A DNA stretch of 63,132 nt, the filler included. It is 6 parts of 6 records of this genome, joined end to end, with 100 filler letters (N's around TTAATTAATTAA, not from the genome) between each part and the next. Parts side by side here need not be neighbours in the genome. Positions count along the whole stretch, not along the records: positions 21,881 to 45,151 come from SRR20825010_6678; 5 more parts are not named here. One strand, 5' to 3'. The notes under the pieces are model-generated. The model did no database searches. It was given only the letters and a program-made list of their open reading frames with translations, and was not told the DNA's origin. Below, one piece after another: positions 1 to 63,132 of this stretch. The translations under genes were made by a program, and so were the position numbers. Positions within the stretch are counted from its first letter, which is position 1. Each line of letters begins with the position of its first letter.

Positions 1-1
1 C

Positions 2-721
2 GACGGCGGCACCCTGTTTCTGGATGAAGTGGCCGACTTGCCACTCCATATGCAGGTCAAGCTGCTGCGCGCCATTCAGGAAAAATCCGTGCGCCCAGTA
101 GGCGAAGCCAAGGAATTCCCGGTCAACCTGCGCATTCTCTGCGCGACCCACAAGAATCTGGAAGATGAAATGGAAGAGGGGCGCTTTCGCCAGGATCTCT
201 TCTACCGGCTAAATGTTATCGAAGCCCATGTGCCGCCGCTGCGCGACCGGCGCGAAGATATTCCCAAACTGGTTCAACATATTCTCAACCGGCTCAGCCA
301 GGCTTGGGACATACCTCCACCCAGCGTCAGTTCCGACGCGGTAAGCGCCATTGAAAACTACACCTTTCCCGGCAACGTCAGGGAGCTGGAAAATACGCTG
401 GAGCGGGCCCTAACCCTGTGCGACGGCAACACCATTCTGCCAGAGCACCTGCGCCTGGCATCAGGCCGCTCGACCGCGGCGACCTCCCGCCATAACGCCC
501 AGGCATCGACAACGGCACCAACAACAAGGCCTGGCGACCAGCCTCTGGAAGACTTTCTGCAAGACATTGAAAAGCAGGAAATCCTCAAGGCCCTGGACGC
601 CACCCACTGGAACCGCACCGCCGCTGCCAAAAAACTCGGCATGACCTTCCGTTCATTGCGTTACCGATTGAAAAAACTGGAGCTGGATCGCGACGAGGGC
701 GAGACAGAAGATAACGAATAA
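2..721 (+). CDS. pilR: Sigma-54-dependent response regulator PilR, 5' truncated
   Basis: GGTLFLDEV Walker B, QVKLLR, FRQDLFYRLNV, FPGNVRELEN and a Fis-type HTH (WNRTAAAKKLGMTFRSLRYRL). Lies next to the pilus cluster. Confidence 0.9.
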   Translation, partial: DGGTLFLDEVADLPLHMQVKLLRAIQEKSVRPVGEAKEFPVNLRILCATHKNLEDEMEEGRFRQDLFYRLNVIEAHVPPLRDRREDIPKLVQHILNRLSQAWDIPPPSVSSDAVSAIENYTFPGNVRELENTLERALTLCDGNTILPEHLRLASGRSTAATSRHNAQASTTAPTTRPGDQPLEDFLQDIEKQEILKALDATHWNRTAAAKKLGMTFRSLRYRLKKLELDRDEGETEDNE

Positions 722-1776
722 GGCTCAGGGTCGGTAAAGGGCAGCTCACCGGCTATCAGTTGGGCGAGCAGTTCCGCACTGGCCGGTGCTGACACCAGCC
801 CGTTGCGATAATGCCCCACCGCGGCATACACACCGCTGGTACCGGGCACCGGGCCAATGAACGGAATATCCCGCTCACAACCCGGCCGCACCCCTGCCCA
901 GTGAAAAGCCGGCGAACAGGATGCCAACTCCGGCCACAATGACGCAGCCAACCGCTCCAACTGATAACGCCCGGCAACCGTGGGATAGGTGGTATTGTCA
1001 CCTTTCCTCAGCGTTGACCCTACCAGCACAGAACCATCCTGCCGGGGAATCAAATACCCTCTCTCCGTCAACATGACCGCAGGCACCTGGCCTGGCTTCA
1101 TACGAAAAAGAAGCATCTCCCCTTTTGCAGGAAAGAGCGGCATCGCTATCCCCATCGGTAGCAAAAGCTGCGCCGCCCTATGCCCGGCACTGACAACAAC
1201 CGTATCGCCTTGCCATTCCCTGCCATCAGCGGCCAGAACCCGTGCCCCCACCCTGGTGGGCAGCACCCGGCTGACCACTGCCGATTGAAAACGAACCCCC
1301 AACCGCTGCAAATGCGCACGCAGCACTTTCAATAGACCAGGGTTACGAATATTGCCCAGCGACGGAAACAGCAGCCCCGCCCCGGCAGCAGACTCTGGCA
1401 TCTGCTCACTGGCCGACACTGACTGTACAGGGACCTGCCAGCGCCGAGCCCACTGACAGGCACGAGCCGCATCATCACCGCCCGTTTCCACCCACAGGCC
1501 TCCACAATGCAGCAGCGCCTCGCAGCCCGAAATGCCCGCAGCATCGCTCTCATCCAGTATCTGTTGATAGCGGGAAAAAGCATCCACGGACAGACGGGTC
1601 ATGGCATCGGAATAACGCCAGGCATACAACGGAGAAAGAATGCCGCCACCCGCCCAGGAAGCCGGGGGATAGTGAGTCGGGGCATCAATAATCGTCACCG
1701 CTCTTCCACGCTGTGTAAGCTCAAGCGCACCAAGAAGGCCGACAATTCCACCACCTACAACGAGTACATCTGACAT
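661..1776 (-). CDS. thiO: FAD-dependent glycine/D-amino-acid oxidase (ThiO/DadA family)
   Basis: GGGIVG dinucleotide motif, ASWAGGGIL, WAGVRP, GHYRNG. Sits between pilR and fimT, as in pseudomonads. Confidence 0.8.
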   Translation of the reverse strand: MSDVLVVGGGIVGLLGALELTQRGRAVTIIDAPTHYPPASWAGGGILSPLYAWRYSDAMTRLSVDAFSRYQQILDESDAAGISGCEALLHCGGLWVETGGDDAARACQWARRWQVPVQSVSASEQMPESAAGAGLLFPSLGNIRNPGLLKVLRAHLQRLGVRFQSAVVSRVLPTRVGARVLAADGREWQGDTVVVSAGHRAAQLLLPMGIAMPLFPAKGEMLLFRMKPGQVPAVMLTERGYLIPRQDGSVLVGSTLRKGDNTTYPTVAGRYQLERLAASLWPELASCSPAFHWAGVRPGCERDIPFIGPVPGTSGVYAAVGHYRNGLVSAPASAELLAQLIAGELPFTDPEPYSLSSVSPSSRSSSSFFNR

Positions 1777-1879
1777 GGCAATACGAGGAAACGGAAGACA
1801 CTAAGGATGGCAACGATAGCATAACCACCAGGCGTATTCTTCCGTAGGCTTCCATAGCAGTGTCACAGGAGTCACGCCG

Positions 1880-2392
1880 ATGCCCCGTTTTCGATGCCAA
1901 CAGCAGCAAGGTTTCACACTGATTGAATTGCTAGTGAGTCTCTCCGTAGCCGGTATTCTTGTTGCTTGCGCATCACATGCCTGGAACGACCTCCTGCCCC
2001 GCTACCAGGTACGCTCAGCCACAATGACACTACACAGCCTGATCCGACAGGCCCGTGCCGGTGCGATCAGCGACGGCAATCGCATGCTCTGCGACGGACA
2101 GACGGGCTGCAGCAAATTCGAGAAGACACAGAAGGTATGGATGGGATTTGATCAAAATAATGATGGGACACTGAGCGCGTCGGAAATCATTGAACACTAC
2201 CAACTCCCCGGCGCAACTCGCCTGGTCTGGAAGCGATTCAAAGGGGATGCACTCGTATTCCACAACCGAGGTAACAGCCATTTCCAGAATGGCAGCTTCT
2301 ATTTATGCAACCACGTCGCGGCAAGAAGAATTGTCATGAACTGGATTGGCCGCCCCAGAGTGGAAACAGCCAAGCCAGAAGACTGCAATTAA
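1880..2392 (+). CDS. fimT: GspH/FimT family minor pilin
   Basis: Prepilin motif QGFTLIELLV. C-terminal GSFYLC...GRPRV. Confidence 0.8.
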   Translation: MPRFRCQQQQGFTLIELLVSLSVAGILVACASHAWNDLLPRYQVRSATMTLHSLIRQARAGAISDGNRMLCDGQTGCSKFEKTQKVWMGFDQNNDGTLSASEIIEHYQLPGATRLVWKRFKGDALVFHNRGNSHFQNGSFYLCNHVAARRIVMNWIGRPRVETAKPEDCN

Positions 2393-2838
2393 TGCTCTTT
2401 CCAGGAATCGTCAGTCCCAATCGTGCAGCCAGAGACTTTCATGCATGTTTGTCCCTCACTATTGAGCTTCAGCACTTCCGTACCTGTCATTAAGCCCGTT
2501 TTCGGCGTCGTGGTAATCTCATACTGCTGGCTCCCGGTGCCTGTTACGGAAATTGCCGTAGTGAAATAGTCACTATTGGCAAGCACTGGCGACAACTCCG
2601 ATAACTTGGTGTTTGCATCTTTATAGGAAAAATTCTTGGCGCGGTAACGCTCCAGCGCTCCCGATAACGCCATCATCTCCCCCTGCGCTTCCGCCTGCCG
2701 GGTATCCTGTACATAGCGCGTATAACCGGGGTAAGCGATAGCGGCCAAAATGGCCACTATCACTACCACAATCATCAGCTCTATCAGGGTAAAGCCTTGC
2801 TGCTCCAGACGGCCTTCGTTCATCTTGAGCGAGCTCAT
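2389..2838 (-). CDS. pilE: Type IV minor pilin PilE
   Basis: GFTLIELMIVVVIVAILAAIAYPGYTRYV. ATGA overlap with pilY1. Confidence 0.9.
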   Translation of the reverse strand: MSSLKMNEGRLEQQGFTLIELMIVVVIVAILAAIAYPGYTRYVQDTRQAEAQGEMMALSGALERYRAKNFSYKDANTKLSELSPVLANSDYFTTAISVTGTGSQQYEITTTPKTGLMTGTEVLKLNSEGQTCMKVSGCTIGTDDSWKEH

Positions 2839-5753
2839 GGATGCATCCCCTCCAGCTTGAACTGGTCGGCTTCAGTTTTATCCATCTGGTACCAACGGCG
2901 CTTTCTCAAATGCTCGAACCCTTCATCATTGAGCTCTAGACACTCGGTGCCGACACAGCCCGCCCCTTCAATTGGGTCACCATTACCTCCAGTTCCACCA
3001 GGCATGTCTGTAAGCGCTGGAGGGATACCGGTCTGCTTGAGATCTACACGCGGTGGCTCATCGGCCACGCCATCATTGTTGTAATCCACCCCCTTGCCGT
3101 TGAGAAGATTAACGCGATACAAAGCAGCAGACCCGTATGTCACCGCGCAGGGGGATTCCTGCTGATCCTGCCTGGTAGGGGAATACGAAGTGGCCGCTAA
3201 AACCGAAATCGTATTTTTTTGATCATCCACTGTGGTGTACACCGTTGGAGAAGCCAAAATCTTTTCACCGTCCAACTCCATAGGATAAAACCAGCCCTTA
3301 TCCCCGGCGTCAGGCGTTTCAGAAGAGGCATTCGTCAGGTTTTCCAGCCTTACTTCCGTCGGCGCCGCCTGCGCCGCAGTCATTGCGGTATCATCCTTCA
3401 CCACGAACAGCATATCGTCCACGCTTTCATCCAGAGGATGCGAGCGATAGCCTGAGCCGGCAACAACATAGAGCTTTTTCTTTCCTTCCTCGACAACATA
3501 AACCACAGCGGGTGCATCATAAAAACGGCGATTGCCACTGGCACCCGCGCCACCCAACTGGGCCAGTCGATTCACTGACATCTTCTTGCCGCCACTCTGA
3601 TCAATATCGACCCGGAAAAGCTGCCCACCCAGATCGCCGAAATAAAGGAAATCGGCCAGCCCATCCAGATTCTTATCAACTACAGAAATGCTGCCAGGAA
3701 CAGACCATTTCATTTCGCCGCCGCTGTGAGACCAAATCAACTTTCCGGTCTCTGCATTGACGATATAGACAGCATTCCCCACAGAGTCGCCTGAGTTGCG
3801 AGCTTTCCCCTGTTTATTGTCATTGTCGTCAGCACTGTAACCGCCGCCAAAGACAAGCACTGGCACTTTGTCATCACCAACCATTATTTGTGTCAGCGTT
3901 GGTGTCGACCAAGTCTGACCAAGATCAGAGAACCCGTTAGTCTGTCCACCCTCAATCTTCCATTTGACCTTTAGGGAGTTCTTGCTGGATACATCCAGCG
4001 CATAATAAGTACGCCCGCCTCGGCGCATCCCCCCGTAGAGGTACACATGTTCAGGCTTGCCCGCCACCGGATCTGTAGCGTTCGGCTTACGCCACGCAAC
4101 CCAGCTACCGTCCAGACCATAGGTCTGACGACGATTATCATTCGTTAGAGGGAAGGTATCCGAAGTGTATTTTTCCGCCTGACTAATAAACTCTTCCGGC
4201 ATAAAAGAATAGCTTTCAGAGCCGTCATTGGTATCGATCGCATGCAACATGCCGCCATTAGTGGACACAAAAACCATGTTATTGTCTTCATCGCCACCGT
4301 AGTTAACCAGTACCGGAGCGCTATGCAGAGGATCGCCCCATTGAGTCTTCAGCTTATCGGAAACAGCCAAAACCTCATCATCATCGGCATTTTTATCAAG
4401 CCCCAAAAATTGAGCCCAACCCTCCGGATCATCTTCCACCTCGCTCCAATCTAACTTCTTAACTGATGTTCCTGTGTTGTAATAAAGATTACGGCTTACC
4501 AGCTCTCCTCGCGCACCGCCTTTCTCTACATCAACGCCATCATCTTCATCACTCCAAAAGCTGCGGGAATCCTTTTTAAAGTAGCCCGTATCAGGATCAA
4601 TAACATTAACTCCTGAAGCCCCTACAATATCACCATCTTTCAGGCGATAGCGCTTGAGATTACCTTCCCAGTTACTATTTTTGTTCGGAGTAAAAACCGC
4701 ATAATAAAGCTCATCAAGATACGCAAACCGGTTCATTTGGTTTACAGCCACACCAGGAGAAGACAGAGTACGAGAGTCCTTATCAACCAAGTCCAAAATT
4801 TCTTTAAATTCAGCCGCAAGCTCATCTGCATTATCTGCAAACCGTACTTCAGCAGAGGGATCACCAAGCCCTGCCTCAGCAACACTCTTCATATTTCTCG
4901 CTTGACTAGAGCTTTCGCTTACCCCCAACGCAACCTGCCACGTCTTAATCGATTTCCTAGCTCCTTCTACATCTTCATCATTATTATAGAGCCAACCTGC
5001 CAATTTCGCTTGGCAGTTATAACTCCCATTGCAATTACCACCAGTAATTCTAGTCACGGATGACTCATCGTTGTCGGACGTTGGATCACCATCCGTCATG
5101 ACGATAATATGATTACTCTCGCATTGATTTTTCAAGTTGGCAGGAGAGTTATACTTCGAGGCAGACACGTATTCCCATCTGTACCTTTCATATCCAGGGT
5201 ACTGACACCATTGGTAGCAAACTCTTTTTCTTTCGACATTAACGGCCAGACGAGGCTCTTCTTCTAGCGCCTCTCCTCTTTTTGCATAGTCGGATGGACT
5301 GTAGCCCAGCATGTATCTGGCTGCCTCACTATATGCCTCCATGGTAGGAGTATTAGAAGTACCCTGCAGTCCATTTACGATCTGCTTAATCTCTATTCGC
5401 GCGGAATCATCCATCTCGCTTACAGGATAAAAAACATACCCTCCGTAAGCTGAGTTATCGTAACCTCCATTAAATTTAGCAAGCCCCACATCGATATCAG
5501 AGCCAAGATTATCGATCACCGTTGAAAATGCGTCTTTCAATTCCTGCATTTTAGTTGGAGAGCCAGATCCGCCACTTCTACCTTCCATGCTCCCGGAAGT
5601 ATCAATCAGGAATAACACATTGGCTTTAGGCTTATTTTCTTCGTTATCCGCATTGGCCTTGGCAAAAAATATCTCGGTATCATCCGCATACACACCAGTC
5701 GGCGCTAACGCACAAACCAGCATCAAGCCCATTACCGTTTTTAATTTATTCAT
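2835..5753 (-). CDS. pilY1: Type IV pilus tip adhesin PilY1 (vWA + beta-propeller)
   Basis: Signal peptide then DDTEIF, MIDAS DTSGS/TPT/TDG, WEGNLKRY, GDPLHSAP, LGQTWSTP, Ca-binding DKNLDGLAD. Confidence 0.92.
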   Translation of the reverse strand: MNKLKTVMGLMLVCALAPTGVYADDTEIFFAKANADNEENKPKANVLFLIDTSGSMEGRSGGSGSPTKMQELKDAFSTVIDNLGSDIDVGLAKFNGGYDNSAYGGYVFYPVSEMDDSARIEIKQIVNGLQGTSNTPTMEAYSEAARYMLGYSPSDYAKRGEALEEEPRLAVNVERKRVCYQWCQYPGYERYRWEYVSASKYNSPANLKNQCESNHIIVMTDGDPTSDNDESSVTRITGGNCNGSYNCQAKLAGWLYNNDEDVEGARKSIKTWQVALGVSESSSQARNMKSVAEAGLGDPSAEVRFADNADELAAEFKEILDLVDKDSRTLSSPGVAVNQMNRFAYLDELYYAVFTPNKNSNWEGNLKRYRLKDGDIVGASGVNVIDPDTGYFKKDSRSFWSDEDDGVDVEKGGARGELVSRNLYYNTGTSVKKLDWSEVEDDPEGWAQFLGLDKNADDDEVLAVSDKLKTQWGDPLHSAPVLVNYGGDEDNNMVFVSTNGGMLHAIDTNDGSESYSFMPEEFISQAEKYTSDTFPLTNDNRRQTYGLDGSWVAWRKPNATDPVAGKPEHVYLYGGMRRGGRTYYALDVSSKNSLKVKWKIEGGQTNGFSDLGQTWSTPTLTQIMVGDDKVPVLVFGGGYSADDNDNKQGKARNSGDSVGNAVYIVNAETGKLIWSHSGGEMKWSVPGSISVVDKNLDGLADFLYFGDLGGQLFRVDIDQSGGKKMSVNRLAQLGGAGASGNRRFYDAPAVVYVVEEGKKKLYVVAGSGYRSHPLDESVDDMLFVVKDDTAMTAAQAAPTEVRLENLTNASSETPDAGDKGWFYPMELDGEKILASPTVYTTVDDQKNTISVLAATSYSPTRQDQQESPCAVTYGSAALYRVNLLNGKGVDYNNDGVADEPPRVDLKQTGIPPALTDMPGGTGGNGDPIEGAGCVGTECLELNDEGFEHLRKRRWYQMDKTEADQFKLEGMHP

Positions 5754-5761
5754 ATCTCCCC

Positions 5762-6301
5762 CTACTCGATTTCTGAGCCAGGCTTCAGGCCACGCTTGAG
5801 CGCTTCCTGAACATGGTGGTTATCCAGATTGAAGCTGGCCATGGAACTCTCACCCAGCATCGCTACCTTATAGTCCACATCGATCATCGAGCCCGCTGTC
5901 GTTCCAATTTCCGCCCCTTCCACAAGCTCGTAGCCATTCAGCATAGAAGAAGTCTCAGCGACAATTAGGCCTCTTGAATCAAGAGCATCGCCTTTAGCAC
6001 AAGCTCCATTCTTTGCGATATTTTTTTCGGTCACACAGCGTACGAGCAATCCTCCACTCCCCAAGCTGCTATAGAGATCCGCACCCGACATATTATTTAG
6101 TTCCTTATAAGCCCCGGCCAAACCGGTTTCCGCCGCTTCAAAGGTCATAGCGTCTGCTTGCGTCCCCGTAGCCACCTTCGCCGAGAACACACTGGATTTC
6201 ATAGCTGACACGCCAAGCAAGGACACCACCACCAGAATCAGTAACGCAACCACCAAGGCGGCCCCTCGCTGGCTTCGCCATGTCGCAATATTGGTATTCA
6301 T
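5762..6301 (-). CDS. pilX: Type IV pilus assembly protein PilX
   Basis: QRGAALVVALLILVVVSLLG (no Glu5, typical of PilX), FEAAETGL. Confidence 0.88.
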   Translation of the reverse strand: MNTNIATWRSQRGAALVVALLILVVVSLLGVSAMKSSVFSAKVATGTQADAMTFEAAETGLAGAYKELNNMSGADLYSSLGSGGLLVRCVTEKNIAKNGACAKGDALDSRGLIVAETSSMLNGYELVEGAEIGTTAGSMIDVDYKVAMLGESSMASFNLDNHHVQEALKRGLKPGSEIE

Positions 6302-7026
6302 ACGGCATCCCACTTGTAGTTACGCATTTTGACTGTAGACATAAATATACGGCGAACAGAGCGATCCTCCGGTTCGTCCACTGTCTTGGTCAGCACATAA
6401 AATTTCCGCTTTCCATCGCTTTGTGGCAGTGAATTACTTTCTTCTTTGAGCAAAAGAGAAAATCGAACGGCGATGACAGGTGAGCTACCCTGGGAGCCAG
6501 CCTCAACATAGCGACTAACATTTGCATAACCATCTTTGTTCTCATCAATACCGTAAAGCACTTCAAAAGCCTCAACACCATCCAGCAACACCACCCCATT
6601 TCCGCCTGTCAGATTACCCTGGCAGATAAGCTCGGCATCGCTATTCACAAAATACGTATTCACCACTTCTGTCAGGTCGCTCACCACCGAGCCTTCACAA
6701 TCCGACAGGCCATGGTAGCCTAAGGTGAGACGGTCATAATCGTTCCCATTTGCCGAGCCTGGCACCGTGCCCGAAGCCGCAAACCGAACCCCTTTCTCAT
6801 CAGGAAGCACAGCAAGCCCATCTCTTTCAAGGCCAGCCCTGCGTAGATCAGCCACAAGGAAACGCACGAAAAGTTGCCCATTTTCCTGAACGCGAGACAA
6901 CGTCTGCTGCAAGGCAAACGATTGCTGGTTGGCCAGGAACAACTGCAAGGCGGCGCCAGTTATCAGCAACCCGAGAAGCATTGCCACCATCAGCTCAACG
7001 AGGCTAAACCCTTTGCTTTTTCTCAT
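6298..7026 (-). CDS. pilW: Type IV minor pilin PilW
   Basis: GFSLVELMVAM, QENG, DLRRAG, VLYGID. Confidence 0.9.
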   Translation of the reverse strand: MRKSKGFSLVELMVAMLLGLLITGAALQLFLANQQSFALQQTLSRVQENGQLFVRFLVADLRRAGLERDGLAVLPDEKGVRFAASGTVPGSANGNDYDRLTLGYHGLSDCEGSVVSDLTEVVNTYFVNSDAELICQGNLTGGNGVVLLDGVEAFEVLYGIDENKDGYANVSRYVEAGSQGSSPVIAVRFSLLLKEESNSLPQSDGKRKFYVLTKTVDEPEDRSVRRIFMSTVKMRNYKWDAV

Positions 7027-7541
7027 CGCGCCACCTCCAGCACCACGCAAGAAGTCCCTTCATCCGTGTTAACGCCATCATTCGTCATGCAGTCATCTGG
7101 CGCATCATCGTTCCAGCTAATAACCACACAGCTGATCCCGGCAGCATGCTGACATTCGTCCACAGCGATCATCCCCGCAGGCAACCGATTCGCAGCCTGC
7201 CACGCCAGCATACTGATATCCCAAGAAGCGAGGTCATCAGCACTACAGGACTTGGTAATGCAATCATTCAGCTTCGCCGGCTTTTCTCCAGGAGTCGTGC
7301 TCTCATCTGGCCATTCATCAACATTGGTGTACATCGCCATTGCCGTTTCATTGGCAAGAAAGCGCTCCAGCGCATCCTGGCCCAGCAAGGTGGCCTGTGC
7401 GCGGTTGTTGGCATCTTCTGCCGCTTTCAGCGCGGTAAGCTGCATTCCCGCATAGCCAAGCACGCCGATTGCCAGTACCAGCAAGGCGATCATCACCTCG
7501 ATAAGCCCCACACCTCGCTGCTGTTTTCTTGTGATTTTCAT
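7023..7541 (-). CDS. pilV: Type IV minor pilin PilV
   Basis: GVGLIEVMIALLVLAIGVLG..GMQ, RAQAT, DLASW, LPAG. Confidence 0.9.
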   Translation of the reverse strand: MKITRKQQRGVGLIEVMIALLVLAIGVLGYAGMQLTALKAAEDANNRAQATLLGQDALERFLANETAMAMYTNVDEWPDESTTPGEKPAKLNDCITKSCSADDLASWDISMLAWQAANRLPAGMIAVDECQHAAGISCVVISWNDDAPDDCMTNDGVNTDEGTSCVVLEVAR

Positions 7542-8029
7542 CAGCTACAACTCTTCACTTCGTTAGTGATCTTGCCAAACGGCGATACCGTGATTGTTCT
7601 TCCTTCCTCTCCGCTGCGGTCATCGCATAAAGAGAATTCCGCCTCACCCGCGCTCGACAGGCCATTGCTGCGAAATTCGATTTTGCTCAGGCCGTCTTCA
7701 GAAACAATTTTTCCGCTACCGGTTGGCGAAAATTCCTGGTCTTTCTCTGTGATGACCGATACTGGATACTCGATCATCCAGCCAGCGCCCCAATCGTTAC
7801 CTGAAATCGGTTTAAGGGTCACAGAAGTGCGTAGATTGATCGCCTGAATGCGTGCCGTGTTCACCGATGTAATAAAATCAGCGGCCGTCGAGCGCAGCGC
7901 ATTCCTTTCCTGAAAGTCATTAAACGCCGGTACGGCAACCGCCAAAAGAATGCCCGCCACGGCAATACCGATCATCAATTCAATGATGGTAAACCCCGCC
8001 TGAATACGGCTTTTTGATGCTGTTTTCAT
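7541..8029 (-). CDS. fimU: Type IV minor pilin FimU
   Basis: GFTIIELMIG..VAVPAF, W.AGW, CDDR. First gene of the fimU-pilVWXY1E order. Confidence 0.82.
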   Translation of the reverse strand: MKTASKSRIQAGFTIIELMIGIAVAGILLAVAVPAFNDFQERNALRSTAADFITSVNTARIQAINLRTSVTLKPISGNDWGAGWMIEYPVSVITEKDQEFSPTGSGKIVSEDGLSKIEFRSNGLSSAGEAEFSLCDDRSGEEGRTITVSPFGKITNEVKSCS

Positions 8030-8278
8030 CCCTGCCCAGACCTATCGGTTTTTATTCGTGGTATCACTCTAGCAAGGCGGGATATGCCTTCAATTGAATG
8101 GAGACCAGCGGAGCCTTGCTGTCGCCGAACGGTATAAGCTGCTGAAAAATAATGAGTTTTGGTACTTTAGTGTGTGAGAAGGCTCACACTTTAATCGTAG
8201 ACTGGTGCAGTTTTTTGCCCAATCTAAAGACTCAGACCTTAACGCGGGAGATGAACGGTCAAACAAGCGGGACAGGCG

Positions 8279-9214
8279 CTACGGGCGTAGCGCCTTGGGC
8301 ATGGAGAAGCGGATATTTTCTTCACGGCCGGGGATTTCTTCGGCGTCTTCGCCTCCCAGGCTTTTGAGGGTGGCGATGACTTGCTGCACCAGGTCTTCAG
8401 GCGCGCTGGCGCCGGCGGTAACACCGACAGTGGTTTTCCCTTTCAGCCAGTCCGCATCAATCTGCGACGGCTCATCGATCAGGTAGGCATCGGCACCGCA
8501 GCGCTCGGCCAGCTCACGCAGACGATTGGAGTTGGAGCTGTTTACCGAACCAACCACCAGCACCAGGCCGCATTCCAGTGCCAGCTGACGCACGGCGTCC
8601 TGGCGGTTGGTCGTGGCGTAGCAGATATCTTCACGTTTGGGGCCAAGGATAGCCGGGAAGCGCTGGCGCAAGGCATCAATGACTCTGGCGGTATCGTCTA
8701 CGCTCAGGGTGGTCTGGGTCACGAAGGCCAGTTTGCTCTCGTCGCGAACCGTCAGGCTCGCCACATCGGCTTCGTCTTCCACCAGATAAATGTCACCGCC
8801 ATAGGATTTGTCGTATTGCCCCATGGTACCTTCCACCTCCGGATGGCCAGCGTGGCCAATCAGGATACTTTCGCGGCCTTCACGGGCATAACGGATAACC
8901 TCCATATGCACCTTGGTGACCAGCGGGCAGGTGGCGTCGAAGACCTTCAACTGACGCCGCTCCGCCTCTTCCTGCACCGCTCTGGAGACCCCGTGGGCAC
9001 TGAAAATGACAATGGCGTCGTCCGGCACTTCGTGCAGTTCTTCAACAAAGACCGCACCGCGCTGACGCAGGTCTTCCACCACATAGCGGTTATGCACCAC
9101 TTCGTGACGAACATGAATCGGCGGCCCGAACACTTCCAGCGCCCGGTTGACGATATCGATGGCACGATCCACCCCGGCACAAAAGCCACGGGGGTTGGCG
9201 AGACGAATTTCCAT
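8279..9214 (-). CDS. ispH: 4-hydroxy-3-methylbut-2-enyl diphosphate reductase
   Basis: [32 protein letters not shown]. Confidence 0.98.
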
Positions 9215-9332
9215 AAATCAGCTGGTCGTTGACGGTTGATAATTGACAGCGGAAAACCACAAACATTCCGCGAACCGGCGCCGTGAGCGCTTACCTGAGC
9301 ACCTTCCTCTTTTCACCCTCAACTGTCCAATC

Positions 9333-9803
9333 TCAATTGAGGGTAACAGGCTGCTCAGGGGCATAACGCTCAATACCGATAATCTCCACTTCAAAAGTGA
9401 GATCCCGGCCCGCCAGTGGATGATTGAAGTCCACCATCACCCACTCATCGTCCGCCTTGCTGATTACCCCCGGCAGCTCGGCGCCCGCCGCATCGGCAAA
9501 GCTGAGCACCATGCCGGGCTCCAGGGAATCATGCTCGGCGAAGGTGTCGCGGGTGAAATGCTGCACATTCTGCTCGTTGTATTCGCCGAACGCCTTGGCG
9601 GCTTCCAGGAAGACGCTGCGGCGATCGCCGGCCTTGAGGCCGCGGATGGCATTTTCAAAACCGGGCAGCAGGGACTCATCCCCCCACACAAAAGAAGCCG
9701 GCTCACCATCAAAGGTGGAATCCAGGTCCGTGCCGTCCATCAGGCGCACAGCAAAATGCAGGGTAATCCGGGTCTCCGGGCCTGCGCGCAGTAACTCAGT
9801 CAT
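9333..9803 (-). CDS. fkpB: FKBP-type peptidyl-prolyl isomerase
   Basis: VDFNHPLAG. Conserved ileS-lspA-fkpB-ispH order. Confidence 0.93.
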   Translation of the reverse strand: MTELLRAGPETRITLHFAVRLMDGTDLDSTFDGEPASFVWGDESLLPGFENAIRGLKAGDRRSVFLEAAKAFGEYNEQNVQHFTRDTFAEHDSLEPGMVLSFADAAGAELPGVISKADDEWVMVDFNHPLAGRDLTFEVEIIGIERYAPEQPVTLN

Positions 9804-10341
9804 TATCTTTGGGCTCCTTTCTGGCTCCCAGCAGCATATCCAGCAGAATCAAGCCGGCACCGATAGTGATGGCAGTGTCAGCAATATTGAAGGCCGGAAA
9901 ATGATAATCGCCCCAATAGAAGTCGAGAAAATCCACCACATGCCCCAGCACCAACCGATCGTAGAAATTACCCAGAGCACCGGCAAGAATCAGCGACAGA
10001 GCCACTCCTTGCAGTTTCTCAGCAGCAGTAAGCCGAGTCAGCCAGATCAAAATCATCACCGATGCACCCACGGCGATAGCGGTAAAGAACCAACGCTGCC
10101 AGCCACCCGCATCGGCCAGAAAGCTGAAGGCCGCCCCACTGTTATAGGCCAGGGTCAAATTGAAATGCGGAAACACTTCCAAACGCTCATACAGGGAAAA
10201 CACCGCGACCACTTCATGCTTGGTCCACTGGTCCAACGCAATGATCAAAGCCGTCAGCCACAGCCAGCTCAGCTGACCAGGCAGCCGTTTCTTTGTACTG
10301 TCCGGCGTCTTGCGCCCGGCATCCGACGTATTATCAGGCAT
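9796..10341 (-). CDS. lspA: Lipoprotein signal peptidase II
   Basis: [30 protein letters not shown]. Confidence 0.97.
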
Positions 10342-13147
10342 AGTGTCGAACCTCGCCGTCGCCATCCACATTGGTAATGCAGCGGCCGCACAGCTCAGGA
10401 TGCTCCGCGTGGCTACCTACGTCCGGCTGGTGATGCCAGCAGCGAGCGCACTTGGCATGATCCGAAGCCAGCACCTGCACTTTCAGGCCCGCCACAGCAG
10501 TGTCTTCCAGTTCCGCCGGCGCTTCCGCCAGTGGCTTGAGCACAGCGGCAGAAGTAATGGTGACAAAACGCAATTCATCACCGAGACGCTGCAACAACGC
10601 ACTCTGCTCGGCATCCACAAACAACACCACCTCCGCACTCAAGCTACCCTTGATCAGCTTGGCTGCACGAGCGCCTTCGATGGCCTTGTTCACTGCCTGC
10701 TTGGCATCCTGCACCTTGTCCCAGAACGCCCGGCCCATATCGGCATCGTCGGCCAGCGCAAACAGGCCGTCGTACCACTCGGTCAGGAACACGGAATCGA
10801 GCCGCTCACCGGGCAAGTTCTCGTAGATTTCCTCGGCGGTGAAGCTGAGCACCGGTGCCATCCAGCGCACCAGCGCTTGGGCGATATGGTACAAGGCTGT
10901 CTGACAGGAGCGCCGTGCCACGGAATCGGCCTGGGTGGTGTACTGGCGATCCTTGATGATATCCAGATAAAAACCGCCCAGATCCAAGGCGCAGAAGTTA
11001 TGCAGCTTTTGGTAGACCTGATGGAAGTGATAGCCGTCGTACAGGTCTTTAATCTCAGCCTGCACTTGAAGCGCCCGGTCCACAATATAGCGGTCCAGCG
11101 CCAGCATTTGCTCTGGCTGCAGCGCATCCGTCCCAGGCTCGAAACCGCTCAGGTTGGAGAGCAGGAAACGGCTGGTATTGCGAATGCGGCGGTAGCTGTC
11201 ACCCATCTGTTTGAGGATATCTTTGGACACGGACATCTCGCCGCGGTAGTCCGTGGCGCAGACCCACAAGCGCAGAATATCGGCACCCAGATCGTTCCAG
11301 ACTTCCTGTGGCGCAATCACGTTGCCGACCGACTTGGACATCTTGCGGCCGTGCTCATCCACGGTGAAACCATGGGTCAACACGGTGCTGTAAGGCGCCG
11401 CATCACGGATCGCCAGGCTGGTCAGCAGTGACGACTGGAACCAGCCCCGGTGCTGGTCCGAGCCTTCCAGATACAGGTCCGCCGGCGCGCGCAGCTGCTC
11501 GCGCTGGTCCAGCACGCAATAATGGGTGACACCGGAGTCAAACCACACGTCCAGCGTATCGGTGACCTTGCTGTACTGATCCGCTTGCTCGCCCAGCAGC
11601 TCCGCCGGATCCAGATCAAACCAGGCATCAATACCTTCTTTCTCTACTCGCGCAGCCACCTGTTCGATCAGGGCCGGAGTGTCAGGATGCAGCTCACTGG
11701 TTTCCTTGTTAACGAAAAGGGCAATCGGCACGCCCCAGGTCCGCTGACGGGAAATACACCAGTCCGGGCGATCGGTCAGCATGCCTTCAATCCGCGCCTT
11801 GCCCCACTCGGGCAACCACTGCACCTTGTCGACTTCCTGACGGGCACGGGGCAGCAGACCCGCCTGATCCATGGACACGAACCACTGCGCCGTCGCACGG
11901 AAAATCAACGGCGTTTTATGACGCCAGCAATGAGGGTAGCTGTGTTCAATCTTCGCCAGCTTCACCAGATTGCCGCTCTCTTGCAGCGCCTCGATCACCG
12001 GCTCGTTGGCCTTGCTCACATGCAGGCCACCCACTACTGGCAGATCCTCACGGAACAGGCCGTTATCCAGCACCGGGCTGATCGGATCCAGGTCGTACTG
12101 CTTGCCCACCACAAAGTCATCAGCACCATGACCCGGCGCGGTATGCACCAGGCCGGTACCGGCATCGGTGGTGACATGCTCGCCGAAGATCACTGGCACC
12201 TGGGCCTCCAGGAAGGGATGCTGCAAAGGCATCATTTCCAGCTTGCTGCCTGTTACAGTGGCTGAGCGGGACGCCTTCTCCAGCCCCCAGCGCGTCACCA
12301 AATCATCAGCCAACGCCTCCGCCACCAGCAGCTCACGGGGCGCACCGTCCAGCTCCCCGGACAGCAATACATAGTCCAGTTCCGGGTGCACCGCCACCGC
12401 CCGGTTGGCTGGCAGGGTCCAGGGCGTGGTAGTCCAGATCACCAGCGCCGGGGCCCTGGCCTCAATGCCGGTGCGAGCCACAAAATCAGCGACATCAGCC
12501 ACCGGGAATGCCACATCAATGGCTGGCGAAACCTTGTCTTCATACTCCACTTCCGCTTCCGCCAACGCGGAGGCGCAATCCAGACACCAATGCACAGGCT
12601 TGAAGCCCTGCTGCAGGTGACCGTTATCCACGATCTTGCCCAACGAGCGGATGATGTTCGCCTCGAAGGCAAAATCCATGGTCAGGTAGGGGTTACCCCA
12701 GTCGCCAAACACGCCCAGACGCATAAAGTCCGACTTCTGCCCGGCCACTTGCTTGCTGGCGTATTCACGGCATTTTTTACGGAACGTGCCGGCATCCACC
12801 TTGTGCCCAGCCTTGCCGACTTTCTTCTCCACCATCAGCTCGATGGGCAAGCCATGACAATCCCAGCCCGGCACATAGGGCGCATCGAAGCCTGCCAGAG
12901 TGCGGGACTTGACGATCATATCCTTGAGGATCTTGTTCACCGCATGGCCGATATGAATATCGCCGTTGGCGTAGGGAGGGCCATCATGAAGAATGAACTT
13001 GGGTCGGCCGGCAAAGGTCTCGCGAATCTTCTGGTACAGCTGCTTTTGCTGCCACTCTTTGAGTCGCGCAGGTTCACGCTGGGACAGGCCGGCTTTCATC
13101 GGAAAGCCGGTTTGGGGAAGGTTTAGCGTTGCCTTGTAGTCCGTCAT
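10334..13147 (-). CDS. ileS: Isoleucyl-tRNA synthetase
   Basis: HIGH and KMSKS motifs, GWDCHGLP, C-terminal Zn finger. Confidence 0.99.
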
Positions 13148-13158
13148 GATTCCGCTTA

Positions 13159-14142
13159 TTACACCGTAGGCATATCAAAAAAAGCCCGAACCGCGTCTAC
13201 ATCCTGCCGGATGGCAGTCTTGAGTTGGTCCAGATCCGCGAATTTTTCTTCCGGGCGCACATAATGGCGAAAAGCCACGGTCAGGTGTGCGCCGTAAAGG
13301 CTGTCTTGATGCGTGTGCTGCGCGTCGCCCGAACCAGAAGCACCCGCCGAATCACTGTAATCCAGCAGGTAGACTTCCAGGCGATTTTCCGTGCCATTCA
13401 CCGTGGGCCGCGTGCCCATATTGGCTGCCCCTGGCTGGTCGGCCAGTCCGGCACCGGTGACCGTCACCGCAAAGACGCCGTGTAAAGGGGACTGCAACCG
13501 CTTCAGCGCCAGATTCACCGTGGGCAGGCCGAGGGTCCGGCCGATCTTGTCACCATGGCGCACCCGCCCACTGATGGCAAAAGGCCGACCCAGCAAGCGC
13601 TCTGCCAGAGCGAAATCGCCGTCGCACAGCGCCGCCCGCACTCGTGTGCTGGACACCCGCTCACCGTCGACCTCACAGGTGGCGGTATCTGTCACCGCAA
13701 AACCGAATTGCGTGCCAGCCTGCTGCAGGTAGGCGAAATCACCATCCCGGCCACAACCGAAACGGAAATCATCCCCCACCACCAGATATTCCACGCCCAG
13801 GCCATCCACCAACAGGGCTTTCACGAAAGCCTCTGCGGTCAGTGAGCGGAAGCGCTCATCAAAGCGCACACACAGCACCTGATCCACACCAGCCTCGCGC
13901 AGGGCGATCAACTTGTCGCGCAGCGACATAAGCCGTGGCGGCGCAGTCTGGGGAGAAAAGAATTCCTGGGGCTGCGGCTCAAACAACATCACCGTGGATT
14001 TCAAACCACGACGACGGGCCTCTGCGATCACTTGATCCAGAATGCGCTGGTGACCCTGATGCACTCCATCGAAATTGCCGATGGTAGCCACACAGCCGCG
14101 ATGCGTGTCGCGCAGATTGTGAATGCCGCGAATCAGTCGCAT
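13159..14142 (-). CDS. ribF: Bifunctional riboflavin kinase/FAD synthetase
   Basis: [28 protein letters not shown]. Confidence 0.97.
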
Positions 14143-14225
14143 CTCACCCTCATATCAAAAGACGCCAGATTATACAGCGTTGAGCAGGCCCACGACACAC
14201 GCCGGGGCGCCACAATGCGAAATCA

Positions 14226-15791
14226 CTAACGGCGCAGGTGCCGCACCCGCAAACCTAACACCACCAGAGACGACAAATAAATTGCCACGCCAGCGGCCAC
14301 GATCAAGGACAGCCAGCCGACCCGGGGCCATACCCCGGCTTCATTCCACACCGTCGTCCGCAACGACAGCCAGTAACATGCCGCCACCATAGCCGCCCCG
14401 GCCAACAGCATCCGCAACCATTGCAACGCCCACCCCGGCAACGGCTGATACACCCCACTGCGGCGCAGACCCAGATACAGCAAACCGGCATTCAACCAGG
14501 CCGATAGCGCCATGGCCGAGGCCAGCCCCACATGGCGCCACTCCCACACCAGCAAGGCGCCCAGCAGCATATTGGCCAGCATGGCCAACACCCCGATACG
14601 CACCGGGGTGCGAGTATCCTGTCGGGCATAGAAGCCCGGCGCCAACACCTTGATCAGCATGGCCGCCAGCAACCCGGCGCTGTAGGCCCGCAGCGAGGCC
14701 GCTGTCTTTGTCACATCAAAGGCGGAAAACTCCCCGTACTGGAACAGCGTAGACAGCAGCGGCTCAGCCAGAGCGAACAACGCCAGTGCCGCCGGCAAGC
14801 CTATCAGCAGCACCATGCGAATAGCCCAGTCCAGCGTGCGCGAAAACGCTTCCGGAGAAGCATCCGCATGCTTGCTGGACAGGCTGGGCAAAATCACCGT
14901 GCCAATGGCCACCGCAAAAATGCCCAGCGGCAGTTCGATCAAGCGGTCCGTGTAGTACAGCCAGGTCACCGACCCGGTTTCCAGCATGGAGGCCAGAATC
15001 GTGTTGACCAGGGAGTTGAGCTGATACACCGAGGCCCCGAACAGGGCCGGCGCCATCAGTTTCATGATCTTGCGCACACCCGGGTCACGCCAGCCCATGC
15101 GCGGGATCGGCATCAGATTCAGCCGGGCCAGGAAGGGCAACTGGAATAACAACTGCACCACCCCAGCAATCAATACCCCCCAGGCCAGCGCCACCGCCAT
15201 GCGGTCTTCAGCAAAGTGCGGCGCCAAAAACAGGGCGCAACCGATCAGGCTTAGGTTCAGCAACACCGGAGTGAAAGCCGGCACGGCAAAGCGGTTCCAG
15301 CTATTGAGAATGCCACCGGCGAACGCCGTCAGCGCAATAAAGAAAAGATAAGGAAACGTCAGGCGCAGCATCTCTACCGTCAGCGCCCTTTTTACCGGGT
15401 CATCGCCAAAACCGGGCGCAAACACCCAGATAATCGCCGGCGCGGCCAGCACACCCACCAACGTCACCAGCACAAGGGTGCCGCCCAGCGTCCCCGCCAC
15501 CCGGTCCACCAGCAATTTCGTGGCGGCCATGCTGCCATTGCTGCGGTATTCGCTGAGCACCGGCACAAAAGCCTGATTAAAGGCCCCCTCAGCAAACAAC
15601 CGGCGCAGGAAATTGGGGATTTTCAGGGCCACAAAAAAAGCATCGGCCCCGGCAGATGCACCCAACATCCGGGCAATCACCACATCGCGCACCAATCCCA
15701 GCACCCGTGACAGCATGGTCATGGTTGCCACCACGGCGGTGGAGGCCAGTAAACCTGCCTTTTTCGGGGGCTGCTCGGGGGTATCAGTCAT
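14226..15791 (-). CDS. murJ: Lipid II flippase MurJ
   Basis: SRVLGLVRD, PNFLRRLFAEGAF, DRLIELPLG. Confidence 0.97.
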   Translation of the reverse strand: MTDTPEQPPKKAGLLASTAVVATMTMLSRVLGLVRDVVIARMLGASAGADAFFVALKIPNFLRRLFAEGAFNQAFVPVLSEYRSNGSMAATKLLVDRVAGTLGGTLVLVTLVGVLAAPAIIWVFAPGFGDDPVKRALTVEMLRLTFPYLFFIALTAFAGGILNSWNRFAVPAFTPVLLNLSLIGCALFLAPHFAEDRMAVALAWGVLIAGVVQLLFQLPFLARLNLMPIPRMGWRDPGVRKIMKLMAPALFGASVYQLNSLVNTILASMLETGSVTWLYYTDRLIELPLGIFAVAIGTVILPSLSSKHADASPEAFSRTLDWAIRMVLLIGLPAALALFALAEPLLSTLFQYGEFSAFDVTKTAASLRAYSAGLLAAMLIKVLAPGFYARQDTRTPVRIGVLAMLANMLLGALLVWEWRHVGLASAMALSAWLNAGLLYLGLRRSGVYQPLPGWALQWLRMLLAGAAMVAACYWLSLRTTVWNEAGVWPRVGWLSLIVAAGVAIYLSSLVVLGLRVRHLRR

Positions 15792-16038
15792 GGTTGCTCC
15801 AGGAAACCGGTGAAGGTTAACGAAAGGCCACCCAAACCGCCAGAGAGGCACGTGCCAATCATCATTTCAGCGGGCTTTTCCCATTGACACAGGCCGCCTT
15901 GATCGGCATAGTTGCGCGTCTTTAGACCGTGACCCGTGTGTTTTTTGACCATAGATTGGCTTCCAACACCCAGGTCGGCCCTTCAGGGCCAGTGTCGTAA
16001 ACCGAATTTGACCTCGAATTTTAGATAGGAGCAGGACC

Positions 16039-16305
16039 TTGGCTAACTCACCGCAAGCACGCAAGCGTGCGCGTCAGGCGGAAAATCGCCGTCAGCACAA
16101 CGCAGCGATGCGCTCCATGGTGCGCACATACCTGAAGAAGGTGAACGCGGCTATTGCGTCCGGCGACCAAGGCAGCGCTCAGGAAGCTTACAACCAGGCG
16201 GTGTCTGTGCTGGACAAAGCCACCCGCAAGGGCAAGTTTCACCCGAACAAGGCCGCTCGCCACAAGAGCCGCCTGAACACCAAGATCAAGGCCATGGCTG
16301 CCTAA
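16039..16305 (+). CDS. rpsT: 30S ribosomal protein S20
   Basis: MANSPQARKRARQ...HPNKAARHKSRL (TTG start). Confidence 0.98.
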   Translation: MANSPQARKRARQAENRRQHNAAMRSMVRTYLKKVNAAIASGDQGSAQEAYNQAVSVLDKATRKGKFHPNKAARHKSRLNTKIKAMAA

Positions 16306-16309
16306 GCTC

Positions 16310-16362
16310 TTTGGTGCACATAAAAAAACCGGCCTTGAGCCGGTTTTTTTATGTGCACCAAA
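16310..16362. terminator. Bidirectional intrinsic terminator between convergent rpsT and proB
   Basis: Perfect 24-bp inverted repeat TTTGGTGCACATAAAAAAACCGGC-cttga-GCCGGTTTTTTTATGTGCACCAAA with A7/T7 tracts. Confidence 0.9.
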
Positions 16363-16458
16363 CGCTGGCACGCCTCACGCAACACGCCGACCTGCGGCCG
16401 CACGCAGGCCTGGATTAACGGTTAGCGTGCATGCGTTTCGCCTGTTGCGTGAAGCATC

Positions 16459-17571
16459 TCACTCAAACACCACCAGATTATCCCGGTGGATCAACTCTTC
16501 CTCATTCATAAAGCCCAGAACATCAGCGATCTCGGCGCTCTTCTTGCGGCAAATTCGGCGCGCATCCGCCGCATCGTAATTCACCAGGCCACAGCCGATC
16601 CGCTCGCCCTGCTCATCCTCACACGCCACCATCTCGCCACGGGAAAACTGACCAAACACATCCACCACTCCCACCGGCAGCAAACTCGAGCCGCCATCAC
16701 GCAAACGCGCCACCGCCCCGGCATCCAGCACCAGGCGCCCGCGCATCTGCAAATGCCCGGCCAACCACTGCTTGCGGGCGTTCATGGGCGAGGTATCCGG
16801 CAACAACGTCGTGCCCGGCCCCTGGCCATCCGCCAACTCGATAAGCACTTCCGGGCTACGCCCGGAGGCAATAGTGGTAATCGCACCCGAGCGAGCGGCC
16901 AACTTGCCAGCCCGCACCTTGGTGGCCATACCACCGCGCCCCAATAAACCGCCACCACCAGCGACACGGGCAATGGCCGGGTCCGAGGCCCGGGCCTCGC
17001 GGATCAGATTAGCATCGGCATTGTTGCGCGGATCTGCATCGAACAAGCCCTCCTGATCCGTGAGAATCAGCAGCCGGTCCGCCTCTACCAGATTCGCCAC
17101 GAGCGCCGCCAGGGTATCGTTATCCCCAAAACGGATTTCGTCGGTGACCACGGTATCGTTCTCATTCACCACCGGCACCACACCGAACCCCAGCAGGGTC
17201 AGCAAGGTAGAGCGGGCATTGAGATAGCGTTTGCGATCAGACAGATCGTCGTGGGTGAGCAGCACCTGGGCGGTATGCAACTGATGCTGCTGAAAGCGGG
17301 ACTCCCAGGCCTGCACCAACCCCATCTGCCCCACCGCAGCGGCGGCCTGCAATTCATGCACGGAATCCGGACGCACCGACCAGCCCAGCCGGGTCATCCC
17401 CTCTGCCACCGCCCCGGATGACACAATAACCACCTCGATGCCGCGCTCACGCAGCGCCACCATGCGGTCCACCCAGGTTTGCATGAGCGCACAGTCCAAT
17501 CCCTTGCCATCATTGGTCAGCAGGGCACTGCCTATCTTGATTACCCAACGCTGGCGATCCGCCACGCTCAC
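16459..17571 (-). CDS. proB: Glutamate 5-kinase
   Basis: [31 protein letters not shown]-terminal PUA domain. Confidence 0.97.
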
Positions 17572-17632
17572 TCCTTATTCCCTGGGCCGAAGATCTGATA
17601 GCACTTGCCGATCGCGCAGCAAAAGCTGCTCG

Positions 17633-18853
<1,221 letters not shown>

Positions 18854-18894
18854 TTACGGCATAAGGTACAACTTGGAACACGGAAAACACATAC

Positions 18895-18931
18895 AAAAAA
18901 GCCCCGCGGGCGAGAGCCTCACGGGGCTTTT
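18895..18931 (-). terminator. Intrinsic terminator after rpmA
   Basis: AAAAAAGCCCCG...CGGGGCTTTT hairpin with a T-tract on the minus strand. Confidence 0.8.
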
Positions 18932-18946
18932 CAGGATCCCTCAGGA

Positions 18947-19207
18947 TCAGGCCACGGGCTCGATTACCACATATTTGCGGCTCAGCGGGCCTTTGACTTC
19001 AAACTTCACACGACCGGTTTCCTTGGCAAAGATGGTGTGGTCTTTGCCCATGCCGGCGTTTACGCCAGCGTGGAATTTGGTGCCGCGCTGGCGAACAATG
19101 ATTTCACCCGCGCTGACAACCTGGCCGCCATAGCGTTTCACGCCAAGGCGTTTACTTTCCGAATCGCGACCGTTACGAGTACTACCACCGGCTTTTTTAT
19201 GCGCCAT
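18947..19207 (-). CDS. rpmA: 50S ribosomal protein L27
   Basis: [16 protein letters not shown]. Confidence 0.99.
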
Positions 19208-19252
19208 GTCTCAATCCTCTCTACTCAATTTCTAAAAATCAGGTCTTAAGGA

Positions 19253-19564
19253 TCAGCCCTGGATCCCGGTGATTTTCACCGCAGTGTACCACTGACGGTG
19301 ACCCTGTTGCTTACGGGAATGCTTACGGCGACGGAACTTCACAATCTTGATCTTCTTGTGACGGCCCTGCTCCAGCACTTCCGCGGTTACCTTGGCACCA
19401 TCCAGCATGGGCTGGCCGACTTTCACGTCGTCGCCATTGGCAACCAGCAGCACCTGGTCGAAATCAACGGATTCGCCGGTGGCTACTTCAATTTTCTCGA
19501 TGCGAACAACATCGCCTTCTTCAACGCGATACTGCTTACCACCGGTTTTGATTACTGCGTACAT
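19253..19564 (-). CDS. rplU: 50S ribosomal protein L21
   Basis: [14 protein letters not shown]...GHRQWYT. Confidence 0.99.
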
Positions 19565-19829
19565 GTGTGTGCTCCAGCACAACTCCACTCAGGCGGGCGA
19601 TCCACGGCGTCCACGACACCTTCAACAGTGCGGGAAACAGCCACCACCACTTGCAAGCCAGGCAGAGGATGAAATTGGGTCGCGAAGTGTACGCTAAGCA
19701 ACCAGGACCTACAAGCCTTTCCTTCTCGCCTTGACCCAGCAATCACGGGGGCTGCGGTTTCCTTGACTACCCGCCAGCCACTGCTAGCATTGCCCGCTGT
19801 CGCGCCACCCTTTGTCTGGACCTGAATAC

Positions 19830-20801
19830 ATGGATTTCAAGGCTATCTATGCCGTCGTCGATGACGACTTCGAGGCGGTGAACCAGTTTATCAGTCACCA
19901 CCTGGATTCCAACGTCCCCCTGATCCGCGAAGTGGGCGATTACATCATTCAATCCGGCGGCAAGCGGCTACGGCCGCTGATCGCCATTCTTTGCGCCCGG
20001 GCCGCCGGCTATCAAGGCGATCGCCACGTGGATGTGGCCGCCATTATTGAGTTTCTGCATACCGCCACCCTGCTCCATGACGACGTGGTGGACGAGTCCA
20101 ACCTGCGCCGCGGGCGCCCCACCGTCAATGCGGTGTGGGGCAACGCCGCCAGCGTTTTAGTGGGCGACTTTCTGATTTCCCGTGCCCTGCAGCTGATGGT
20201 TGCCCTGCGACACCCGCGCCTGCTGGACATTTTCTCCCAGAGCACCAACACCATTTCCGAAGGGGAAGTGCTGCAACTGATCAACGTGCGTGACCCCAAC
20301 ACCAGCGAAGAAAACTACATGCGGGTGATTCATCACAAGACCGCCAAGATGTTCGAATCCGCCGCCGAAACCGGCGCCGTACTGGGCGCAGACGAGATCA
20401 GCGATCATGTGGACGCCTTTGCCACCTACGGCCGCCACCTGGGCATCGCCTTCCAGTTGATCGACGACGTGCTCGACTACCAGGGTGACGCCAGCGAACT
20501 GGGCAAGAATGTGGGCGACGACCTAGCCGAAGGCAAACCCACACTGCCACTGATCTACACCATCGCCAACGGCTCCCCCGAACAGGCCACGCTGATCAAG
20601 GATGCCATTCGCAGCGGCGGGCTGGAGCATCTGGAACAAATCGTTGAAACCGTTCGCGCCAGCGGCGGTCTTCAATATACGGTGGACAAGGCGGCAGAGC
20701 AGACCCGCATTGCCCTGGCGGCTATCGACCATGTGCCCGCCTCACCGTACAAGGATGCCCTGTTCCGCCTGGCGGAAGAGTCATTGAAGCGCACCTACTG
20801 A
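19830..20801 (+). CDS. ispB: Octaprenyl/polyprenyl diphosphate synthase
   Basis: GGKRLRP, LLHDDVVD, FQLIDDVLD. Divergent from rplU. Confidence 0.95.
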   Translation: MDFKAIYAVVDDDFEAVNQFISHHLDSNVPLIREVGDYIIQSGGKRLRPLIAILCARAAGYQGDRHVDVAAIIEFLHTATLLHDDVVDESNLRRGRPTVNAVWGNAASVLVGDFLISRALQLMVALRHPRLLDIFSQSTNTISEGEVLQLINVRDPNTSEENYMRVIHHKTAKMFESAAETGAVLGADEISDHVDAFATYGRHLGIAFQLIDDVLDYQGDASELGKNVGDDLAEGKPTLPLIYTIANGSPEQATLIKDAIRSGGLEHLEQIVETVRASGGLQYTVDKAAEQTRIALAAIDHVPASPYKDALFRLAEESLKRTY

Positions 20802-20827
20802 GCGTACCGACCCACTAAGGAGTTCCC

Positions 20828-21409
20828 ATGCTGCGTGCAGCCCTGATTTTGACCGCGACCACCCTGTTTGCCGGTTGCGCCCTGAGCCCACAAATGATCA
20901 ACGTAACCCCCAAGGCGGACGTTGAAGCAGCCAACATCGGCCAGAATCAGCCGGTGCAGGTTATCGCTGTGGATTCCCGCGACCAGAGCGCCTTCGGCAC
21001 CCGCGGCGGCGTCTACAAGGAAACCGCCCTGGTTCAGCCAGCCAATGACGTGAAAGCCGCCATTGAAGACGCCGTGCGCAAAGGACTGCAAACCCAGGGC
21101 TTTAACGCCTTCAACGCCGGCGCCGACGCCACCCGCCTGGAAGTGCGCCTGGAACAGCTGGACTATGTGCCCGAAGAAGGCTCGGTGGTAAACGAAGTCA
21201 CCCTGTCGCTGACGCTTCTCGCCGAAGCCACCCGTGGTGATGTGGTGCATACCGGCACCTACAAGAGCAGCGTGGTCCACGACCTGCCGCTCACTCCCAC
21301 GGCTGACCGCAATCAGGCCATGATCAACGAGATCCTCAGCGGCGCCATCACCCGCATGCTGAACGATCCCGAGATGCAAGGCTTTCTGGCTGGCAACGAC
21401 AACCCCTGA
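20828..21409 (+). CDS. YajG family lipoprotein
   Basis: Lipobox LFAGC followed by ALSPQ, then VxDxR motif. Confidence 0.75.
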   Translation: MLRAALILTATTLFAGCALSPQMINVTPKADVEAANIGQNQPVQVIAVDSRDQSAFGTRGGVYKETALVQPANDVKAAIEDAVRKGLQTQGFNAFNAGADATRLEVRLEQLDYVPEEGSVVNEVTLSLTLLAEATRGDVVHTGTYKSSVVHDLPLTPTADRNQAMINEILSGAITRMLNDPEMQGFLAGNDNP

Positions 21410-21693
21410 TGCCCAATAATCGCGTCGTCATCCACTATTGCAGCCAGTGCAACTGGCTGCTTCGTAGCGGCTGGTACGCGCAGGAACTGCTGTCTACCTT
21501 CAGCGATGAACTGGATGAAGTGGCCCTGCAACCGGGCACCGGCGGGTCGTTCTGGGTTGAAGCCAACGGCCAGCAGATCTGGGAACGCAAACAGGACGGC
21601 GGCTTCCCGGAGATTACCGAGCTAAAACGGCGGGTGCGGGATGCAGTCTGCCCGGAGCGGGCACTGGGGCATATTGATCGCAAGGACGCCTGA
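21409..21693 (+). CDS. SelT/SelW/SelH (Rdx) family protein
   Basis: HYCSQCNW, AQELLSTF, GGSF, WERK.DGGFP. Confidence 0.9.
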   Translation: MPNNRVVIHYCSQCNWLLRSGWYAQELLSTFSDELDEVALQPGTGGSFWVEANGQQIWERKQDGGFPEITELKRRVRDAVCPERALGHIDRKDA

Positions 21694-21780
21694 CGATACT
21701 GGATATCTAATCGCGCCGCAGGAGCATCGCTGGCGGCGGCAAAATAACCGGAGTATCGAGTTGCGAGAAGCGAGTTTCGA

Positions 21781-21880
21781 NNNNNNNNNNNNNNNNNNNN
21801 NNNNNNNNNNNNNNNNNNNNNNNNTTAATTAATTAANNNNNNNNNNNNNNNNNNNNNNNNNNNNNNNNNNNNNNNNNNNN
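21781..21880. other. Artificial contig linker
   Basis: N-run, TTAATTAATTAA (stops in all frames), N-run. Confidence 0.97.
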
Positions 21881-21883
21881 GAT

Positions 21884-23272
21884 ATGGCTGACGTCATAGA
21901 TATTAATAAGCTGATGGCTGAAATTAGCTGGCCATCGCTTAAGATGCAGCGCAAGCAAAAAGCCACTGAAATCGAAAAACGTGAATTCGACAACAACCAG
22001 GCTACATCTTTTGTACAGCGTGTGCGAACGATCTTTGCACGGGAACAATCGGACACCGATAAGAGGTATGCGTCTTTTCGCACTCTGATGCTGGAAATTC
22101 GGAGCGAAATAGATTTCGAAACTCGGGTGATCAAAATCAAAGAAGCGCTCGAAGACATGAAGCAAGAGGTTAGGCGCCAATTGCCCAAGTTGCGAGAAGC
22201 GAAAACAAAATATCAGGAAGAAAAAGCCGATTTTGATAATTACCGTGCGCTGAACGGCCTTACCCGACCAGCCATTGAAAAACCGGACCACAAATACTTT
22301 TATGATCTCATTGGCATTCTCGCCATTGAAGCCCTTGGCAACATATCGATGATTGCGCCGGTGTCACCCAATCTCGTGGTGGCGATTATTCTGTCGATGT
22401 TGATTGGCTTTGCAAACTTGAGCGTGATGTTTCTTGTCGGCTATTTTGGCACCAAAGGATTTTACACTCGCTTCCTTTGGCGCAAGGTCTGCGCCTTTTT
22501 AGCGGTAATCTTTGCAATCACCGTCATGCCATTCTTTCACTGGATTGTGAGCATGTATCGCTCACAAGCCGCTCTGGCGTCGAAAAGTCTGGAGAATGGC
22601 GACATCATGGCACTGCCCTCTGAAGGGGCGCTCTTCGAGGCTGTTGTCACCTATTTTTCGAAGCATGGAATTGGTTTTCTGGACCTCACGGCCGTCCTGA
22701 TGTTCGTCATCGGGATAATCATGGGAATATATGCTTGGTACAAAGGCCATAACTACGGAGACCCTATCACTGAATATGCAGCACGGGAAAAGAAACTGCA
22801 GGAGCGGCACGATAACTTTTTAGTTCCAAGCGAGACTCTCCGAGAGTCAATCGTCGACTTGAGGAACGAAGTGCTCGACGAAATTAGTGACTACCTCAGA
22901 ATGCTGCAGCCCCGTCTCCAAAACATCGATATGCACGTGGCTAAAATTGATGGTTTCGAGAAAGAAATAGTCCGGTTCTGCGACAGTTGCCGATCAGCGA
23001 CGGATGTTTTCCTCAAGCGGTATAAATCGGATGTACTGGAAGGGGATATTCCCCCGTGGTTTTCTGCCATCGAGGAGCAAGCGGTTAGTACGATAGAACT
23101 GCCCGATCACTTTACTATCAATCTCAAAGAAGCCAGAGATTTGGCGGAGCAAGCCCACAAACTTGCCGAGACCGAAAGGCCAAGAGCCGAAGCCTATCAG
23201 AACGAAGCATTCAACAAGGTCGATCAGCTTCAAGAAAAAGTCGATAAGCTGCTTGAGGGAGTAGACGCATGA
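21884..23272 (+). CDS. Uncharacterised membrane protein (about 4 TM helices flanked by long coiled coils); gene 1 of the MotAB-like operon, 5' end uncertain
   Basis: 462-aa ORF starting 3 nt from the contig edge. Four hydrophobic segments in the middle, heptad-rich ends, ATGA overlap with the next gene. Confidence 0.8.
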   Translation: MADVIDINKLMAEISWPSLKMQRKQKATEIEKREFDNNQATSFVQRVRTIFAREQSDTDKRYASFRTLMLEIRSEIDFETRVIKIKEALEDMKQEVRRQLPKLREAKTKYQEEKADFDNYRALNGLTRPAIEKPDHKYFYDLIGILAIEALGNISMIAPVSPNLVVAIILSMLIGFANLSVMFLVGYFGTKGFYTRFLWRKVCAFLAVIFAITVMPFFHWIVSMYRSQAALASKSLENGDIMALPSEGALFEAVVTYFSKHGIGFLDLTAVLMFVIGIIMGIYAWYKGHNYGDPITEYAAREKKLQERHDNFLVPSETLRESIVDLRNEVLDEISDYLRMLQPRLQNIDMHVAKIDGFEKEIVRFCDSCRSATDVFLKRYKSDVLEGDIPPWFSAIEEQAVSTIELPDHFTINLKEARDLAEQAHKLAETERPRAEAYQNEAFNKVDQLQEKVDKLLEGVDA

Positions 23273-24150
23273 GGCGCCCCCGAAATCACCGTTCACGGCC
23301 CCAACGGGCCCGACGGGGTCAGTCATTTTTTTCGTTTGAGTTATTGAGACGGAGCGCCGGACTTTTGTTGATGGCCGGCCTCTTCGGTACGGTTGCCTAT
23401 CTGGTGATCAATGACGACAAATGTGATTATGCCAGCACAAATTTCTGTTCAAAGGAATGCCCTCCGAAGAACATTGTCGCGATCGGGGTTGATGCGAGCG
23501 GGGGGTTTGACGCCCGCCAGCAAGCTGCTCTCATGAGCAGCATACGCAGGGCAATTTCGACTGTGCCCGGATCCGAATATTCCTCAACAGGCACAGGCCT
23601 GAGCAAAGGCGATCGTATAGATATTTACAACCTTCAGGCGGCAGCTGATGAGGCTATCGCGCCGCTATTATCAATCTGCTTTCCTGGGCAGGAGCCGACA
23701 TCAGCCAATGATAATGCTCAGTTGGTTCGGAGCTATCACAATCGATTTTGGCAAGAAGTTACTCAGGTTATTTCCGGTGGGCTAAAAGCAGAAGCGGTAA
23801 ATCAGTCACCCATTGCAGAAAGTATTGCTTCCATCGGCGATGTGGCCTTCCGGTCGGCTGACGCCATGTCATCTAAATATATGATCATCGTCTCCGACTT
23901 GCTCCAGAACAGCCCTGCATTCTCTGTCTATCGCGAAAGCCCTGATTTCAGCGCACTCAAAAAAAGACCCGAGTATGTAAAGCTTCGGACCGACCTTGGA
24001 GGAGCCAAAGTCTGCATGATCCGAATAAGTCGGTCTGATGCGCTAGAGCGCGCACGCCAAACTCCGAGACTATTGAATTTCTGGGCCGAATATGTCGCTG
24101 ACAATCTCGGCGAATACGTTGTGGAATGCGAGACGCAGTTCAGGCTTTAA
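23269..24150 (+). CDS. Membrane-anchored vWA-like protein
   Basis: Basic N-tail and one TM, Cys-rich linker, VAIGVDASG (DxS), SPIAESI, IIVSDLLQNS, resembling MIDAS-type elements. Confidence 0.65.
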   Translation: MRRPRNHRSRPQRARRGQSFFSFELLRRSAGLLLMAGLFGTVAYLVINDDKCDYASTNFCSKECPPKNIVAIGVDASGGFDARQQAALMSSIRRAISTVPGSEYSSTGTGLSKGDRIDIYNLQAAADEAIAPLLSICFPGQEPTSANDNAQLVRSYHNRFWQEVTQVISGGLKAEAVNQSPIAESIASIGDVAFRSADAMSSKYMIIVSDLLQNSPAFSVYRESPDFSALKKRPEYVKLRTDLGGAKVCMIRISRSDALERARQTPRLLNFWAEYVADNLGEYVVECETQFRL

Positions 24151-24182
24151 GCGAGTACTAACTGGGATATTGGGGGCCCGTC

Positions 24183-25667
24183 ATGAGGAAAAAATCAAAA
24201 CCTGCGAGCGAAGACACCGAGCAGGATCTCGCCACAGACGCAGGTGATGCCGACACACCTGAAGTGGCGGAAAGTCAACAAGTGGACGACACGCCACTTG
24301 ATCAAAAAGATGTATCATCCCCTCAGGAAGAAGACATTAGTGCAGTTGACCCTGAGGCACAGAAGGAAGGCGAAGGCGAAAGCGATGTCGATACGGCGTC
24401 CTTGGGGAAGCCGACTAATCCGTCGAACTGGCTTGGGGGGCGTTTTTTCAACGGCCCCCATGACGATAATGTGTCCAGTGTTACGCGAGATGTACCCCGG
24501 TACAAAGTGTCGGACCAAAAGGAAAAACAAGCATTCATTGCCGTATTGGTGGTCGGCGTGGCCTTCGTCTTTTTTACCAAACTTTTCGGCTTGCTACCCA
24601 CATGGATCATTACCGGCACTTCAATGGTACTCGTCGGCGGATACGCATATCTCGCCTATATGATGCGAAACGAGGGAATTCGGGTCGACCGCGCCGGTGA
24701 CAACGCCTACTACCTTGGCTTGGTGTATACACTTACCAGCATGTCTGTTGTACTGATCCGCGGAGATTTCGGCGCTGGTGCGGCTGAACAGATTTTGTCG
24801 GGGTTTGGTGTCGCGCTCGGATCCACAATCGCCGGTATCATATCGCGAATAATCCTGATCCAGTTCCGTGAGGGGGTAGAAGACCTGGAGCGAAGTGCAA
24901 TGGTTGTCCTCAAAAACACCGTGCAAGACCTTGAGCACGCACTCATCAGTTCCGTTGAGCGGGCAACTGCGTTTTCTCGTGTGTTGGAAGATCACTCCTT
25001 GGCCGTGAAGGACACGTTCGCGGCGAGCTTCAAGGAGATCGAGACAACATCTCATGAGAACGTGAAAGAAATGAGCACTGCCCATATTGAATCACAAAGG
25101 GCGCTTGCGGAAGAAACCAAAGAAATCCTCAAAAGCGCTCGGGACTCTATGGCAGAAGCGGTGACACATATGGCTGAAACCAGTCAGATAATTCGTGATG
25201 GTGCGAAGAGTGAACGGGAAGAATTTGGCCGCTTTTTGCAAGCGATCAGTACATTCTCCACCCAATTGGAAAAAGTTCAGGTCCCAACAGACATCATCAC
25301 CGAGTTCATCCGCAGCCTTGAGGAACAACGCGACCATACCCGTCGCATCATCAGCGACACCGATTTGCTATATACAAATCTCAATGACAAAAGTGTCAAC
25401 CTGAACAGGCGTCTTGAGGATATCACAGCAGATATTCAGGAACTCGCGAAGTCTATCAAGGACGAACACTCTTCAGTTTCAGATGTGACACATAGCTTGG
25501 CAGCGTTGGCCGATGAGGTAAAACGCTCCGGTACGCAGATCTCTGCCACCAGTACATCGCTCAACGCAGGCGTCGACGAATTCAAAAAGAACAGCAGTGC
25601 CTATGTGAACACACTTGCTGAAACAGCAAATTTTCTCGCTGATGAAATTGGCCGAGGCAAACGGTGA
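24183..25667 (+). CDS. MotA/TolQ/ExbB-like proton-channel subunit with long helical tail (ZorA-like architecture)
   Basis: Four TMs. YYLGLVYTLTS and GFGVALGSTIAG resemble the last two MotA/ExbB TMs. C-terminal coiled coil of about 265 aa. Confidence 0.7.
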   Translation: MRKKSKPASEDTEQDLATDAGDADTPEVAESQQVDDTPLDQKDVSSPQEEDISAVDPEAQKEGEGESDVDTASLGKPTNPSNWLGGRFFNGPHDDNVSSVTRDVPRYKVSDQKEKQAFIAVLVVGVAFVFFTKLFGLLPTWIITGTSMVLVGGYAYLAYMMRNEGIRVDRAGDNAYYLGLVYTLTSMSVVLIRGDFGAGAAEQILSGFGVALGSTIAGIISRIILIQFREGVEDLERSAMVVLKNTVQDLEHALISSVERATAFSRVLEDHSLAVKDTFAASFKEIETTSHENVKEMSTAHIESQRALAEETKEILKSARDSMAEAVTHMAETSQIIRDGAKSEREEFGRFLQAISTFSTQLEKVQVPTDIITEFIRSLEEQRDHTRRIISDTDLLYTNLNDKSVNLNRRLEDITADIQELAKSIKDEHSSVSDVTHSLAALADEVKRSGTQISATSTSLNAGVDEFKKNSSAYVNTLAETANFLADEIGRGKR

Positions 25668-26743
25668 TGCGGCAATCGGATACAGAGTATCGCCGTGGAA
25701 CACTTCTCGGCCTCACTCTAGCGGAAACACTGCTCATTCTGCTTTTCCTGTTTCTTCTCCTTTTTACAGATGTCATCGACCAAAAGGACAAGGAGCAGGA
25801 TAACCTGACGGCTGAGATCAAGCGTTGGCGAGAGGGGATCGAGAGTATTTTCGAAGTCCAACAGCCAGAGAAGTTGCCGGGAAAAATCGATCCGCAAGAC
25901 CTGGATCGCCCTCTCGATGAGTTGCAGCTTATTGCCAACGAATATGCCACGGCCCGTGAAGAAATTGATCAACTGAGAAGTACACTTTCAAAAATTTCCG
26001 ACGACCCATCAAAGATGGATGAAGTGGTTGAGCGTATCAAAGAAGTCGCCAAAGCAGAGGCCGAACTAAAAAAAATAGAAGAAAAGTTACCCAATAAGGA
26101 TGTTTTGGTCGCCCAGGCCGAACAGCTTAAACCGCAGGAAAACCCAGGCGCGGTTATCGAACAGGTCATGGGTGAGCGACTGGCCTTGCAGCAACAAGGC
26201 GGGAACATTGATGACGCCATTACATGTGCCGGCAAGCTCAAATCGTGCGACATGGAAAAGGAAGGTCTCATCCAAAAGTTTGCGGCAACCCTCGCGAATT
26301 TGGAGCCGGCGTCATGTTTAAAGTCGAATATGTCGTTAGATGGGATTCTGTCCGAAGGGAGCATTCTCTACAGCTTCGACATTTACCTTTCGCCTGAAGG
26401 TATCATGGTCATCCAGGGCGATGGTGTCCCCCCTCGGCCAGAGTATGGCTGGTATACGGATTGGTATGCGACGTTGGGCACGCTACCACTAGAGAGACCC
26501 CTTTCCGCCGAAGAGTTTCGCCGCGCGTTCAAGCCCTTCTACGACAGAGCTGCCATCACAAACAATGCCGAACAAGGGCGGGATGGCAGGCCGTTTGGTA
26601 ACAGCACGCTGGACTGTCGATTTTATGTTCGGCTCTTTCGCACGCCTGACCTGACCGATGTAAATTCAGCCGAAACCTTGCGCCACAGTGTTGAAAATAT
26701 CTTCTATAAAAGCGAGCGGGGATCAAAAGCCTATGATGGTTGA
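25664..26743 (+). CDS. MotB/ExbD-like single-pass partner with coiled-coil stalk
   Basis: GLTLAETLLILLFLFLLL single TM with Glu at the Asp position, coiled coil, C-terminal alpha/beta domain. GTGA overlap with the upstream gene. Confidence 0.62.
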   Translation: MMRQSDTEYRRGTLLGLTLAETLLILLFLFLLLFTDVIDQKDKEQDNLTAEIKRWREGIESIFEVQQPEKLPGKIDPQDLDRPLDELQLIANEYATAREEIDQLRSTLSKISDDPSKMDEVVERIKEVAKAEAELKKIEEKLPNKDVLVAQAEQLKPQENPGAVIEQVMGERLALQQQGGNIDDAITCAGKLKSCDMEKEGLIQKFAATLANLEPASCLKSNMSLDGILSEGSILYSFDIYLSPEGIMVIQGDGVPPRPEYGWYTDWYATLGTLPLERPLSAEEFRRAFKPFYDRAAITNNAEQGRDGRPFGNSTLDCRFYVRLFRTPDLTDVNSAETLRHSVENIFYKSERGSKAYDG

Positions 26744-26945
26744 TAGCGCCCTGAAACTAGCCTTGAGCAAGTTGCTCAGTAGTGCGTTGAAGCGCGTCGG
26801 CACCGAGTATGATTTCGAAGGCGTGGATTCTTTCCACCCCCGTGAAATTAACGACCTGAGGCCGATGTTTTCGTCACTGAAGGACCGGCAAGCAATTTAT
26901 TTGCGAGCGCGCTACCATATCCAGAAATTCATCCGCAAATTCTAA
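26733..26945 (+). CDS. Small hypothetical protein, possible fifth operon gene
   Basis: ATG overlaps the end of the MotB-like gene. About 70 aa. Confidence 0.4.
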   Translation: MMVDSALKLALSKLLSSALKRVGTEYDFEGVDSFHPREINDLRPMFSSLKDRQAIYLRARYHIQKFIRKF

Positions 26946-26989
26946 ACCCGAATGCGCTTGGAAGGGCGGCATGGCAACGGGAAACCCTG

Positions 26990-28024
26990 TCAAACTCCCT
27001 CCAATCTCAACGCAATTATTTCCTTGGCTTTCAGGCGAATTTCGCGACTGAAATCGTACCAGTACCGCCCCTCTGGCACATATTCAAAGTCGTGCAGCTT
27101 GGGATCCGTGAGCGCGTCGGTCACAATGCATATTCGGTATATGCCATCTGCAAAATGACCTTTTTCAAATGCCCTCATCTTCTTTGTCTCATTCGGACTA
27201 AACTCTGCCTGCACATCAGGCACTGATCGTCCTTTAACCTCAATGCATAGCGTGGTGTCTGCCCGCTGGGCCTTCAGGTCATACCCCAAATTTTGGTCTT
27301 CAAAAGACTCGACGCTATAGCCCAAGCCAACGAAATGCCGTTTGACGTGCTTGATTGCACTCTTTTCCACACGCTTATTATTTTCCACATCGACACGGCG
27401 CTTCGCCTTTTTTGTCAGCGGTCGAGGCACACGTCCGGCGACAATATCGTTGATCGCCGCCTGGATATGCGCACATTGGTCTGTCGCTTTATTGAGATAA
27501 AAAACCGGCGCCTGACCGGGCCATCCACTCCCTCTGCCTTGGGCTGTCGGGATGATGGTTGTGCGTTTACTGAGCGGGAGCAGATGACAGTCTCGCGCTT
27601 TCGCTTTCACTCTGAAGGTGAACTGTTCGCCTTTATAGGTCCGCATTTTCTTCGCGTTTTCATCATCATGTTCTTGCGGGTAACGGTAGAGAGTGGCGTT
27701 GTCATACCACCCCACGATCGCTTTTCCTTTGCCTTGGCGGGCAGGTGCCGTCCAGACTACTCTCACACCCTCGATGGCTTGATCTTTGGGCGCCGCCCCC
27801 AGGTTTTGAAGATTGAGCTGTTTCGGCTGACCGGATGACAAGGCATATTGGACATGGCCGTAACAGTATCCATCGATGTTCAGAAAATTGAACATTTCAT
27901 GGCTCCAGTCCAATTCGGCGGGCCATTTAAAACCGCCAGCATAAAAGGAAGGCGGGGCCTCATATCCCTGATATTCTTTCATCCATACGCCGTGCAACAG
28001 GACGGTTGGCGGTGTTTCTGGCAT
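26990..28024 (-). CDS. DUF3883/NOV_C PD-(D/E)xK nuclease with an uncharacterised N-terminal domain
   Basis: EKSAI...LGYDL...IEVKG...FSPNE. GGGAG RBS before the ATG at 28024. Confidence 0.8.
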   Translation of the reverse strand: MPETPPTVLLHGVWMKEYQGYEAPPSFYAGGFKWPAELDWSHEMFNFLNIDGYCYGHVQYALSSGQPKQLNLQNLGAAPKDQAIEGVRVVWTAPARQGKGKAIVGWYDNATLYRYPQEHDDENAKKMRTYKGEQFTFRVKAKARDCHLLPLSKRTTIIPTAQGRGSGWPGQAPVFYLNKATDQCAHIQAAINDIVAGRVPRPLTKKAKRRVDVENNKRVEKSAIKHVKRHFVGLGYSVESFEDQNLGYDLKAQRADTTLCIEVKGRSVPDVQAEFSPNETKKMRAFEKGHFADGIYRICIVTDALTDPKLHDFEYVPEGRYWYDFSREIRLKAKEIIALRLEGV

Positions 28025-28249
28025 TGCGTGCTCCCATTTGGCATCAGACGTCGGCTGAACCTGAATGCATGGCCGCAACTTAGCCAAATATTTTCACACC
28101 TGTCACGAGCAAAAGCGCTCCCCAGCAAGCCCTCACAACCAGAGACAGTGAAGCACGCATTCGGCCCACACTCAAATATGGTTAACGCTGGACGCATGAA
28201 GTTTGCATCCGCATTTCTCTCGTCGGCCTTCATTTTCCGTTCAATATAT

Positions 28250-28282
28250 TTATCATCGATAACTTTCGGTTATCGATGATAA
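28250..28282. repeat. loxP-like palindrome, putative recombinase crossover (res) site
   Basis: TTATCATCGATAA-CTTTCGG-TTATCGATGATAA: perfect 13-bp arms with a 7-bp spacer, directly upstream of the recombinase. Confidence 0.8.
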
Positions 28283-28289
28283 TTGTGCT

Positions 28290-29438
28290 ATGCTCGCCAC
28301 CATGTCCGACCCCGAAAAAGCCGATGAAACGGCCGATCGGCCACCGTTGTCACCTCCCCTCGAGGCGGACCAAGGCCTCACGCCTGACGCACCTGCCACC
28401 AATCTGTTTACAACCGCCGACGCGGACGCTGCCCTTCTTATGGGGTGGCTTCCGGTCCAGGAAGCGCTACAACACGACCTGGATGAAGTGTATGCCCGGG
28501 TACGCGAACTCTCCTCGATGGCGCGTTCGGAGAATACCAAACGGGCCTACCGGGCCGGCTGGCGCCAGTATGAGGACTGGTGCCGCGGCATTGGGGTCAA
28601 ACCGCTCTCCGGCGACCCTGGCATCGTCGCACTCTATCTGGCCATGCTCTCGAAAAAGGTGCTGCCCTCGACCCTCAAGGCCCGGCTCGCGGTGATCTCG
28701 GTCGCGCACCGCCTCGCCGGCATCAAGCTCGACACCCGCCACGAAGCGATCCGGCTGGTGTGGCAAGGAGCGGCGCGCGAGAAAGGCCTCGCGCCGCGCC
28801 GCCAAGCTCGCGCGCTGCACTATCGGGCGCTGCCCGCGCTTATGGATGTGTTTGATGATTGCCCGCTCGATATTCGCAACAAAGCCATGGTGCTCCTCGG
28901 CTTCGCTGGCGCGCTCAGGCGCACCGAGATCTCCCAAATGGCGCTGGAGCATGTCACCCTCGCCAGAGACGGTCTCACGCTCTTCCTACCCCGCTCCAAG
29001 GCGGACCGTTTTGGTCTTGGCGAGAAGATCTTCATCTCTCCCCATCCTGACGCGCGCTTGTGCCCAATCAAAGCCCTCACAGCCTGGCTCAAGATCCGGC
29101 CCGAAAGCGGCAGCCGGCTCTTCCTGTGTGCGAACAGGAACGGCAGTTTCCGGGACAAAGGGATCAGCGAGCAAACCGTCGCGCGTATCGTCAAGGATGC
29201 GGTCGAAGCCCTCGGCTTCGACCGCACCGTCTATAGCGGACATAGCCTGCGCGCCGGGCTGGCCACCTCCGCCGCTGACGCCGGCTGCGACCTCAAGGCC
29301 ATCATGACCCAAACCCGGCTGCGCACCGCCAAACAGGCCATGACCTATATCAGGGATGCGGAGCGGCGAAGGCAGAGCGTGACGCGGACGCTGTTTCAGC
29401 CGATCGAGGTGGACAGTCAGGAGCCCTCACCCCCTTGA
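28290..29438 (+). CDS. Cre-like tyrosine recombinase (start may be 28302)
   Basis: SENTKRAY SAM-like domain, GALRRTE, RSKAD, SGHSLRAGLAT, catalytic Tyr in AMTYIR. Confidence 0.92.
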   Translation: MLATMSDPEKADETADRPPLSPPLEADQGLTPDAPATNLFTTADADAALLMGWLPVQEALQHDLDEVYARVRELSSMARSENTKRAYRAGWRQYEDWCRGIGVKPLSGDPGIVALYLAMLSKKVLPSTLKARLAVISVAHRLAGIKLDTRHEAIRLVWQGAAREKGLAPRRQARALHYRALPALMDVFDDCPLDIRNKAMVLLGFAGALRRTEISQMALEHVTLARDGLTLFLPRSKADRFGLGEKIFISPHPDARLCPIKALTAWLKIRPESGSRLFLCANRNGSFRDKGISEQTVARIVKDAVEALGFDRTVYSGHSLRAGLATSAADAGCDLKAIMTQTRLRTAKQAMTYIRDAERRRQSVTRTLFQPIEVDSQEPSPP

Positions 29439-29444
29439 GGGAGC

Positions 29445-30656
29445 TCATAGTTCCCTTTGCGCCCGTTGCCTCGCTTCATAGGCGCGCACGTCTGACACGG
29501 GCACCCGGTGCGTAATCCGCTTGCCGTGCCACAAAGGTTGATCTCTCAAATGGCCGCTAGCCACCAACCGGTCGAACTCCCGTTTCCCGATCGACAGGCG
29601 CGCGCAAGCATCCCTTTTTGTCAGAAAATTAGCCTGTAGCGGATCGAAGCCTCGTGCGCCGCCGCACCCGGTGACGCCCAACCTGATTTCTTCCTGAATA
29701 ATAAAATTATGTGTTTCGTTGAGACAGCTATCTACTGTGACGACCTGCTTGACCCCGTACAAAGTCGGATAGAGCCGCCCCAGAGAGTTCCAAAGGCCGC
29801 TTTCACTGACGGCTTCGTCCAATAAGCGGGCTTCGTGGCATTGGCGGAGATAGTTGTGGAAACTCGTTGGCCAGTGCTCGATGGCTGGCACCACCAATTT
29901 CGCGAATTCCGGCCGGTCGAAATCGTTCACCTCGTTTTTCCGCTCAGGATGATAGCGATAAAGAAGCTCCAAGGTCGTGAGCAGTTCGCCGAGCGACATC
30001 ACATCTGCTATTCTATGACAGTCGTTAATTCCGAGACCTAGTCCCCACTTCCCCGCCTTATGGGCAACCAGACGGGACAATTTGAGAGCTGGTTCCGTGG
30101 CCGGGCGCGATTTCGCCTCATACAGAGCAGCACCGCATTCACCACAGCTCAATGGATCGGGGCGGAAGCAGGTAAGCCGGGCACCACAAGAAGGACAGCG
30201 GTCGCACAACATCGTGTTGTGACGAGGACATGCGGTGAATACGCGCAGCTCCCAGCAACGGTAGAAAAACCCGTCTTCCGCCAGGCATTCTGCGCAGAAG
30301 CGACGTGCCTGGACATCCACATTTTTTGCCCGAGCCACTTCACCGCCCGGCACAAACACGAAGTTTGCCGGCTTCCGCTCCGGCTTAAATGTCATTCTGG
30401 TAAAGCGACCGGCGAAGTAGCCAGCGTCGGCGTCCATCTTCTCGGCCAAGAGCCGGAGGGTTGCCAGATATTCCTTCCGCGGCTCGATATGACACCCGTA
30501 GGTCTCGGCGATGGCTTTGATCGACGGATAATAGTTGGCCGCAGTCAACCGCATCAGATAGCCAACAAAACTTTCGCGGGCGTGCGGTACCACAAAGATA
30601 GGGAAAGCGAGTGGCCTATCACGAAGCGGCCGGGACGGGATTTTACGCTCAATCAC
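29445..30656 (-). CDS. tniQ: TniQ/TnsD family target selector with C-terminal Xis-like HTH
   Basis: PHARESFVGYLMRL..AN and Zn ligands CAEC, CPRH, CPSC, CGEC. GTG start overlaps the tnsC stop. Confidence 0.88.
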   Translation of the reverse strand: MIERKIPSRPLRDRPLAFPIFVVPHARESFVGYLMRLTAANYYPSIKAIAETYGCHIEPRKEYLATLRLLAEKMDADAGYFAGRFTRMTFKPERKPANFVFVPGGEVARAKNVDVQARRFCAECLAEDGFFYRCWELRVFTACPRHNTMLCDRCPSCGARLTCFRPDPLSCGECGAALYEAKSRPATEPALKLSRLVAHKAGKWGLGLGINDCHRIADVMSLGELLTTLELLYRYHPERKNEVNDFDRPEFAKLVVPAIEHWPTSFHNYLRQCHEARLLDEAVSESGLWNSLGRLYPTLYGVKQVVTVDSCLNETHNFIIQEEIRLGVTGCGGARGFDPLQANFLTKRDACARLSIGKREFDRLVASGHLRDQPLWHGKRITHRVPVSDVRAYEARQRAQREL

Positions 30657-31548
30657 ACCATTGATCCGAGAAAGGGTTTCCGACGCCTTCCAGATCTTTT
30701 TCTTGGCTGCACAACTGGTTAAAAGCGCACCAGAGATCTTTGGCCACAATCTCCTCCCGACGCTGTGACAAGGCCTCTAGCCCAGCCGCGATCAGAAGCC
30801 GCGAAACAAACCCTACCCGCCCCAGGGTTGCCCGGTGAACTTGTGCTGCCATGGCTTTTGTCGCCAACATAGAGGCGTTAGCGAAAGGCATCGCATCGCT
30901 TAGAAAGAGCAATAAACATTGAAAGGCCTCAATCTCGTCCTGGGATGTAAAGCCAAATGGCTGAACGGTAACAATCCGTTGGGTCCGGCGATGCAACTGC
31001 TCGCTGGACGAAATGACTTGTGTCATCTTAGGAAGGCCGAACACGAAGATCGAAAGGTGGATTTTATCAATAAGGGCTTTGAACCAGTCGACACATTTTT
31101 CAAGAACTTTCTCTGTTTCGCGATCGATAAAGTGATTCAACTCGTCAAACACCACGGCAGAGACTTTCAGGTCCTTTATAAGACCGACAGCGCGAGTGGT
31201 GAGCTCTGAAGTCCGGCCTTTTTCAGCCCGAGGATCGCCAAGTGCCTCCAAGACGGCTGTGGCTAAATTTTTGACCGTGCTATTCGGAGGAACGTAGACA
31301 ACCAAGATGGTGCCACCACCAAGGACACTTCCTCCGTTCCGGCGGACAAAAAACTCCATCAAGCTTGTTTTACCCAGACCCGTCGGTCCCTGAACAAGCA
31401 TCATCTTGCCCGATTTCGCTCTTTTCATGCTGCAGTGAAAGAGCCGGAGTTCACGGGCTAACCGATCGATTTGGTCGTACACTTGGTATTGGTGATCGAG
31501 CGCTCCCAGAATTGTCACACGCTTTTCAACTTCATCCTCGGTCAACAT
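30649..31548 (-). CDS. tnsC: TnsC/TniB AAA+ ATPase
   Basis: Walker A GPTGLGKT, Walker B VVFDELNH, QLHRR arginine finger. Lies between tnsB and tniQ. Confidence 0.9.
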   Translation of the reverse strand: MLTEDEVEKRVTILGALDHQYQVYDQIDRLARELRLFHCSMKRAKSGKMMLVQGPTGLGKTSLMEFFVRRNGGSVLGGGTILVVYVPPNSTVKNLATAVLEALGDPRAEKGRTSELTTRAVGLIKDLKVSAVVFDELNHFIDRETEKVLEKCVDWFKALIDKIHLSIFVFGLPKMTQVISSSEQLHRRTQRIVTVQPFGFTSQDEIEAFQCLLLFLSDAMPFANASMLATKAMAAQVHRATLGRVGFVSRLLIAAGLEALSQRREEIVAKDLWCAFNQLCSQEKDLEGVGNPFSDQWCD

Positions 31549-33476
31549 TTGGACGTACCTCGCTCTTTATCCTGCAAACTTTTGCGAAGGGTCGCAATCT
31601 CTTGGTGCGTTGAGGCATCCGGATTAAGGGTGTTTTTAGGCGCCTTTGCCTTGGGTCGCCGCGGTGTCTTCAGAGCTGCAACTGCGTGAGCTCGATCATT
31701 GCCGCGCACCACTTTCCGGCCGTATGCGGTAAGATGCTTCCTGATTTTTCGTGCTTGCACCGCCGCGTCTGAGCCCGCGATAAGTGCCTTCTCGCGCTCC
31801 ACTTCCTCAGCCCTTATGGCCTCATGGAGCCACAGGTCGCGCCCTCGGTATTCCGTCTTGTCGGTCGGCACCTTGATAAACCGCTGCTCATTCGGAACTT
31901 TGACGTAAATAGCCCCGATATCTACAGGGTCTACTCTGAGATCGATTATGAAAGGCTTAGCCCCGAGCTTCTGCCAAAGTCTCTTTAACTCGTCACTCTG
32001 GTAAAATGTCCCGTGAATTTCGATACCACGCTTCTGCAGTGTGCGCGTCTCATGAATGGAACAGCTCATGCGCACCGATTCAGGGCTGGCTGGCAGGTCC
32101 ACGGGGAACTGCTTCACGCCTTCGACCCACTTATTCATCGGAATGTCGCAGAGTGTCCTATGAAAACGGTGAACATACACATCGACTATCCACTTATGCA
32201 GACTCTCGTAGAGCTCTTGATAAGGTATACAAGCTCTCTGAGCTGCAAGCGTTACTTCAGTTGTATTCTCGACATCGGGAATGAAGCCAGGCAAACCTTT
32301 CAGAAAACTGACCTTAAGCGTTCCAAAGAAGGACTCTATCGTGCCTTTCCAGTTGGGTGAACCGGGCGGGCAAATGACCGTATCAATACCCATTTCGACA
32401 CACATCCGCTCGTGCGCTTCCCCGACAAACGGTGCCCCACGATCGGCCACCAATTTGTGTGCCAGACCATGAACCGGGTATGCCTTCTCCACCGAAGGCA
32501 GGCTCGAAAGGAGGTCACTATACCCGAGAATACCACGCCGGATCCCAGCGCCAACACTTGCAAAATCCGCTCGAAACCCAAGGGAAATGGCCCACGGCAC
32601 GCGCGAAAACAAATCGATCGCGACATATAGCCAGGGACGAATGACACCCCCACCAGGCAAGGGGATGTAAATGGGCAGCATCTGATGGTCTTCATAGAGA
32701 TATTGAAGCGGCGCAGTGGCCTCATAGCCTTTACCTGTCGCCCGAAACTGAAGGTCAGCATGGCGGCGTCCATGGTGGGCGACCGCAACAGTGTAGCAAT
32801 CAAGGCTCCCGAAGACACGATAGCACGTCGCTTTACTGACCGTCTTTGCTCTTCCCGTGTACCCGGCAGCGGCGCGGATATTTTCAATTCCGGGAATAAT
32901 TTCTTCTTCGATTATGACGCGCTTCGAAGGTGGATTGACTTTCAAAAATTCTCGCTTGATGACCTGTTCGCAGAACGTCATTTCTTCATCCGTGAAGGCA
33001 TGCCTTTTGCGGCCGCGGCCACGGAATTTAGGCACCAGAACGTCGTTGTTTTTACCATGCCTGAGCCATTCCCGATACCAGCTCGCCACTGTACTTCGCT
33101 TTGGCGGACGTTTATCCGCAATGATTACCGCGACATCACGGATCACAGCCTCTATAATCGAACGGACGGATTGGTCGGGGCGACACGCACGGTGCAGCGA
33201 CGTAACGTACCAAAGTCGCCTGCTGTAGACCTCCTTGGCTTTTCCGGTTAGGTCTACCCTGTAGCCGAGCTTTTCCTTTTGTTCTTCAGGCTGAAACAAA
33301 GTCAATTCACCTGAGAGAATTTTCGCTTCCAGATCCTCCCTGCTCATTGTGCGATGGCGACCGTTCGCCACAATCTTGAGCACCACCCCATGCCGAGTTT
33401 CTAACTCGTCGATTTTCAGGTCAGTATCACCATCAAACAAAATAAGACCGACGTGCAATTTGATCCGTTCACTCAC
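31542..33476 (-). CDS. tnsB: TnsB/TniA DDE transposase (Mu-like)
   Basis: YEDH, IDLFSR, VADRG, KGTIESFF (DDE intact) and Mu C-terminal VDPVDIG. GGGAGG RBS before the GTG at 33476. Confidence 0.92.
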   Translation of the reverse strand: MSERIKLHVGLILFDGDTDLKIDELETRHGVVLKIVANGRHRTMSREDLEAKILSGELTLFQPEEQKEKLGYRVDLTGKAKEVYSRRLWYVTSLHRACRPDQSVRSIIEAVIRDVAVIIADKRPPKRSTVASWYREWLRHGKNNDVLVPKFRGRGRKRHAFTDEEMTFCEQVIKREFLKVNPPSKRVIIEEEIIPGIENIRAAAGYTGRAKTVSKATCYRVFGSLDCYTVAVAHHGRRHADLQFRATGKGYEATAPLQYLYEDHQMLPIYIPLPGGGVIRPWLYVAIDLFSRVPWAISLGFRADFASVGAGIRRGILGYSDLLSSLPSVEKAYPVHGLAHKLVADRGAPFVGEAHERMCVEMGIDTVICPPGSPNWKGTIESFFGTLKVSFLKGLPGFIPDVENTTEVTLAAQRACIPYQELYESLHKWIVDVYVHRFHRTLCDIPMNKWVEGVKQFPVDLPASPESVRMSCSIHETRTLQKRGIEIHGTFYQSDELKRLWQKLGAKPFIIDLRVDPVDIGAIYVKVPNEQRFIKVPTDKTEYRGRDLWLHEAIRAEEVEREKALIAGSDAAVQARKIRKHLTAYGRKVVRGNDRAHAVAALKTPRRPKAKAPKNTLNPDASTHQEIATLRKSLQDKERGTSKC

Positions 33477-33477
33477 T

Positions 33478-34068
33478 TCATCCTCCCATCTTCGGGTTTC
33501 GGGATAATAGGCAGTCGGGTCCAAGGCCTGCTGACAGGTCGGCTTGCAGCTGGCAGGAGATAATTAGCTGATCCACGTGACCTTCTGTGCCCAGGTAGCT
33601 CACCAACTGAGCCAGTGTGGCTGGCCATTCACCCGGGTAGGCGTCGAGCCTTTCCAATAGTTGACGAGACGGTACTTGCCGTCGGCTTCGTCGCAGGCGT
33701 GTGACCGTTGCCCTGACGGAAGCATCGAGCAAGAAATCACGATCAAAAAGCCGAAGCTGCAGGCCTGCACGCTGCATGGCCCGGCAGGTTTCTGATAGAG
33801 CTTTCGGAAGGGCGCCCGCCGGGCGCAAATCGGCAAAATAGGTGCCTGAAAAGGTGTACACCAACGCCGGAAACTTTTGTCGGGCCATGCCGTTGATATC
33901 CGGGGACATCACTTGCGCACGAATATGGCGCACATGGGGGTCTACATCCAGATACTCAAACAGGGCCTGCTGTGCCACACCACGCCACTTGAGAATACCG
34001 TCCGATTTCCTGCTGGCAATATAGCCTTCGAGAAAAAGGCGGGTCTGCGGAGTAACATCGATACCCAT
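33478..34068 (-). CDS. tnsA: TnsA-like protein with degenerate nuclease active site
   Basis: GYIASRK, LDVDPHV...AQ, GLQLRLF follow the TnsA_N pattern, immediately upstream of tnsB. The catalytic E, PD and ExK motifs are absent. Confidence 0.7.
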   Translation of the reverse strand: MGIDVTPQTRLFLEGYIASRKSDGILKWRGVAQQALFEYLDVDPHVRHIRAQVMSPDINGMARQKFPALVYTFSGTYFADLRPAGALPKALSETCRAMQRAGLQLRLFDRDFLLDASVRATVTRLRRSRRQVPSRQLLERLDAYPGEWPATLAQLVSYLGTEGHVDQLIISCQLQADLSAGLGPDCLLSRNPKMGG

Positions 34069-34265
34069 CAATCCCTCCTCTCAATACCGCACGCAGACAA
34101 CAAAGTGGGGCGATGACGAGCTAACTCTTGGATTTGTATGCCAGATGCGAGGGCACAGCTGTTGATCCAGCACCCTCCAATGGCTTGGCGCCCATAGAAG
34201 ATCCCCGAATGCACCAACGTCGCCACCAGGTTACGCGTGTTGCAAAAAATGAAACACCAGGACAT
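34068..34265 (-). CDS. Small Cys-rich ORF heading the tns operon
   Basis: AGGAGG 5 nt before the ATG. Stop overlaps the tnsA start. Confidence 0.35.
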   Translation of the reverse strand: MSWCFIFCNTRNLVATLVHSGIFYGRQAIGGCWINSCALASGIQIQELARHRPTLLSACGIERRD

Positions 34266-34601
34266 ATCGGCCTCCTGTTGACACCTCCTCTAGGGTGCGC
34301 GAGGTCGAATGCAAGTCAATAAATATTCGCTAAGGCTATGAATTGCAGGGAGTTTTCATGACAAAAACACGGCATTAGAAAATGTTTTCCGAAATAAAGG
34401 AGGCGACTCGCCAACATTTTAGAAAATCTAATCTACAAATTTATTGCCATACATAAGTATAATAAAACCACTATTTTATAGAGTGATTATTTTTATTATA
34501 TATATAACTAACAATTACTTTAAAAGCATAAAGATTGTCCCCCGAAACATGCCCGCAAAGCTTCTGGAGAGGTTGCGTGAAAAGAATGAGATGTTGGAAA
34601 A

Positions 34602-34952
34602 TCAGCTTTGAGCTTCAAAAATGGCATTAATCGCGCTGCGCGTGGCCTTCAGCGTCTTGAGATCCATCGCGACAATATCCGCAACGAGACGCGCTTCAAG
34701 ATTCACGTGTTCTTTCGTTTTTTTGGTCTGGTCGGTGGTACTGCGGCCAAACACGAGTTCATCCAGACCACACTCAAGTGCCTGAGCCAAATCAATCAGC
34801 GTGGCAAGATTTGGCGCATTCACACCGCGCTCAACTTGAGATATCGTAAACACCGAGCGGGCTGACAGGCCAGCAAGGTCTTCCTGCGTCAGGCCTCTGG
34901 CCTTCCGGTAGGCGCCGATGCGCGCGCCAATGATATTTGCTAGTTTATCCAT
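34602..34952 (-). CDS. XRE family HTH transcriptional regulator
   Basis: IGARIGAYRKARGLTQEDLA...ISQVERG...LIDLAQAL. Confidence 0.9.
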   Translation of the reverse strand: MDKLANIIGARIGAYRKARGLTQEDLAGLSARSVFTISQVERGVNAPNLATLIDLAQALECGLDELVFGRSTTDQTKKTKEHVNLEARLVADIVAMDLKTLKATRSAINAIFEAQS

Positions 34953-35003
34953 CCTAGTAAAATGCAACGGGTTTGGATGGCACTGAATATACATACCTAC
35001 TAT

Positions 35004-35032
35004 TTGACGCCATAAATCAGCGACTATATACT
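35004..35032 (+). promoter_or_regulatory. Sigma-70 promoter divergent from the XRE gene
   Basis: TTGACG-N17-TATACT. Confidence 0.7.
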
Positions 35033-35070
35033 GGTTGCACATTCAGGTTTCTATTCGAGGAAACGGAACC

Positions 35071-35328
35071 ATGGCCGAACAAACAGATAAGCTTGCAGCA
35101 GCGCATGAACTCGAACTGTCGATTGTGAATGCTGTCTTTGACTATGTGAACGACGATGACAGCAAGGCGGGATTTGGCATCAGCGCAGCATTCAGGGCCT
35201 GCGTGTCGCTGGCCAAAAACTCCTCCATGTCACCTCAGACGCGGATGGCGCTTGCACAGCATGTTTTCCTTGACATGACCGGCGACCTCACACCGTCAAC
35301 AATCCGCGGTGCGAACGACCGGCAATAA
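35071..35328 (+). CDS. Small hypothetical protein
   Basis: GAGG RBS and near-consensus promoter upstream. 85 aa. Confidence 0.6.
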   Translation: MAEQTDKLAAAHELELSIVNAVFDYVNDDDSKAGFGISAAFRACVSLAKNSSMSPQTRMALAQHVFLDMTGDLTPSTIRGANDRQ

Positions 35329-35455
35329 CAGAACGCCCAAGCCTATGGCGAGAGCGCCATTGTTACTGACAGTTCTTGACCAGAACCGCAGGAAGTTTCG
35401 ATCTGATGCGCACCGAAGGATAAAAGGCCATAAGGCCCGCAACCCGGCACGCAAA

Positions 35456-35659
35456 TTACGTTCCCCGTTCATCTTCGGGAAGCCTTTTCCGGCGCAATCG
35501 CTGATTGCTCAGGTCTATAAGCATGCCAGCCTTGACATAGCCCTCACCGTGAACCTCCCAGCCGTCTGCAATAAGCTCATCGATTTGTTCCTGAACTTTC
35601 TCGTTCTCAAAATGCCGCCACCTGATCACTCGATATTCATATTCATCATCTGCCTGCAT
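35456..35659 (-). CDS. Small DUF4177/DUF1737-like protein
   Basis: YEYRVI...EQIDELIADGWEV pattern, purine-rich RBS. Downstream of the tRNA-like gene on the same strand. Confidence 0.55.
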   Translation of the reverse strand: MQADDEYEYRVIRWRHFENEKVQEQIDELIADGWEVHGEGYVKAGMLIDLSNQRLRRKRLPEDERGT

Positions 35660-35739
35660 CACATCCCCCTCTCTCAGAGGCCATACACGCACCTACGCCA
35701 ACGGCCAGTATCTGCAATCAACGGATATCAAAATGATGA

Positions 35740-35829
35740 TAGGGGTGGTCGGCATCGAACCGACGACCTGCCGCTTATCTGGCGCTACGGGATATAAGAC
35801 TGCTGCTCTACCAACTGAGCTACACCCCC
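35740..35829 (-). tRNA. tRNA-Ile-like gene with a 17-nt insert in the anticodon loop
   Basis: GGGGGTG/CACCCCT acceptor stem, GCTC-AGTTGGTA-GAGC D arm, GTCGG-TTCGATG-CCGAC T arm, A73. Length 90 nt = 73 + 17. No encoded CCA. Confidence 0.8.
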
Positions 35830-36357
35830 ACAAAAATTCACACGCGGCTTACCGGAGCATCATTTGAGCGGCGTCTTGTCCACGAAAATAGTGCCCCTCA
35901 AATTTGGGGGAATCGCAACTTTGATCTCCTAATCTTCGTTGTTTAAAGCAACATGAGATGGACCGAGCGAACTTAACTTGCCAAGCTCTACAATCGGTAT
36001 GGATCTCGTAAAAAGTCATCACAGCGGCCAGATGGCGGTAATATCCACAACTGGAAAATGTCATTCAATTATGCCTCAGCATTAGTGTACGAACCGGGAA
36101 ACCGCAAACCTCTGCCTAACATTGGGCGACCAAGTCATCACATGCACCCTCAGGGAAATATACTCAAATATAACCGTGTATAAGCCGTTTGCGATATACA
36201 TGATTATACTTCGATAGAAACGAAAGAAATTGTTGGACCATAACGCGGTGTCCACAATCACCTACCCGTCGCATTCACCTAGGCTATTTGTGCGCCGTTG
36301 CTGGTTAACGACAGGCCGATCATCCTCAAAACCTGCTATTGATTCTTTTGGTTTCAG

Positions 36358-36382
36358 CCGCTCTCGACCCAAAGCGGACATT
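36358..36382. repeat. Short hairpin repeat, copy A
   Basis: CCGCTCTCGACCCAAAGCGGACATT. The 13-mer CGACCCAAAGCGG recurs at 43696. Confidence 0.55.
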
Positions 36383-36390
36383 CCGCAACC

Positions 36391-37320
36391 TTACCTGCAC
36401 TCATGCACCTCGACAGTGAGGTGGCAAATGCCGATTTCGCGTTCAATACGGGATTTGTAGTGATCGGGGTGTTGCGGTGCGTGTGCCACCACAGACACAA
36501 TAGCGGCGAGCTGGTTTGAGTTGAGCCGCCACACGTGCAGGTCGGCTACCTTGTCATCCCCACTGTCTTCGATCACGGTGATGATCTTCTCGCGCGCGGC
36601 ATCGTCATCGTGCCGGTCCAGAAGGATCGCGGCGGTATCCTTGCCAAGCCCGATTGCCCATTTGGTGATAATCACGGCACCGACGATGCCCATCACAGGA
36701 TCGAGCCACACCCAGCCGAACGATTTGCCGGCCAGCAGGGCAACGATGGCAAGGACAGACGTGAGCGCGTCCGCCATCACATGCAGATAGGCTGCGCGCA
36801 GGTTATGGTCGTGATGATGGTGGTGGCTGTGACCATGGCCCTCGTGGTTGTGCTCGCCATGATGATGATGGCCACCAAGCATGAAGGCACTGGCGATATT
36901 TACCACGAGCCCCAGCACCGCAACACCAATGGCTTGGTTGAACTGGATCGACTGTGGCGTGATCAACCGTTCCACCGATTCAACCGCCATCAAAAGTGCG
37001 ACAACCCCGAGCACAATAGCGCTTGAATAGCCTCCCAGCACGCTCACCTTGCCGGTGCCGAAGCTGAACGCATCGTTGTCTGCATGCTTGCGCGCGTATG
37101 CATAGGCAAACAGCGTGATGCCGAGCGCTGCGGCGTGGGTGCCCGTATGCCACCCGTCGGCCAATAGCGCCATGGAGCCAAAGGTAACGCCCGCCGCAAT
37201 TTCAGCCACCATCATGATGACGGTCAGCCACACCACCCAGCGTGTGCGCTTCTCGGCATGGTCACTCGCACCATGGAAGTCATGATCATGTGTCCACTTG
37301 CTCATATTATCCGCGTGCAT
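36391..37320 (-). CDS. dmeF: CDF family Co/Ni/Zn efflux transporter (DmeF-like)
   Basis: SMALLADGWH, FSFGTGK, poly-His loop, NLRAAYLHVMADALTS, HLTVEV. Confidence 0.9.
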   Translation of the reverse strand: MHADNMSKWTHDHDFHGASDHAEKRTRWVVWLTVIMMVAEIAAGVTFGSMALLADGWHTGTHAAALGITLFAYAYARKHADNDAFSFGTGKVSVLGGYSSAIVLGVVALLMAVESVERLITPQSIQFNQAIGVAVLGLVVNIASAFMLGGHHHHGEHNHEGHGHSHHHHHDHNLRAAYLHVMADALTSVLAIVALLAGKSFGWVWLDPVMGIVGAVIITKWAIGLGKDTAAILLDRHDDDAAREKIITVIEDSGDDKVADLHVWRLNSNQLAAIVSVVAHAPQHPDHYKSRIEREIGICHLTVEVHECR

Positions 37321-37348
37321 TTCATGTTCCTTACTTTGGAGAAATCTC

Positions 37349-37374
37349 TGAGGTGGCCCCGAAGGGCCACCTCA
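37349..37374 (-). other. Stable intergenic hairpin between czcA and dmeF
   Basis: 11-bp perfect stem TGAGGTGGCCC with a cUUCGg loop on the minus strand. No U-tract. Confidence 0.6.
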
Positions 37375-37390
37375 TGACAGGTTTGGGGTG

Positions 37391-40567
<3,177 letters not shown>

Positions 40568-41830
40568 CTAATGGTCGTGGGACGCGCCATCTTTTTCGAT
40601 GTCCGCCTTGATGATGAAACTGTTGTTGGTGACATAGCGCTGGCCGGGCTTTATGCCGCCAAGAACCTCGACCCACTCAGGCGTGCGTTCACCCAGTTCA
40701 AGCATGCGCACCTCATATGTTTCACCGACCTGTGCAAACACGACGGTGAAGTCACGGAAACGCTGCAACGCCTCGGGGCGTACCGCGAGAGGCACTTCAC
40801 GCTTGGCCACTATGGCCTTGCCTTTCACCGTCATGCCCGGAATCCATTCCTTGGTGGGGTTGGCAAGTGGGGCATGCATAATCAGGGTCTGGGTCGCGCT
40901 TTCAGCGGTCGGGAGGTAGAACTCCAGCTCTGCCTTTGCTGTGTGACGGCCATCAACGGATGAGACGGCAACCATCTGGCCGGGCCGCACGATGTCGGTA
41001 TCACCAGGATAGACGTGGAAATCCACTCTGAGGCGCGTCAGGTCACCAATCACGAACAGTGGGCTGTCGCTGACGACATCACCTTTCTGTGCGGTGCGGC
41101 TGACGATCACACCGTCCATTGGCGCTGTGATATTGTAGGGGCGCAGGCTTTCGTTGCTCTCGATCCGTGCAAGCACCTCACCTTCTTTCACCGTTTGGCC
41201 TTCGGTCTTGCGTACCTCAAGGATTTTACCCGGAAAACGGGCGCGCAGGGTTGATTGGGCATCTGGGGCGAACTCCACCCGCCCAAGAAGGTCGAGTGTA
41301 CTTTCAATGGTTTGTGGCCCCACGGCTTCAACTTCGATCCCCATCTGGTTTGCCATGGCGACGCTGATGGTCGTGCGCCCCTCATAGCTGTCATATGACC
41401 AGGTATGGGTCTTGCCCTTGTAGGTCGCTTTCACAGCCACATCAAACGAGTGCGGTTCCGTCACCACACCGTCACCGGAGAGGTAGCCTCCTTCGGCCTC
41501 AAACCGGAAATAGTTCTCCTCCCCGTCAAGCCTTGAAAGCGTGATACTGGCGTCGACGGCTGAAGGCGCAATGGCCTTGCCGTTTTCATAAGCAAAAAGC
41601 CGGAACTGTGGCGGTGTACCTTGCTCGAAAATCGTGACCTCGATCGCGAAGGCACCATCCTCCAGCAGGCGCCCGCCGTTTGGCCCCTTGGCCACTTCGT
41701 CATGGGCTGCCTCTTCGTGGCCATGCCCCTCACCGTCGCGGGCGTGATTGTCGGCCTGTTGCCCGCATGCAGCCAGCATCAGGGCCGCTGCGGAAAGTAT
41801 CGTGAGTTTCTTGAATAGTGACTGTGTCAT
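40568..41830 (-). CDS. czcB: RND membrane fusion protein (CzcB-like)
   Basis: Lipobox LAAC, His-rich N-terminus, lipoyl motifs (APMDG), C-terminal ASHDH. Confidence 0.9.
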   Translation of the reverse strand: MTQSLFKKLTILSAAALMLAACGQQADNHARDGEGHGHEEAAHDEVAKGPNGGRLLEDGAFAIEVTIFEQGTPPQFRLFAYENGKAIAPSAVDASITLSRLDGEENYFRFEAEGGYLSGDGVVTEPHSFDVAVKATYKGKTHTWSYDSYEGRTTISVAMANQMGIEVEAVGPQTIESTLDLLGRVEFAPDAQSTLRARFPGKILEVRKTEGQTVKEGEVLARIESNESLRPYNITAPMDGVIVSRTAQKGDVVSDSPLFVIGDLTRLRVDFHVYPGDTDIVRPGQMVAVSSVDGRHTAKAELEFYLPTAESATQTLIMHAPLANPTKEWIPGMTVKGKAIVAKREVPLAVRPEALQRFRDFTVVFAQVGETYEVRMLELGERTPEWVEVLGGIKPGQRYVTNNSFIIKADIEKDGASHDH

Positions 41831-41831
41831 G

Positions 41832-43142
41832 TCAGTTTCCTTCAGGGCCGACCTGTACCTCTGCGCCGCTCATGGTAGTGGCGGGCATGGTCGCGTCTGT
41901 CGAATGGATTGCTGTCAGGCGGTTGATGTCAGCCTGCGCGAGATGAAATTGGGTAAGGGCGGCGATACGCTGGGTTTCGATGTCAGCGAGCAGTGACTGC
42001 GCCGCAAAGACATCGAGGTAGGAGGCCGCCCCTTTATCCATACGCTCCAGCACGAGCGCCTTGGCATCCTCGGCCGCCTGCAGGCTTCCGCTGAGCTGGC
42101 GGGCGGCGGTGAAGGCTGCGCGCTGCCGGGCATGCGCCAGTCCCAGTTGCCGGATCAGGGTACGCTCCCGGTCGGCACGCTCATACATATTGCGGCTGAC
42201 TGCCGCGCGCGCACGCCTGATGTTGCCCTGATTGGTATCATATAGCGCCAGTGGGATGGACACCCCGGCAACCGCGGCAACGTCCGACGTATCCTGATGA
42301 TAGCGCACACCTACCCGCACTGTCGGGTCCTGCACCGATTTCGCTTTCTCAAGCGACAGGGAGGCCTCAAGCGCCGCTTCCCGCAAGTCCCAGATCGCGA
42401 GATCGGGGCTACCAGCGACCGAGGCTTCGGTCATTGGCACCAGTGCGGCCGGAAGTTTGAAGCCTTGTCCGGCATCGACACTGACGGCAGTCGCGTCCGC
42501 ACCCCATAGGCCCGCGAGGGAGACTTTGGCGGCCATCAGCTCCTGCTCCGCGTTTGCCACAAGGTTGGAGGCATTCAGGTAGCGGATATGGGCATTTTGC
42601 ACGGCAAGTTCGGAATCCTTGCCGGCTTCCATACGCGCGCGGATCGCGCCTTCAATATCCTTGAGGATAGCCGCCTGGGTCGTAAGCTGGTCCAGCCGCG
42701 TCCGGGCAGCAACCACGTCCACATAAGCCTTTTCCGCCGTATGGATCAGATCCAGTCGCTGGATATGCCATTCACCTTCACCGATACGGGCTTCCTCCCG
42801 CGCAAGCTTTGTCCGTAGGCTGCGCTTGTTGCCGCGCTCGAACTGCTGCGCGTAAGTGACCGTCAGCTCCGTGCGGTCAAGCCCGGTGAACGGGCCAGTA
42901 CCGGTAAAGTTTTCGAGCTCAGCACCTACCGTCGGGTTTGGGCGTATATCCGCCTGCAGGATGGCCGCTTCATACTCGGCAACACGTGCGCGCGCCGCCT
43001 CAAGGGTGGGGGAAGCCTCAAGCACTCGCCTGATGACCTCATCCCGGGTTAACGTGAGTTCCGCCTCTGCGGGCCCGGACCATAATACCGCGCCGGCATA
43101 GACGCCGAGGGCAGCATGAGCCGCCACTTTAAAGATAGTCAT
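41832..43142 (-). CDS. czcC: TolC family outer membrane factor (CzcC-like)
   Basis: RPNP, FERGNKR, SIPLALYDTNQGNI. First gene of the CBA order. Confidence 0.9.
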   Translation of the reverse strand: MTIFKVAAHAALGVYAGAVLWSGPAEAELTLTRDEVIRRVLEASPTLEAARARVAEYEAAILQADIRPNPTVGAELENFTGTGPFTGLDRTELTVTYAQQFERGNKRSLRTKLAREEARIGEGEWHIQRLDLIHTAEKAYVDVVAARTRLDQLTTQAAILKDIEGAIRARMEAGKDSELAVQNAHIRYLNASNLVANAEQELMAAKVSLAGLWGADATAVSVDAGQGFKLPAALVPMTEASVAGSPDLAIWDLREAALEASLSLEKAKSVQDPTVRVGVRYHQDTSDVAAVAGVSIPLALYDTNQGNIRRARAAVSRNMYERADRERTLIRQLGLAHARQRAAFTAARQLSGSLQAAEDAKALVLERMDKGAASYLDVFAAQSLLADIETQRIAALTQFHLAQADINRLTAIHSTDATMPATTMSGAEVQVGPEGN

Positions 43143-43218
43143 GATGTCTACTCTCATCAAAAAACAACAGAGAGCGCGCAGCGACTGCCGCACGCGAGAA
43201 TGTCAAGATTTGAAGAGA

Positions 43219-43578
43219 TCAGACCAAGGGAGGGGGTATGGGCGGGCGCTGCGCGAATGCAAGCGCATCATCCTTTGCATGGAAACCGAAGCTTGGGGAG
43301 AAATGGTTTGGCATTGCAATAGCCGCATCGACCGTTTCAATGAAAACCCCGAGAAGTGTGTGGAAGCCAACATGCGCAGCCTGCGCTTCAAGGGTGTCAT
43401 GCTCCGTGACTTCGTCTGGCTCATGATCATGGATCATTTCGCTGGCATGCGCCTGCACGTGTGGCCGCTCAAGATGAGCGTGTTCAGCGTCGAAAACGGC
43501 AAGGTCCATGAAGCGCAGGAACATTAGCGCACCCATGGTCATCAGAACCATCATGTTTTTGATCGGTTGTATCGTCAT
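43219..43578 (-). CDS. CzcI-like His-rich small protein ending RPPIPPP
   Basis: N-terminal hydrophobic segment, His-rich core, Pro-rich C-terminus. Directly upstream of czcC. Confidence 0.65.
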   Translation of the reverse strand: MTIQPIKNMMVLMTMGALMFLRFMDLAVFDAEHAHLERPHVQAHASEMIHDHEPDEVTEHDTLEAQAAHVGFHTLLGVFIETVDAAIAMPNHFSPSFGFHAKDDALAFAQRPPIPPPLV

Positions 43579-43686
43579 CTTCTACCTGAGTTCGAGCTTG
43601 TGCCCTGATAGTAGGCCGCATGGGTCCACTAATCAAGTCGGCTTCTCGTGGTGTCGTATTATATTTTTGTGGCTTGGTGGTGCTTT

Positions 43687-43713
43687 GGCCAAAACCGACC
43701 CAAAGCGGCCACT
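43687..43713. repeat. Short hairpin repeat, copy B
   Basis: GGCCAAAACCGACCCAAAGCGGCCACT. Confidence 0.55.
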
Positions 43714-43827
43714 TACCAAAAGTTTGAACAAGCTAGGTAGTGGAATTATATTCTTAGAGGAAATGCATGACTAAAATAAAAATGAAACTAATCTCTATTG
43801 GGGCTCTACTATTATAATCGAGGAAAA

Positions 43828-44661
43828 ATGGAAATTAACTCAATAGAAAAGGAAACTATAGGCCTGTGCATTTGCGTTGAATCTCTCAACAATATGGTGA
43901 ACCATGCTTTGCTTGACGTGAGGAAAAGTTCAAGAACGATAGGTGAGGCCGAGGTCTATTTTAAGGACTTTATCCATCGTTCACTATTTGTAATTCGTTT
44001 CTTGGATTTTGCAAAGGAAGCTGGAGATAGTAAATTAACAGGCGTGTCAGGATCGTGCATAAACGTACTTAGCGAGACTTGTCAAAGCAAGAGTTTCAAT
44101 AAAGAGGTAACTGATCTTCAAAAGGCACTAAATGAGTTAGTCAACTGGCTTGAGTTTAAGGCTCCGCTAAAATTATGTCTTCCAACGCTCGATATAGAAG
44201 CAAAGATCGAAGTTTCAAGAATGGACTTCTTGAAAATTTCAGGCAATCATTCGAAGCACAATATATCCAGATTAACTGGTGTATCGAAAGAGATACACAA
44301 AATCCTCACAGAGCACGATTATGTTGTACCACTTGAGCTGATACCTCTCGCACTAGAAGACTTCCAAGAACATCTTGATGAGAACTATTTCATATACTAC
44401 GGCACTTGGATGGCGCAATTATTAAATGATGTTCGGTGGGGGATTCAAGCGTATCTAACGCCGATCTATATTTCATGTCATAAAAGAGCAAATGATGGAT
44501 TTTCATATAAATATGAGTATCCAGAAGGCTTAGAAAACGAACTATCTAAACAATGGTTTTGGCGTTTGATGAATCACGTCAGAGCTTCTCCATATTTGGA
44601 GAAATTCACAGCTCCTGATTCATTCACAAGCCAAAGTTCATTAGAATGGGATATGGAATAA
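43828..44661 (+). CDS. AT-rich orphan protein, possibly HEPN-like
   Basis: 277-aa ORF with GAGG RBS and a GNHSKH motif. Visibly AT-richer than its neighbours. Confidence 0.7.
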   Translation: MEINSIEKETIGLCICVESLNNMVNHALLDVRKSSRTIGEAEVYFKDFIHRSLFVIRFLDFAKEAGDSKLTGVSGSCINVLSETCQSKSFNKEVTDLQKALNELVNWLEFKAPLKLCLPTLDIEAKIEVSRMDFLKISGNHSKHNISRLTGVSKEIHKILTEHDYVVPLELIPLALEDFQEHLDENYFIYYGTWMAQLLNDVRWGIQAYLTPIYISCHKRANDGFSYKYEYPEGLENELSKQWFWRLMNHVRASPYLEKFTAPDSFTSQSSLEWDME

Positions 44662-44701
44662 AAAACGTTCCAACAGGTTCTTATTAAGGAAACAAGTTTA
44701 C

Positions 44702-44725
44702 GTCCGCTACTGGCCGAAAGCTGAC
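44702..44725. repeat. Short hairpin repeat, inverted copy C
   Basis: GTCCGCTACTGGCCGAAAGCTGAC, reverse orientation relative to copies A and B. Confidence 0.45.
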
Positions 44726-44811
44726 TCTGAAGCCATCGTTCTGAAGAAACTGCTATTCGACGAATCTATCTTCTCTTGACCAATTTCACTTATTTGTGGG
44801 TTTTACCCGGT

Positions 44812-45006
44812 CTAGCCAACTTTGGAGGCATCACTCCGCCCACCTCCTTGTGCGATCTTTTGGAAATAACGATCTTGGCGTTCAACGTCGATATAGGGAT
44901 TGGGGAGACCTGTGGCTATAGCCTCCCTTTTGGCTTGAGCGAACGCTTGCTCGCCAATCTCGGCTAGTTCTTCGAATGATAAGTCAAAAGTCGACTTCTT
45001 CGTCAT
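44812..45006 (-). CDS. Small hypothetical protein
   Basis: 64-aa ORF with protein-like composition. No family recognised. Confidence 0.35.
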   Translation of the reverse strand: MTKKSTFDLSFEELAEIGEQAFAQAKREAIATGLPNPYIDVERQDRYFQKIAQGGGRSDASKVG

Positions 45007-45151
45007 CGCTCGCTTCTACCTATCGTCGACTTGGGGGCATCGTGCCTCACCCATTCAAGCTGTCTTTTATGCCATAGAATTTGTGTGGCATAGAGATTGG
45101 TGTCTGAGCTACTCAAGGGCTACGAGAATAGCCCTAAAATGAAGAGGGCTG

Positions 45152-45251
45152 NNNNNNNNNNNNNNNNNNNNNNNNNNNNNNNNNNNNNNNNNNNNTTAAT
45201 TAATTAANNNNNNNNNNNNNNNNNNNNNNNNNNNNNNNNNNNNNNNNNNNN
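45152..45251. other. Artificial contig linker
   Basis: N-TTAATTAATTAA-N. Confidence 0.97.
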
Positions 45252-45252
45252 C

Positions 45253-45594
45253 ATGGTGATCTTCCGCAACTACCAGTGGGGTGCGGAAAAGCGCAACACC
45301 ACGCTCTGGTACGACAACAATTTCGTCGGCACCGAGCTCGACCGCGACACCTCCTATGCGAAGATCGCCGAGGCCTGCGGCGCTCACGGCGTCGTGGTCA
45401 AGGACCAGCAGCGCCTGACCGAGGAGCTTGCCAGGGCCATCGAGCGGCAGATGAAGAACGGCGAGACCACCTTCATCGAGGTCCTGCTCAACCAGGAACT
45501 GGGCGAACCGTTCCGCCGCGATGCGATGAAGAAGCCGGTCGTGGTCGCCGGCATCAACCGGGAGGACATGCGCCCGCAGAAGGGTGCTGTCTGA
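45253..45594 (+). CDS. xsc: Sulfoacetaldehyde acetyltransferase, 3' fragment
   Basis: FRNYQWGAEKRN..LWYDNNFVGTEL, ELGEPFRRDAM. Taurine gene context. Confidence 0.92.
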   Translation: MVIFRNYQWGAEKRNTTLWYDNNFVGTELDRDTSYAKIAEACGAHGVVVKDQQRLTEELARAIERQMKNGETTFIEVLLNQELGEPFRRDAMKKPVVVAGINREDMRPQKGAV

Positions 45595-45626
45595 GAGCCA
45601 ACCGGTTCAAGCGTGAAGATATCGGG

Positions 45627-45653
45627 AGGCCACGCCATGCGCGTGGCCTTTTT
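45627..45653 (+). terminator. Intrinsic terminator after xsc
   Basis: AGGCCACGC-catgc-GCGTGGCCT followed by TTTT. Confidence 0.75.
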
Positions 45654-47125
45654 CACGTGCCGCCGAAAGCCTCGATCGTGTCTGCGATGATGTCGATCCC
45701 GGCGGGAATCCGGGCGCTGTCGATCGAGGAATAGGCGATGCGGAAATTGTGCTTTCCATCCTCGGGGTTCTCGAAGAAGAAATGCCCCGGCTCGAGCAGC
45801 ACGCCCCGTTGCCGGACCGCCTTGGCAAGGTCGCGCGCATCGATACCGTCCGGCGTCCTCATCCAGAAACTCGAGCCGCCGGATACATCCGAACCGGCAA
45901 CGTGCAATCCCCGGCGGTCGATGGCTTCCTGCATGACATCGCGCCGCCGCCGGTAGGTCTGGCCCATGCGCGCCACCAGCGCGTCGAAATGGCCGAGCGA
46001 CAGGAAGTTCGCCACCGTGCGCTGCAGATGCCCCGGCGGGTGCCGGACAACCACCATGCGCAAGGCGCGGGCTTCGCGGATGAAGGTCTCCGAGCCGACC
46101 ATGTATCCAAGCCGCAGGCCCGGAAACAGCGATTTGGAGAACGAGCCGACATAGATCACCCGGCCCTCCTCATCCAGCGACTTGAGCGCCGGCGCCGGCG
46201 GGTTGAGGAAGGACATTTCGAATTCGTAGTCATCCTCGACGATCAGGAAGTCTTTTCGCGACGCCATCTCCAGCAGTTTCTGGCGCCGTTCGAGCGGCAT
46301 CGTCACGCTGGTCGGGCAATGATGGCTCGGCGTGGTGAACACCACGTCGGTCCCGTCCGGAAGCGCATCGAGCCGCATCCCGGCATGATCGACCGGCACG
46401 TTCACCACGTTGCAGCGGGCCAGGTTGAGCGCCACCCTGAGGCCCGGGTAGCCGGGATTTTCCATCACCGCCGTGCGCCGCTGGTTGAGCAGCACCTGGG
46501 CTGCCAGCCATAAGGCGTTCTGTCCGCCCACGGTGATCAGGATCTGTTCCGGCTTGGCCTGGATGCCACGCCGGGGCAGGGTGTTGAGCGCGATGTACTT
46601 GACCAGTTCCGGGTCATCGCGCTCGTAGCTGTCGGCCGTAACGGTGGAGAATTCCCGCTTGCCCAGCGCCTGCAGCGCGCATTGCCGCCAGTTGCTGTGA
46701 TCGAAGATCTTCTCGTCCGCCTGCCCGTAGATGAACGGATAGGGGTAGCTGCGCCAGTCGACCGGCTTTTCCACCAGCACCTGGCCGGTATAGCGCTGGC
46801 CGATGGCGCGGTTCCAGTCGACCGCATCGGTGACGACGCCTTTCGGCGCGTCGAAGCGGGTGCGCTGCGGCGCGGTCGGCGAGACATAGTATCCCGAGCG
46901 GCCCTTGGCGATCAGGTAATCGTCGGACACCAGTTCGCTGTAGGCCAGCGTCACGGTGATCCGGCTGATCCCGAGATGGGTCGCCAGCTTGCGGCTGGAG
47001 GGAAGTTTTGCGCCAGGAATGAAGCGACCCGAGAGAACTCCCTCGCTGATCATCCTCTGGATCTTCTGTTGCAGCGTTCCCTCGAATTTCGGGTCGAGAA
47101 AAAACGTGTCTATCGGAATCGACAT
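45653..47125 (-). CDS. tauR: MocR/GntR family taurine regulator
   Basis: wHTH LPSSRKLA plus PLP domain (EDDYE, SFSKSLFPGLRLG). Lies between tpa and xsc. Confidence 0.88.
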   Translation of the reverse strand: MSIPIDTFFLDPKFEGTLQQKIQRMISEGVLSGRFIPGAKLPSSRKLATHLGISRITVTLAYSELVSDDYLIAKGRSGYYVSPTAPQRTRFDAPKGVVTDAVDWNRAIGQRYTGQVLVEKPVDWRSYPYPFIYGQADEKIFDHSNWRQCALQALGKREFSTVTADSYERDDPELVKYIALNTLPRRGIQAKPEQILITVGGQNALWLAAQVLLNQRRTAVMENPGYPGLRVALNLARCNVVNVPVDHAGMRLDALPDGTDVVFTTPSHHCPTSVTMPLERRQKLLEMASRKDFLIVEDDYEFEMSFLNPPAPALKSLDEEGRVIYVGSFSKSLFPGLRLGYMVGSETFIREARALRMVVVRHPPGHLQRTVANFLSLGHFDALVARMGQTYRRRRDVMQEAIDRRGLHVAGSDVSGGSSFWMRTPDGIDARDLAKAVRQRGVLLEPGHFFFENPEDGKHNFRIAYSSIDSARIPAGIDIIADTIEAFGGT

Positions 47126-47240
47126 TCGATCGCCCAGCCGGTTTTTGCCAGCATATCGACAGACTTAGCCAAGCGGAAGGGGCGGGTGCACGATTGTCCC
47201 GCCCTTCCCTCGGTCATGATTTCCCGCCACCGTGGCGAGG

Positions 47241-48623
47241 CTATGCAAACACCCGCGTCAGCGCCTGGTCGACACTGTCGGTAATCCGGTCGATGTCGTC
47301 CGCGGTGGCGATCAGCGCCGGGCTGAAGCACAGCGTGTTGTTGAAGCCCGGCAGCGACCGGTTGGTCGCCCCGATGATCACGCCCTGGGCCATGCAGTCG
47401 GCGACGACAGCCTGCACTCGTTTTTCGTCCATCGGCTCGCGCGAGGCCCGGTCGCTGACCAGTTCCGCGCCAAGGAAGAGGCCTTTGCCGCGCACGTCGC
47501 CGATCACGGCATGCTTGTCCTGCAGTGCGCGCAGATTGTTGATCATCCGTTCGCCCATCGCCTCGGTGTTTGCGATCAGGTTCTCGTCTTCGATGATCCG
47601 CATGTTCTCAAGGGCCGCGGCCGGTCCGGCGGCGCATCCGCCGAAGGTCGAGATGTCGCGGAAATAGGACATCGGATCGGATGCATCGTCCTTGAACTGC
47701 TCGAACACGGCTTCGGTGGTCACCGTGCAGGAGATCGCCGCATAGCCGGAGGCGACGCCCTTGGCCATGGTGACGAAATCGGGCTTGATCCCGTAATGCT
47801 GGTAGCCGAACCAGGTGCCGGTGCGGCCGACGCCGCAAACGACCTCATCGATATGCAGCAGGATATCGTACTTCTTGCAGATCTCCTGGACCCGTTCCCA
47901 GTAGCCCGGCGGCGGGGTGATCACGCCACCGCCCGCGGTGATCGGCTCGAGGCAGAGCCCGCCGACGGTATCGGGTCCCTCGCGCAGGATCACCTCCTCG
48001 ATCGCGTTGGCGGCGGCAAGACCGTAGCTTTCCGCATCCGGATACTGGCTCCGGTACTCGAGGCAATGCGGCACCATGACGAAGCCCGGCGCCATCGGTC
48101 CGTACTGCTCGGCCCGTTGCGGCTGTCCGCCGGCCGACAGTGTGGCGAGAGTCGTGCCGTGATAGTCGCGGTCCCGGTAAAGGATCTTGTATTTCCGGCC
48201 GCCATGATGCCGGTGCGAGATCTGCCGGATCATCTTGAAGGCCTTCTCGTTCGCCTCCGATCCGGAGTTCGAATAATAGACCCGGCTCATGCCCGGCATT
48301 TTCTCGATCAGCCGCTTTGCGAACAGTGCGCCCGGTATCGACCCCGCGCTGTTGGCGAAATAGTTCATCTTGACCAGCTGGTCGCGCACCGCGTTGGCGA
48401 TGCTCTCCCGGCCGTAGCCGACATTGACCGTCCAGACGCCGCCCGACACGGCGTCGAGATGTTCTTTGCCTGTCGCATCCCAGACCCGCATGCCACGGCC
48501 TTCGACCATGATCCGCGGATCGATGGTTTCAAACGGCTTGTGCTGGATCAGGTGATGCCAGACATGGGCACGATCGGCCTCGATAACCGCCTGGATGTCG
48601 TTGGTCTGGATAGGCAGGTTCAT
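47241..48623 (-). CDS. tpa: Taurine-pyruvate aminotransferase (class III)
   Basis: VWHHLIQHK, SGSEANE, DEVVCG, TMAKG, YFRDISTFGGC. Confidence 0.9.
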   Translation of the reverse strand: MNLPIQTNDIQAVIEADRAHVWHHLIQHKPFETIDPRIMVEGRGMRVWDATGKEHLDAVSGGVWTVNVGYGRESIANAVRDQLVKMNYFANSAGSIPGALFAKRLIEKMPGMSRVYYSNSGSEANEKAFKMIRQISHRHHGGRKYKILYRDRDYHGTTLATLSAGGQPQRAEQYGPMAPGFVMVPHCLEYRSQYPDAESYGLAAANAIEEVILREGPDTVGGLCLEPITAGGGVITPPPGYWERVQEICKKYDILLHIDEVVCGVGRTGTWFGYQHYGIKPDFVTMAKGVASGYAAISCTVTTEAVFEQFKDDASDPMSYFRDISTFGGCAAGPAAALENMRIIEDENLIANTEAMGERMINNLRALQDKHAVIGDVRGKGLFLGAELVSDRASREPMDEKRVQAVVADCMAQGVIIGATNRSLPGFNNTLCFSPALIATADDIDRITDSVDQALTRVFA

Positions 48624-48659
48624 GAGCGGTCCCTCCCGGGAAAAATGGTGATGGCCAAG

Positions 48660-48700
48660 CCTCCGGCAGGAAAACCATCCCCTCCGGCAGCAAAACCATC
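48660..48700. repeat. Tandem 21-bp duplication upstream of tpa
   Basis: CCTCCGGCAG(G/C)AAAACCATC twice. Confidence 0.8.
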
Positions 48701-48721
48701 GCCGAAGTGCTTGGCAAGAGA

Positions 48722-48830
48722 ATAGGGCCAGTGGCTACTCAGCCATATGGCCAGAAAAAGCCGAACAAAAGCAATGGCCTGCATCGGCGAAGCCAAACTG
48801 GTACAATGTTATCGGACAAATTGGCGCTAT
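48722..48830. promoter_or_regulatory. Putative TauR direct-repeat operators
   Basis: Minus strand CTGGCCATAT/CTGGCCCTAT (48722-48754) and plus strand CTGGTACAAT/TTGGCGCTAT (48798-48830), both with a 23-bp period. Similar to the CTGGACYTAA TauR repeat. Confidence 0.55.
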
Positions 48831-48989
48831 GGCTTTGAACACCGACTTGATCGACTTGGCCCTGTTGGCGCAAGATGACTGCAAAAGAACGCCAAGAAAA
48901 CGGGAACGGCGCCGGAGACCGCAGGATCGCCCGGCAATGAATTGCAATCGAAAGGCTGGCGTCATGCCGGCCCGGACAGGGAGCATCAC

Positions 48990-49121
48990 ATGAAAGCTGC
49001 ATCAAGAATTTCCGCATTGTTGGCCGGCATCGCCATGGTCGCCACCGCATCGGTCGCCAAGGCCGAAGAAATCACGGTTGCCTACTTCCTGGAATGGCCG
49101 ATGCCGTTCCAGTACGCCAAG
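48990..49121 (+). CDS. tauA: Taurine ABC transporter substrate-binding protein, 5' fragment
   Basis: Signal peptide then ITVAYFLEWPMP. Divergent from tpa. Confidence 0.75.
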
Positions 49122-49221
49122 NNNNNNNNNNNNNNNNNNNNNNNNNNNNNNNNNNNNNNNNNNNNTTAATTAATTAANNNNNNNNNNNNNNNNNNNNNNN
49201 NNNNNNNNNNNNNNNNNNNNN
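49122..49221. other. Artificial contig linker
   Basis: N-TTAATTAATTAA-N. Confidence 0.97.
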
Positions 49222-50863
49222 TTTCCATGTCATGTTCGACCAGAACCACCGCAATCCCGGCATCCGCCAGCTTGCGCAGCAATTTGGCAAGTGCAACCTT
49301 GTCGGCATGCATCAAACCCGCGGCCGGTTCATCAAGCAGAAGGACTCCGGGCTTGGTCGCAAGCGAGCGGGCGATTTCGACCAGACGCCGATCCACATGT
49401 GGCAAATCACCCGCACGTGCATCAGGATCACCAAGATATCCGCAAAACTGTAAAAGCCCCGCTGCGAAATTGCGATTTTCATCCGATGCGATACGTGAAA
49501 ATGGCGCCCCGAACCGGCCCAATGAAATGCCCGCAATCACATTGTCGACCACCGACATGTTTTCAAACAAACGGGTCGCCTGATAGGTGCGTGCAATACC
49601 GTTACGCGCGGCAAAATCGGTAGCCTTGCCTGCGATATCACGATCACCGATGCGAACGGCTCCCTCGGTCGGTTTGTAAAACCCGCTGATGATGTTCAGT
49701 AACGTCGTTTTACCGGCACCATTCGGCCCAATGATTGATGTCACCTGCCCCGGTCGGGCCGTGAAGGACACCTGATTAACTGCCTTAACACCACCAAAGG
49801 CAATCGATACATCATCGACCAGCAAACCATCGGATTTGGGATAATCAGCCAGCCCGGCTTCGATCTTTTCGGGGGGAACCGGTGTCACCTTCTGCCGCGC
49901 CAGCGGTATGAAACGGGCAATCGTGCCGACAATGCCGCGCGGCGCAATCAGCAGAACCGCAGCAAGAAGTGCACCGAAAATCAGCAACCGGTATTCGGCG
50001 AAGTCCGAGAGCAGCTCCGGCAGCAGGACGGAAACAGACGCCCCAACCAACGGCCCCAGAACGGTTCCGGCCCCGCCCAGAATAACCGCAAACAGATACA
50101 GGATGGATTGGCTGAGCGGGAAGTTTGACGGTGCGATAAACATCATCAACGGTGCAAACAATGCCCCCGCTAATCCGGCCATTGCCGCCGCAATGGCAAA
50201 GCCCGATGCCTTGACCACAAAGGCATTATAACCAAGCGAACTTGCGGCGATTTCCGCATCCCGCATGCTGGTCATTGCCATGCCCCAGCCACTAACCGCC
50301 AGACGCCGGAATGCCAGAAGTGCAATGCCGCCGAGCAACACACACAGCATCACCAGATCACGTTCAGAAAAAACATATGATCCGATCTGCGGCATCGGAA
50401 AACCCATCAAACCGTTTTGCCCGCCGGTCAGGTCACGCAATTCAATCGCGCCATGTTCAACGATAAAGGCAAAGGCAATCGTGACCATTGCCAGAAACGG
50501 TCCCGCCATCCGCACGGCCGAAATCGCCAATAAACATCCGGCAATCCCGCCAATGATGGTGGCCGCCAGCAAACTGACCCAGAAGTTAAGCCCGGCAAGC
50601 GTCAGGATCGCACTGGCATAGGCCCCGATGGCAAAGAAGCCAACCTGCCCCAGCGAGACCAGCCCGGTCAGACCATAAAGCACGTTCAGGCCCACCGTCA
50701 GAATGACGGTCATCGCCACCAACCCGATAATGAACTGCGTATAGCCGCCAGTGAACAATACGGCGACAAGTCCCCCGGCCATCGCCGCAACAATGACGCT
50801 GTCGAGTGCTAACGGCTTGTTCAGTTTCGGGATCGGATTTTTGAATTTCACGGACAGTTTCAT
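49222..50863 (-). CDS. Branched-chain-type ABC transporter fused permease/ATPase (LivM-LivG-like), 3' truncated
   Basis: GLVSLGQVGFFAIGAY, GPNGAGKT, LLLDEPAAG, VEHDM. Confidence 0.9.
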
Positions 50864-50865
50864 CC

Positions 50866-51741
50866 CTACACCTTCTTGATGGCAGCACGACCAAACAGGC
50901 CGCTTGGTTTGATCGTCAGAACCGCAATCACCAGTGCGAAGACAACGATGAAGGTATAGGACGAACCGAGATAGGTGGTCACAGCGGCCTCGACCATCCC
51001 ATAGATGAACCCGGCCAGCATGACGCTATAAGCCGATGTCATGCCGCCCAGAATGGCAACCGCAAAAGCCTTCAGGCCAAACAGCGTTCCCATGTCTGAA
51101 TGCACGGAAAAAAGCGGTGCGATCAAAAGTCCGGCACACCCGGCCAGCATTGATGATATGGCAAAGGATCCGGTCACCATGACCGTGGTGTTGATCCCCA
51201 TAAGCTTCGCCGCTGTCTGGTTTTGCACGACTGCCAGCAACGCCCGGCCCTGTCGGGTATGACGAAATAGCGCATGCAATCCCAATGCGACACCAATTGC
51301 TGCAATCGGGATCAGGATTTGTTGCGGATAAACCCCGGTGCCAAGAATATTCCAGCTGTCTTCCACAAGAACCGATGGCAAGGTTCTGGGTTCATTTCCG
51401 AAGGTAAACAGCACCGCGTTATCAAGCAAAATACCGCCTGCCACGGTTGCCATCAGCCACGCTTCGGAATTGCGAACCGCAAACGGACGGACAAGGAAAA
51501 ATTCAACAAGAACCCCCATCACGCCACAGCACAGAATGGCCAGCGGATAACCTAAAATCACCGGCATTCCATACTGCTGACAGAAAACAAAACCCAAAAC
51601 AGCCCCAAGCATGACCATGCTGCCCTGGGCAAAATTGACTTTCGATGAAACCGAATAAGTGATCTGAAAGCCAAGCGCGATCAGGCCATACATGCTGCCC
51701 AAACCGATACCGGTAATAAGGGCGGCCATTAACAAGGTCAT
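50866..51741 (-). CDS. Branched-chain-type ABC permease (LivH-like)
   Basis: GSMYGLIALG, NFAQG, KAFAVAILGG, KPSGLFG. Confidence 0.9.
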   Translation of the reverse strand: MTLLMAALITGIGLGSMYGLIALGFQITYSVSSKVNFAQGSMVMLGAVLGFVFCQQYGMPVILGYPLAILCCGVMGVLVEFFLVRPFAVRNSEAWLMATVAGGILLDNAVLFTFGNEPRTLPSVLVEDSWNILGTGVYPQQILIPIAAIGVALGLHALFRHTRQGRALLAVVQNQTAAKLMGINTTVMVTGSFAISSMLAGCAGLLIAPLFSVHSDMGTLFGLKAFAVAILGGMTSAYSVMLAGFIYGMVEAAVTTYLGSSYTFIVVFALVIAVLTIKPSGLFGRAAIKKV

Positions 51742-51834
51742 TGCAAATTATCCTTTGCACGAAACCGCAGCAAAATGGCGCGCGGTTTCCCTGCGGCCAC
51801 AACAGGTAAGGCAGGGCCGCAGGGAAAATCGGAA

Positions 51835-52483
51835 TCAGTCAGTGATCGGAATGATTTCGCCTTCGACAAACTTCGCGAAGGTGTAGTCTTCCGGACCAAG
51901 CGCATCCTGATCATCCGGGGTGAAAGGCTTGTCATAGGTTTTGATCATGCCTTCGATCCCGCTGATCTCGTACATTGCCTGCCGAACAGCCGGGCCTTCG
52001 GTCGAACCAGCCTTTTCGATAGCTGCGGCAATCAAAAGGGTCGCGTCATAGGCATTGGCGATACCGGTCGCCGGGGTAACGTCGGCCAGTGTTTTGATCT
52101 CCGGGAATTTTTCCTGAAGCTTTACAAACATCGGGCTTGAGGCATCGGTAAAGAGATAAGTCTGGATGAAATGAACCTTTTCGCCACTGGCACCGGCAAG
52201 TTCGGTAAAGCGACCACCAGCCGGCCCCCAATGCGATGAAATCGGAACATCCCAGCCCATGCGATCAAGCGATTTGACGACCTGTGCAGTCGGGGCCACG
52301 TTGGCAACCACAAACAGGGAATCTGCCCCGTTTTCCTTAAGGCGTGTCAGCTGCGGGACAACATCAACATCGTTTGATTCAAACTTTTCAATCCCGGCAT
52401 TGGGCATGCTGCGTTTTTCTAGCGCCTTGAGAAGCCCCTTCTCATTGGACTCCCCCCACGGGTTGTTGATCAGGATCATGCCC
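51835..52483 (-). CDS. ABC substrate-binding protein (LivJ/K-like), 5' truncated
   Basis: NNPWGES, ANAYDA. Operon context. Confidence 0.8.
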
Positions 52484-52583
52484 NNNNNNNNNNNNNNNNN
52501 NNNNNNNNNNNNNNNNNNNNNNNNNNNTTAATTAATTAANNNNNNNNNNNNNNNNNNNNNNNNNNNNNNNNNNNNNNNNNNNN
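52484..52583. other. Artificial contig linker
   Basis: N-TTAATTAATTAA-N. Confidence 0.97.
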
Positions 52584-52733
52584 CGATCACCCAACGATAT
52601 GGGGATTGTTCGCCCGTCTTGTTATTCATTATTCTGCCTCCGGCCTGTGAGGGCGCACACCCTGCCCTTCAGCATGGCCTTCCGCCCGGCGAAAAGCAAT
52701 GATGAAAATCTCCTCCACCGGGTAGAGCCAACC

Positions 52734-53924
52734 TTACGCCGGTGCCAGCTTTGCCTTCACGGGTTGCTCGACAATGAACATATGGATGGCCGCTGACATC
52801 ACCCCCAAGAGGACGCAGAACCACCAGATCGCGTCATAGGATCCGAAGGCGTCGAACGACCGACCCCCGAGCCAGGAGCCCAGAAATGCCCCGATCTGAT
52901 GTCCGAAGAAGACAATCCCGAACAACATGGACATATAGCGTGTGCCGAAAATATAACCGACAAGTCCGCTAGTCAGCGGTACGGTGCCGAGCCAGAGAAA
53001 GCCGATGGCGACGCTGAAGACCAGCACCGTCACTTCAGTGATAGGAATGATGATGAACAGGAAGAATATCAGCGCCCGCGCGAGATAGAGCAGACTAAGG
53101 ACAGACTTTTTTGAATAAACGCCCCCAAGATAACCGAAGATATAGACCCCGACAATATTGGCAAGGCCGACGAGCGTAAGACCCGTCGTCGCCAACCACG
53201 GCTCAAACCCCTTGTCGGCGAGAAAGGCCGGCAGATGCACCGCGACAAAGGCGAGATGAAAACCACAGACCAGAAAGCCGAGATTGAGCAACCAGAAACT
53301 GGGAATACGGCAGGCATCGCGAAAAGCCTCCCCCAGCCCCTGACCGATGTCGCCTTGGGGAGCTGGCGCGGCGCTTCTCAATCCCGCTGCGAGCGGCACG
53401 ATCAGCAACGCCGTCACCGCCAGGACACCAAGGGCAATCACCCAGCCAAAGCCGCTGATCAATACATGAGAGAAGGGCAAGGCAAGAAACTGGCCGACGG
53501 AGCCGCCAACGGAGGCAATGCCGAGCGCGCGGCTGCGATCCTTCTCCGCCACCAGACGGCCGACAGTCCCGAGGACAACGGTAAAGCCGCTACCACTGAG
53601 ACCGAGGCCAATCAACGTACCGCTGACCATCATCTGCATGCTGCTGCCCGCAGTCATCATGACAACCAGCCCGATGGCATAGAACAGCCCGCCCGCCGCC
53701 GCAACCCGACCGGCGCCGTATTTATCCGCGATCCCGCCGGCAAAAGGAGCGGCCACACCCCAGACAAGATTCAGAAGGCCCATGCCGAACGCAAAGCTTT
53801 CGCGTCCGACACCAAGCTCCGTCGTCATCGGGGTAAGAAACAGCCCCATGGCCTGACGATAGCCGATCGATAATCCCAAAATCGTCGCGGCGCAGAGAAG
53901 CAGTATCCAGAGTGAATGTTTCAT
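52734..53924 (-). CDS. MFS transporter
   Basis: 12-TM pattern, GGIADKYG motif A, FLVCGFH, HQIGAFLG. Confidence 0.9.
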   Translation of the reverse strand: MKHSLWILLLCAATILGLSIGYRQAMGLFLTPMTTELGVGRESFAFGMGLLNLVWGVAAPFAGGIADKYGAGRVAAAGGLFYAIGLVVMMTAGSSMQMMVSGTLIGLGLSGSGFTVVLGTVGRLVAEKDRSRALGIASVGGSVGQFLALPFSHVLISGFGWVIALGVLAVTALLIVPLAAGLRSAAPAPQGDIGQGLGEAFRDACRIPSFWLLNLGFLVCGFHLAFVAVHLPAFLADKGFEPWLATTGLTLVGLANIVGVYIFGYLGGVYSKKSVLSLLYLARALIFFLFIIIPITEVTVLVFSVAIGFLWLGTVPLTSGLVGYIFGTRYMSMLFGIVFFGHQIGAFLGSWLGGRSFDAFGSYDAIWWFCVLLGVMSAAIHMFIVEQPVKAKLAPA

Positions 53925-54012
53925 GGCAGGCCATACCTTACTAACTGGTGATATTTCCTTGCATGATATCTCCGTTTATTTCATCATATAAATGAATTAG
54001 TATGATAGTATA

Positions 54013-54027
54013 ATCACATATTGAGAT
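54013..54027. promoter_or_regulatory. Putative LysR box
   Basis: ATCACATATTGAGAT (T-N11-A dyad) between the divergent MFS and LysR genes. Confidence 0.45.
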
Positions 54028-54031
54028 AACA

Positions 54032-54892
54032 ATGAACCCGCAGAACTTCAGCCTGGACTTGCTCCGCGCCTTTGTCGCCGTCGCCGACACAAAGCATTTC
54101 ACCCGCGCGGCGGAACGGCTCAACTGCGTGCAATCCGCCGTCAGTATGCAAATACAACGGCTCGAAGACTCTCTCGATACCCGCCTGCTGGAGCGTAGCA
54201 AGCGGCAGGTGCGGCTGACCGAGGAAGGAAAAATCCTCCTCCGCTATGCCGAACGGATATTACAGCTAAAAGAACAGGCCGTGGCAGAGATCGGTCATCA
54301 GAGCCTGCCTGGCCGGGTCCGCATCGGGGCAACCGACTGGTCGATGCCCTATCTGCCCGAAGTGTTGAAACGGCTTGGCCAGAAATACCCGAAACTTGAT
54401 GTGGAACTGCAATGCGGCCGAAGCTGGGATGCGCTCGACGCGCTGGAGGCGGGCAAGCTGGACCTCGCCTTCGTCACCCAGAAATGCGGGCGCAAGGGTG
54501 GCAAGCGGATCAGCCATTCCCCGCTCACCTGGGCCGTCGTCTCATCAAGTAATGTGGAAGAACTGGATCCTGTCCCTCTCGCCCTTTTTGGTCCGGGCTG
54601 TATTTATCGCAAAGCAGCGATAGACGCGCTGGAAACGGCGGGCAAGCCCTATCGTTTTGCTTACGAAAGTCCGGATCGCGCCGGTTTGGAATGCGCGGTC
54701 TCCGCCGGGCTCGCGGTCACTGTCGTGCCGGAGGATTGCCTGACGGAAAATTTACGCGTTCTCCCTCCGTCCGCTGGCGGCTTTCCGCCCCTGCCGACCT
54801 TTAACACCTTCCTGTTCGGAGCCACCCCCCGGCAACCCGCCGCCGTCAAAGCCTTCGCCGATCTGCTCACCGAAACCGTGGGGAACGGCTGA
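54032..54892 (+). CDS. LysR family transcriptional regulator
   Basis: LDLLRAFVAVAD..HFTRAAERL...QSAVSMQIQRLE. Confidence 0.95.
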   Translation: MNPQNFSLDLLRAFVAVADTKHFTRAAERLNCVQSAVSMQIQRLEDSLDTRLLERSKRQVRLTEEGKILLRYAERILQLKEQAVAEIGHQSLPGRVRIGATDWSMPYLPEVLKRLGQKYPKLDVELQCGRSWDALDALEAGKLDLAFVTQKCGRKGGKRISHSPLTWAVVSSSNVEELDPVPLALFGPGCIYRKAAIDALETAGKPYRFAYESPDRAGLECAVSAGLAVTVVPEDCLTENLRVLPPSAGGFPPLPTFNTFLFGATPRQPAAVKAFADLLTETVGNG

Positions 54893-54905
54893 GCGGTCTT
54901 TTCGG

Positions 54906-55062
54906 TTGACGGTATGGCGGACTGGCCCTAGCCTGCTTCTCATGGAACAAAGATATCACATCAGACCCTTGGTAATCGTGATGGGACGCCCGCGCATGGA
55001 CCGGTAACGGACGCCAGACCGTTTCCCCATGCGCCTCCGTTTTTAATCGGGGGCTTTTTTTT
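54906..55062 (+). promoter_or_regulatory. Promoter, leader peptide and attenuator upstream of the Bcr/CflA exporter
   Basis: TTGACG-N17-TAGCCT. uORF 54942-55007 MEQRYHIRPLVIVMGRPRMDR. Alternative stems GCGCATGG/CCATGCGC versus GCCTCCG/CGGGGGC-T8. Confidence 0.65.
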
Positions 55063-55087
55063 GCGAAAAATAAAAACGAGAATAGAT

Positions 55088-56287
55088 ATGCCCTTCGCCG
55101 CCACAACTCCGCCCCGGACCCTTTCGCTGGTTGTTTTTACCGCACTCGCGACGTTATCGCTCAACATGTTTGTGCCGTCCCTTGCCAATATGGCCCTCGA
55201 TTTCGAGGCGGAGTACGCGCTTCTGGCGCTGGCCATTGCGGGATATCTCGCGGTAACGGCCGTATTGATGCTCATCCTCGGGCCCCTTTCCGATCGATAC
55301 GGGCGGCGGCCCATCCTGCTCGTCGCGTTCAGCATTTTCACCGTCGCCTCGATCGTCTGCGCGGTCACGACGAATGTCTGGGTGTTCCTTCTTTTCCGGG
55401 TCTTTCAGGGCGCTGCCATTGCGGGCTGGGGTATCTCGCTTGCCGTCGTGCGCGACACCTCCGCGCCGCAGGATGCCGCGAAGCGCATCAGTCTTATCAC
55501 CATGGCGATGTCGGTTGCGCCGATGCTGGGGCCGATGGTCGGCGGCGGATTGGATGAGCTGTTCGGCTGGCGCGCGAGTTTCGTCGCCTATGCCCTGTTC
55601 GGCGCGGGCGCGCTCCTTCTGTGCTGGGTGGACATGGGGGAGACCAATAAAAACCGCAGCGAGAATTTCTCCCAGCAATTCAGAAGCTATCCCGACCTGC
55701 TGAAAAACGGACGGTATTGGGATTATACCATCTGCATGGCCTTCTCCACCGGCTGTTTCTATATCTTTATTACCGGCGCGCCCGTGGTGGCGATGACGCT
55801 GCTCGGCCTCTCGCCTGCCATGCTCGGGGTTTATATGGGGACGATCACCGTCGGTTTCACCTTCAGCACCTTCCTTTCAAGCCGCCTTACCCAGCACGTT
55901 TCGCTGACCAACCTGATCCTCGCCGGTCGGGTGATTGCTGTCGCCGGACCGCTGAGCAGCCTCGCCTTCTTTCTGACCGGGATGGGGAATGCCTATGCGC
56001 TTTTCGGGCCGCTGATGCTGATCGGTGTCGGCAACGGCCTCACCATGCCAAGCGCCAATACGGGCGCGCTCTCGGTCCGGCCGGATCTTGCGGGCTCCGC
56101 GCTTGGCCTTGCGGGCGCGCTCACGGTGGGCGGCGGCGCGGCGCTGACCACGATCACCGGCGCGCTGGTCTCTACGGAAAGCGGGGCGATGCCACTTCTT
56201 GCCATCCTGCTTGCCGCCACGCTGATCTCCCTCGCCGCCGCCCTGCATTTGAAATGGCTCACCCATCGGGGCGACCATGGCGGATGA
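55088..56287 (+). CDS. Bcr/CflA family MFS efflux transporter
   Basis: NMFVPSL, GPLSDRYGRRP, APMLGPMVGG, GWR, GETN. Confidence 0.92.
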   Translation: MPFAATTPPRTLSLVVFTALATLSLNMFVPSLANMALDFEAEYALLALAIAGYLAVTAVLMLILGPLSDRYGRRPILLVAFSIFTVASIVCAVTTNVWVFLLFRVFQGAAIAGWGISLAVVRDTSAPQDAAKRISLITMAMSVAPMLGPMVGGGLDELFGWRASFVAYALFGAGALLLCWVDMGETNKNRSENFSQQFRSYPDLLKNGRYWDYTICMAFSTGCFYIFITGAPVVAMTLLGLSPAMLGVYMGTITVGFTFSTFLSSRLTQHVSLTNLILAGRVIAVAGPLSSLAFFLTGMGNAYALFGPLMLIGVGNGLTMPSANTGALSVRPDLAGSALGLAGALTVGGGAALTTITGALVSTESGAMPLLAILLAATLISLAAALHLKWLTHRGDHGG

Positions 56288-56408
56288 TCGTTAGCAACTG
56301 TGGAGGAGAGGATTGCCCTACGCGCAATGGCGAGGCACAGTCGTACGATATGACGCAAATGGAAACAAACGGACCCTTCGCCTCACGACACTCTCCCCGG
56401 CAGCCCCT

Positions 56409-56852
56409 CTATTCCATAAAACCGGCTTTTCTCATCCCGCCGAGCAAATGATCGAGATCGGCCGATCGCCGAAACGGCAGGTTTTCGCCAAGAGAGCCAA
56501 GGCGTGCGTCCGGGATAATCGCGTATGTCGCCGCGACGGCCGCCCCTGCCTCGTCGTTCCTGCCCAACATAGCAAGGCTTGCCGCAAGGCACATGGGCGG
56601 GTGCGGCGAGGCCGGATTAAGGTCCGCCGCCCGTCTCGTGAAGTTCGCAGCTTCCTCGTAGCGGCGCATGAGAAAATAAGCCTGACCGCGATACAGCGGA
56701 TAATAGAACGGGTAAACCGGATTGAGGCGCGATGCGATGTCGATCAAGTCATGGACTTTTTCCGGATCGCCGTTAAACACATAGGCTCCGGCGAGGTTGG
56801 CATAGGCTTCGGCGCTGTTCGGCTCCAGCTCGATCCAACGCATAAAGGCCGC
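56409..56852 (-). CDS. TPR-repeat C-terminal fragment (adenylate cyclase/TolB-like TPR type)
   Basis: ELEPNSAEAY, RLNP, GRNDEA, GMRKAG. Confidence 0.7.
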   Translation of the reverse strand, partial: AAFMRWIELEPNSAEAYANLAGAYVFNGDPEKVHDLIDIASRLNPVYPFYYPLYRGQAYFLMRRYEEAANFTRRAADLNPASPHPPMCLAASLAMLGRNDEAGAAVAATYAIIPDARLGSLGENLPFRRSADLDHLLGGMRKAGFME

Positions 56853-56952
56853 NNNNNNNNNNNNNNNNNNNNNNNNNNNNNNNNNNNNNNNNNNNNTTAA
56901 TTAATTAANNNNNNNNNNNNNNNNNNNNNNNNNNNNNNNNNNNNNNNNNNNN
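56853..56952. other. Artificial contig linker
   Basis: N-TTAATTAATTAA-N. Confidence 0.97.
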
Positions 56953-56954
56953 GG

Positions 56955-57416
56955 GTGGCGCATGAGTGCATTCTCGACACCCGGCCGCTGGTGCAAAGCG
57001 CCGGCGTCACCGTCGACGATGTCGCCAAGCGGCTGATCGATTGCGGCTTCCACGCGCCGACCATGAGCTGGCCGGTGGCCGGCACGCTGATGATCGAGCC
57101 GACGGAATCGGAGGTCAAGGCCGAGCTCGACCGCTTCTGCGCGGCGATGCTGGCCATCCGCGACGAGGCCTGGGCGATCGAGGACGGACGGATGGACCGG
57201 GAGAACAACCCGCTCAAGAACGCGCCGCACACGATCGAGGACCTGGTCGGTCCGTGGGACCGCCCCTACGACCGCGAGACCGCCTGCTTCCCGGCCGGCG
57301 CCATGCGCAACGCCAAGTATTTCGCGCCGGTCAACCGGGTCGACAATGTCTATGGCGACCGCCACCTGGTTTGCTCCTGTCCGCCGATGTCGGACTACGC
57401 GGACGCCGCGGAGTAA
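56955..57416 (+). CDS. gcvP: Glycine dehydrogenase (decarboxylating), 3' fragment
   Basis: [32 protein letters not shown]. Confidence 0.97.
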
Positions 57417-57431
57417 CCCGGTCAACGATAC

Positions 57432-57459
57432 AAGGAGGCGGCTTTCGGGCCGCCTCTTC
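57432..57459. terminator. Terminator-like hairpin between gcvP and bcsN
   Basis: GAGGCGGC-tttcgg-GCCGCCTC. Confidence 0.65.
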
Positions 57460-57469
57460 CGTTTCCGGC

Positions 57470-58399
57470 CTAAAGATCACCAGGCAACGGAACGAGCGTC
57501 GGTTTCCGGATCGGCGCTACACCCGCTCCGGCTGCGGCCACGGTGACCGGCTTGTCCGGCAGCGCGCCCGTGGAGGCTTGCAGTTCGCCGGGCTTGAGCA
57601 CGCGGGGCCCGGTGGGCGCCAGGCTCTCCTCTTCGACAACGACCGGCCTGCTTGCGGATTCCGCAACGGACTTCACCGGGGCCACGGTTTGGCTTGCCGG
57701 TGACGGATCGCTGGCATAGCCTGCACGCAAGGGCACGCCGGAGCCTTCGGCGAAGCGCAGCATCTCGATCGTCGCGTCGGAGATTTCACGGACCCGCAAG
57801 CCGCTCATCATGGAAACCAGCGCCGCCTCGCTCATCGACGGGTGGCAGTAGCGAAGCCTGATCTTCGCCGCGTGGCGGGAGCGGGCCAGCTTGCCAAAAC
57901 CGGCCTGGTCGGACCGGCTGATATCCTTCGCAATCTGCCATGCGAAGATGCATGCCCCGCCGCCCGTGCCCGGGCCGGTCGCATATCCGAACGGACCCTG
58001 CAGGTTCTGGCCCGGGGCCGCGGCGATCGCCATCGCCCTGCCCGGCAAGGCGGCGCGGATCTCGGCCATGATCTCGTTCCTGGTCGGTGCCTGGCGATAG
58101 GACGGGTCCGAGGATGGCGGCGCGATGGAGACCGAAAGCGTGTTCTCGCCGGCCTCATATCCCGGGTTGGGATAGAGAATGGTCTGGAAGACATGACCGG
58201 GCTTCGAGGATTGCCGGACAGCCTCCACGCGGCCTGCGACCTGCGGCAGGTAGGCTGCGGCATAGTCGGGAGCGACATCGGCGATAAGCGCCGGCGCTTC
58301 GGGCCGGATCGAACCGGTGACAAGTGTGGGGTCATCCCCGGTGGCGCATCCTGAAACGGAAAGCGCCAAGGCCATCATGGCCATGATACGCAATGTCAT
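57470..58399 (-). CDS. bcsN: Cellulose biosynthesis lipoprotein BcsN
   Basis: Lipobox VSGC, GEN, GPFGYA, CIFAWQ, IRLRYC. Confidence 0.8.
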   Translation of the reverse strand: MTLRIMAMMALALSVSGCATGDDPTLVTGSIRPEAPALIADVAPDYAAAYLPQVAGRVEAVRQSSKPGHVFQTILYPNPGYEAGENTLSVSIAPPSSDPSYRQAPTRNEIMAEIRAALPGRAMAIAAAPGQNLQGPFGYATGPGTGGGACIFAWQIAKDISRSDQAGFGKLARSRHAAKIRLRYCHPSMSEAALVSMMSGLRVREISDATIEMLRFAEGSGVPLRAGYASDPSPASQTVAPVKSVAESASRPVVVEEESLAPTGPRVLKPGELQASTGALPDKPVTVAAAGAGVAPIRKPTLVPLPGDL

Positions 58400-58404
58400 G
58401 GGAT

Positions 58405-60471
58405 TTATCTTCCCTCCTGATTGTTGATGACGCCAAGCGCTGTCAGCGATCCCGTGTCACGAATGACCATGTTGAGCTCAGCGAAGATGGCTTTCGCCCG
58501 CTCGGTCTGGCCGAGATGGTAGTGCGCCCAGGCGCGCAGCTGCGTGAGATCGCGCGGTTCGGCCACGAGCGACGCACGCGCGTCAAGCGCGGCGAGGGTC
58601 CGCCCGTATTGCTTGTGGTCGTAGGAGGACCGCGCCCGCTGCAGATAGATTTCGGACTTGAGTTCGCGCGCACGGGCCTCCGGCAGCGGCCAGGCTGTGA
58701 TCAGGGCTTCGGCCTCGTCGGTCAGCCGGGCGCCGAGCATGGCCAGTCCGGCGCCATAGACGGCATCAAGCCGCACCTGCCCGGAGCCGGCCATGGCGCT
58801 TTCGAAAGAGGTCCGTGCCGCACCGAAGCGTTTCAGGCCGAGTTCGCACCAGCCGCGCACCACCGCGACCTGGGGCTTGGCCGCAGCCTGGCCGAGCCGG
58901 TCGAGCTCGCGCAGGCAGGCGGGGTAATTCCTGGCCTCAAGATGCCGGACATAGCTGGCGCTGACGCCCGCTGAGGGTTCACCGACCGAAGCCGCCTTGC
59001 GGGCCCTGGGTGCGGGCGCTGCCGCGATCTCCGGCCAGATCTCGGGATAGACATCACCGAACTCGGCCTTCAGAGCGGCGTAATCCTTTTTCCGGTCGCG
59101 GCGCAGCAGCGACAGCGCCAGACCCTTCAGCCGGTCCGGTGAAGCCTCCCAGCCGTAGGATTGGCGGAACCAGGCTTCGGCGGCCTCGAACTGGCGCGAA
59201 TTGTAGGCGTACCAGCCAAGAATTTCGGCGTGGTCGGAGGCGCTGGTTTCGAGAATGGCGGTCGAGTAGGCGTGCACGGCCTCCTCGCTCGGCGCACCCG
59301 CTTCGGGCTTGCCGAAACGCGGCGACAGCACGTTCATCAGGAAGACCGGATCATCGGAGAGATCAGGCAGATGAGCGGCCGCAAACTCGTAGGCGCGCGT
59401 CTCGTCCCCCTGCCGGTACAGGCTCAGATACATGCCCTTGGCATTGTCCGGATCGGGTGCCAGCTGCATGGCAAGCGCGAACCATTCCTCCGCCGCCGCC
59501 GGCTGCCCGGCCTTGAGGTCATGCCATCCGAGCAACGAAAGATCCTCGGGCCCGCGGCTGTTCCTGGCTTCAACCGAAAGCAGGCGCAGCTGGTCTTCGG
59601 AAACCGCCGGCGCATCCCTGGTCTCGTTGAACGCGGCGATCTCCTTGCGCGCCATGTCAAGCCGCAGCGCGCCGGGAAGGTACTCCGCCGACTGGTTCGG
59701 CCACAGGGTCGCGGCGAGGATCCGGATTTCGGAGGCCGGGAAATCCCGCAGTGCCTTTTGCAGGGTAACGACAAGATGGTCGTCGGACAGGCGTGCCGGG
59801 CCTTCCCGGACAAGCAACCCGCGAAGGGTGCGCGCCAGGCCATCCCGGTCCCCGACCGCAGACAGCGCGTCGATACGCATCCAGACGAGATCCACATCGG
59901 TCTCGCTTGCCGGATCGATGCCCGTCGACACATCGAGCAGACCGAGCCAGTCCCCGGCCTGCGCCAATTCGCTCATCCGCACCCGCAGCTTCTTGCGCGC
60001 AAGCTTGCTCTGGAAATCCGGCGTCGGCTCCCAGGCCGGATCATCGCCCTCGCGGCGAATGATCTCGGCATCGATGCCGGTAAAATCGTCAGCAGCGAAC
60101 AAGGCCCAGAGGCTGGTCTCGTCGGGAACCACCGCATCGGCAGCAAGGTAGAGATCCTGCGGCGGAGCAAAACCGGGATGCAGCACCTGCAGGCGCGCGA
60201 TTTCCGCCTCGACCCGTTCTGTCTGGCGTTGTCTGGCGTAATAATAGAGTGCCGCGGTTTCAACCGGATCGAGAGCGGGGCGATCGGCTGCGACCGGCTG
60301 GGTCAGTGGCTGGCCAGCCGCAACCGGCCGGGTTGACGCAGCTACGGCGTCCGCGGGGAACGGTTGGGAGGGCGCGGTGAACAGCAGGCGCGCCGAATCC
60401 TCGGCGATCGCGGGAACACAGGCGACGAAGGCCAGCATGCTGGCGCCGGCAAGGCAAAAAAGGGCTCTCAT
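58405..60471 (-). CDS. TPR cellulose export scaffold (BcsK/BcsC-like)
   Basis: ALYYYAR...EAEIARL, repeated LGW..Y/WF TPR motifs, no C-terminal barrel. ATGA overlap with bcsB. Confidence 0.72.
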   Translation of the reverse strand: MRALFCLAGASMLAFVACVPAIAEDSARLLFTAPSQPFPADAVAASTRPVAAGQPLTQPVAADRPALDPVETAALYYYARQRQTERVEAEIARLQVLHPGFAPPQDLYLAADAVVPDETSLWALFAADDFTGIDAEIIRREGDDPAWEPTPDFQSKLARKKLRVRMSELAQAGDWLGLLDVSTGIDPASETDVDLVWMRIDALSAVGDRDGLARTLRGLLVREGPARLSDDHLVVTLQKALRDFPASEIRILAATLWPNQSAEYLPGALRLDMARKEIAAFNETRDAPAVSEDQLRLLSVEARNSRGPEDLSLLGWHDLKAGQPAAAEEWFALAMQLAPDPDNAKGMYLSLYRQGDETRAYEFAAAHLPDLSDDPVFLMNVLSPRFGKPEAGAPSEEAVHAYSTAILETSASDHAEILGWYAYNSRQFEAAEAWFRQSYGWEASPDRLKGLALSLLRRDRKKDYAALKAEFGDVYPEIWPEIAAAPAPRARKAASVGEPSAGVSASYVRHLEARNYPACLRELDRLGQAAAKPQVAVVRGWCELGLKRFGAARTSFESAMAGSGQVRLDAVYGAGLAMLGARLTDEAEALITAWPLPEARARELKSEIYLQRARSSYDHKQYGRTLAALDARASLVAEPRDLTQLRAWAHYHLGQTERAKAIFAELNMVIRDTGSLTALGVINNQEGR

Positions 60472-62834
60472 CGATCGGTCCTCACGCCGGCGCTGGGAAC
60501 CATCCGGCCGAGCCAGATCGCGAAGACCGCCATCAGCGCGATGACCAGCACCACGTAGATCCGGAAATGGTCGGAGAACCATGCGGCGGCGATCCTGCGC
60601 AGATTGCCCGGACCGTAGTCGCTGAGCTCATGGGCGAAGTAGCCCTGTGCCCGGACGCTCCGGATCGACCGTGCATCGAGATCAAACACCACGCTTTCGC
60701 CTTCCATCCGGTTCCACACCGCCGGGTCGGCCAGCATCTCGGAGGCGTCGCGCATGTCGAGCGAGGTTTCCGCCGTCAGCCAGGTCACCACCCCGTCGCC
60801 GGAGACATTCGGGCGCTGGATAAGCACCGCCTTGCGGCGGGGATCCGCCAGTGCGGCGGAATCGCGACCGTTCTGATAGTTGAGCCATTGCCCGAAGGAG
60901 CGGACGAAATCGTTGAGGGTCGACGTCAGGCTGCTTGTCAGCGTGCCGCCGTCGCCGCGATCACGCGTGGTCTGGCGGAATGCGTCGAGCAGCGCCGCCG
61001 GATCGGTGGTCATGGCCACGGGAATTGCAGCGCCCGGCAGGTTGATCGAGGCGGTGACGATCGGATCGGCGCCGTCGAAGCCGCGGGCGAAATCGATCTC
61101 GCCGGCAACCGGGGGAAGACCGGCCGGCCCAAGCCGTGACAGCTCCTCGACCGCCCGTCTGGATGCGATCACCACGGCATTGCCGTCGGCGCCGGCGGCG
61201 GGCGGGCCGAAACTTATCCGCGACAGCAACGGAGCCCGGGCGGAAATGCTCATCCTGGCGATCATGGTCAAGGCCGTGGAGACCGAAACCGCGTCGGACT
61301 TCAGCACATGGACATTGACGGCGTCCGATCCCGCATAGGGATAGGCCGATCCGGCCATCGCCGCCAGTTCAGGCAAACGGGCCACCCGCGCCAGCGCCGG
61401 AACCCGGATTTCGGTGGTGTCGAGAAGGATGAACCGCGGCACGGACTCGTCGCGCTCGGCGAAAACGCAGCGGTCGTCGGCCGGGCGCTCCAGCTCGGCC
61501 AGCAGTTCGATCTGGTTGCGTCCGGGGCGGAACGCCCTCAGCGGCAATTCCAGCCTGCGGCCGGAAAACACCTGGCCGTCTGTATCGCGCATCGGCAGGC
61601 TCTTGACGATCTGGTCGTTGACCCGGACCAGGAGCTGTGATGTCGGCTTGAGGCCAGGCGAGCTTGCTGCGTGCAGCGCCAGGTCGAGCGTGGCGTATTC
61701 GGCCGGATAGAAATCGGCGGGCATGATCATGTCAAACCGGGTCCGGAACAGGCGGCCGCTGAACGGCGCGGGCACGTAACCGGTATCGGCGAGCGTATAG
61801 GCGGTGGAAGCTTCGGCGCGGATCTCTCCGGTGCGCCTGGCCCGGATGCCGCTGTCGAGCACCGGCTTGAGCGGCCCCTCAATGGCGTTCAGCAGCATGC
61901 CGGGGATCTCGCTTCCACTGGCTGAACGCAGCACCACCTTGCGGCGGGCGGGATCGTCGCCGGAGATGACCGAAAGCCCGTAAGGTGTATCGCCGCGGAT
62001 GGCCTGGAGTGATGACTGATCGTCGTCGCTGGCGACCATCACATCGATGCCCGGTCCCGTGCCGGGAGTTTCCGCAACAGTCACCGAAACATCGTCGCGG
62101 TTGAGGGCCAGCGCCAGCGTCTCGATCATCGGCGCCGCCCGGTTCAAGGCCGCCTCGCCCGACGCTTTCGGCAGCACCAGCCGCAGATCGGTCAGTCCCC
62201 GGTCGTTGCGTCCCACGGTGCGCAGGCTGGCGAACCCGCCGGAGCCGACCGCCGAACGGGGGCGAAAGCCCGACGCCTGCTCGTCGAATTCGGTCCAGAG
62301 TTCGTAGGTCGCTTCCATCGAGCAATCGACCCGGTGGCGCTGCACGGCGCGCAAGCGGACATCATTGACCCCGGCGCGCAGCACGGCGGGCGGTACGGCA
62401 ATGGAGCGGGCGTCGAACCCGGACGGAGAGCGGACCGGGAACTCGCCGACCGGCGAGCCGTTGACCATGACGGAGACCAGCGAGTTTTCCGGCATCACCG
62501 AAACCGCGTTGCGGTAGGCAAGCACAAGGTCGCCGCCGGCGGCGATGGTTTCAGCATCGAGCACGAAGGTGAGGTTGATGACATCATCTTCGCCTTCAAG
62601 CCGGAGAGCGGATCGCGGCTGCTCGAAAGCGGTCAGGCCGGCATCTCTGCCCGCGGCGACCGCTGCGGCATTGGCTGGCCGGGTCGACAGGATGGTGCTC
62701 TGGCCGAGGCCCCGCAACGAGACCGACGGGGCGGCGACCGGCGGTTCCGAGAGCAGGCTCTGGGCCATGGCGACGGGGGCAGCGGATGTCCCCAGAAGGA
62801 CAACCGCCGCCAGCGACGAGAACAGCTTATGCAT
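60468..62834 (-). CDS. bcsB: Cellulose synthase periplasmic subunit BcsB
   Basis: NAVSVMPE, QRHRVDCS..ATYELWT, PADFYPA.Y, C-terminal TM. Confidence 0.88.
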   Translation of the reverse strand: MHKLFSSLAAVVLLGTSAAPVAMAQSLLSEPPVAAPSVSLRGLGQSTILSTRPANAAAVAAGRDAGLTAFEQPRSALRLEGEDDVINLTFVLDAETIAAGGDLVLAYRNAVSVMPENSLVSVMVNGSPVGEFPVRSPSGFDARSIAVPPAVLRAGVNDVRLRAVQRHRVDCSMEATYELWTEFDEQASGFRPRSAVGSGGFASLRTVGRNDRGLTDLRLVLPKASGEAALNRAAPMIETLALALNRDDVSVTVAETPGTGPGIDVMVASDDDQSSLQAIRGDTPYGLSVISGDDPARRKVVLRSASGSEIPGMLLNAIEGPLKPVLDSGIRARRTGEIRAEASTAYTLADTGYVPAPFSGRLFRTRFDMIMPADFYPAEYATLDLALHAASSPGLKPTSQLLVRVNDQIVKSLPMRDTDGQVFSGRRLELPLRAFRPGRNQIELLAELERPADDRCVFAERDESVPRFILLDTTEIRVPALARVARLPELAAMAGSAYPYAGSDAVNVHVLKSDAVSVSTALTMIARMSISARAPLLSRISFGPPAAGADGNAVVIASRRAVEELSRLGPAGLPPVAGEIDFARGFDGADPIVTASINLPGAAIPVAMTTDPAALLDAFRQTTRDRGDGGTLTSSLTSTLNDFVRSFGQWLNYQNGRDSAALADPRRKAVLIQRPNVSGDGVVTWLTAETSLDMRDASEMLADPAVWNRMEGESVVFDLDARSIRSVRAQGYFAHELSDYGPGNLRRIAAAWFSDHFRIYVVLVIALMAVFAIWLGRMVPSAGVRTDR

Positions 62835-63132
62835 GTGACCGGACTCCCCCGACCGCCACAGGGATCTGCGGGGTCTTGCCCGGGATGCGGGCATTGGTGT
62901 TTGTGACGGTGATCGGCGCATCATCGAAGGATGCGACCTTCCCGGAGCGGCCAAATCCCAGGAGATAACCCATTGCCCTGAAGGATTCGACGATGCTCCA
63001 GCGGGCAAAACGCACGGTCCCGCTCAGGATATCGATACGCACCTGACGCCGGGTGATGCGGTCCTGCAGCGGCTTCTGATCGGAGTACATGATTTCGGCG
63101 ATGGCCATGAAGGTCTGCGGCATGCGTTCGGG
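62827..63132 (-). CDS. bcsA: Cellulose synthase catalytic subunit, 3' fragment
   Basis: Open frame (IAEIMYSD...RRQ) whose stop overlaps the bcsB start. Call rests mainly on position. Confidence 0.6.
   Translation of the reverse strand, partial: PERMPQTFMAIAEIMYSDQKPLQDRITRRQVRIDILSGTVRFARWSIVESFRAMGYLLGFGRSGKVASFDDAPITVTNTNARIPGKTPQIPVAVGGVRSHA

Follow-up and report, generated by a model that had tools for sequence, protein, structure and literature searches.

Zorya systems pair ZorA, a MotA-like subunit, with ZorB, a partner that has a single transmembrane (TM) helix and a peptidoglycan-binding periplasmic head. The all-helical cytoplasmic tail of ZorA is long and in E. coli comprises ∼500 aa (residues 223–729; types I–III of the system are covered in PMC11946911 and PMC11890865). 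The TM acid of ZorB is an aspartate, as it is in MotB, ExbD, and TolR. In addition, a new class of force transducers has been put forward that consists of vWA proteins linked to TolQ-like motors (PMC12204202). The families described in the sections of that source cited here have either a TolA/TonB-like TM bearing the SHLS/His motif or, with no TolR gene, an Asp-containing TM "transpore helix". Here, we describe an operon (g1–g5; table 1) within the window, the whole stretch of analyzed DNA of 63,132 nucleotides, filler included. Our best reading is that the module is a new, putative PMF-driven stator-like system that is analogous to Zorya and not a member of it.

Layout and spread of the operon

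Positions 21884–26945 of the window hold five translationally coupled genes. The ORFs of g1–g4 are as stated in the first-pass annotation, as are the couplings it listed, all of which can be read directly from the sequence: an ATGA overlap between g1 and g2 (23269–23272), a gap of 32 nt between g2 and g3, and a GTGA overlap between g3 and g4 (25664–25667). The small fifth gene that it regarded as possible, ending at 26945, is real. Of 47 loci, 31 have a small g5-like ORF, recognizable by its shared N-terminal helix motif, abutting the stop codon of g4, compared with 0–3 of 46–47 loci at five offset positions used as a control. The start of g5 is most likely the ATG at 26733, which overlaps the g4 stop, and its product has an amphipathic helix at the N-terminus and a basic amphipathic C-terminus. 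The contig begins at 21881, after an N/TTAATTAATTAA spacer, and genes upstream had been suspected of being lost. This is refuted by complete genome G001, in which the operon is present at 100% identity and opens with g1, and by the GGGGGGA ribosome-binding site that precedes g1. RNA-library contigs from a relative of ∼95% identity span g1–g2 and g2–g3–g4; similarity holds through g5, and one contig diverges at 26977.

Table 1. Positions of the operon genes in the window and of features in their products
Feature	Position	Strand	Description
g1	21884..23272	+	462 aa; four-TM inner-membrane protein with cytoplasmic coiled coils
g1 TM helices	about residues 142–160, 164–182, 204–222, 262–280
g2	23269..24150	+	293 aa; TM-anchored periplasmic protein, probably vWA-like
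g2 TM anchor	residues 29–47
g3	24183..25667	+	494 aa; four TM, MotA/ExbB-type motifs, 266-aa helical tail
g3 N-terminus	residues 1–110		acidic, disordered
g3 TM helices	residues 111–135, 140–164, 168–193, 200–227		from predicted model
g3 tail	residues 229–494		all-helical, cytoplasmic, 266 aa
g4	25664..26743	+	359 aa; single TM with invariant Glu21
g4 linker	residues ∼40–210		periplasmic coiled coil
g4 C-terminal domain	residues ∼230–350		alpha/beta, Cys-containing
g5	26733..26945	+	∼70 aa from ATG; 85 aa if GTG 26688 is the start

The four-gene order, which had been expected to co-occur elsewhere, does so. Across 55 genome loci, g1-g2-g3-g4 recur on one strand with genes that abut or overlap, and this conservation far exceeds chance. 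The loci are mostly from Alphaproteobacteria, with others in Beta- and Gammaproteobacteria and in single MAGs of Acidobacteriota, Gemmatimonadota, and Ignavibacteria. At a phmmer threshold of E ≤ 1e-3, g3 is present in all 55 loci (by construction), g2 in 52, and g4 in 48; g1 is recognized in 42, and eight more have divergent versions. In metagenomes, clustering at 50% identity leaves at least 1,097 representatives of the g3 family (E ≤ 1e-30). No model of Pfam, NCBIfam, or PADLOC exceeds threshold for any operon protein, and the PADLOC scan of these proteins matched none of the named systems, consistent with the initial view that the cluster is unnamed.

The g3–g4 unit and its partner proteins

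The four TM helices, GLxxT and GxALxSTxxG motifs, and long helical tail first ascribed to g3 are all present. In an AF2 model, pLDDT is 83–95 over the TM region and the tail is helical throughout (residues 232–493). The motifs are YLGLVYT (G179, L180, and T183) and GVALGSTIAG (A211, L212, T215, and G218), and all seven residues are invariant across 56 g3 sequences. In an hhalign comparison to 17 TolQ/ExbB proteins, residues 168–223 of g3 align to residues 147–203 (P = 9e-4, 57 columns, with a probability of only 22.8%), and the seven invariants fall, in register, onto TolQ invariants G158, L159, T162, A191, L192, T195, and G198. The pore-lining signatures G-L-x-G-T (as G-L-x-x-T) and A-L-x-x-T-x-x-G, with two threonines, are on the last two TM helices of g3, as in TolQ, ExbB, and MotA. 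Pfam model PF01618 scores 13.5 bits on g3 of the window (E = 0.063), under the gathering cut-off of 22.9; of 56 proteins in the family, 12 match the model at E ≤ 0.1, with 7.8e-5 as the best value. Elsewhere in its genome, G001 holds five canonical PF01618 genes.

In the ESM Atlas, structural neighbors of g3 include clusters annotated as ZorA-like/MotA_ExbB (TM 0.62 over 132 aa) and as MotA/TolQ/ExbB (TM 0.57). When the TM core (residues 127–251) was searched, ZorA chains were the only natural proteins matched (Z 8.7–10.8), alongside designed helical bundles (Z 9.4–9.7). The best match is type II ZorA of S. kujiense (8vvi; Z 10.7–10.8, rmsd 2.1–2.2 Å over 96–97 of 99 residues, Foldseek TMt 0.78), followed by type I ZorA of Shewanella (8vvn; Z 9.7) and ZorA of E. 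coli (8qyh; Z 8.7). Foldseek returned nothing for g3 at E ≤ 0.001, with the ZorA match at E = 0.22, and the tail resembles apolipoprotein, Vipp1/PspA, and other generic helical proteins. The proposal that g3 is MotA-like with a long cytoplasmic tail is supported by the TolQ/ExbB register and ZorA neighbors in the form of a divergent MotA/ExbB/ZorA-like subunit whose statistics against MotA/ExbB are all sub-threshold.

The gene for the putative partner, g4, is directly downstream and translationally coupled, as is common to TolQ–TolR, ExbB–ExbD, and MotA–MotB. The description of g4 as a MotB-like protein with one TM and an acidic residue is upheld: a single TM with Glu21, located in the invariant N-terminal motif YRRGxxLGLTxAE, is found in all 44 aligned homologs, 16 of which have a Pfam OmpA domain. 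A GH[TS]D motif is in 22 of 48, and RefSeq labels the homologs on pRL11 and pTT13-1 "OmpA family protein". The OmpA-like C-terminal domain belongs to a different clade of the family than g4 of the window, which has no Pfam OmpA match, and an OmpA-type head cannot be ascribed to it as it can to those homologs. Structure searches with its C-terminal head found no fold match. Neither the profile similarity of g4 to four ZorB proteins (hhalign, P = 0.19) nor that to TolR/ExbD (P = 0.015, over 19 columns located away from the TM acid) is significant.

The remaining products are also associated with the membrane. The g1 protein has a cytoplasmic helical region at its N-terminus, a coiled coil at its C-terminus, and invariant intramembrane residues E149 and N153 (TM1) and N178 (TM2), as well as a DDPYPGYG-type motif after TM4 and a YRxANxxAR motif. 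Searches of Pfam, PADLOC, NCBIfam, and PDB sequences gave no match to g1 above coiled-coil noise. The eight divergent versions are ORFs of similar size at the g1 position, and the six that were aligned share the invariant residues. The g2 protein has a basic N-terminus, one TM anchor, and a periplasmic alpha/beta domain of ∼240 aa with two near-invariant Cys residues and motif positions D75-x-S77, S180, and S209-D210. Relative to the MIDAS pattern DxSxS...T...D, D75-x-S77, S180, and D210 are conserved and the second Ser is not. The periplasmic vWA protein of the first-pass annotation is g2, whose domain is probably vWA-like as judged from the ESM Atlas, in which its nearest cluster by features is "VWFA domain-containing protein" (score 0.95) and a cluster with VWA_2 in 44% of members matches at TM 0.65 over 205 aa. 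Sequence searches do not extend this support. Pfam vWA models match none of 41 homologs at E ≤ 0.01, g2 has no PDB sequence match, and hhalign with two single vWA proteins gave alignments of the MIDAS strand with P values of 0.069 and 0.45.

Comparison with described systems

Several features of the module resemble those of Zorya. A MotA-like subunit with a long all-helical tail precedes the gene for a single-TM acidic partner, the periplasmic head is OmpA-like in part of the g4 family, ZorA chains are the best natural structural neighbors of the g3 TM core, spread is sporadic and island-like, and a nuclease is often encoded alongside. However, the tail of g3 is about half the length of that of E. 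coli ZorA, Glu21 of g4 is in the place of Asp26 of ZorB, and the obligate partners are predicted to be membrane proteins g1, g2, and g5. Moreover, the nuclease tied to this family is predicted to be periplasmic and membrane-anchored, whereas that of Zorya is cytosolic. PADLOC models of ZorA match only the tail of g3 (residues 231–487, best E = 2.5e-5), and in an hhalign comparison to seven ZorA proteins the top match likewise aligns tail to tail. NCBIfam ZorA models have no match to g3 at E ≤ 0.1, and the antiphage_ZorA_3 model touches g1 alone, at 12 bits where its cut-off is 250. Neither the PADLOC scan of the five operon proteins and the NOV_C neighbor nor that of 73 flank ORFs found ZorC/ZorD, ZorE, or ZorF/ZorG, in agreement with the first-pass annotation, which recognized none of these partners. 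With ZorA HMMs that miss the motor domain, a g4 that lacks ZorB traits, and none of the Zorya partners, we reject membership in Zorya.

The module also differs from TolQ, ExbB, and MotA systems. Despite the shared signatures, g3 is under the Pfam threshold, lacks a large cytoplasmic domain separating TM2 from TM3, and has a long C-terminal tail, and the genes adjoining g3 and g4 include no TolA/TonB, Pal, or flagellar genes. The TM acid is Glu instead of Asp. Like the force transducers of PMC12204202, as far as the cited sections describe them, the module has a membrane-tethered periplasmic vWA-like protein encoded beside a TolQ/MotA-like motor gene. Unlike those, g2 has a plain TM anchor without His or Asp, the TM acid is carried by a separate MotB-like g4, and g1 and g5 are extra. 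We therefore reject g2 as a transducer of the types described there.

Genomic context and possible role

The GC content of the operon is 0.48–0.53 versus ∼0.60 in its flanks, and its neighbors in the window include a tyrosine recombinase (integrase) and TniQ/TniB/TniA. Among 32 congeneric species and 61 relatives, one of each has the module. Its sporadic spread, low-GC island, and adjacent integrase and Tni genes accord with the earlier suggestion of mobile cargo. The DUF3883/NOV_C gene is not part of the module; among the 55 loci, it is next to it only in the window's own. Of 73 flank ORFs that were scanned, 12, distributed over 11 loci, match known defense families and 59 match none; the scan covered only module flanks, so these counts give no enrichment figure. 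The matches are to type I REase, Cas6, Cas10, GajB-like, pAgo, Hhe/PDC-S37, MkoA-like, SngA, IetS, and Avs2, and immune genes beside the module include pAgo, Avs2, type III CRISPR, and type I RM. In 17 loci, the module is followed by a gene for a TM-anchored, predicted periplasmic SNase nuclease. In many loci, neighbors are ordinary (efflux, sugar transport, GST, nitroreductase, PBP1A, and transglycosylases), and no conserved cytoplasmic enzymatic effector was found among module loci.

Because the module is scattered horizontally, resides in a low-GC island, and is sometimes among immune genes, we infer a role in sensing the envelope and countering phage or mobile DNA. A role in defense is plausible. 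We put the chances at about even that the operon specifies an as yet unnamed machine of the inner membrane, one that has a very divergent MotA/MotB-type unit at its core and such a Zorya-analogous role with different partners. In this machine, g3 would form a ring around the TM helix of g4 in a 5:2-type arrangement, with ions flowing via Glu21 of g4 and pore-lining Thr183 and Thr215 of g3. The g4 coiled coil would reach into the periplasm and end in a head that binds the cell wall or envelope. This head is predicted to be of the OmpA type in a large clade of the family; in the window it is another domain, which contains Cys. The helical tail of g3 would project into the cytoplasm in the fashion of ZorA, and g1, g2, and g5 would be obligate partners of the unit. 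Perturbation of the envelope could then be sensed and elicit an anti-phage or anti-mobile-DNA response. The membrane-anchored periplasmic SNase is the likely effector in the OmpA clade; in loci that lack it, such as that of the window, the output may come from g1, which could, for example, act as a gated ion leak.

A more specific and more tentative proposal, which we consider possible but unlikely, is that stator-type immune machines have a fourth, independent lineage, represented by the module, that keeps its output in the envelope. A periplasmic vWA sensor would arm the PMF-driven g3–g4 motor. That motor would detect penetration by a phage or plasmid, and either the incoming DNA would be destroyed in the periplasm by the membrane-anchored SNase or a g1 channel would open and collapse the membrane. 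If true, this would be immunity that acts before DNA gets to the cytoplasm.

Somewhat less probable still is that the module has no immune role and is an accessory system of the Tol/Ton kind for transducing force in the envelope. By pulling on the TM-anchored vWA protein g2, the g3–g4 motor would drive tethering, uptake (for example, of DNA as a nutrient), remodeling of the cell wall, or another process in the periplasm or outer membrane. Precedent comes from the proposed vWA transducers (PMC12204202, in the sections cited), and all recognizable heads, namely those of g2, g4, and the SNase, are periplasmic, each with a Cys pair. Neighbors fit as well: an Alginate_exp outer-membrane barrel is encoded 109–149 nt upstream on the same strand in five related Hyphomonadaceae loci; PBP1A, SLT, and RlpA-like transglycosylases are near the module in pRL11, L016, and L007; and one neighboring nuclease has an extracellular Excalibur domain. 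However, rarity among congeners and relatives, low GC, the mobile-element setting, and immune-gene neighbors all argue against it. The g2 TM lacks the motif or Asp of the families described in PMC12204202, and an outward pull needs neither the long g3 tail nor the cytoplasmic coiled coils of g1.

Service to carrier elements, by entry exclusion, control of mating pairs or DNA entry, or periplasmic destruction of competing DNA, is improbable as a separate explanation, and its overlap with defense against mobile DNA makes it a sub-case and not a true alternative. The module is on 24 plasmids, 11 typed as conjugative, and some loci adjoin genes for a T4SS coupling protein, ArdC-like proteins, a serine recombinase, or thermonucleases, in addition to the recombinase and Tni genes of the window. 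Yet nine of the plasmids are typed as non-mobilizable, most module loci are chromosomal without transfer genes within 5 kb, and no inverted repeats that would place the operon inside a Tni element were found.

We likewise doubt that g3 is not a motor subunit at all and that its likeness is convergence among small helical membrane bundles, with the operon encoding a structural or scaffolding complex of coiled coils at the membrane, akin to PspA/Vipp1-like or Mce-like stress systems; its sub-threshold statistics against MotA/ExbB, the nearly equal scores of designed bundles, and the generic matches of its tail are outweighed by seven invariant residues in the TolQ/ExbB register that include both pore threonines, by the MotB layout of the downstream g4 (single TM, invariant acid, and OmpA in a large clade), and by three ZorA structures being the sole natural TM proteins matched.

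Gene order, start and spread of the module

The window consists of several contigs with N/TTAATTAATTAA spacers between them, and the contig of interest (21881-45151) opens with five genes, g1 to g5, hereafter the module (see table). Reading of the sequence bears out the junctions described in the first-pass annotation: g1 and g2 overlap at ATGA, 32 nt separate g2 from g3, and g3 and g4 overlap at GTGA. The operon stretch is present at 100% identity in G001, a complete 4.18-Mb genome, in which g1 is the first gene of the operon and GGGGGGA lies just 5' of it; an earlier concern that upstream genes may be missing is thus not borne out. The 32-codon extension that g1 has in G001 is not retained in a second copy of its promoter and first 107 nt close by. 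ATG 21884 is therefore the likely start of g1, with nothing lost upstream.

Features of the window and of L003, the operon locus in G001
Feature	Sequence	Position	Strand	Basis
g1	window	21884-23272	+	ORF reading
g2	window	23269-24150	+	ORF reading
g3	window	24183-25667	+	ORF reading
g4	window	25664-26743	+	ORF reading
g5 (small ORF)	window	ends 26945; ATG 26733 overlaps g4 stop codon	+	junction reading
NOV_C gene	window	after operon	convergent	domain matches
Tyrosine recombinase, then TniQ, TniB, TniA (rve + Mu transposase C-terminal domain)	window	28290-33524	-	
HTH regulator, CDF transporter, czc-type RND/MFP/OMF efflux set	window	36391-43193		
Peptide-export cluster: C39-peptidase ABC transporter, HlyD-family, two DUF547, 373-aa ORF without Pfam match	L003	5190-12370	-	
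Duplicated g1 promoter and first 107 nt	L003 (G001:C1, ~896.6 kb and ~900.9 kb)	12570-12813 and 16925-17164		

With the g3 alignment as search pattern, 55 genome loci were recovered (L-numbers). When the window proteins are compared with all ORFs of these loci (phmmer, E<=1e-3), g2 is found in 52 loci, g4 in 48, and g1 in 42; g3, which defined the set, is by construction in all 55. The order g1-g2-g3-g4 holds without exception and on one strand in the loci examined, so the conserved four-gene order that the first-pass annotation proposed to look for does recur. Eight further loci have a divergent ORF of ~480 aa at the position of g1, and the invariant g1 residues are common to all six of those that were aligned. 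Among the seven loci with no g4 match, four stop at a contig edge and one, L021, has a g4 missed by phmmer. Neither g5 nor the NOV_C/DUF3883 gene has a phmmer match outside its own locus in the set of 55. Right at the g4 stop, 31 of 47 loci nevertheless have a small ORF, versus 0-3 of 46-47 in the same scan at five control offsets. The module thus comprises five genes, which gives substance to what had been noted as a possible small fifth. These small ORFs have an N-terminal [DEQ]xxLxxL helix motif and usually a basic amphipathic C-terminus.

The module is widespread. An exhaustive profile search finds at least 1,097 representatives of the g3 family (50%-identity clusters, E<=1e-30), which, among the matches listed, mostly align over nearly the whole profile length; a word-index search with the g1 profile returned two proteins only. 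Twenty-four plasmid records carry the module (Rhizobium, Sinorhizobium, Paracoccus, Microvirga, and Tistrella), annotated in RefSeq as three hypothetical proteins and an "OmpA family protein", and tractable strains are among the carriers, for example Rhizobium johnstonii 3841 (plasmid pRL11). A tblastn search with g3 of 50,697 phage records gave no match at E<=1e-3. In L033, a contig of a Phycisphaerales MAG, the neighboring SNase gene is identical to that of L034 from a Sphingobium MAG, and the E-values of g2-g4 are identical as well. Bin contamination or very recent transfer is the likely cause, and the Planctomycetota record is therefore not to be counted as a separate phylum.

RNA-seq contigs from three libraries of one study, ~95% identical to the window, span 21884 to ~26980 and run across the g1-g2 and g2-g3-g4 junctions; one diverges at 26977, right after g5. 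They fit transcription of g1-g5 as one unit, and might alternatively be DNA carry-over. Because this relative diverges at 26977, the missing RNA contigs over 27084-28100 say nothing on NOV_C expression.

A divergent motor-like pair and its partners

Models of Pfam, NCBIfam, and PADLOC return nothing at threshold for any of the five operon proteins. PF01618 (MotA_ExbB) is the only membrane-domain family that recurs for g3, at E=0.063 for the window's protein and at E<=0.1 in 12 of 56 family members (best 7.8e-5). In a profile-profile comparison with 17 TolQ/ExbB proteins of Kordiimonas relatives (P=9e-4, probability 22.8%, 57 columns), the conserved positions coincide exactly: the g3 invariants G179, L180, and T183 fall on the TolQ invariants G158, L159, and T162, and the g3 invariants A211, L212, T215, and G218 on A191, L192, T195, and G198. 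The corresponding helices form the wall of the ion path in ExbB, TolQ, and MotA, where the threonines point toward the partner's Asp. The counterpart filter residues of ZorA are reported as Thr147 and Ser184 (PMC11946911).

The AF2 model of g3 has a pLDDT of 83-95 over four TM helices and is helical throughout to its end. In the ESM Atlas, two clusters head the structural ranking for g3, one ZorA-like/MotA_ExbB (TM 0.62 over 132 aa) and the other MotA/TolQ/ExbB (TM 0.57). With Foldseek nothing reaches E<=0.001; in second place is the ZorA chain of 8vvi, a type II ZorAB complex (E=0.22, TMt 0.78, rmsd 2.8 Å). By VIA-align, residues 127-251 match 8vvi at Z 10.7-10.8 (rmsd 2.1-2.2 Å, 96-97 of 99 residues), type I 8vvn at Z 9.7, and E. 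coli ZorA (8qyh) at Z 8.7; in this region ZorA chains are the only natural proteins matched, but helical bundles of artificial design score Z 9.4-9.7 there. Both the ZorA HMMs and hhalign relate g3 to ZorA through the tails alone, and sequence-profile searches of the PDB return only coiled coils. We conclude that g3 likely belongs to the MotA/ExbB/ZorA superfamily as a strongly diverged member, and that it is not a ZorA orthologue. The disordered acidic N-terminus of g3 is present only in its closest homologues, and at window 24366, within this region, contigs of the ~95%-identical relative are 6 nt shorter, in frame.

The g4 family has the layout of MotB, with an acidic residue in an N-terminal TM and, in part of the family, an OmpA domain. 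One TM and an invariant YRRGxxLGLTxAE motif with Glu21 within the helix are found in 44 of 44 aligned homologues, and the OmpA domain in 16 of 44 by Pfam or 22 of 48 by a GH[TS]D motif. The window's g4 belongs to another clade, and its head is modeled as an alpha/beta domain with conserved Cys residues. Searches of the whole g4 model (VIA and Foldseek) match helical hairpins at 73-160 and, barely sampling the C-terminal head, yield no fold for it. Comparison of g4 with ZorB and with TolR/ExbD profiles (hhalign) is not significant, and a PDB sequence-profile search gives coiled-coil matches only.

The N-terminus of g2 is basic and leads into one TM anchor (38 of 41 homologues); the domain beyond the anchor has two near-invariant Cys residues. 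Neither Pfam nor a PDB sequence search gives a match for g2, and hhalign aligns the MIDAS strand without significance. In the ESM Atlas, g2 is adjacent to clusters named VWFA, and a cluster with 44% VWA_2 members can be superposed on it (TM 0.65 over 205 aa), so that g2 is probably vWA-like. In g1, four TM helices carry invariant E149 and N153 (TM1) and N178 (TM2), and both ends are long cytoplasmic helices. No g1 relative of known function was found, the PDB profile search giving coiled-coil matches only. We do not call g1 and g3 paralogues because their likeness by hhalign is coiled-coil only (18%).

Genomic context

Searched with the g3 profile, one of 61 relatives and one of 32 congeneric species carry the module; two more matches cover the tail only. 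GC content of the operon is 0.48-0.53, versus ~0.60 alongside. Beside the operon is a Tn5053/Tn7-like element with metal-efflux genes. A search for inverted repeats that might enclose the operon within this Tni transposon gave only 13-17-nt chance matches. In G001, the two copies of the g1 promoter and 5' end are 93% identical, with the second copy 4.35 kb upstream of the operon and a PIN-domain gene, an Endonuclease_NS gene, and a DDE transposase fragment between them. The duplication has the look of a scar left by insertion or recombination, and it is the probable cause of the break in the assembly at window 21881. A peptide-export cluster lies upstream of the island. In five loci of close kin in Hyphomonadaceae (L009, L010, L011, L014, and L015), an Alginate_exp-family outer-membrane beta-barrel gene precedes g1 by 109-149 nt and is co-oriented with it.

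An SNase nuclease gene neighbors the module in 17 related loci, usually directly downstream and on the same strand, and mostly encodes an N-terminal TM anchor and Cys pairs. Since 15 of the 17 are in the clade whose g4 ends in an OmpA domain, these cases are kin rather than independent. A PADLOC scan of 73 flanking ORFs of related loci identified known immune proteins in 11 loci, as raw counts and not an enrichment: a type I REase (L018), Cas6 (L028, L035), Cas10 (L030, L035), a GajB-like helicase (L034), pAgo (L049), Hhe/PDC-S37 (L047), a MkoA-like protein (L019), SngA (L045), IetS (L021), and Avs2 (L029). Fifty-nine of the 73 ORFs have no PADLOC match, and other loci have ordinary neighbors or cell-wall enzymes. 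In L035, a type III CRISPR-Cas locus contains all of g1-g4, with Cas6 on one side and Cas10 on the other; Cas10 is downstream of the module in L030 and Cas6 upstream in L028, the three hosts being Geminicoccaceae and one alphaproteobacterial MAG. The module could be ancillary to these loci or could merely have inserted into a defense island. Pfam finds no CARF or other sensor fusion near the module in 13 ORFs of the Geminicoccaceae loci.

A proposed envelope motor and its relation to Zorya

From the observed anatomy, motifs, and contexts we infer a system in which g3 and g4 would form a stator-type ion motor, the g4 head and g2 vWA domain would sense in the periplasm, and the g3 tail, g1, and g5 would provide a cytoplasmic or membrane output; its stoichiometry, ion, signal, and immune role are predictions of this model. 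The module resembles Zorya in its proposed way of working but falls outside it by the ZorA HMM test, the ZorB Asp, and the effectors, and the peptidoglycan-binding domain of ZorB is without counterpart in the window's own g4. It is similar to the vWA-motor pairs proposed in PMC12204202 but is without their defining TM motifs. The module is absent from PADLOC-DB 2.0.0, and literature searches of openly accessible main texts returned no name for the gene set. We place this unnamed and testable system with the 5:2 motor systems.

To our knowledge, flagella, Ton/Tol, and gliding were long the only settings in which ion-driven 5:2 motors were known, until Zorya revealed that such motors can act in immunity. 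The module would be a second, sequence-independent case of an immune 5:2 motor. Its partners would be wholly different: a vWA protein in the periplasm, a coiled-coil protein with four TMs, a small amphipathic protein, and a periplasmic nuclease in one clade. With the module, the sensing of envelope damage by such motors and the targets of signaling by their tails become open to experiment. If not immune, the module would be a new kind of envelope force transducer.

Many ZorA motor-domain matches in Proteobacteria (e.g., genomes G256, G208, G083, and G067) are in open frames of 1,000-2,000 aa. These far exceed the ~650-730 aa of ZorA1, so the tails of these proteins may be extremely long, or the proteins may be fusions.

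Follow-up and report, generated by a model that had tools for sequence, protein, structure and literature searches.

The window (the whole stretch of DNA that was analysed, 63,132 nucleotides with filler included) carries, at positions 28248-34071, a 37-bp palindrome, a gene for a Cre-like tyrosine recombinase and, convergent with the latter, the genes tniQ-tnsC-tnsB-tnsA. The carrier of this element is a marine bacterium, an alphaproteobacterium. The features of the locus and its flanks are:

26990-28087, minus strand: NOV_C-domain gene (PF13020), the first cargo gene beyond the site
28173-28247, no strand: conserved stretch left of the palindrome, with likeness to a remnant and a solo site in genome G120 and to a contig of run X7
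28248-28284, no strand: 15-7-15 palindrome ATTTATCATCGATAACTTTCGGTTATCGATGATAATT, candidate crossover site, 14/15 arm positions complementary
28290-29438, plus strand: Cre-like tyrosine recombinase, 382 aa, proposed cointegrate resolvase (PF00589, E 3.7e-13)
29445-30749, minus strand: TniQ target selector (PF06527, E 4e-16)
30649-31548, minus strand: TnsC/TniB AAA+ regulator, 299 aa (PF05621, TniB family, E 8.9e-20)
31542-33524, minus strand: TnsB DDE transposase, 660 aa (Mu-transpos_C above the cut-off, rve below the cut-off)
33478-34071, minus strand: TnsA-like protein, 197 aa, with the catalytic positions replaced (TnsA fold in the model, 25-sequence alignment)
34602-35042, minus strand: Cro/C1-type HTH protein (PF01381)
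35035-35328, plus strand: 97-aa ORF, divergent from the HTH gene (64% identity to its counterpart in locus L027; no family match)
35738-35830, minus strand: atypical tRNA-like gene in the shared mobile stretch (ARAGORN Ile(tat), 93 nt)
36114-36256, no strand: probable right-end region, next to tnsA, terminus approximate (X3/X7 likeness stops here)

A Tn7-like gene set is present, namely TnsB with its triad, TnsC/TniB, TniQ and a protein of the TnsA fold. The original prediction described the four transposition genes as intact and coupled and the recombinase gene as converging on tniQ with 6 bp between the stops; indeed, the four open reading frames are full and overlap or abut, and 6 nt (29439-29444) separate the recombinase and tniQ stop codons. 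TnsB can be aligned with the TnsB of a type I-F CAST (E 3.3e-29) such that D, D and E match, so that the DDE triad appears to be retained, as predicted; EDH, ADRG and IESFF are the motifs that we take to form this triad. Direct reading of the TnsC translation reveals the Walker A (GPTGLGKT) and Walker B (DE) motifs. By comparison, TnsC has a C-terminal tail in common with the TnsC of the active-TnsA element, a tail absent from two of the three TnsA-less TniB proteins compared. TniQ shows 27% identity to the TniQ of the neighbouring active-TnsA element and a weak C-terminal match to HTH_17, under the Pfam cut-off. Overall, TnsB, TnsC and TniQ resemble their counterparts in TnsA-bearing elements (29-37% identity) more than those in the resolvase-bearing relatives; TnsB is 29-32% identical to its equivalent in active short-TnsA elements and 22-26% identical to TniA in the recombinase-bearing relatives.

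The TnsA-like protein, which probably starts at the ATG at 34068 because the database copy P0001 has 196 aa, has no match in Pfam, NCBIfam, PHROG or PADLOC. A profile search against 1.84 billion representatives yielded 8 matches at E <= 1e-3, one of which (P0011) is an RTX repeat protein that we set aside as spurious, whereas 3 others match PF08722 above the cut-off and contain WES/YTPD/EVK. As judged from sequence, the protein is homologous to TnsA transitively, through short TnsA proteins that match Pfam. Among solved structures, the best match of the profile is Tn7 TnsA, with a marginal E-value of 0.015, and in this alignment Tn7 D114 and K132 fall over the KFPA and DLR stretches. A structure model of the protein (pLDDT 90.4) retrieved Tn7 TnsA as the top four Foldseek matches (E 7e-8 to 1e-6; next, E 0.06), the only protein to reach E < 1e-5, and VIA-align comparisons with Tn7 TnsA gave Z 10.2, 10.2 and 8.5, with Z 10.2 spanning 170-179 residues. 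According to the model, the protein has the restriction-endonuclease-like fold and the C-terminal domain of TnsA.

A by-eye comparison had suggested that all three catalytic motifs of TnsA are replaced and that scaffold residues are kept, and both claims are upheld by an alignment of 25 sequences. The active relatives share the motifs WESxxE, YTPD and E[VI]K, in place of which the window protein has WRGVAQ, KFPA and DLR; R30/Q34, A69 (or P68) and R83 occupy the positions of E, D and K, both glutamates of WESxxE being changed. The counterpart of Tn7 E63 was judged from aligned ranges only, and MAFFT places P rather than A of KFPA under the catalytic D; either way, RQKFPALVY has no acidic residue. 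G16, S20, K22, W29, L41, D44 and Q53 are invariant or nearly so. Seven of the 25 clusters (the window protein with P0001, P0002-P0006 and P0009; 193-232 aa) share the dead state, at identities from 89% to about 20-30%. Because this state is common to full-length proteins that are so diverged, the catalytic loss is old and does not represent recent decay. Taken together, these substitutions predict a nuclease-inactive protein.

The best solved relative of the recombinase is Cre (E 4e-11, residues 76-367), with R, K, H-x-x-R and Y aligned and leucine at the position of Cre W315; five residues of the R-K-H-R-(H/W)-Y set are thus kept, and L takes the H/W position. Across 12 sequences, the most distant at 37% identity, R210/R211, K237, H318, R321 and Y353 show no variation. 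The single loxP-like site that had been proposed is the palindrome that ends 5 nt ahead of the recombinase ATG: its 19-bp core pattern, searched with up to 2 mismatches, has a single match in the 4.2-Mb genome (G001) and none in the controls. A looser core, CGATAA-N7-TTATCG, occurs exactly, 0-520 bp upstream, in 7 of the 8 orthologous recombinases and so in 8 of 9 loci with the window included; locus L034 has no such core within 700 bp upstream of its recombinase. Similarity to other genomes extends to the left of the palindrome. In G120, likeness to a truncated recombinase remnant starts at 28173 and likeness to a solo site at 28224, and in the X7 contig likeness to the window starts at 28181. 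The stretch 28173-28247 may contribute to recombination as an accessory element of the site, or it may hold the promoter of the recombinase gene.

The linkage of the recombinase to transposition genes extends to its relatives, in agreement with the original prediction: the gene is linked in three close relatives, and in 8/8 related loci its orthologues (52-65% identity by blastp, 53-68% in a separate search) converge on TniQ-TniB-TniA modules without TnsA. The ends of the recombinase and tniQ genes overlap or lie 6-18 bp apart (window, L027, L029, L032), a spacing too tight to accommodate a transposon end. Within the clade of orthologues from TnsA-less modules, the recombinase of the window occupies a nested position (support 97/99). 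A TnsA homologue and a recombinase homologue, each 89% identical to the window proteins, were also found, both with a longest contig of 32,474 bp. Comparison of the X3 copy with the window over 28333-28932 showed that 29 of the 36 listed differences are at the third position of a recombinase codon, which indicates that this gene is under constraint. At 31-41% identity, homologues in 80 metagenome loci (30 with at least 4 kb downstream) have no Tn7-like neighbours, so the recombinase family as a whole is not dedicated to transposons.

Among 201 genomes of the order, 12 encode TnsA, in 15 loci, and the catalytic motifs are kept in 14 of these; the dead form is found only here. The recombinase accompanies TnsA-less or TnsA-dead modules in 9/9 loci, versus 0/13 active-TnsA loci for which DNA was fetched, one of them a 5.3-kb contig. 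Pfam analysis of 83 ORFs from 10 active-TnsA loci detected a single PF00589 gene, which is unrelated, adjoins an IS91 transposase and lies 7 kb from tniQ, and an eleventh (L007) has no PF00589 gene. An active-TnsA relative without a resolvase is located in the same genome, 22 kb from the element. Probably, the module consisting of the recombinase and its site was taken from TnsA-less TniA-TniB-TniQ elements of the same bacterial family.

The borders of the element were approached by comparison with two contigs. X3, a contig of 18,986 bp from a different organism, matches the window over 27929-36232 at roughly 95% identity between unlike flanks, including only the first 53 codons (to 27929) of the NOV_C-domain gene; the likeness to the X7 contig ends at 36225, and unlike DNA follows in both. 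This comparison places the probable right boundary at 36225-36256, ahead of a chromosomal block shared with G081 that begins at 36364. By eye, the ACA at 36254-36256, which has a similar counterpart in the X3 overhang, could be a TGT/ACA terminus. The stretch common to X3 and X7 encompasses the HTH gene, whose product is 54% identical (blastp) to that of the same-position gene of L027 and is probably the regulator of the element. The two contigs also cover the tRNA-like gene (Rfam tRNA, 52 bits; an 18-nt insertion in the variable region), of which only the generic 5' half was matched in 32 genomes of the genus. Copies about 90% identical to the element were identified in a marine metagenome. 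In the complete genome, the element is single-copy, 0.9 Mb into a 4,179,304-bp chromosome record labelled complete. The cargo side contains many IS fragments. Searches for a left end, TnsB-binding repeat arrays and a target-site duplication found none; the copy in the window may lack parts or be unable to move.

The element probably belongs to the short-TnsA subfamily of Tn7-like transposons and has changed over to copy-and-paste, and we consider it fairly probable that it transposes replicatively and that the cointegrates are resolved by the Cre-like recombinase. TnsB, with its intact triad, would nick and join the 3' ends, and TnsA, retained as a subunit but with Q, A and R in place of E, D and K, would for that reason leave the 5' strands uncut. 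Without 5' cutting, each transposition event is expected to leave a Shapiro intermediate that replication would convert to a cointegrate with two copies of the element; the recombinase, encoded tail-to-tail with tniQ, would then recombine the two copies of the 15-7-15 site and part the donor from the target. Under this scenario, the role of the dead TnsA would be structural. More tentatively, with a chance that we put somewhat below even, the element could be a living intermediate between cut-and-paste and copy-and-paste, in which the nuclease was disarmed rather than deleted because TnsB and TnsC of this lineage need TnsA, and in which recombination with Tn5053-like elements of the same host supplied the resolvase and its site as a cassette. 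In that case, the architectural role of TnsA would be essential and separable from cutting, and resolvase cassettes would be interchangeable modules among Tn7-like transposons.

It appears rather unlikely that the recombinase has another job, as the integrase of the unit, in TnsF-like target selection with TniQ or in dimer resolution of the host replicon, the dead TnsA being unrelated. The tyrosine-recombinase-like TnsF is reported to select targets with TniQ, and active TnsF-like recombinases to move the Tsy element (PMC10293859, PMC11014353); moreover, a site adjoining the recombinase gene is typical of integrases too, G120 has both solo sites and the remnant of a truncated recombinase, and the distant homologues do not reside beside Tn7-like genes. 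However, the recombinase and its relatives have an unvarying catalytic set of R, K, H, R and Y, whereas TnsF is described as having no catalytic pocket (PMC10293859), and the recombinase gene is convergent with tniQ rather than in a shared operon. Furthermore, a palindrome that is intact by the gene in the integrated state, with a core pattern found once in the genome, does not fit an attL/attR pair, and the link of the recombinase to TnsA-less or TnsA-dead modules, in 9/9 loci versus 0/13 active-TnsA loci, counts against an unrelated function.

Replicative transposition with resolution would not apply, either, if the locus were a fossil, with a decaying TnsA gene and a present copy immobile by any route. 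We regard this as improbable: the missing left end and target duplication, the single copy, the IS-rich cargo side and the great rarity of the family (8 matches in 1.84 billion representatives) are compatible with it, but all five genes are intact, the dead proteins are full-length in 7 clusters with a confident model for that of the window, the recombinase is constrained, and there are both the roughly 95% identical copy between unlike flanks in another organism and the about 90% identical copies in the marine metagenome. Residual nuclease activity of the TnsA-like protein is very improbable. Two aspartates, D44 and D81 of DLR, are still present, K is sometimes replaceable by R, and P0005, P0006 and P0009 retain a glutamate that probably matches Tn7 E63; yet D44, the only invariant acidic residue of the dead clade, is present in active relatives too, which together with the confident TnsA fold argues against relocated catalytic residues. 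In addition, acidic residues are missing from the D114-equivalent stretch throughout the 7 dead clusters, and in the TnsAB fusion that was assayed, a D-to-A change alone is reported to abolish 5' cutting (PMC9881144).

Both halves of replicative transposition by a dead-TnsA element with its own resolvase have been published, and their combination in one natural element is new; this is a modest advance, not a new principle. The element brings together two published ideas, the replicative switch through TnsA loss and resolvase gain and the retention of dead TnsA. With dead TnsA, TnsB, TnsC, TniQ, a 37-bp site and a Cre-like resolvase, it suggests a compact natural design for copy-and-paste insertion in which cointegrate resolution is built in. 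It makes a non-catalytic role of TnsA directly testable, with the active-TnsA relative as a control in the same genome, and is relevant to TnsA-less CRISPR-associated transposons, for which cointegrates are a practical problem.

The recombinase and its site resemble Cre/loxP of phage P1, Cre being the closest solved relative, in the inverted arms around a short spacer and the position beside the gene, and differ in the leucine at the W315 position, arms of 15 rather than 13 bp and a spacer of 7 rather than 8 bp. Tyrosine resolvases are also known in the Tn3 family, namely TnpI of Tn4430 and TnpS/TnpT-rst of Tn4651; no TnpT-like partner is conserved upstream of the recombinase in the related loci compared. 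Active-site mutants of Tn7 TnsA were reportedly engineered by May and Craig in 1996. In a type I-D CAST, the fusion TnsAB(D106A), which like the window TnsA carries a D-to-A change at the PD motif, is reported to have produced cointegrates in 149/150 cases (PMC9881144). As described, such engineered mutants are laboratory-made and have no cognate resolvase, whereas the change in the window arose naturally, is old and comes together with replacements of E and K.

TnsF of Tn6022, also a protein of the tyrosine-recombinase fold next to tniQ in a Tn7-like element, is described as devoid of a catalytic pocket, equipped with N-terminal zinc fingers and co-transcribed with tniQ (Faure et al. 2023, PMC10293859). 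The kept catalytic residues, the convergent gene and the lack of a zinc-finger family match in Pfam set the window recombinase apart from a TnsF-type selector.

In Streptomyces, telomeric Tn7-like transposons are reported to retain TnsA with altered active sites (Hsieh and Peters, 10.1101/2024.11.13.623437), a natural nuclease-dead TnsA whose role is read there as structural and essential; replicative transposition is predicted for them. Those elements are presented as one-ended, located at the telomeres of linear replicons and in no need of resolution, whereas the window element belongs to an alphaproteobacterium, has its own recombinase and site, and lies 0.9 Mb inside the chromosome record, which sets it apart from the telomeric type.

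Finally, loss of tnsA with gain of a tyrosine or serine resolvase (tnsR) has been reported in Tn7-like transposons, including Tn5053/Tn402 (Benler et al. 2021, PMC8649781). The Tn5053/Tn402 family has no TnsA and uses the serine resolvase TniR with a res site; the TnsA-like gene and the tyrosine-type PF00589 recombinase rule out membership of the window element. In terms of that report, the 8 related loci of Kordiimonadaceae are ordinary representatives of this kind, with a tyrosine resolvase; the window element shares with them TnsB/TniA, TnsC/TniB, TniQ, the resolvase and the predicted replicative pathway, but differs in keeping tnsA as an intact, conserved gene whose product is predicted to be nuclease-dead.

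The stretch strings together at least six contigs, with joins at 21781-21880, 45152-45251, 49122-49221, 52484-52583 and 56853-56952, each consisting of 44 N, TTAATTAATTAA and another 44 N; it is not one molecule, and no feature is readable across the joins. The contig that carries the element (21881-45151) is 99.99-100% identical to positions 901054-924324 of G001, the 4,179,304-bp chromosome record of a Kordiimonas sp. MAG, and this record was used to look past the contig ends. The nearest complete genome contains only 42% of the sampled words of the window. The original prediction described coupled tnsA-tnsB-tnsC-tniQ genes, a TnsB that keeps its DDE triad, and a tyrosine recombinase with a loxP-like site that converges on tniQ, and the annotation bears out this layout, to which it adds a tRNA-like gene:

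28248-28284: palindrome, 15-7-15, ending 5 nt upstream of the recombinase ATG
28290-29438, plus strand: tyrosine recombinase (PF00589, E 3.7e-13)
29445-30749, minus strand: tniQ (E 4e-16)
30649-31548, minus strand: tnsC (TniB family, E 8.9e-20)
31542-33524, minus strand: tnsB
33478-34071, minus strand: TnsA-like gene
35738-35830, minus strand: tRNA-like gene (Rfam, 52 bits; ARAGORN Ile-tat, 93 nt)

The four minus-strand transposition genes overlap or abut their neighbors, and the stops of the recombinase and tniQ are indeed separated by 6 nt. In the alignment of TnsB with the type I-F CAST TnsB (E 3.3e-29), D, D and E fall within what we take to be the motifs of the DDE triad. The C-terminal end of TnsC (30649-30720) contains a tail motif, L-x-G-V-x-N-P-F, that is also present in TnsC of the neighboring element with an active TnsA; the tail is missing in two of the three TnsA-less TniB proteins compared. 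This tail may serve as a hook for binding TnsA or TnsB. The predicted complex of TnsC and TnsA scored 0.21 (mark, 0.34) in a run without the prepared alignments.

By itself, the 197-aa TnsA-like protein matched no family in Pfam, NCBIfam, PHROG or PADLOC and no solved structure, and it is rare, with four clusters, itself included, in a collection of 5.8 billion clusters. A profile search of 1.84 billion representatives gave eight matches at E <= 1e-3, one of which (P0011), an RTX repeat protein, was discarded as spurious; three of the remaining matches (P0007, P0008 and P0010) have WESxxE, YTPD and EVK and score above the cut-off of the TnsA N-terminal family in Pfam. The best solved match of the family profile is Tn7 TnsA, with an E-value of only 0.015, and in this alignment D114 and K132 of Tn7 TnsA fall over the KFPA and DLR stretches. 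An AlphaFold model built from an alignment of 25 family members reached a pLDDT of 90.4 (an earlier model from four close sequences only was unusably poor, with a pLDDT of 49). For this model, Foldseek ranks four Tn7 TnsA chains first (E 7e-8 to 1e-6; next match, E 0.06), and VIA-align superimposed it on Tn7 TnsA across both domains (Z 10.2, 10.2 and 8.5), so that the comparison to a profile or structure called for by the original prediction identifies the fold as that of Tn7 TnsA. The three motifs are kept in all 18 active-type sequences of the 25-member alignment, and in the window protein WRGVAQ, KFPA and DLR take the place of WESxxE, YTPD and E[VI]K, the replacements previously read by eye. 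The second glutamate of the motif, at position 34, is probably the equivalent of Tn7 E63, and it is Q in the window protein; this placement is based on the aligned ranges (model residue 11 opposite chain residue 40).

The residue loss is not a matter of recent decay only, given that it is common to seven clusters, all full-length (193-232 aa): the window protein, P0002-P0004 (81-89% identity), P0005 (48-50%), P0006 (42%) and P0009 (19-30%, varying with the alignment). In all these clusters, A occupies the PD position and the K position is R or V; the second glutamate of the motif is still present in P0005, P0006 and P0009. Scans for dead TnsA found no genome besides G001 in the genome collection and no match in the JGI metagenomes.

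Across 201 genomes of the same order, a profile search identified 15 TnsA loci in 12 genomes; in 14 of these, E, PD (in one case TD) and E[VI]K are retained, and only the window locus is dead. A homolog of the window recombinase was present in none of 13 active-TnsA loci, within the fetched DNA (a 5.3-kb contig for one locus), and among 83 downstream ORFs of 10 such loci Pfam recognized one unrelated integrase, next to an IS91 transposase and 7 kb from tniQ. One of the active elements (L007:7649-12928, G001:C1:930648-935927) lies outside the window, 22 kb from the dead-TnsA element; it encodes an active-looking TnsA of 207 aa (WES, YTPD, EVK; PF08722) along with TnsB, TnsC and TniQ that are, respectively, 29%, 37% and 27% identical to the window proteins, and no recombinase is found beside it. 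G001 also contains a third TnsA sequence, a truncated fragment (G001:C1:887940-888233; L067, and about 3941-4234 of L006), a 105-aa open frame with active-type motifs near an IS3-type transposase gene, probably a remnant of another Tn7-like element.

Among solved structures, Cre is the closest relative of the recombinase (E 4e-11, aligned over nearly the full length), with R, K, H-x-x-R and Y aligned and L at the position of Cre W315; R, K, H, R and Y are invariant across 12 sequences with identities down to 37%. The recombinase matches 18 of the 201 genomes of the order at E <= 1e-30, and the closest relatives come from nine places in eight genomes of the same family, G001 included (53-100% identity). 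The linkage to transposition genes extends to these related elements: in all eight fetched loci outside G001, the recombinase converges on TniQ-TniB-TniA, with no TnsA (neighbors identified with tblastn and pairwise blastp, plus Pfam at three loci), and TniA is 533-592 aa long. The ends of the recombinase and tniQ genes overlap or are 6-18 bp apart in the window and in three of these loci (L027, L029 and L032), and there is therefore no room for a transposon end between them, which, for the four loci, speaks against the idea that a transposon inserted beside a foreign resolvase gene, as a res-site hunter would. Judging from this arrangement, the recombinase is inside the same unit as the transposition genes and not a targeted neighbor.

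Blastp places the window recombinase at 52-65% identity to its orthologs, which are 51-77% identical among themselves; the adjoining TniA, TniB and TniQ proteins are just 22-64% identical among themselves. Maximum-likelihood analysis nests the window recombinase and its 89% relative in a clade (support 97/99) that contains four TnsA-less loci of the same genus. The TnsB, TnsC and TniQ of the window are nearer to TnsA-bearing elements than to TnsA-less ones. The simplest history would be that a short-TnsA element acquired the recombinase cassette from TnsA-less elements. In the metagenome contig collection, more distant homologs of the recombinase are frequent (31-41% identity). In 80 such loci (L083-L162), 30 of which extend at least 4 kb downstream, no relative of TnsA, TnsB, TnsC or TniQ was detected with a 33-protein panel; thus, the recombinase family is not generally dedicated to Tn7-like elements.

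The 19-bp core pattern of the site, with 2 mismatches allowed, has one match in the 4.2-Mb G001 (a control pattern has none), and the looser core CGATAA-N7-TTATCG occurs exactly, 0-520 bp upstream, at seven of the eight orthologous recombinases; at the eighth (L034), it is absent within 700 bp upstream. Another genome (G120:C28) has two loci with the palindrome (L080:9113-9546 and L081:9641-9691), in one case together with the first ~110 recombinase codons only and in the other as a solo site; both might be traces left by recombination or by the decay of related elements.

Public contigs were compared against 21881-41880. In the sequencing run X3, from a different organism, an 18,986-bp contig matches 27929-36232 at roughly 95% identity, interrupted by three short diverged or replaced stretches and with both flanks unlike those of the window; in X7, a marine metagenome, two contigs match 28181-31793 and 33265-36225 at about 90% identity. 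The recombinase and dead tnsA are present in both runs, in X3 on the same contig, and the longest contig is 32,474 bp for both the 89% TnsA homolog and the 89% recombinase homolog. A joint of 27398 to 35805 in an X1 contig rests on 22 letters and was set aside. The right boundary is near 36225-36256 and encloses an HTH gene, a 97-aa ORF and the atypical tRNA-like gene. In the latter, the variable region is enlarged by an 18-nt insertion and the anticodon stem contains mismatches; this gene is ruled out as a host attachment site, being inside the stretch common to two other genomes and not conserved in the genus. The left boundary of the X3 likeness (27929) is a cargo switch rather than an end because it falls inside a cargo gene. 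Four co-oriented cargo genes (21884-26743; 462, 293, 494 and 359 aa) were assigned to no family, apart from weak similarity of a coiled-coil type to the ZorA, LmuB and tape-measure profiles; the start of the first is repeated 4.3 kb upstream in G001 (92.7% identity), coinciding with the contig break.

For the window element, searches revealed no left end, TnsB-binding-site arrays or target duplication: neither inverted repeats between the tnsA-side region and the 50 kb leftward nor recurring short sites rose above chance, and the same applied to copies of the putative terminus anchored on TGT, to TATA-like boxes in a mirrored array and to end searches at the eight related loci, which share no conserved DNA with the window element past the 97-aa ORF. 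As for an empty site, the nearest genome with the right flank (G081) has the 7.3-kb block at 36364-43651 (a cation-efflux gene and an AcrB-family pump; 90.6% identity) in a different context, and the left flank of its own block maps 220 kb away in G001.

The combination of dead TnsA and putative resolvase in one element is real, as far as sequence comparison goes, and well supported by it. May and Craig are said to have found in 1996 that D114A in Tn7 TnsA gives cointegrates and that TnsA is required even when inactive. Replacing an active-site D by A in a TnsAB fusion converts cut-and-paste transposition to cointegrates in 149 of 150 events, in the results of PMC9881144 drawn on here. With moderate confidence, we favor the possibility that the element would transpose replicatively and that the palindrome would be where the recombinase resolves the cointegrate. 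A different function of the recombinase, a reading based on TnsF as presented in parts of PMC10293859 (Faure et al. 2023) and PMC11014353, is rather unlikely; a single full, intact site per element next to the gene has the appearance of a resolution site, unlike the attL/attR pair of an integrated island. We give still less weight to the element being a fossil: of the 36 X3 differences listed for 28333-28932, a count covering the best-supported comparison rows only, 29 affect the third base of a recombinase codon. That TnsA is still active seems highly improbable, and a relocated active site is disfavored because the sole invariant acidic residue of the dead clade, D44, is also present in active relatives.

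A search of the literature by Tn7 residue numbers found nothing, and no report of a natural dead TnsA with a resolvase was found, although the supplements of PMC8649781 (Fig. S7, Table S1) could hold cases. Streptomyces telomeric transposons retain TnsA with altered active-site residues and are argued to need no resolution, according to portions of Hsieh and Peters 2024 (bioRxiv 10.1101/2024.11.13.623437). As outlined in sections of Benler et al. 2021 (PMC8649781), tnsA-less Tn7-like branches have typically acquired a resolvase of the tyrosine or serine type, and replicative transposition is predicted for them; the eight related loci fit this description. The modules of these loci are like those of Tn5053, the difference being that Tn5053 has a serine recombinase whereas the eight loci have a tyrosine recombinase.
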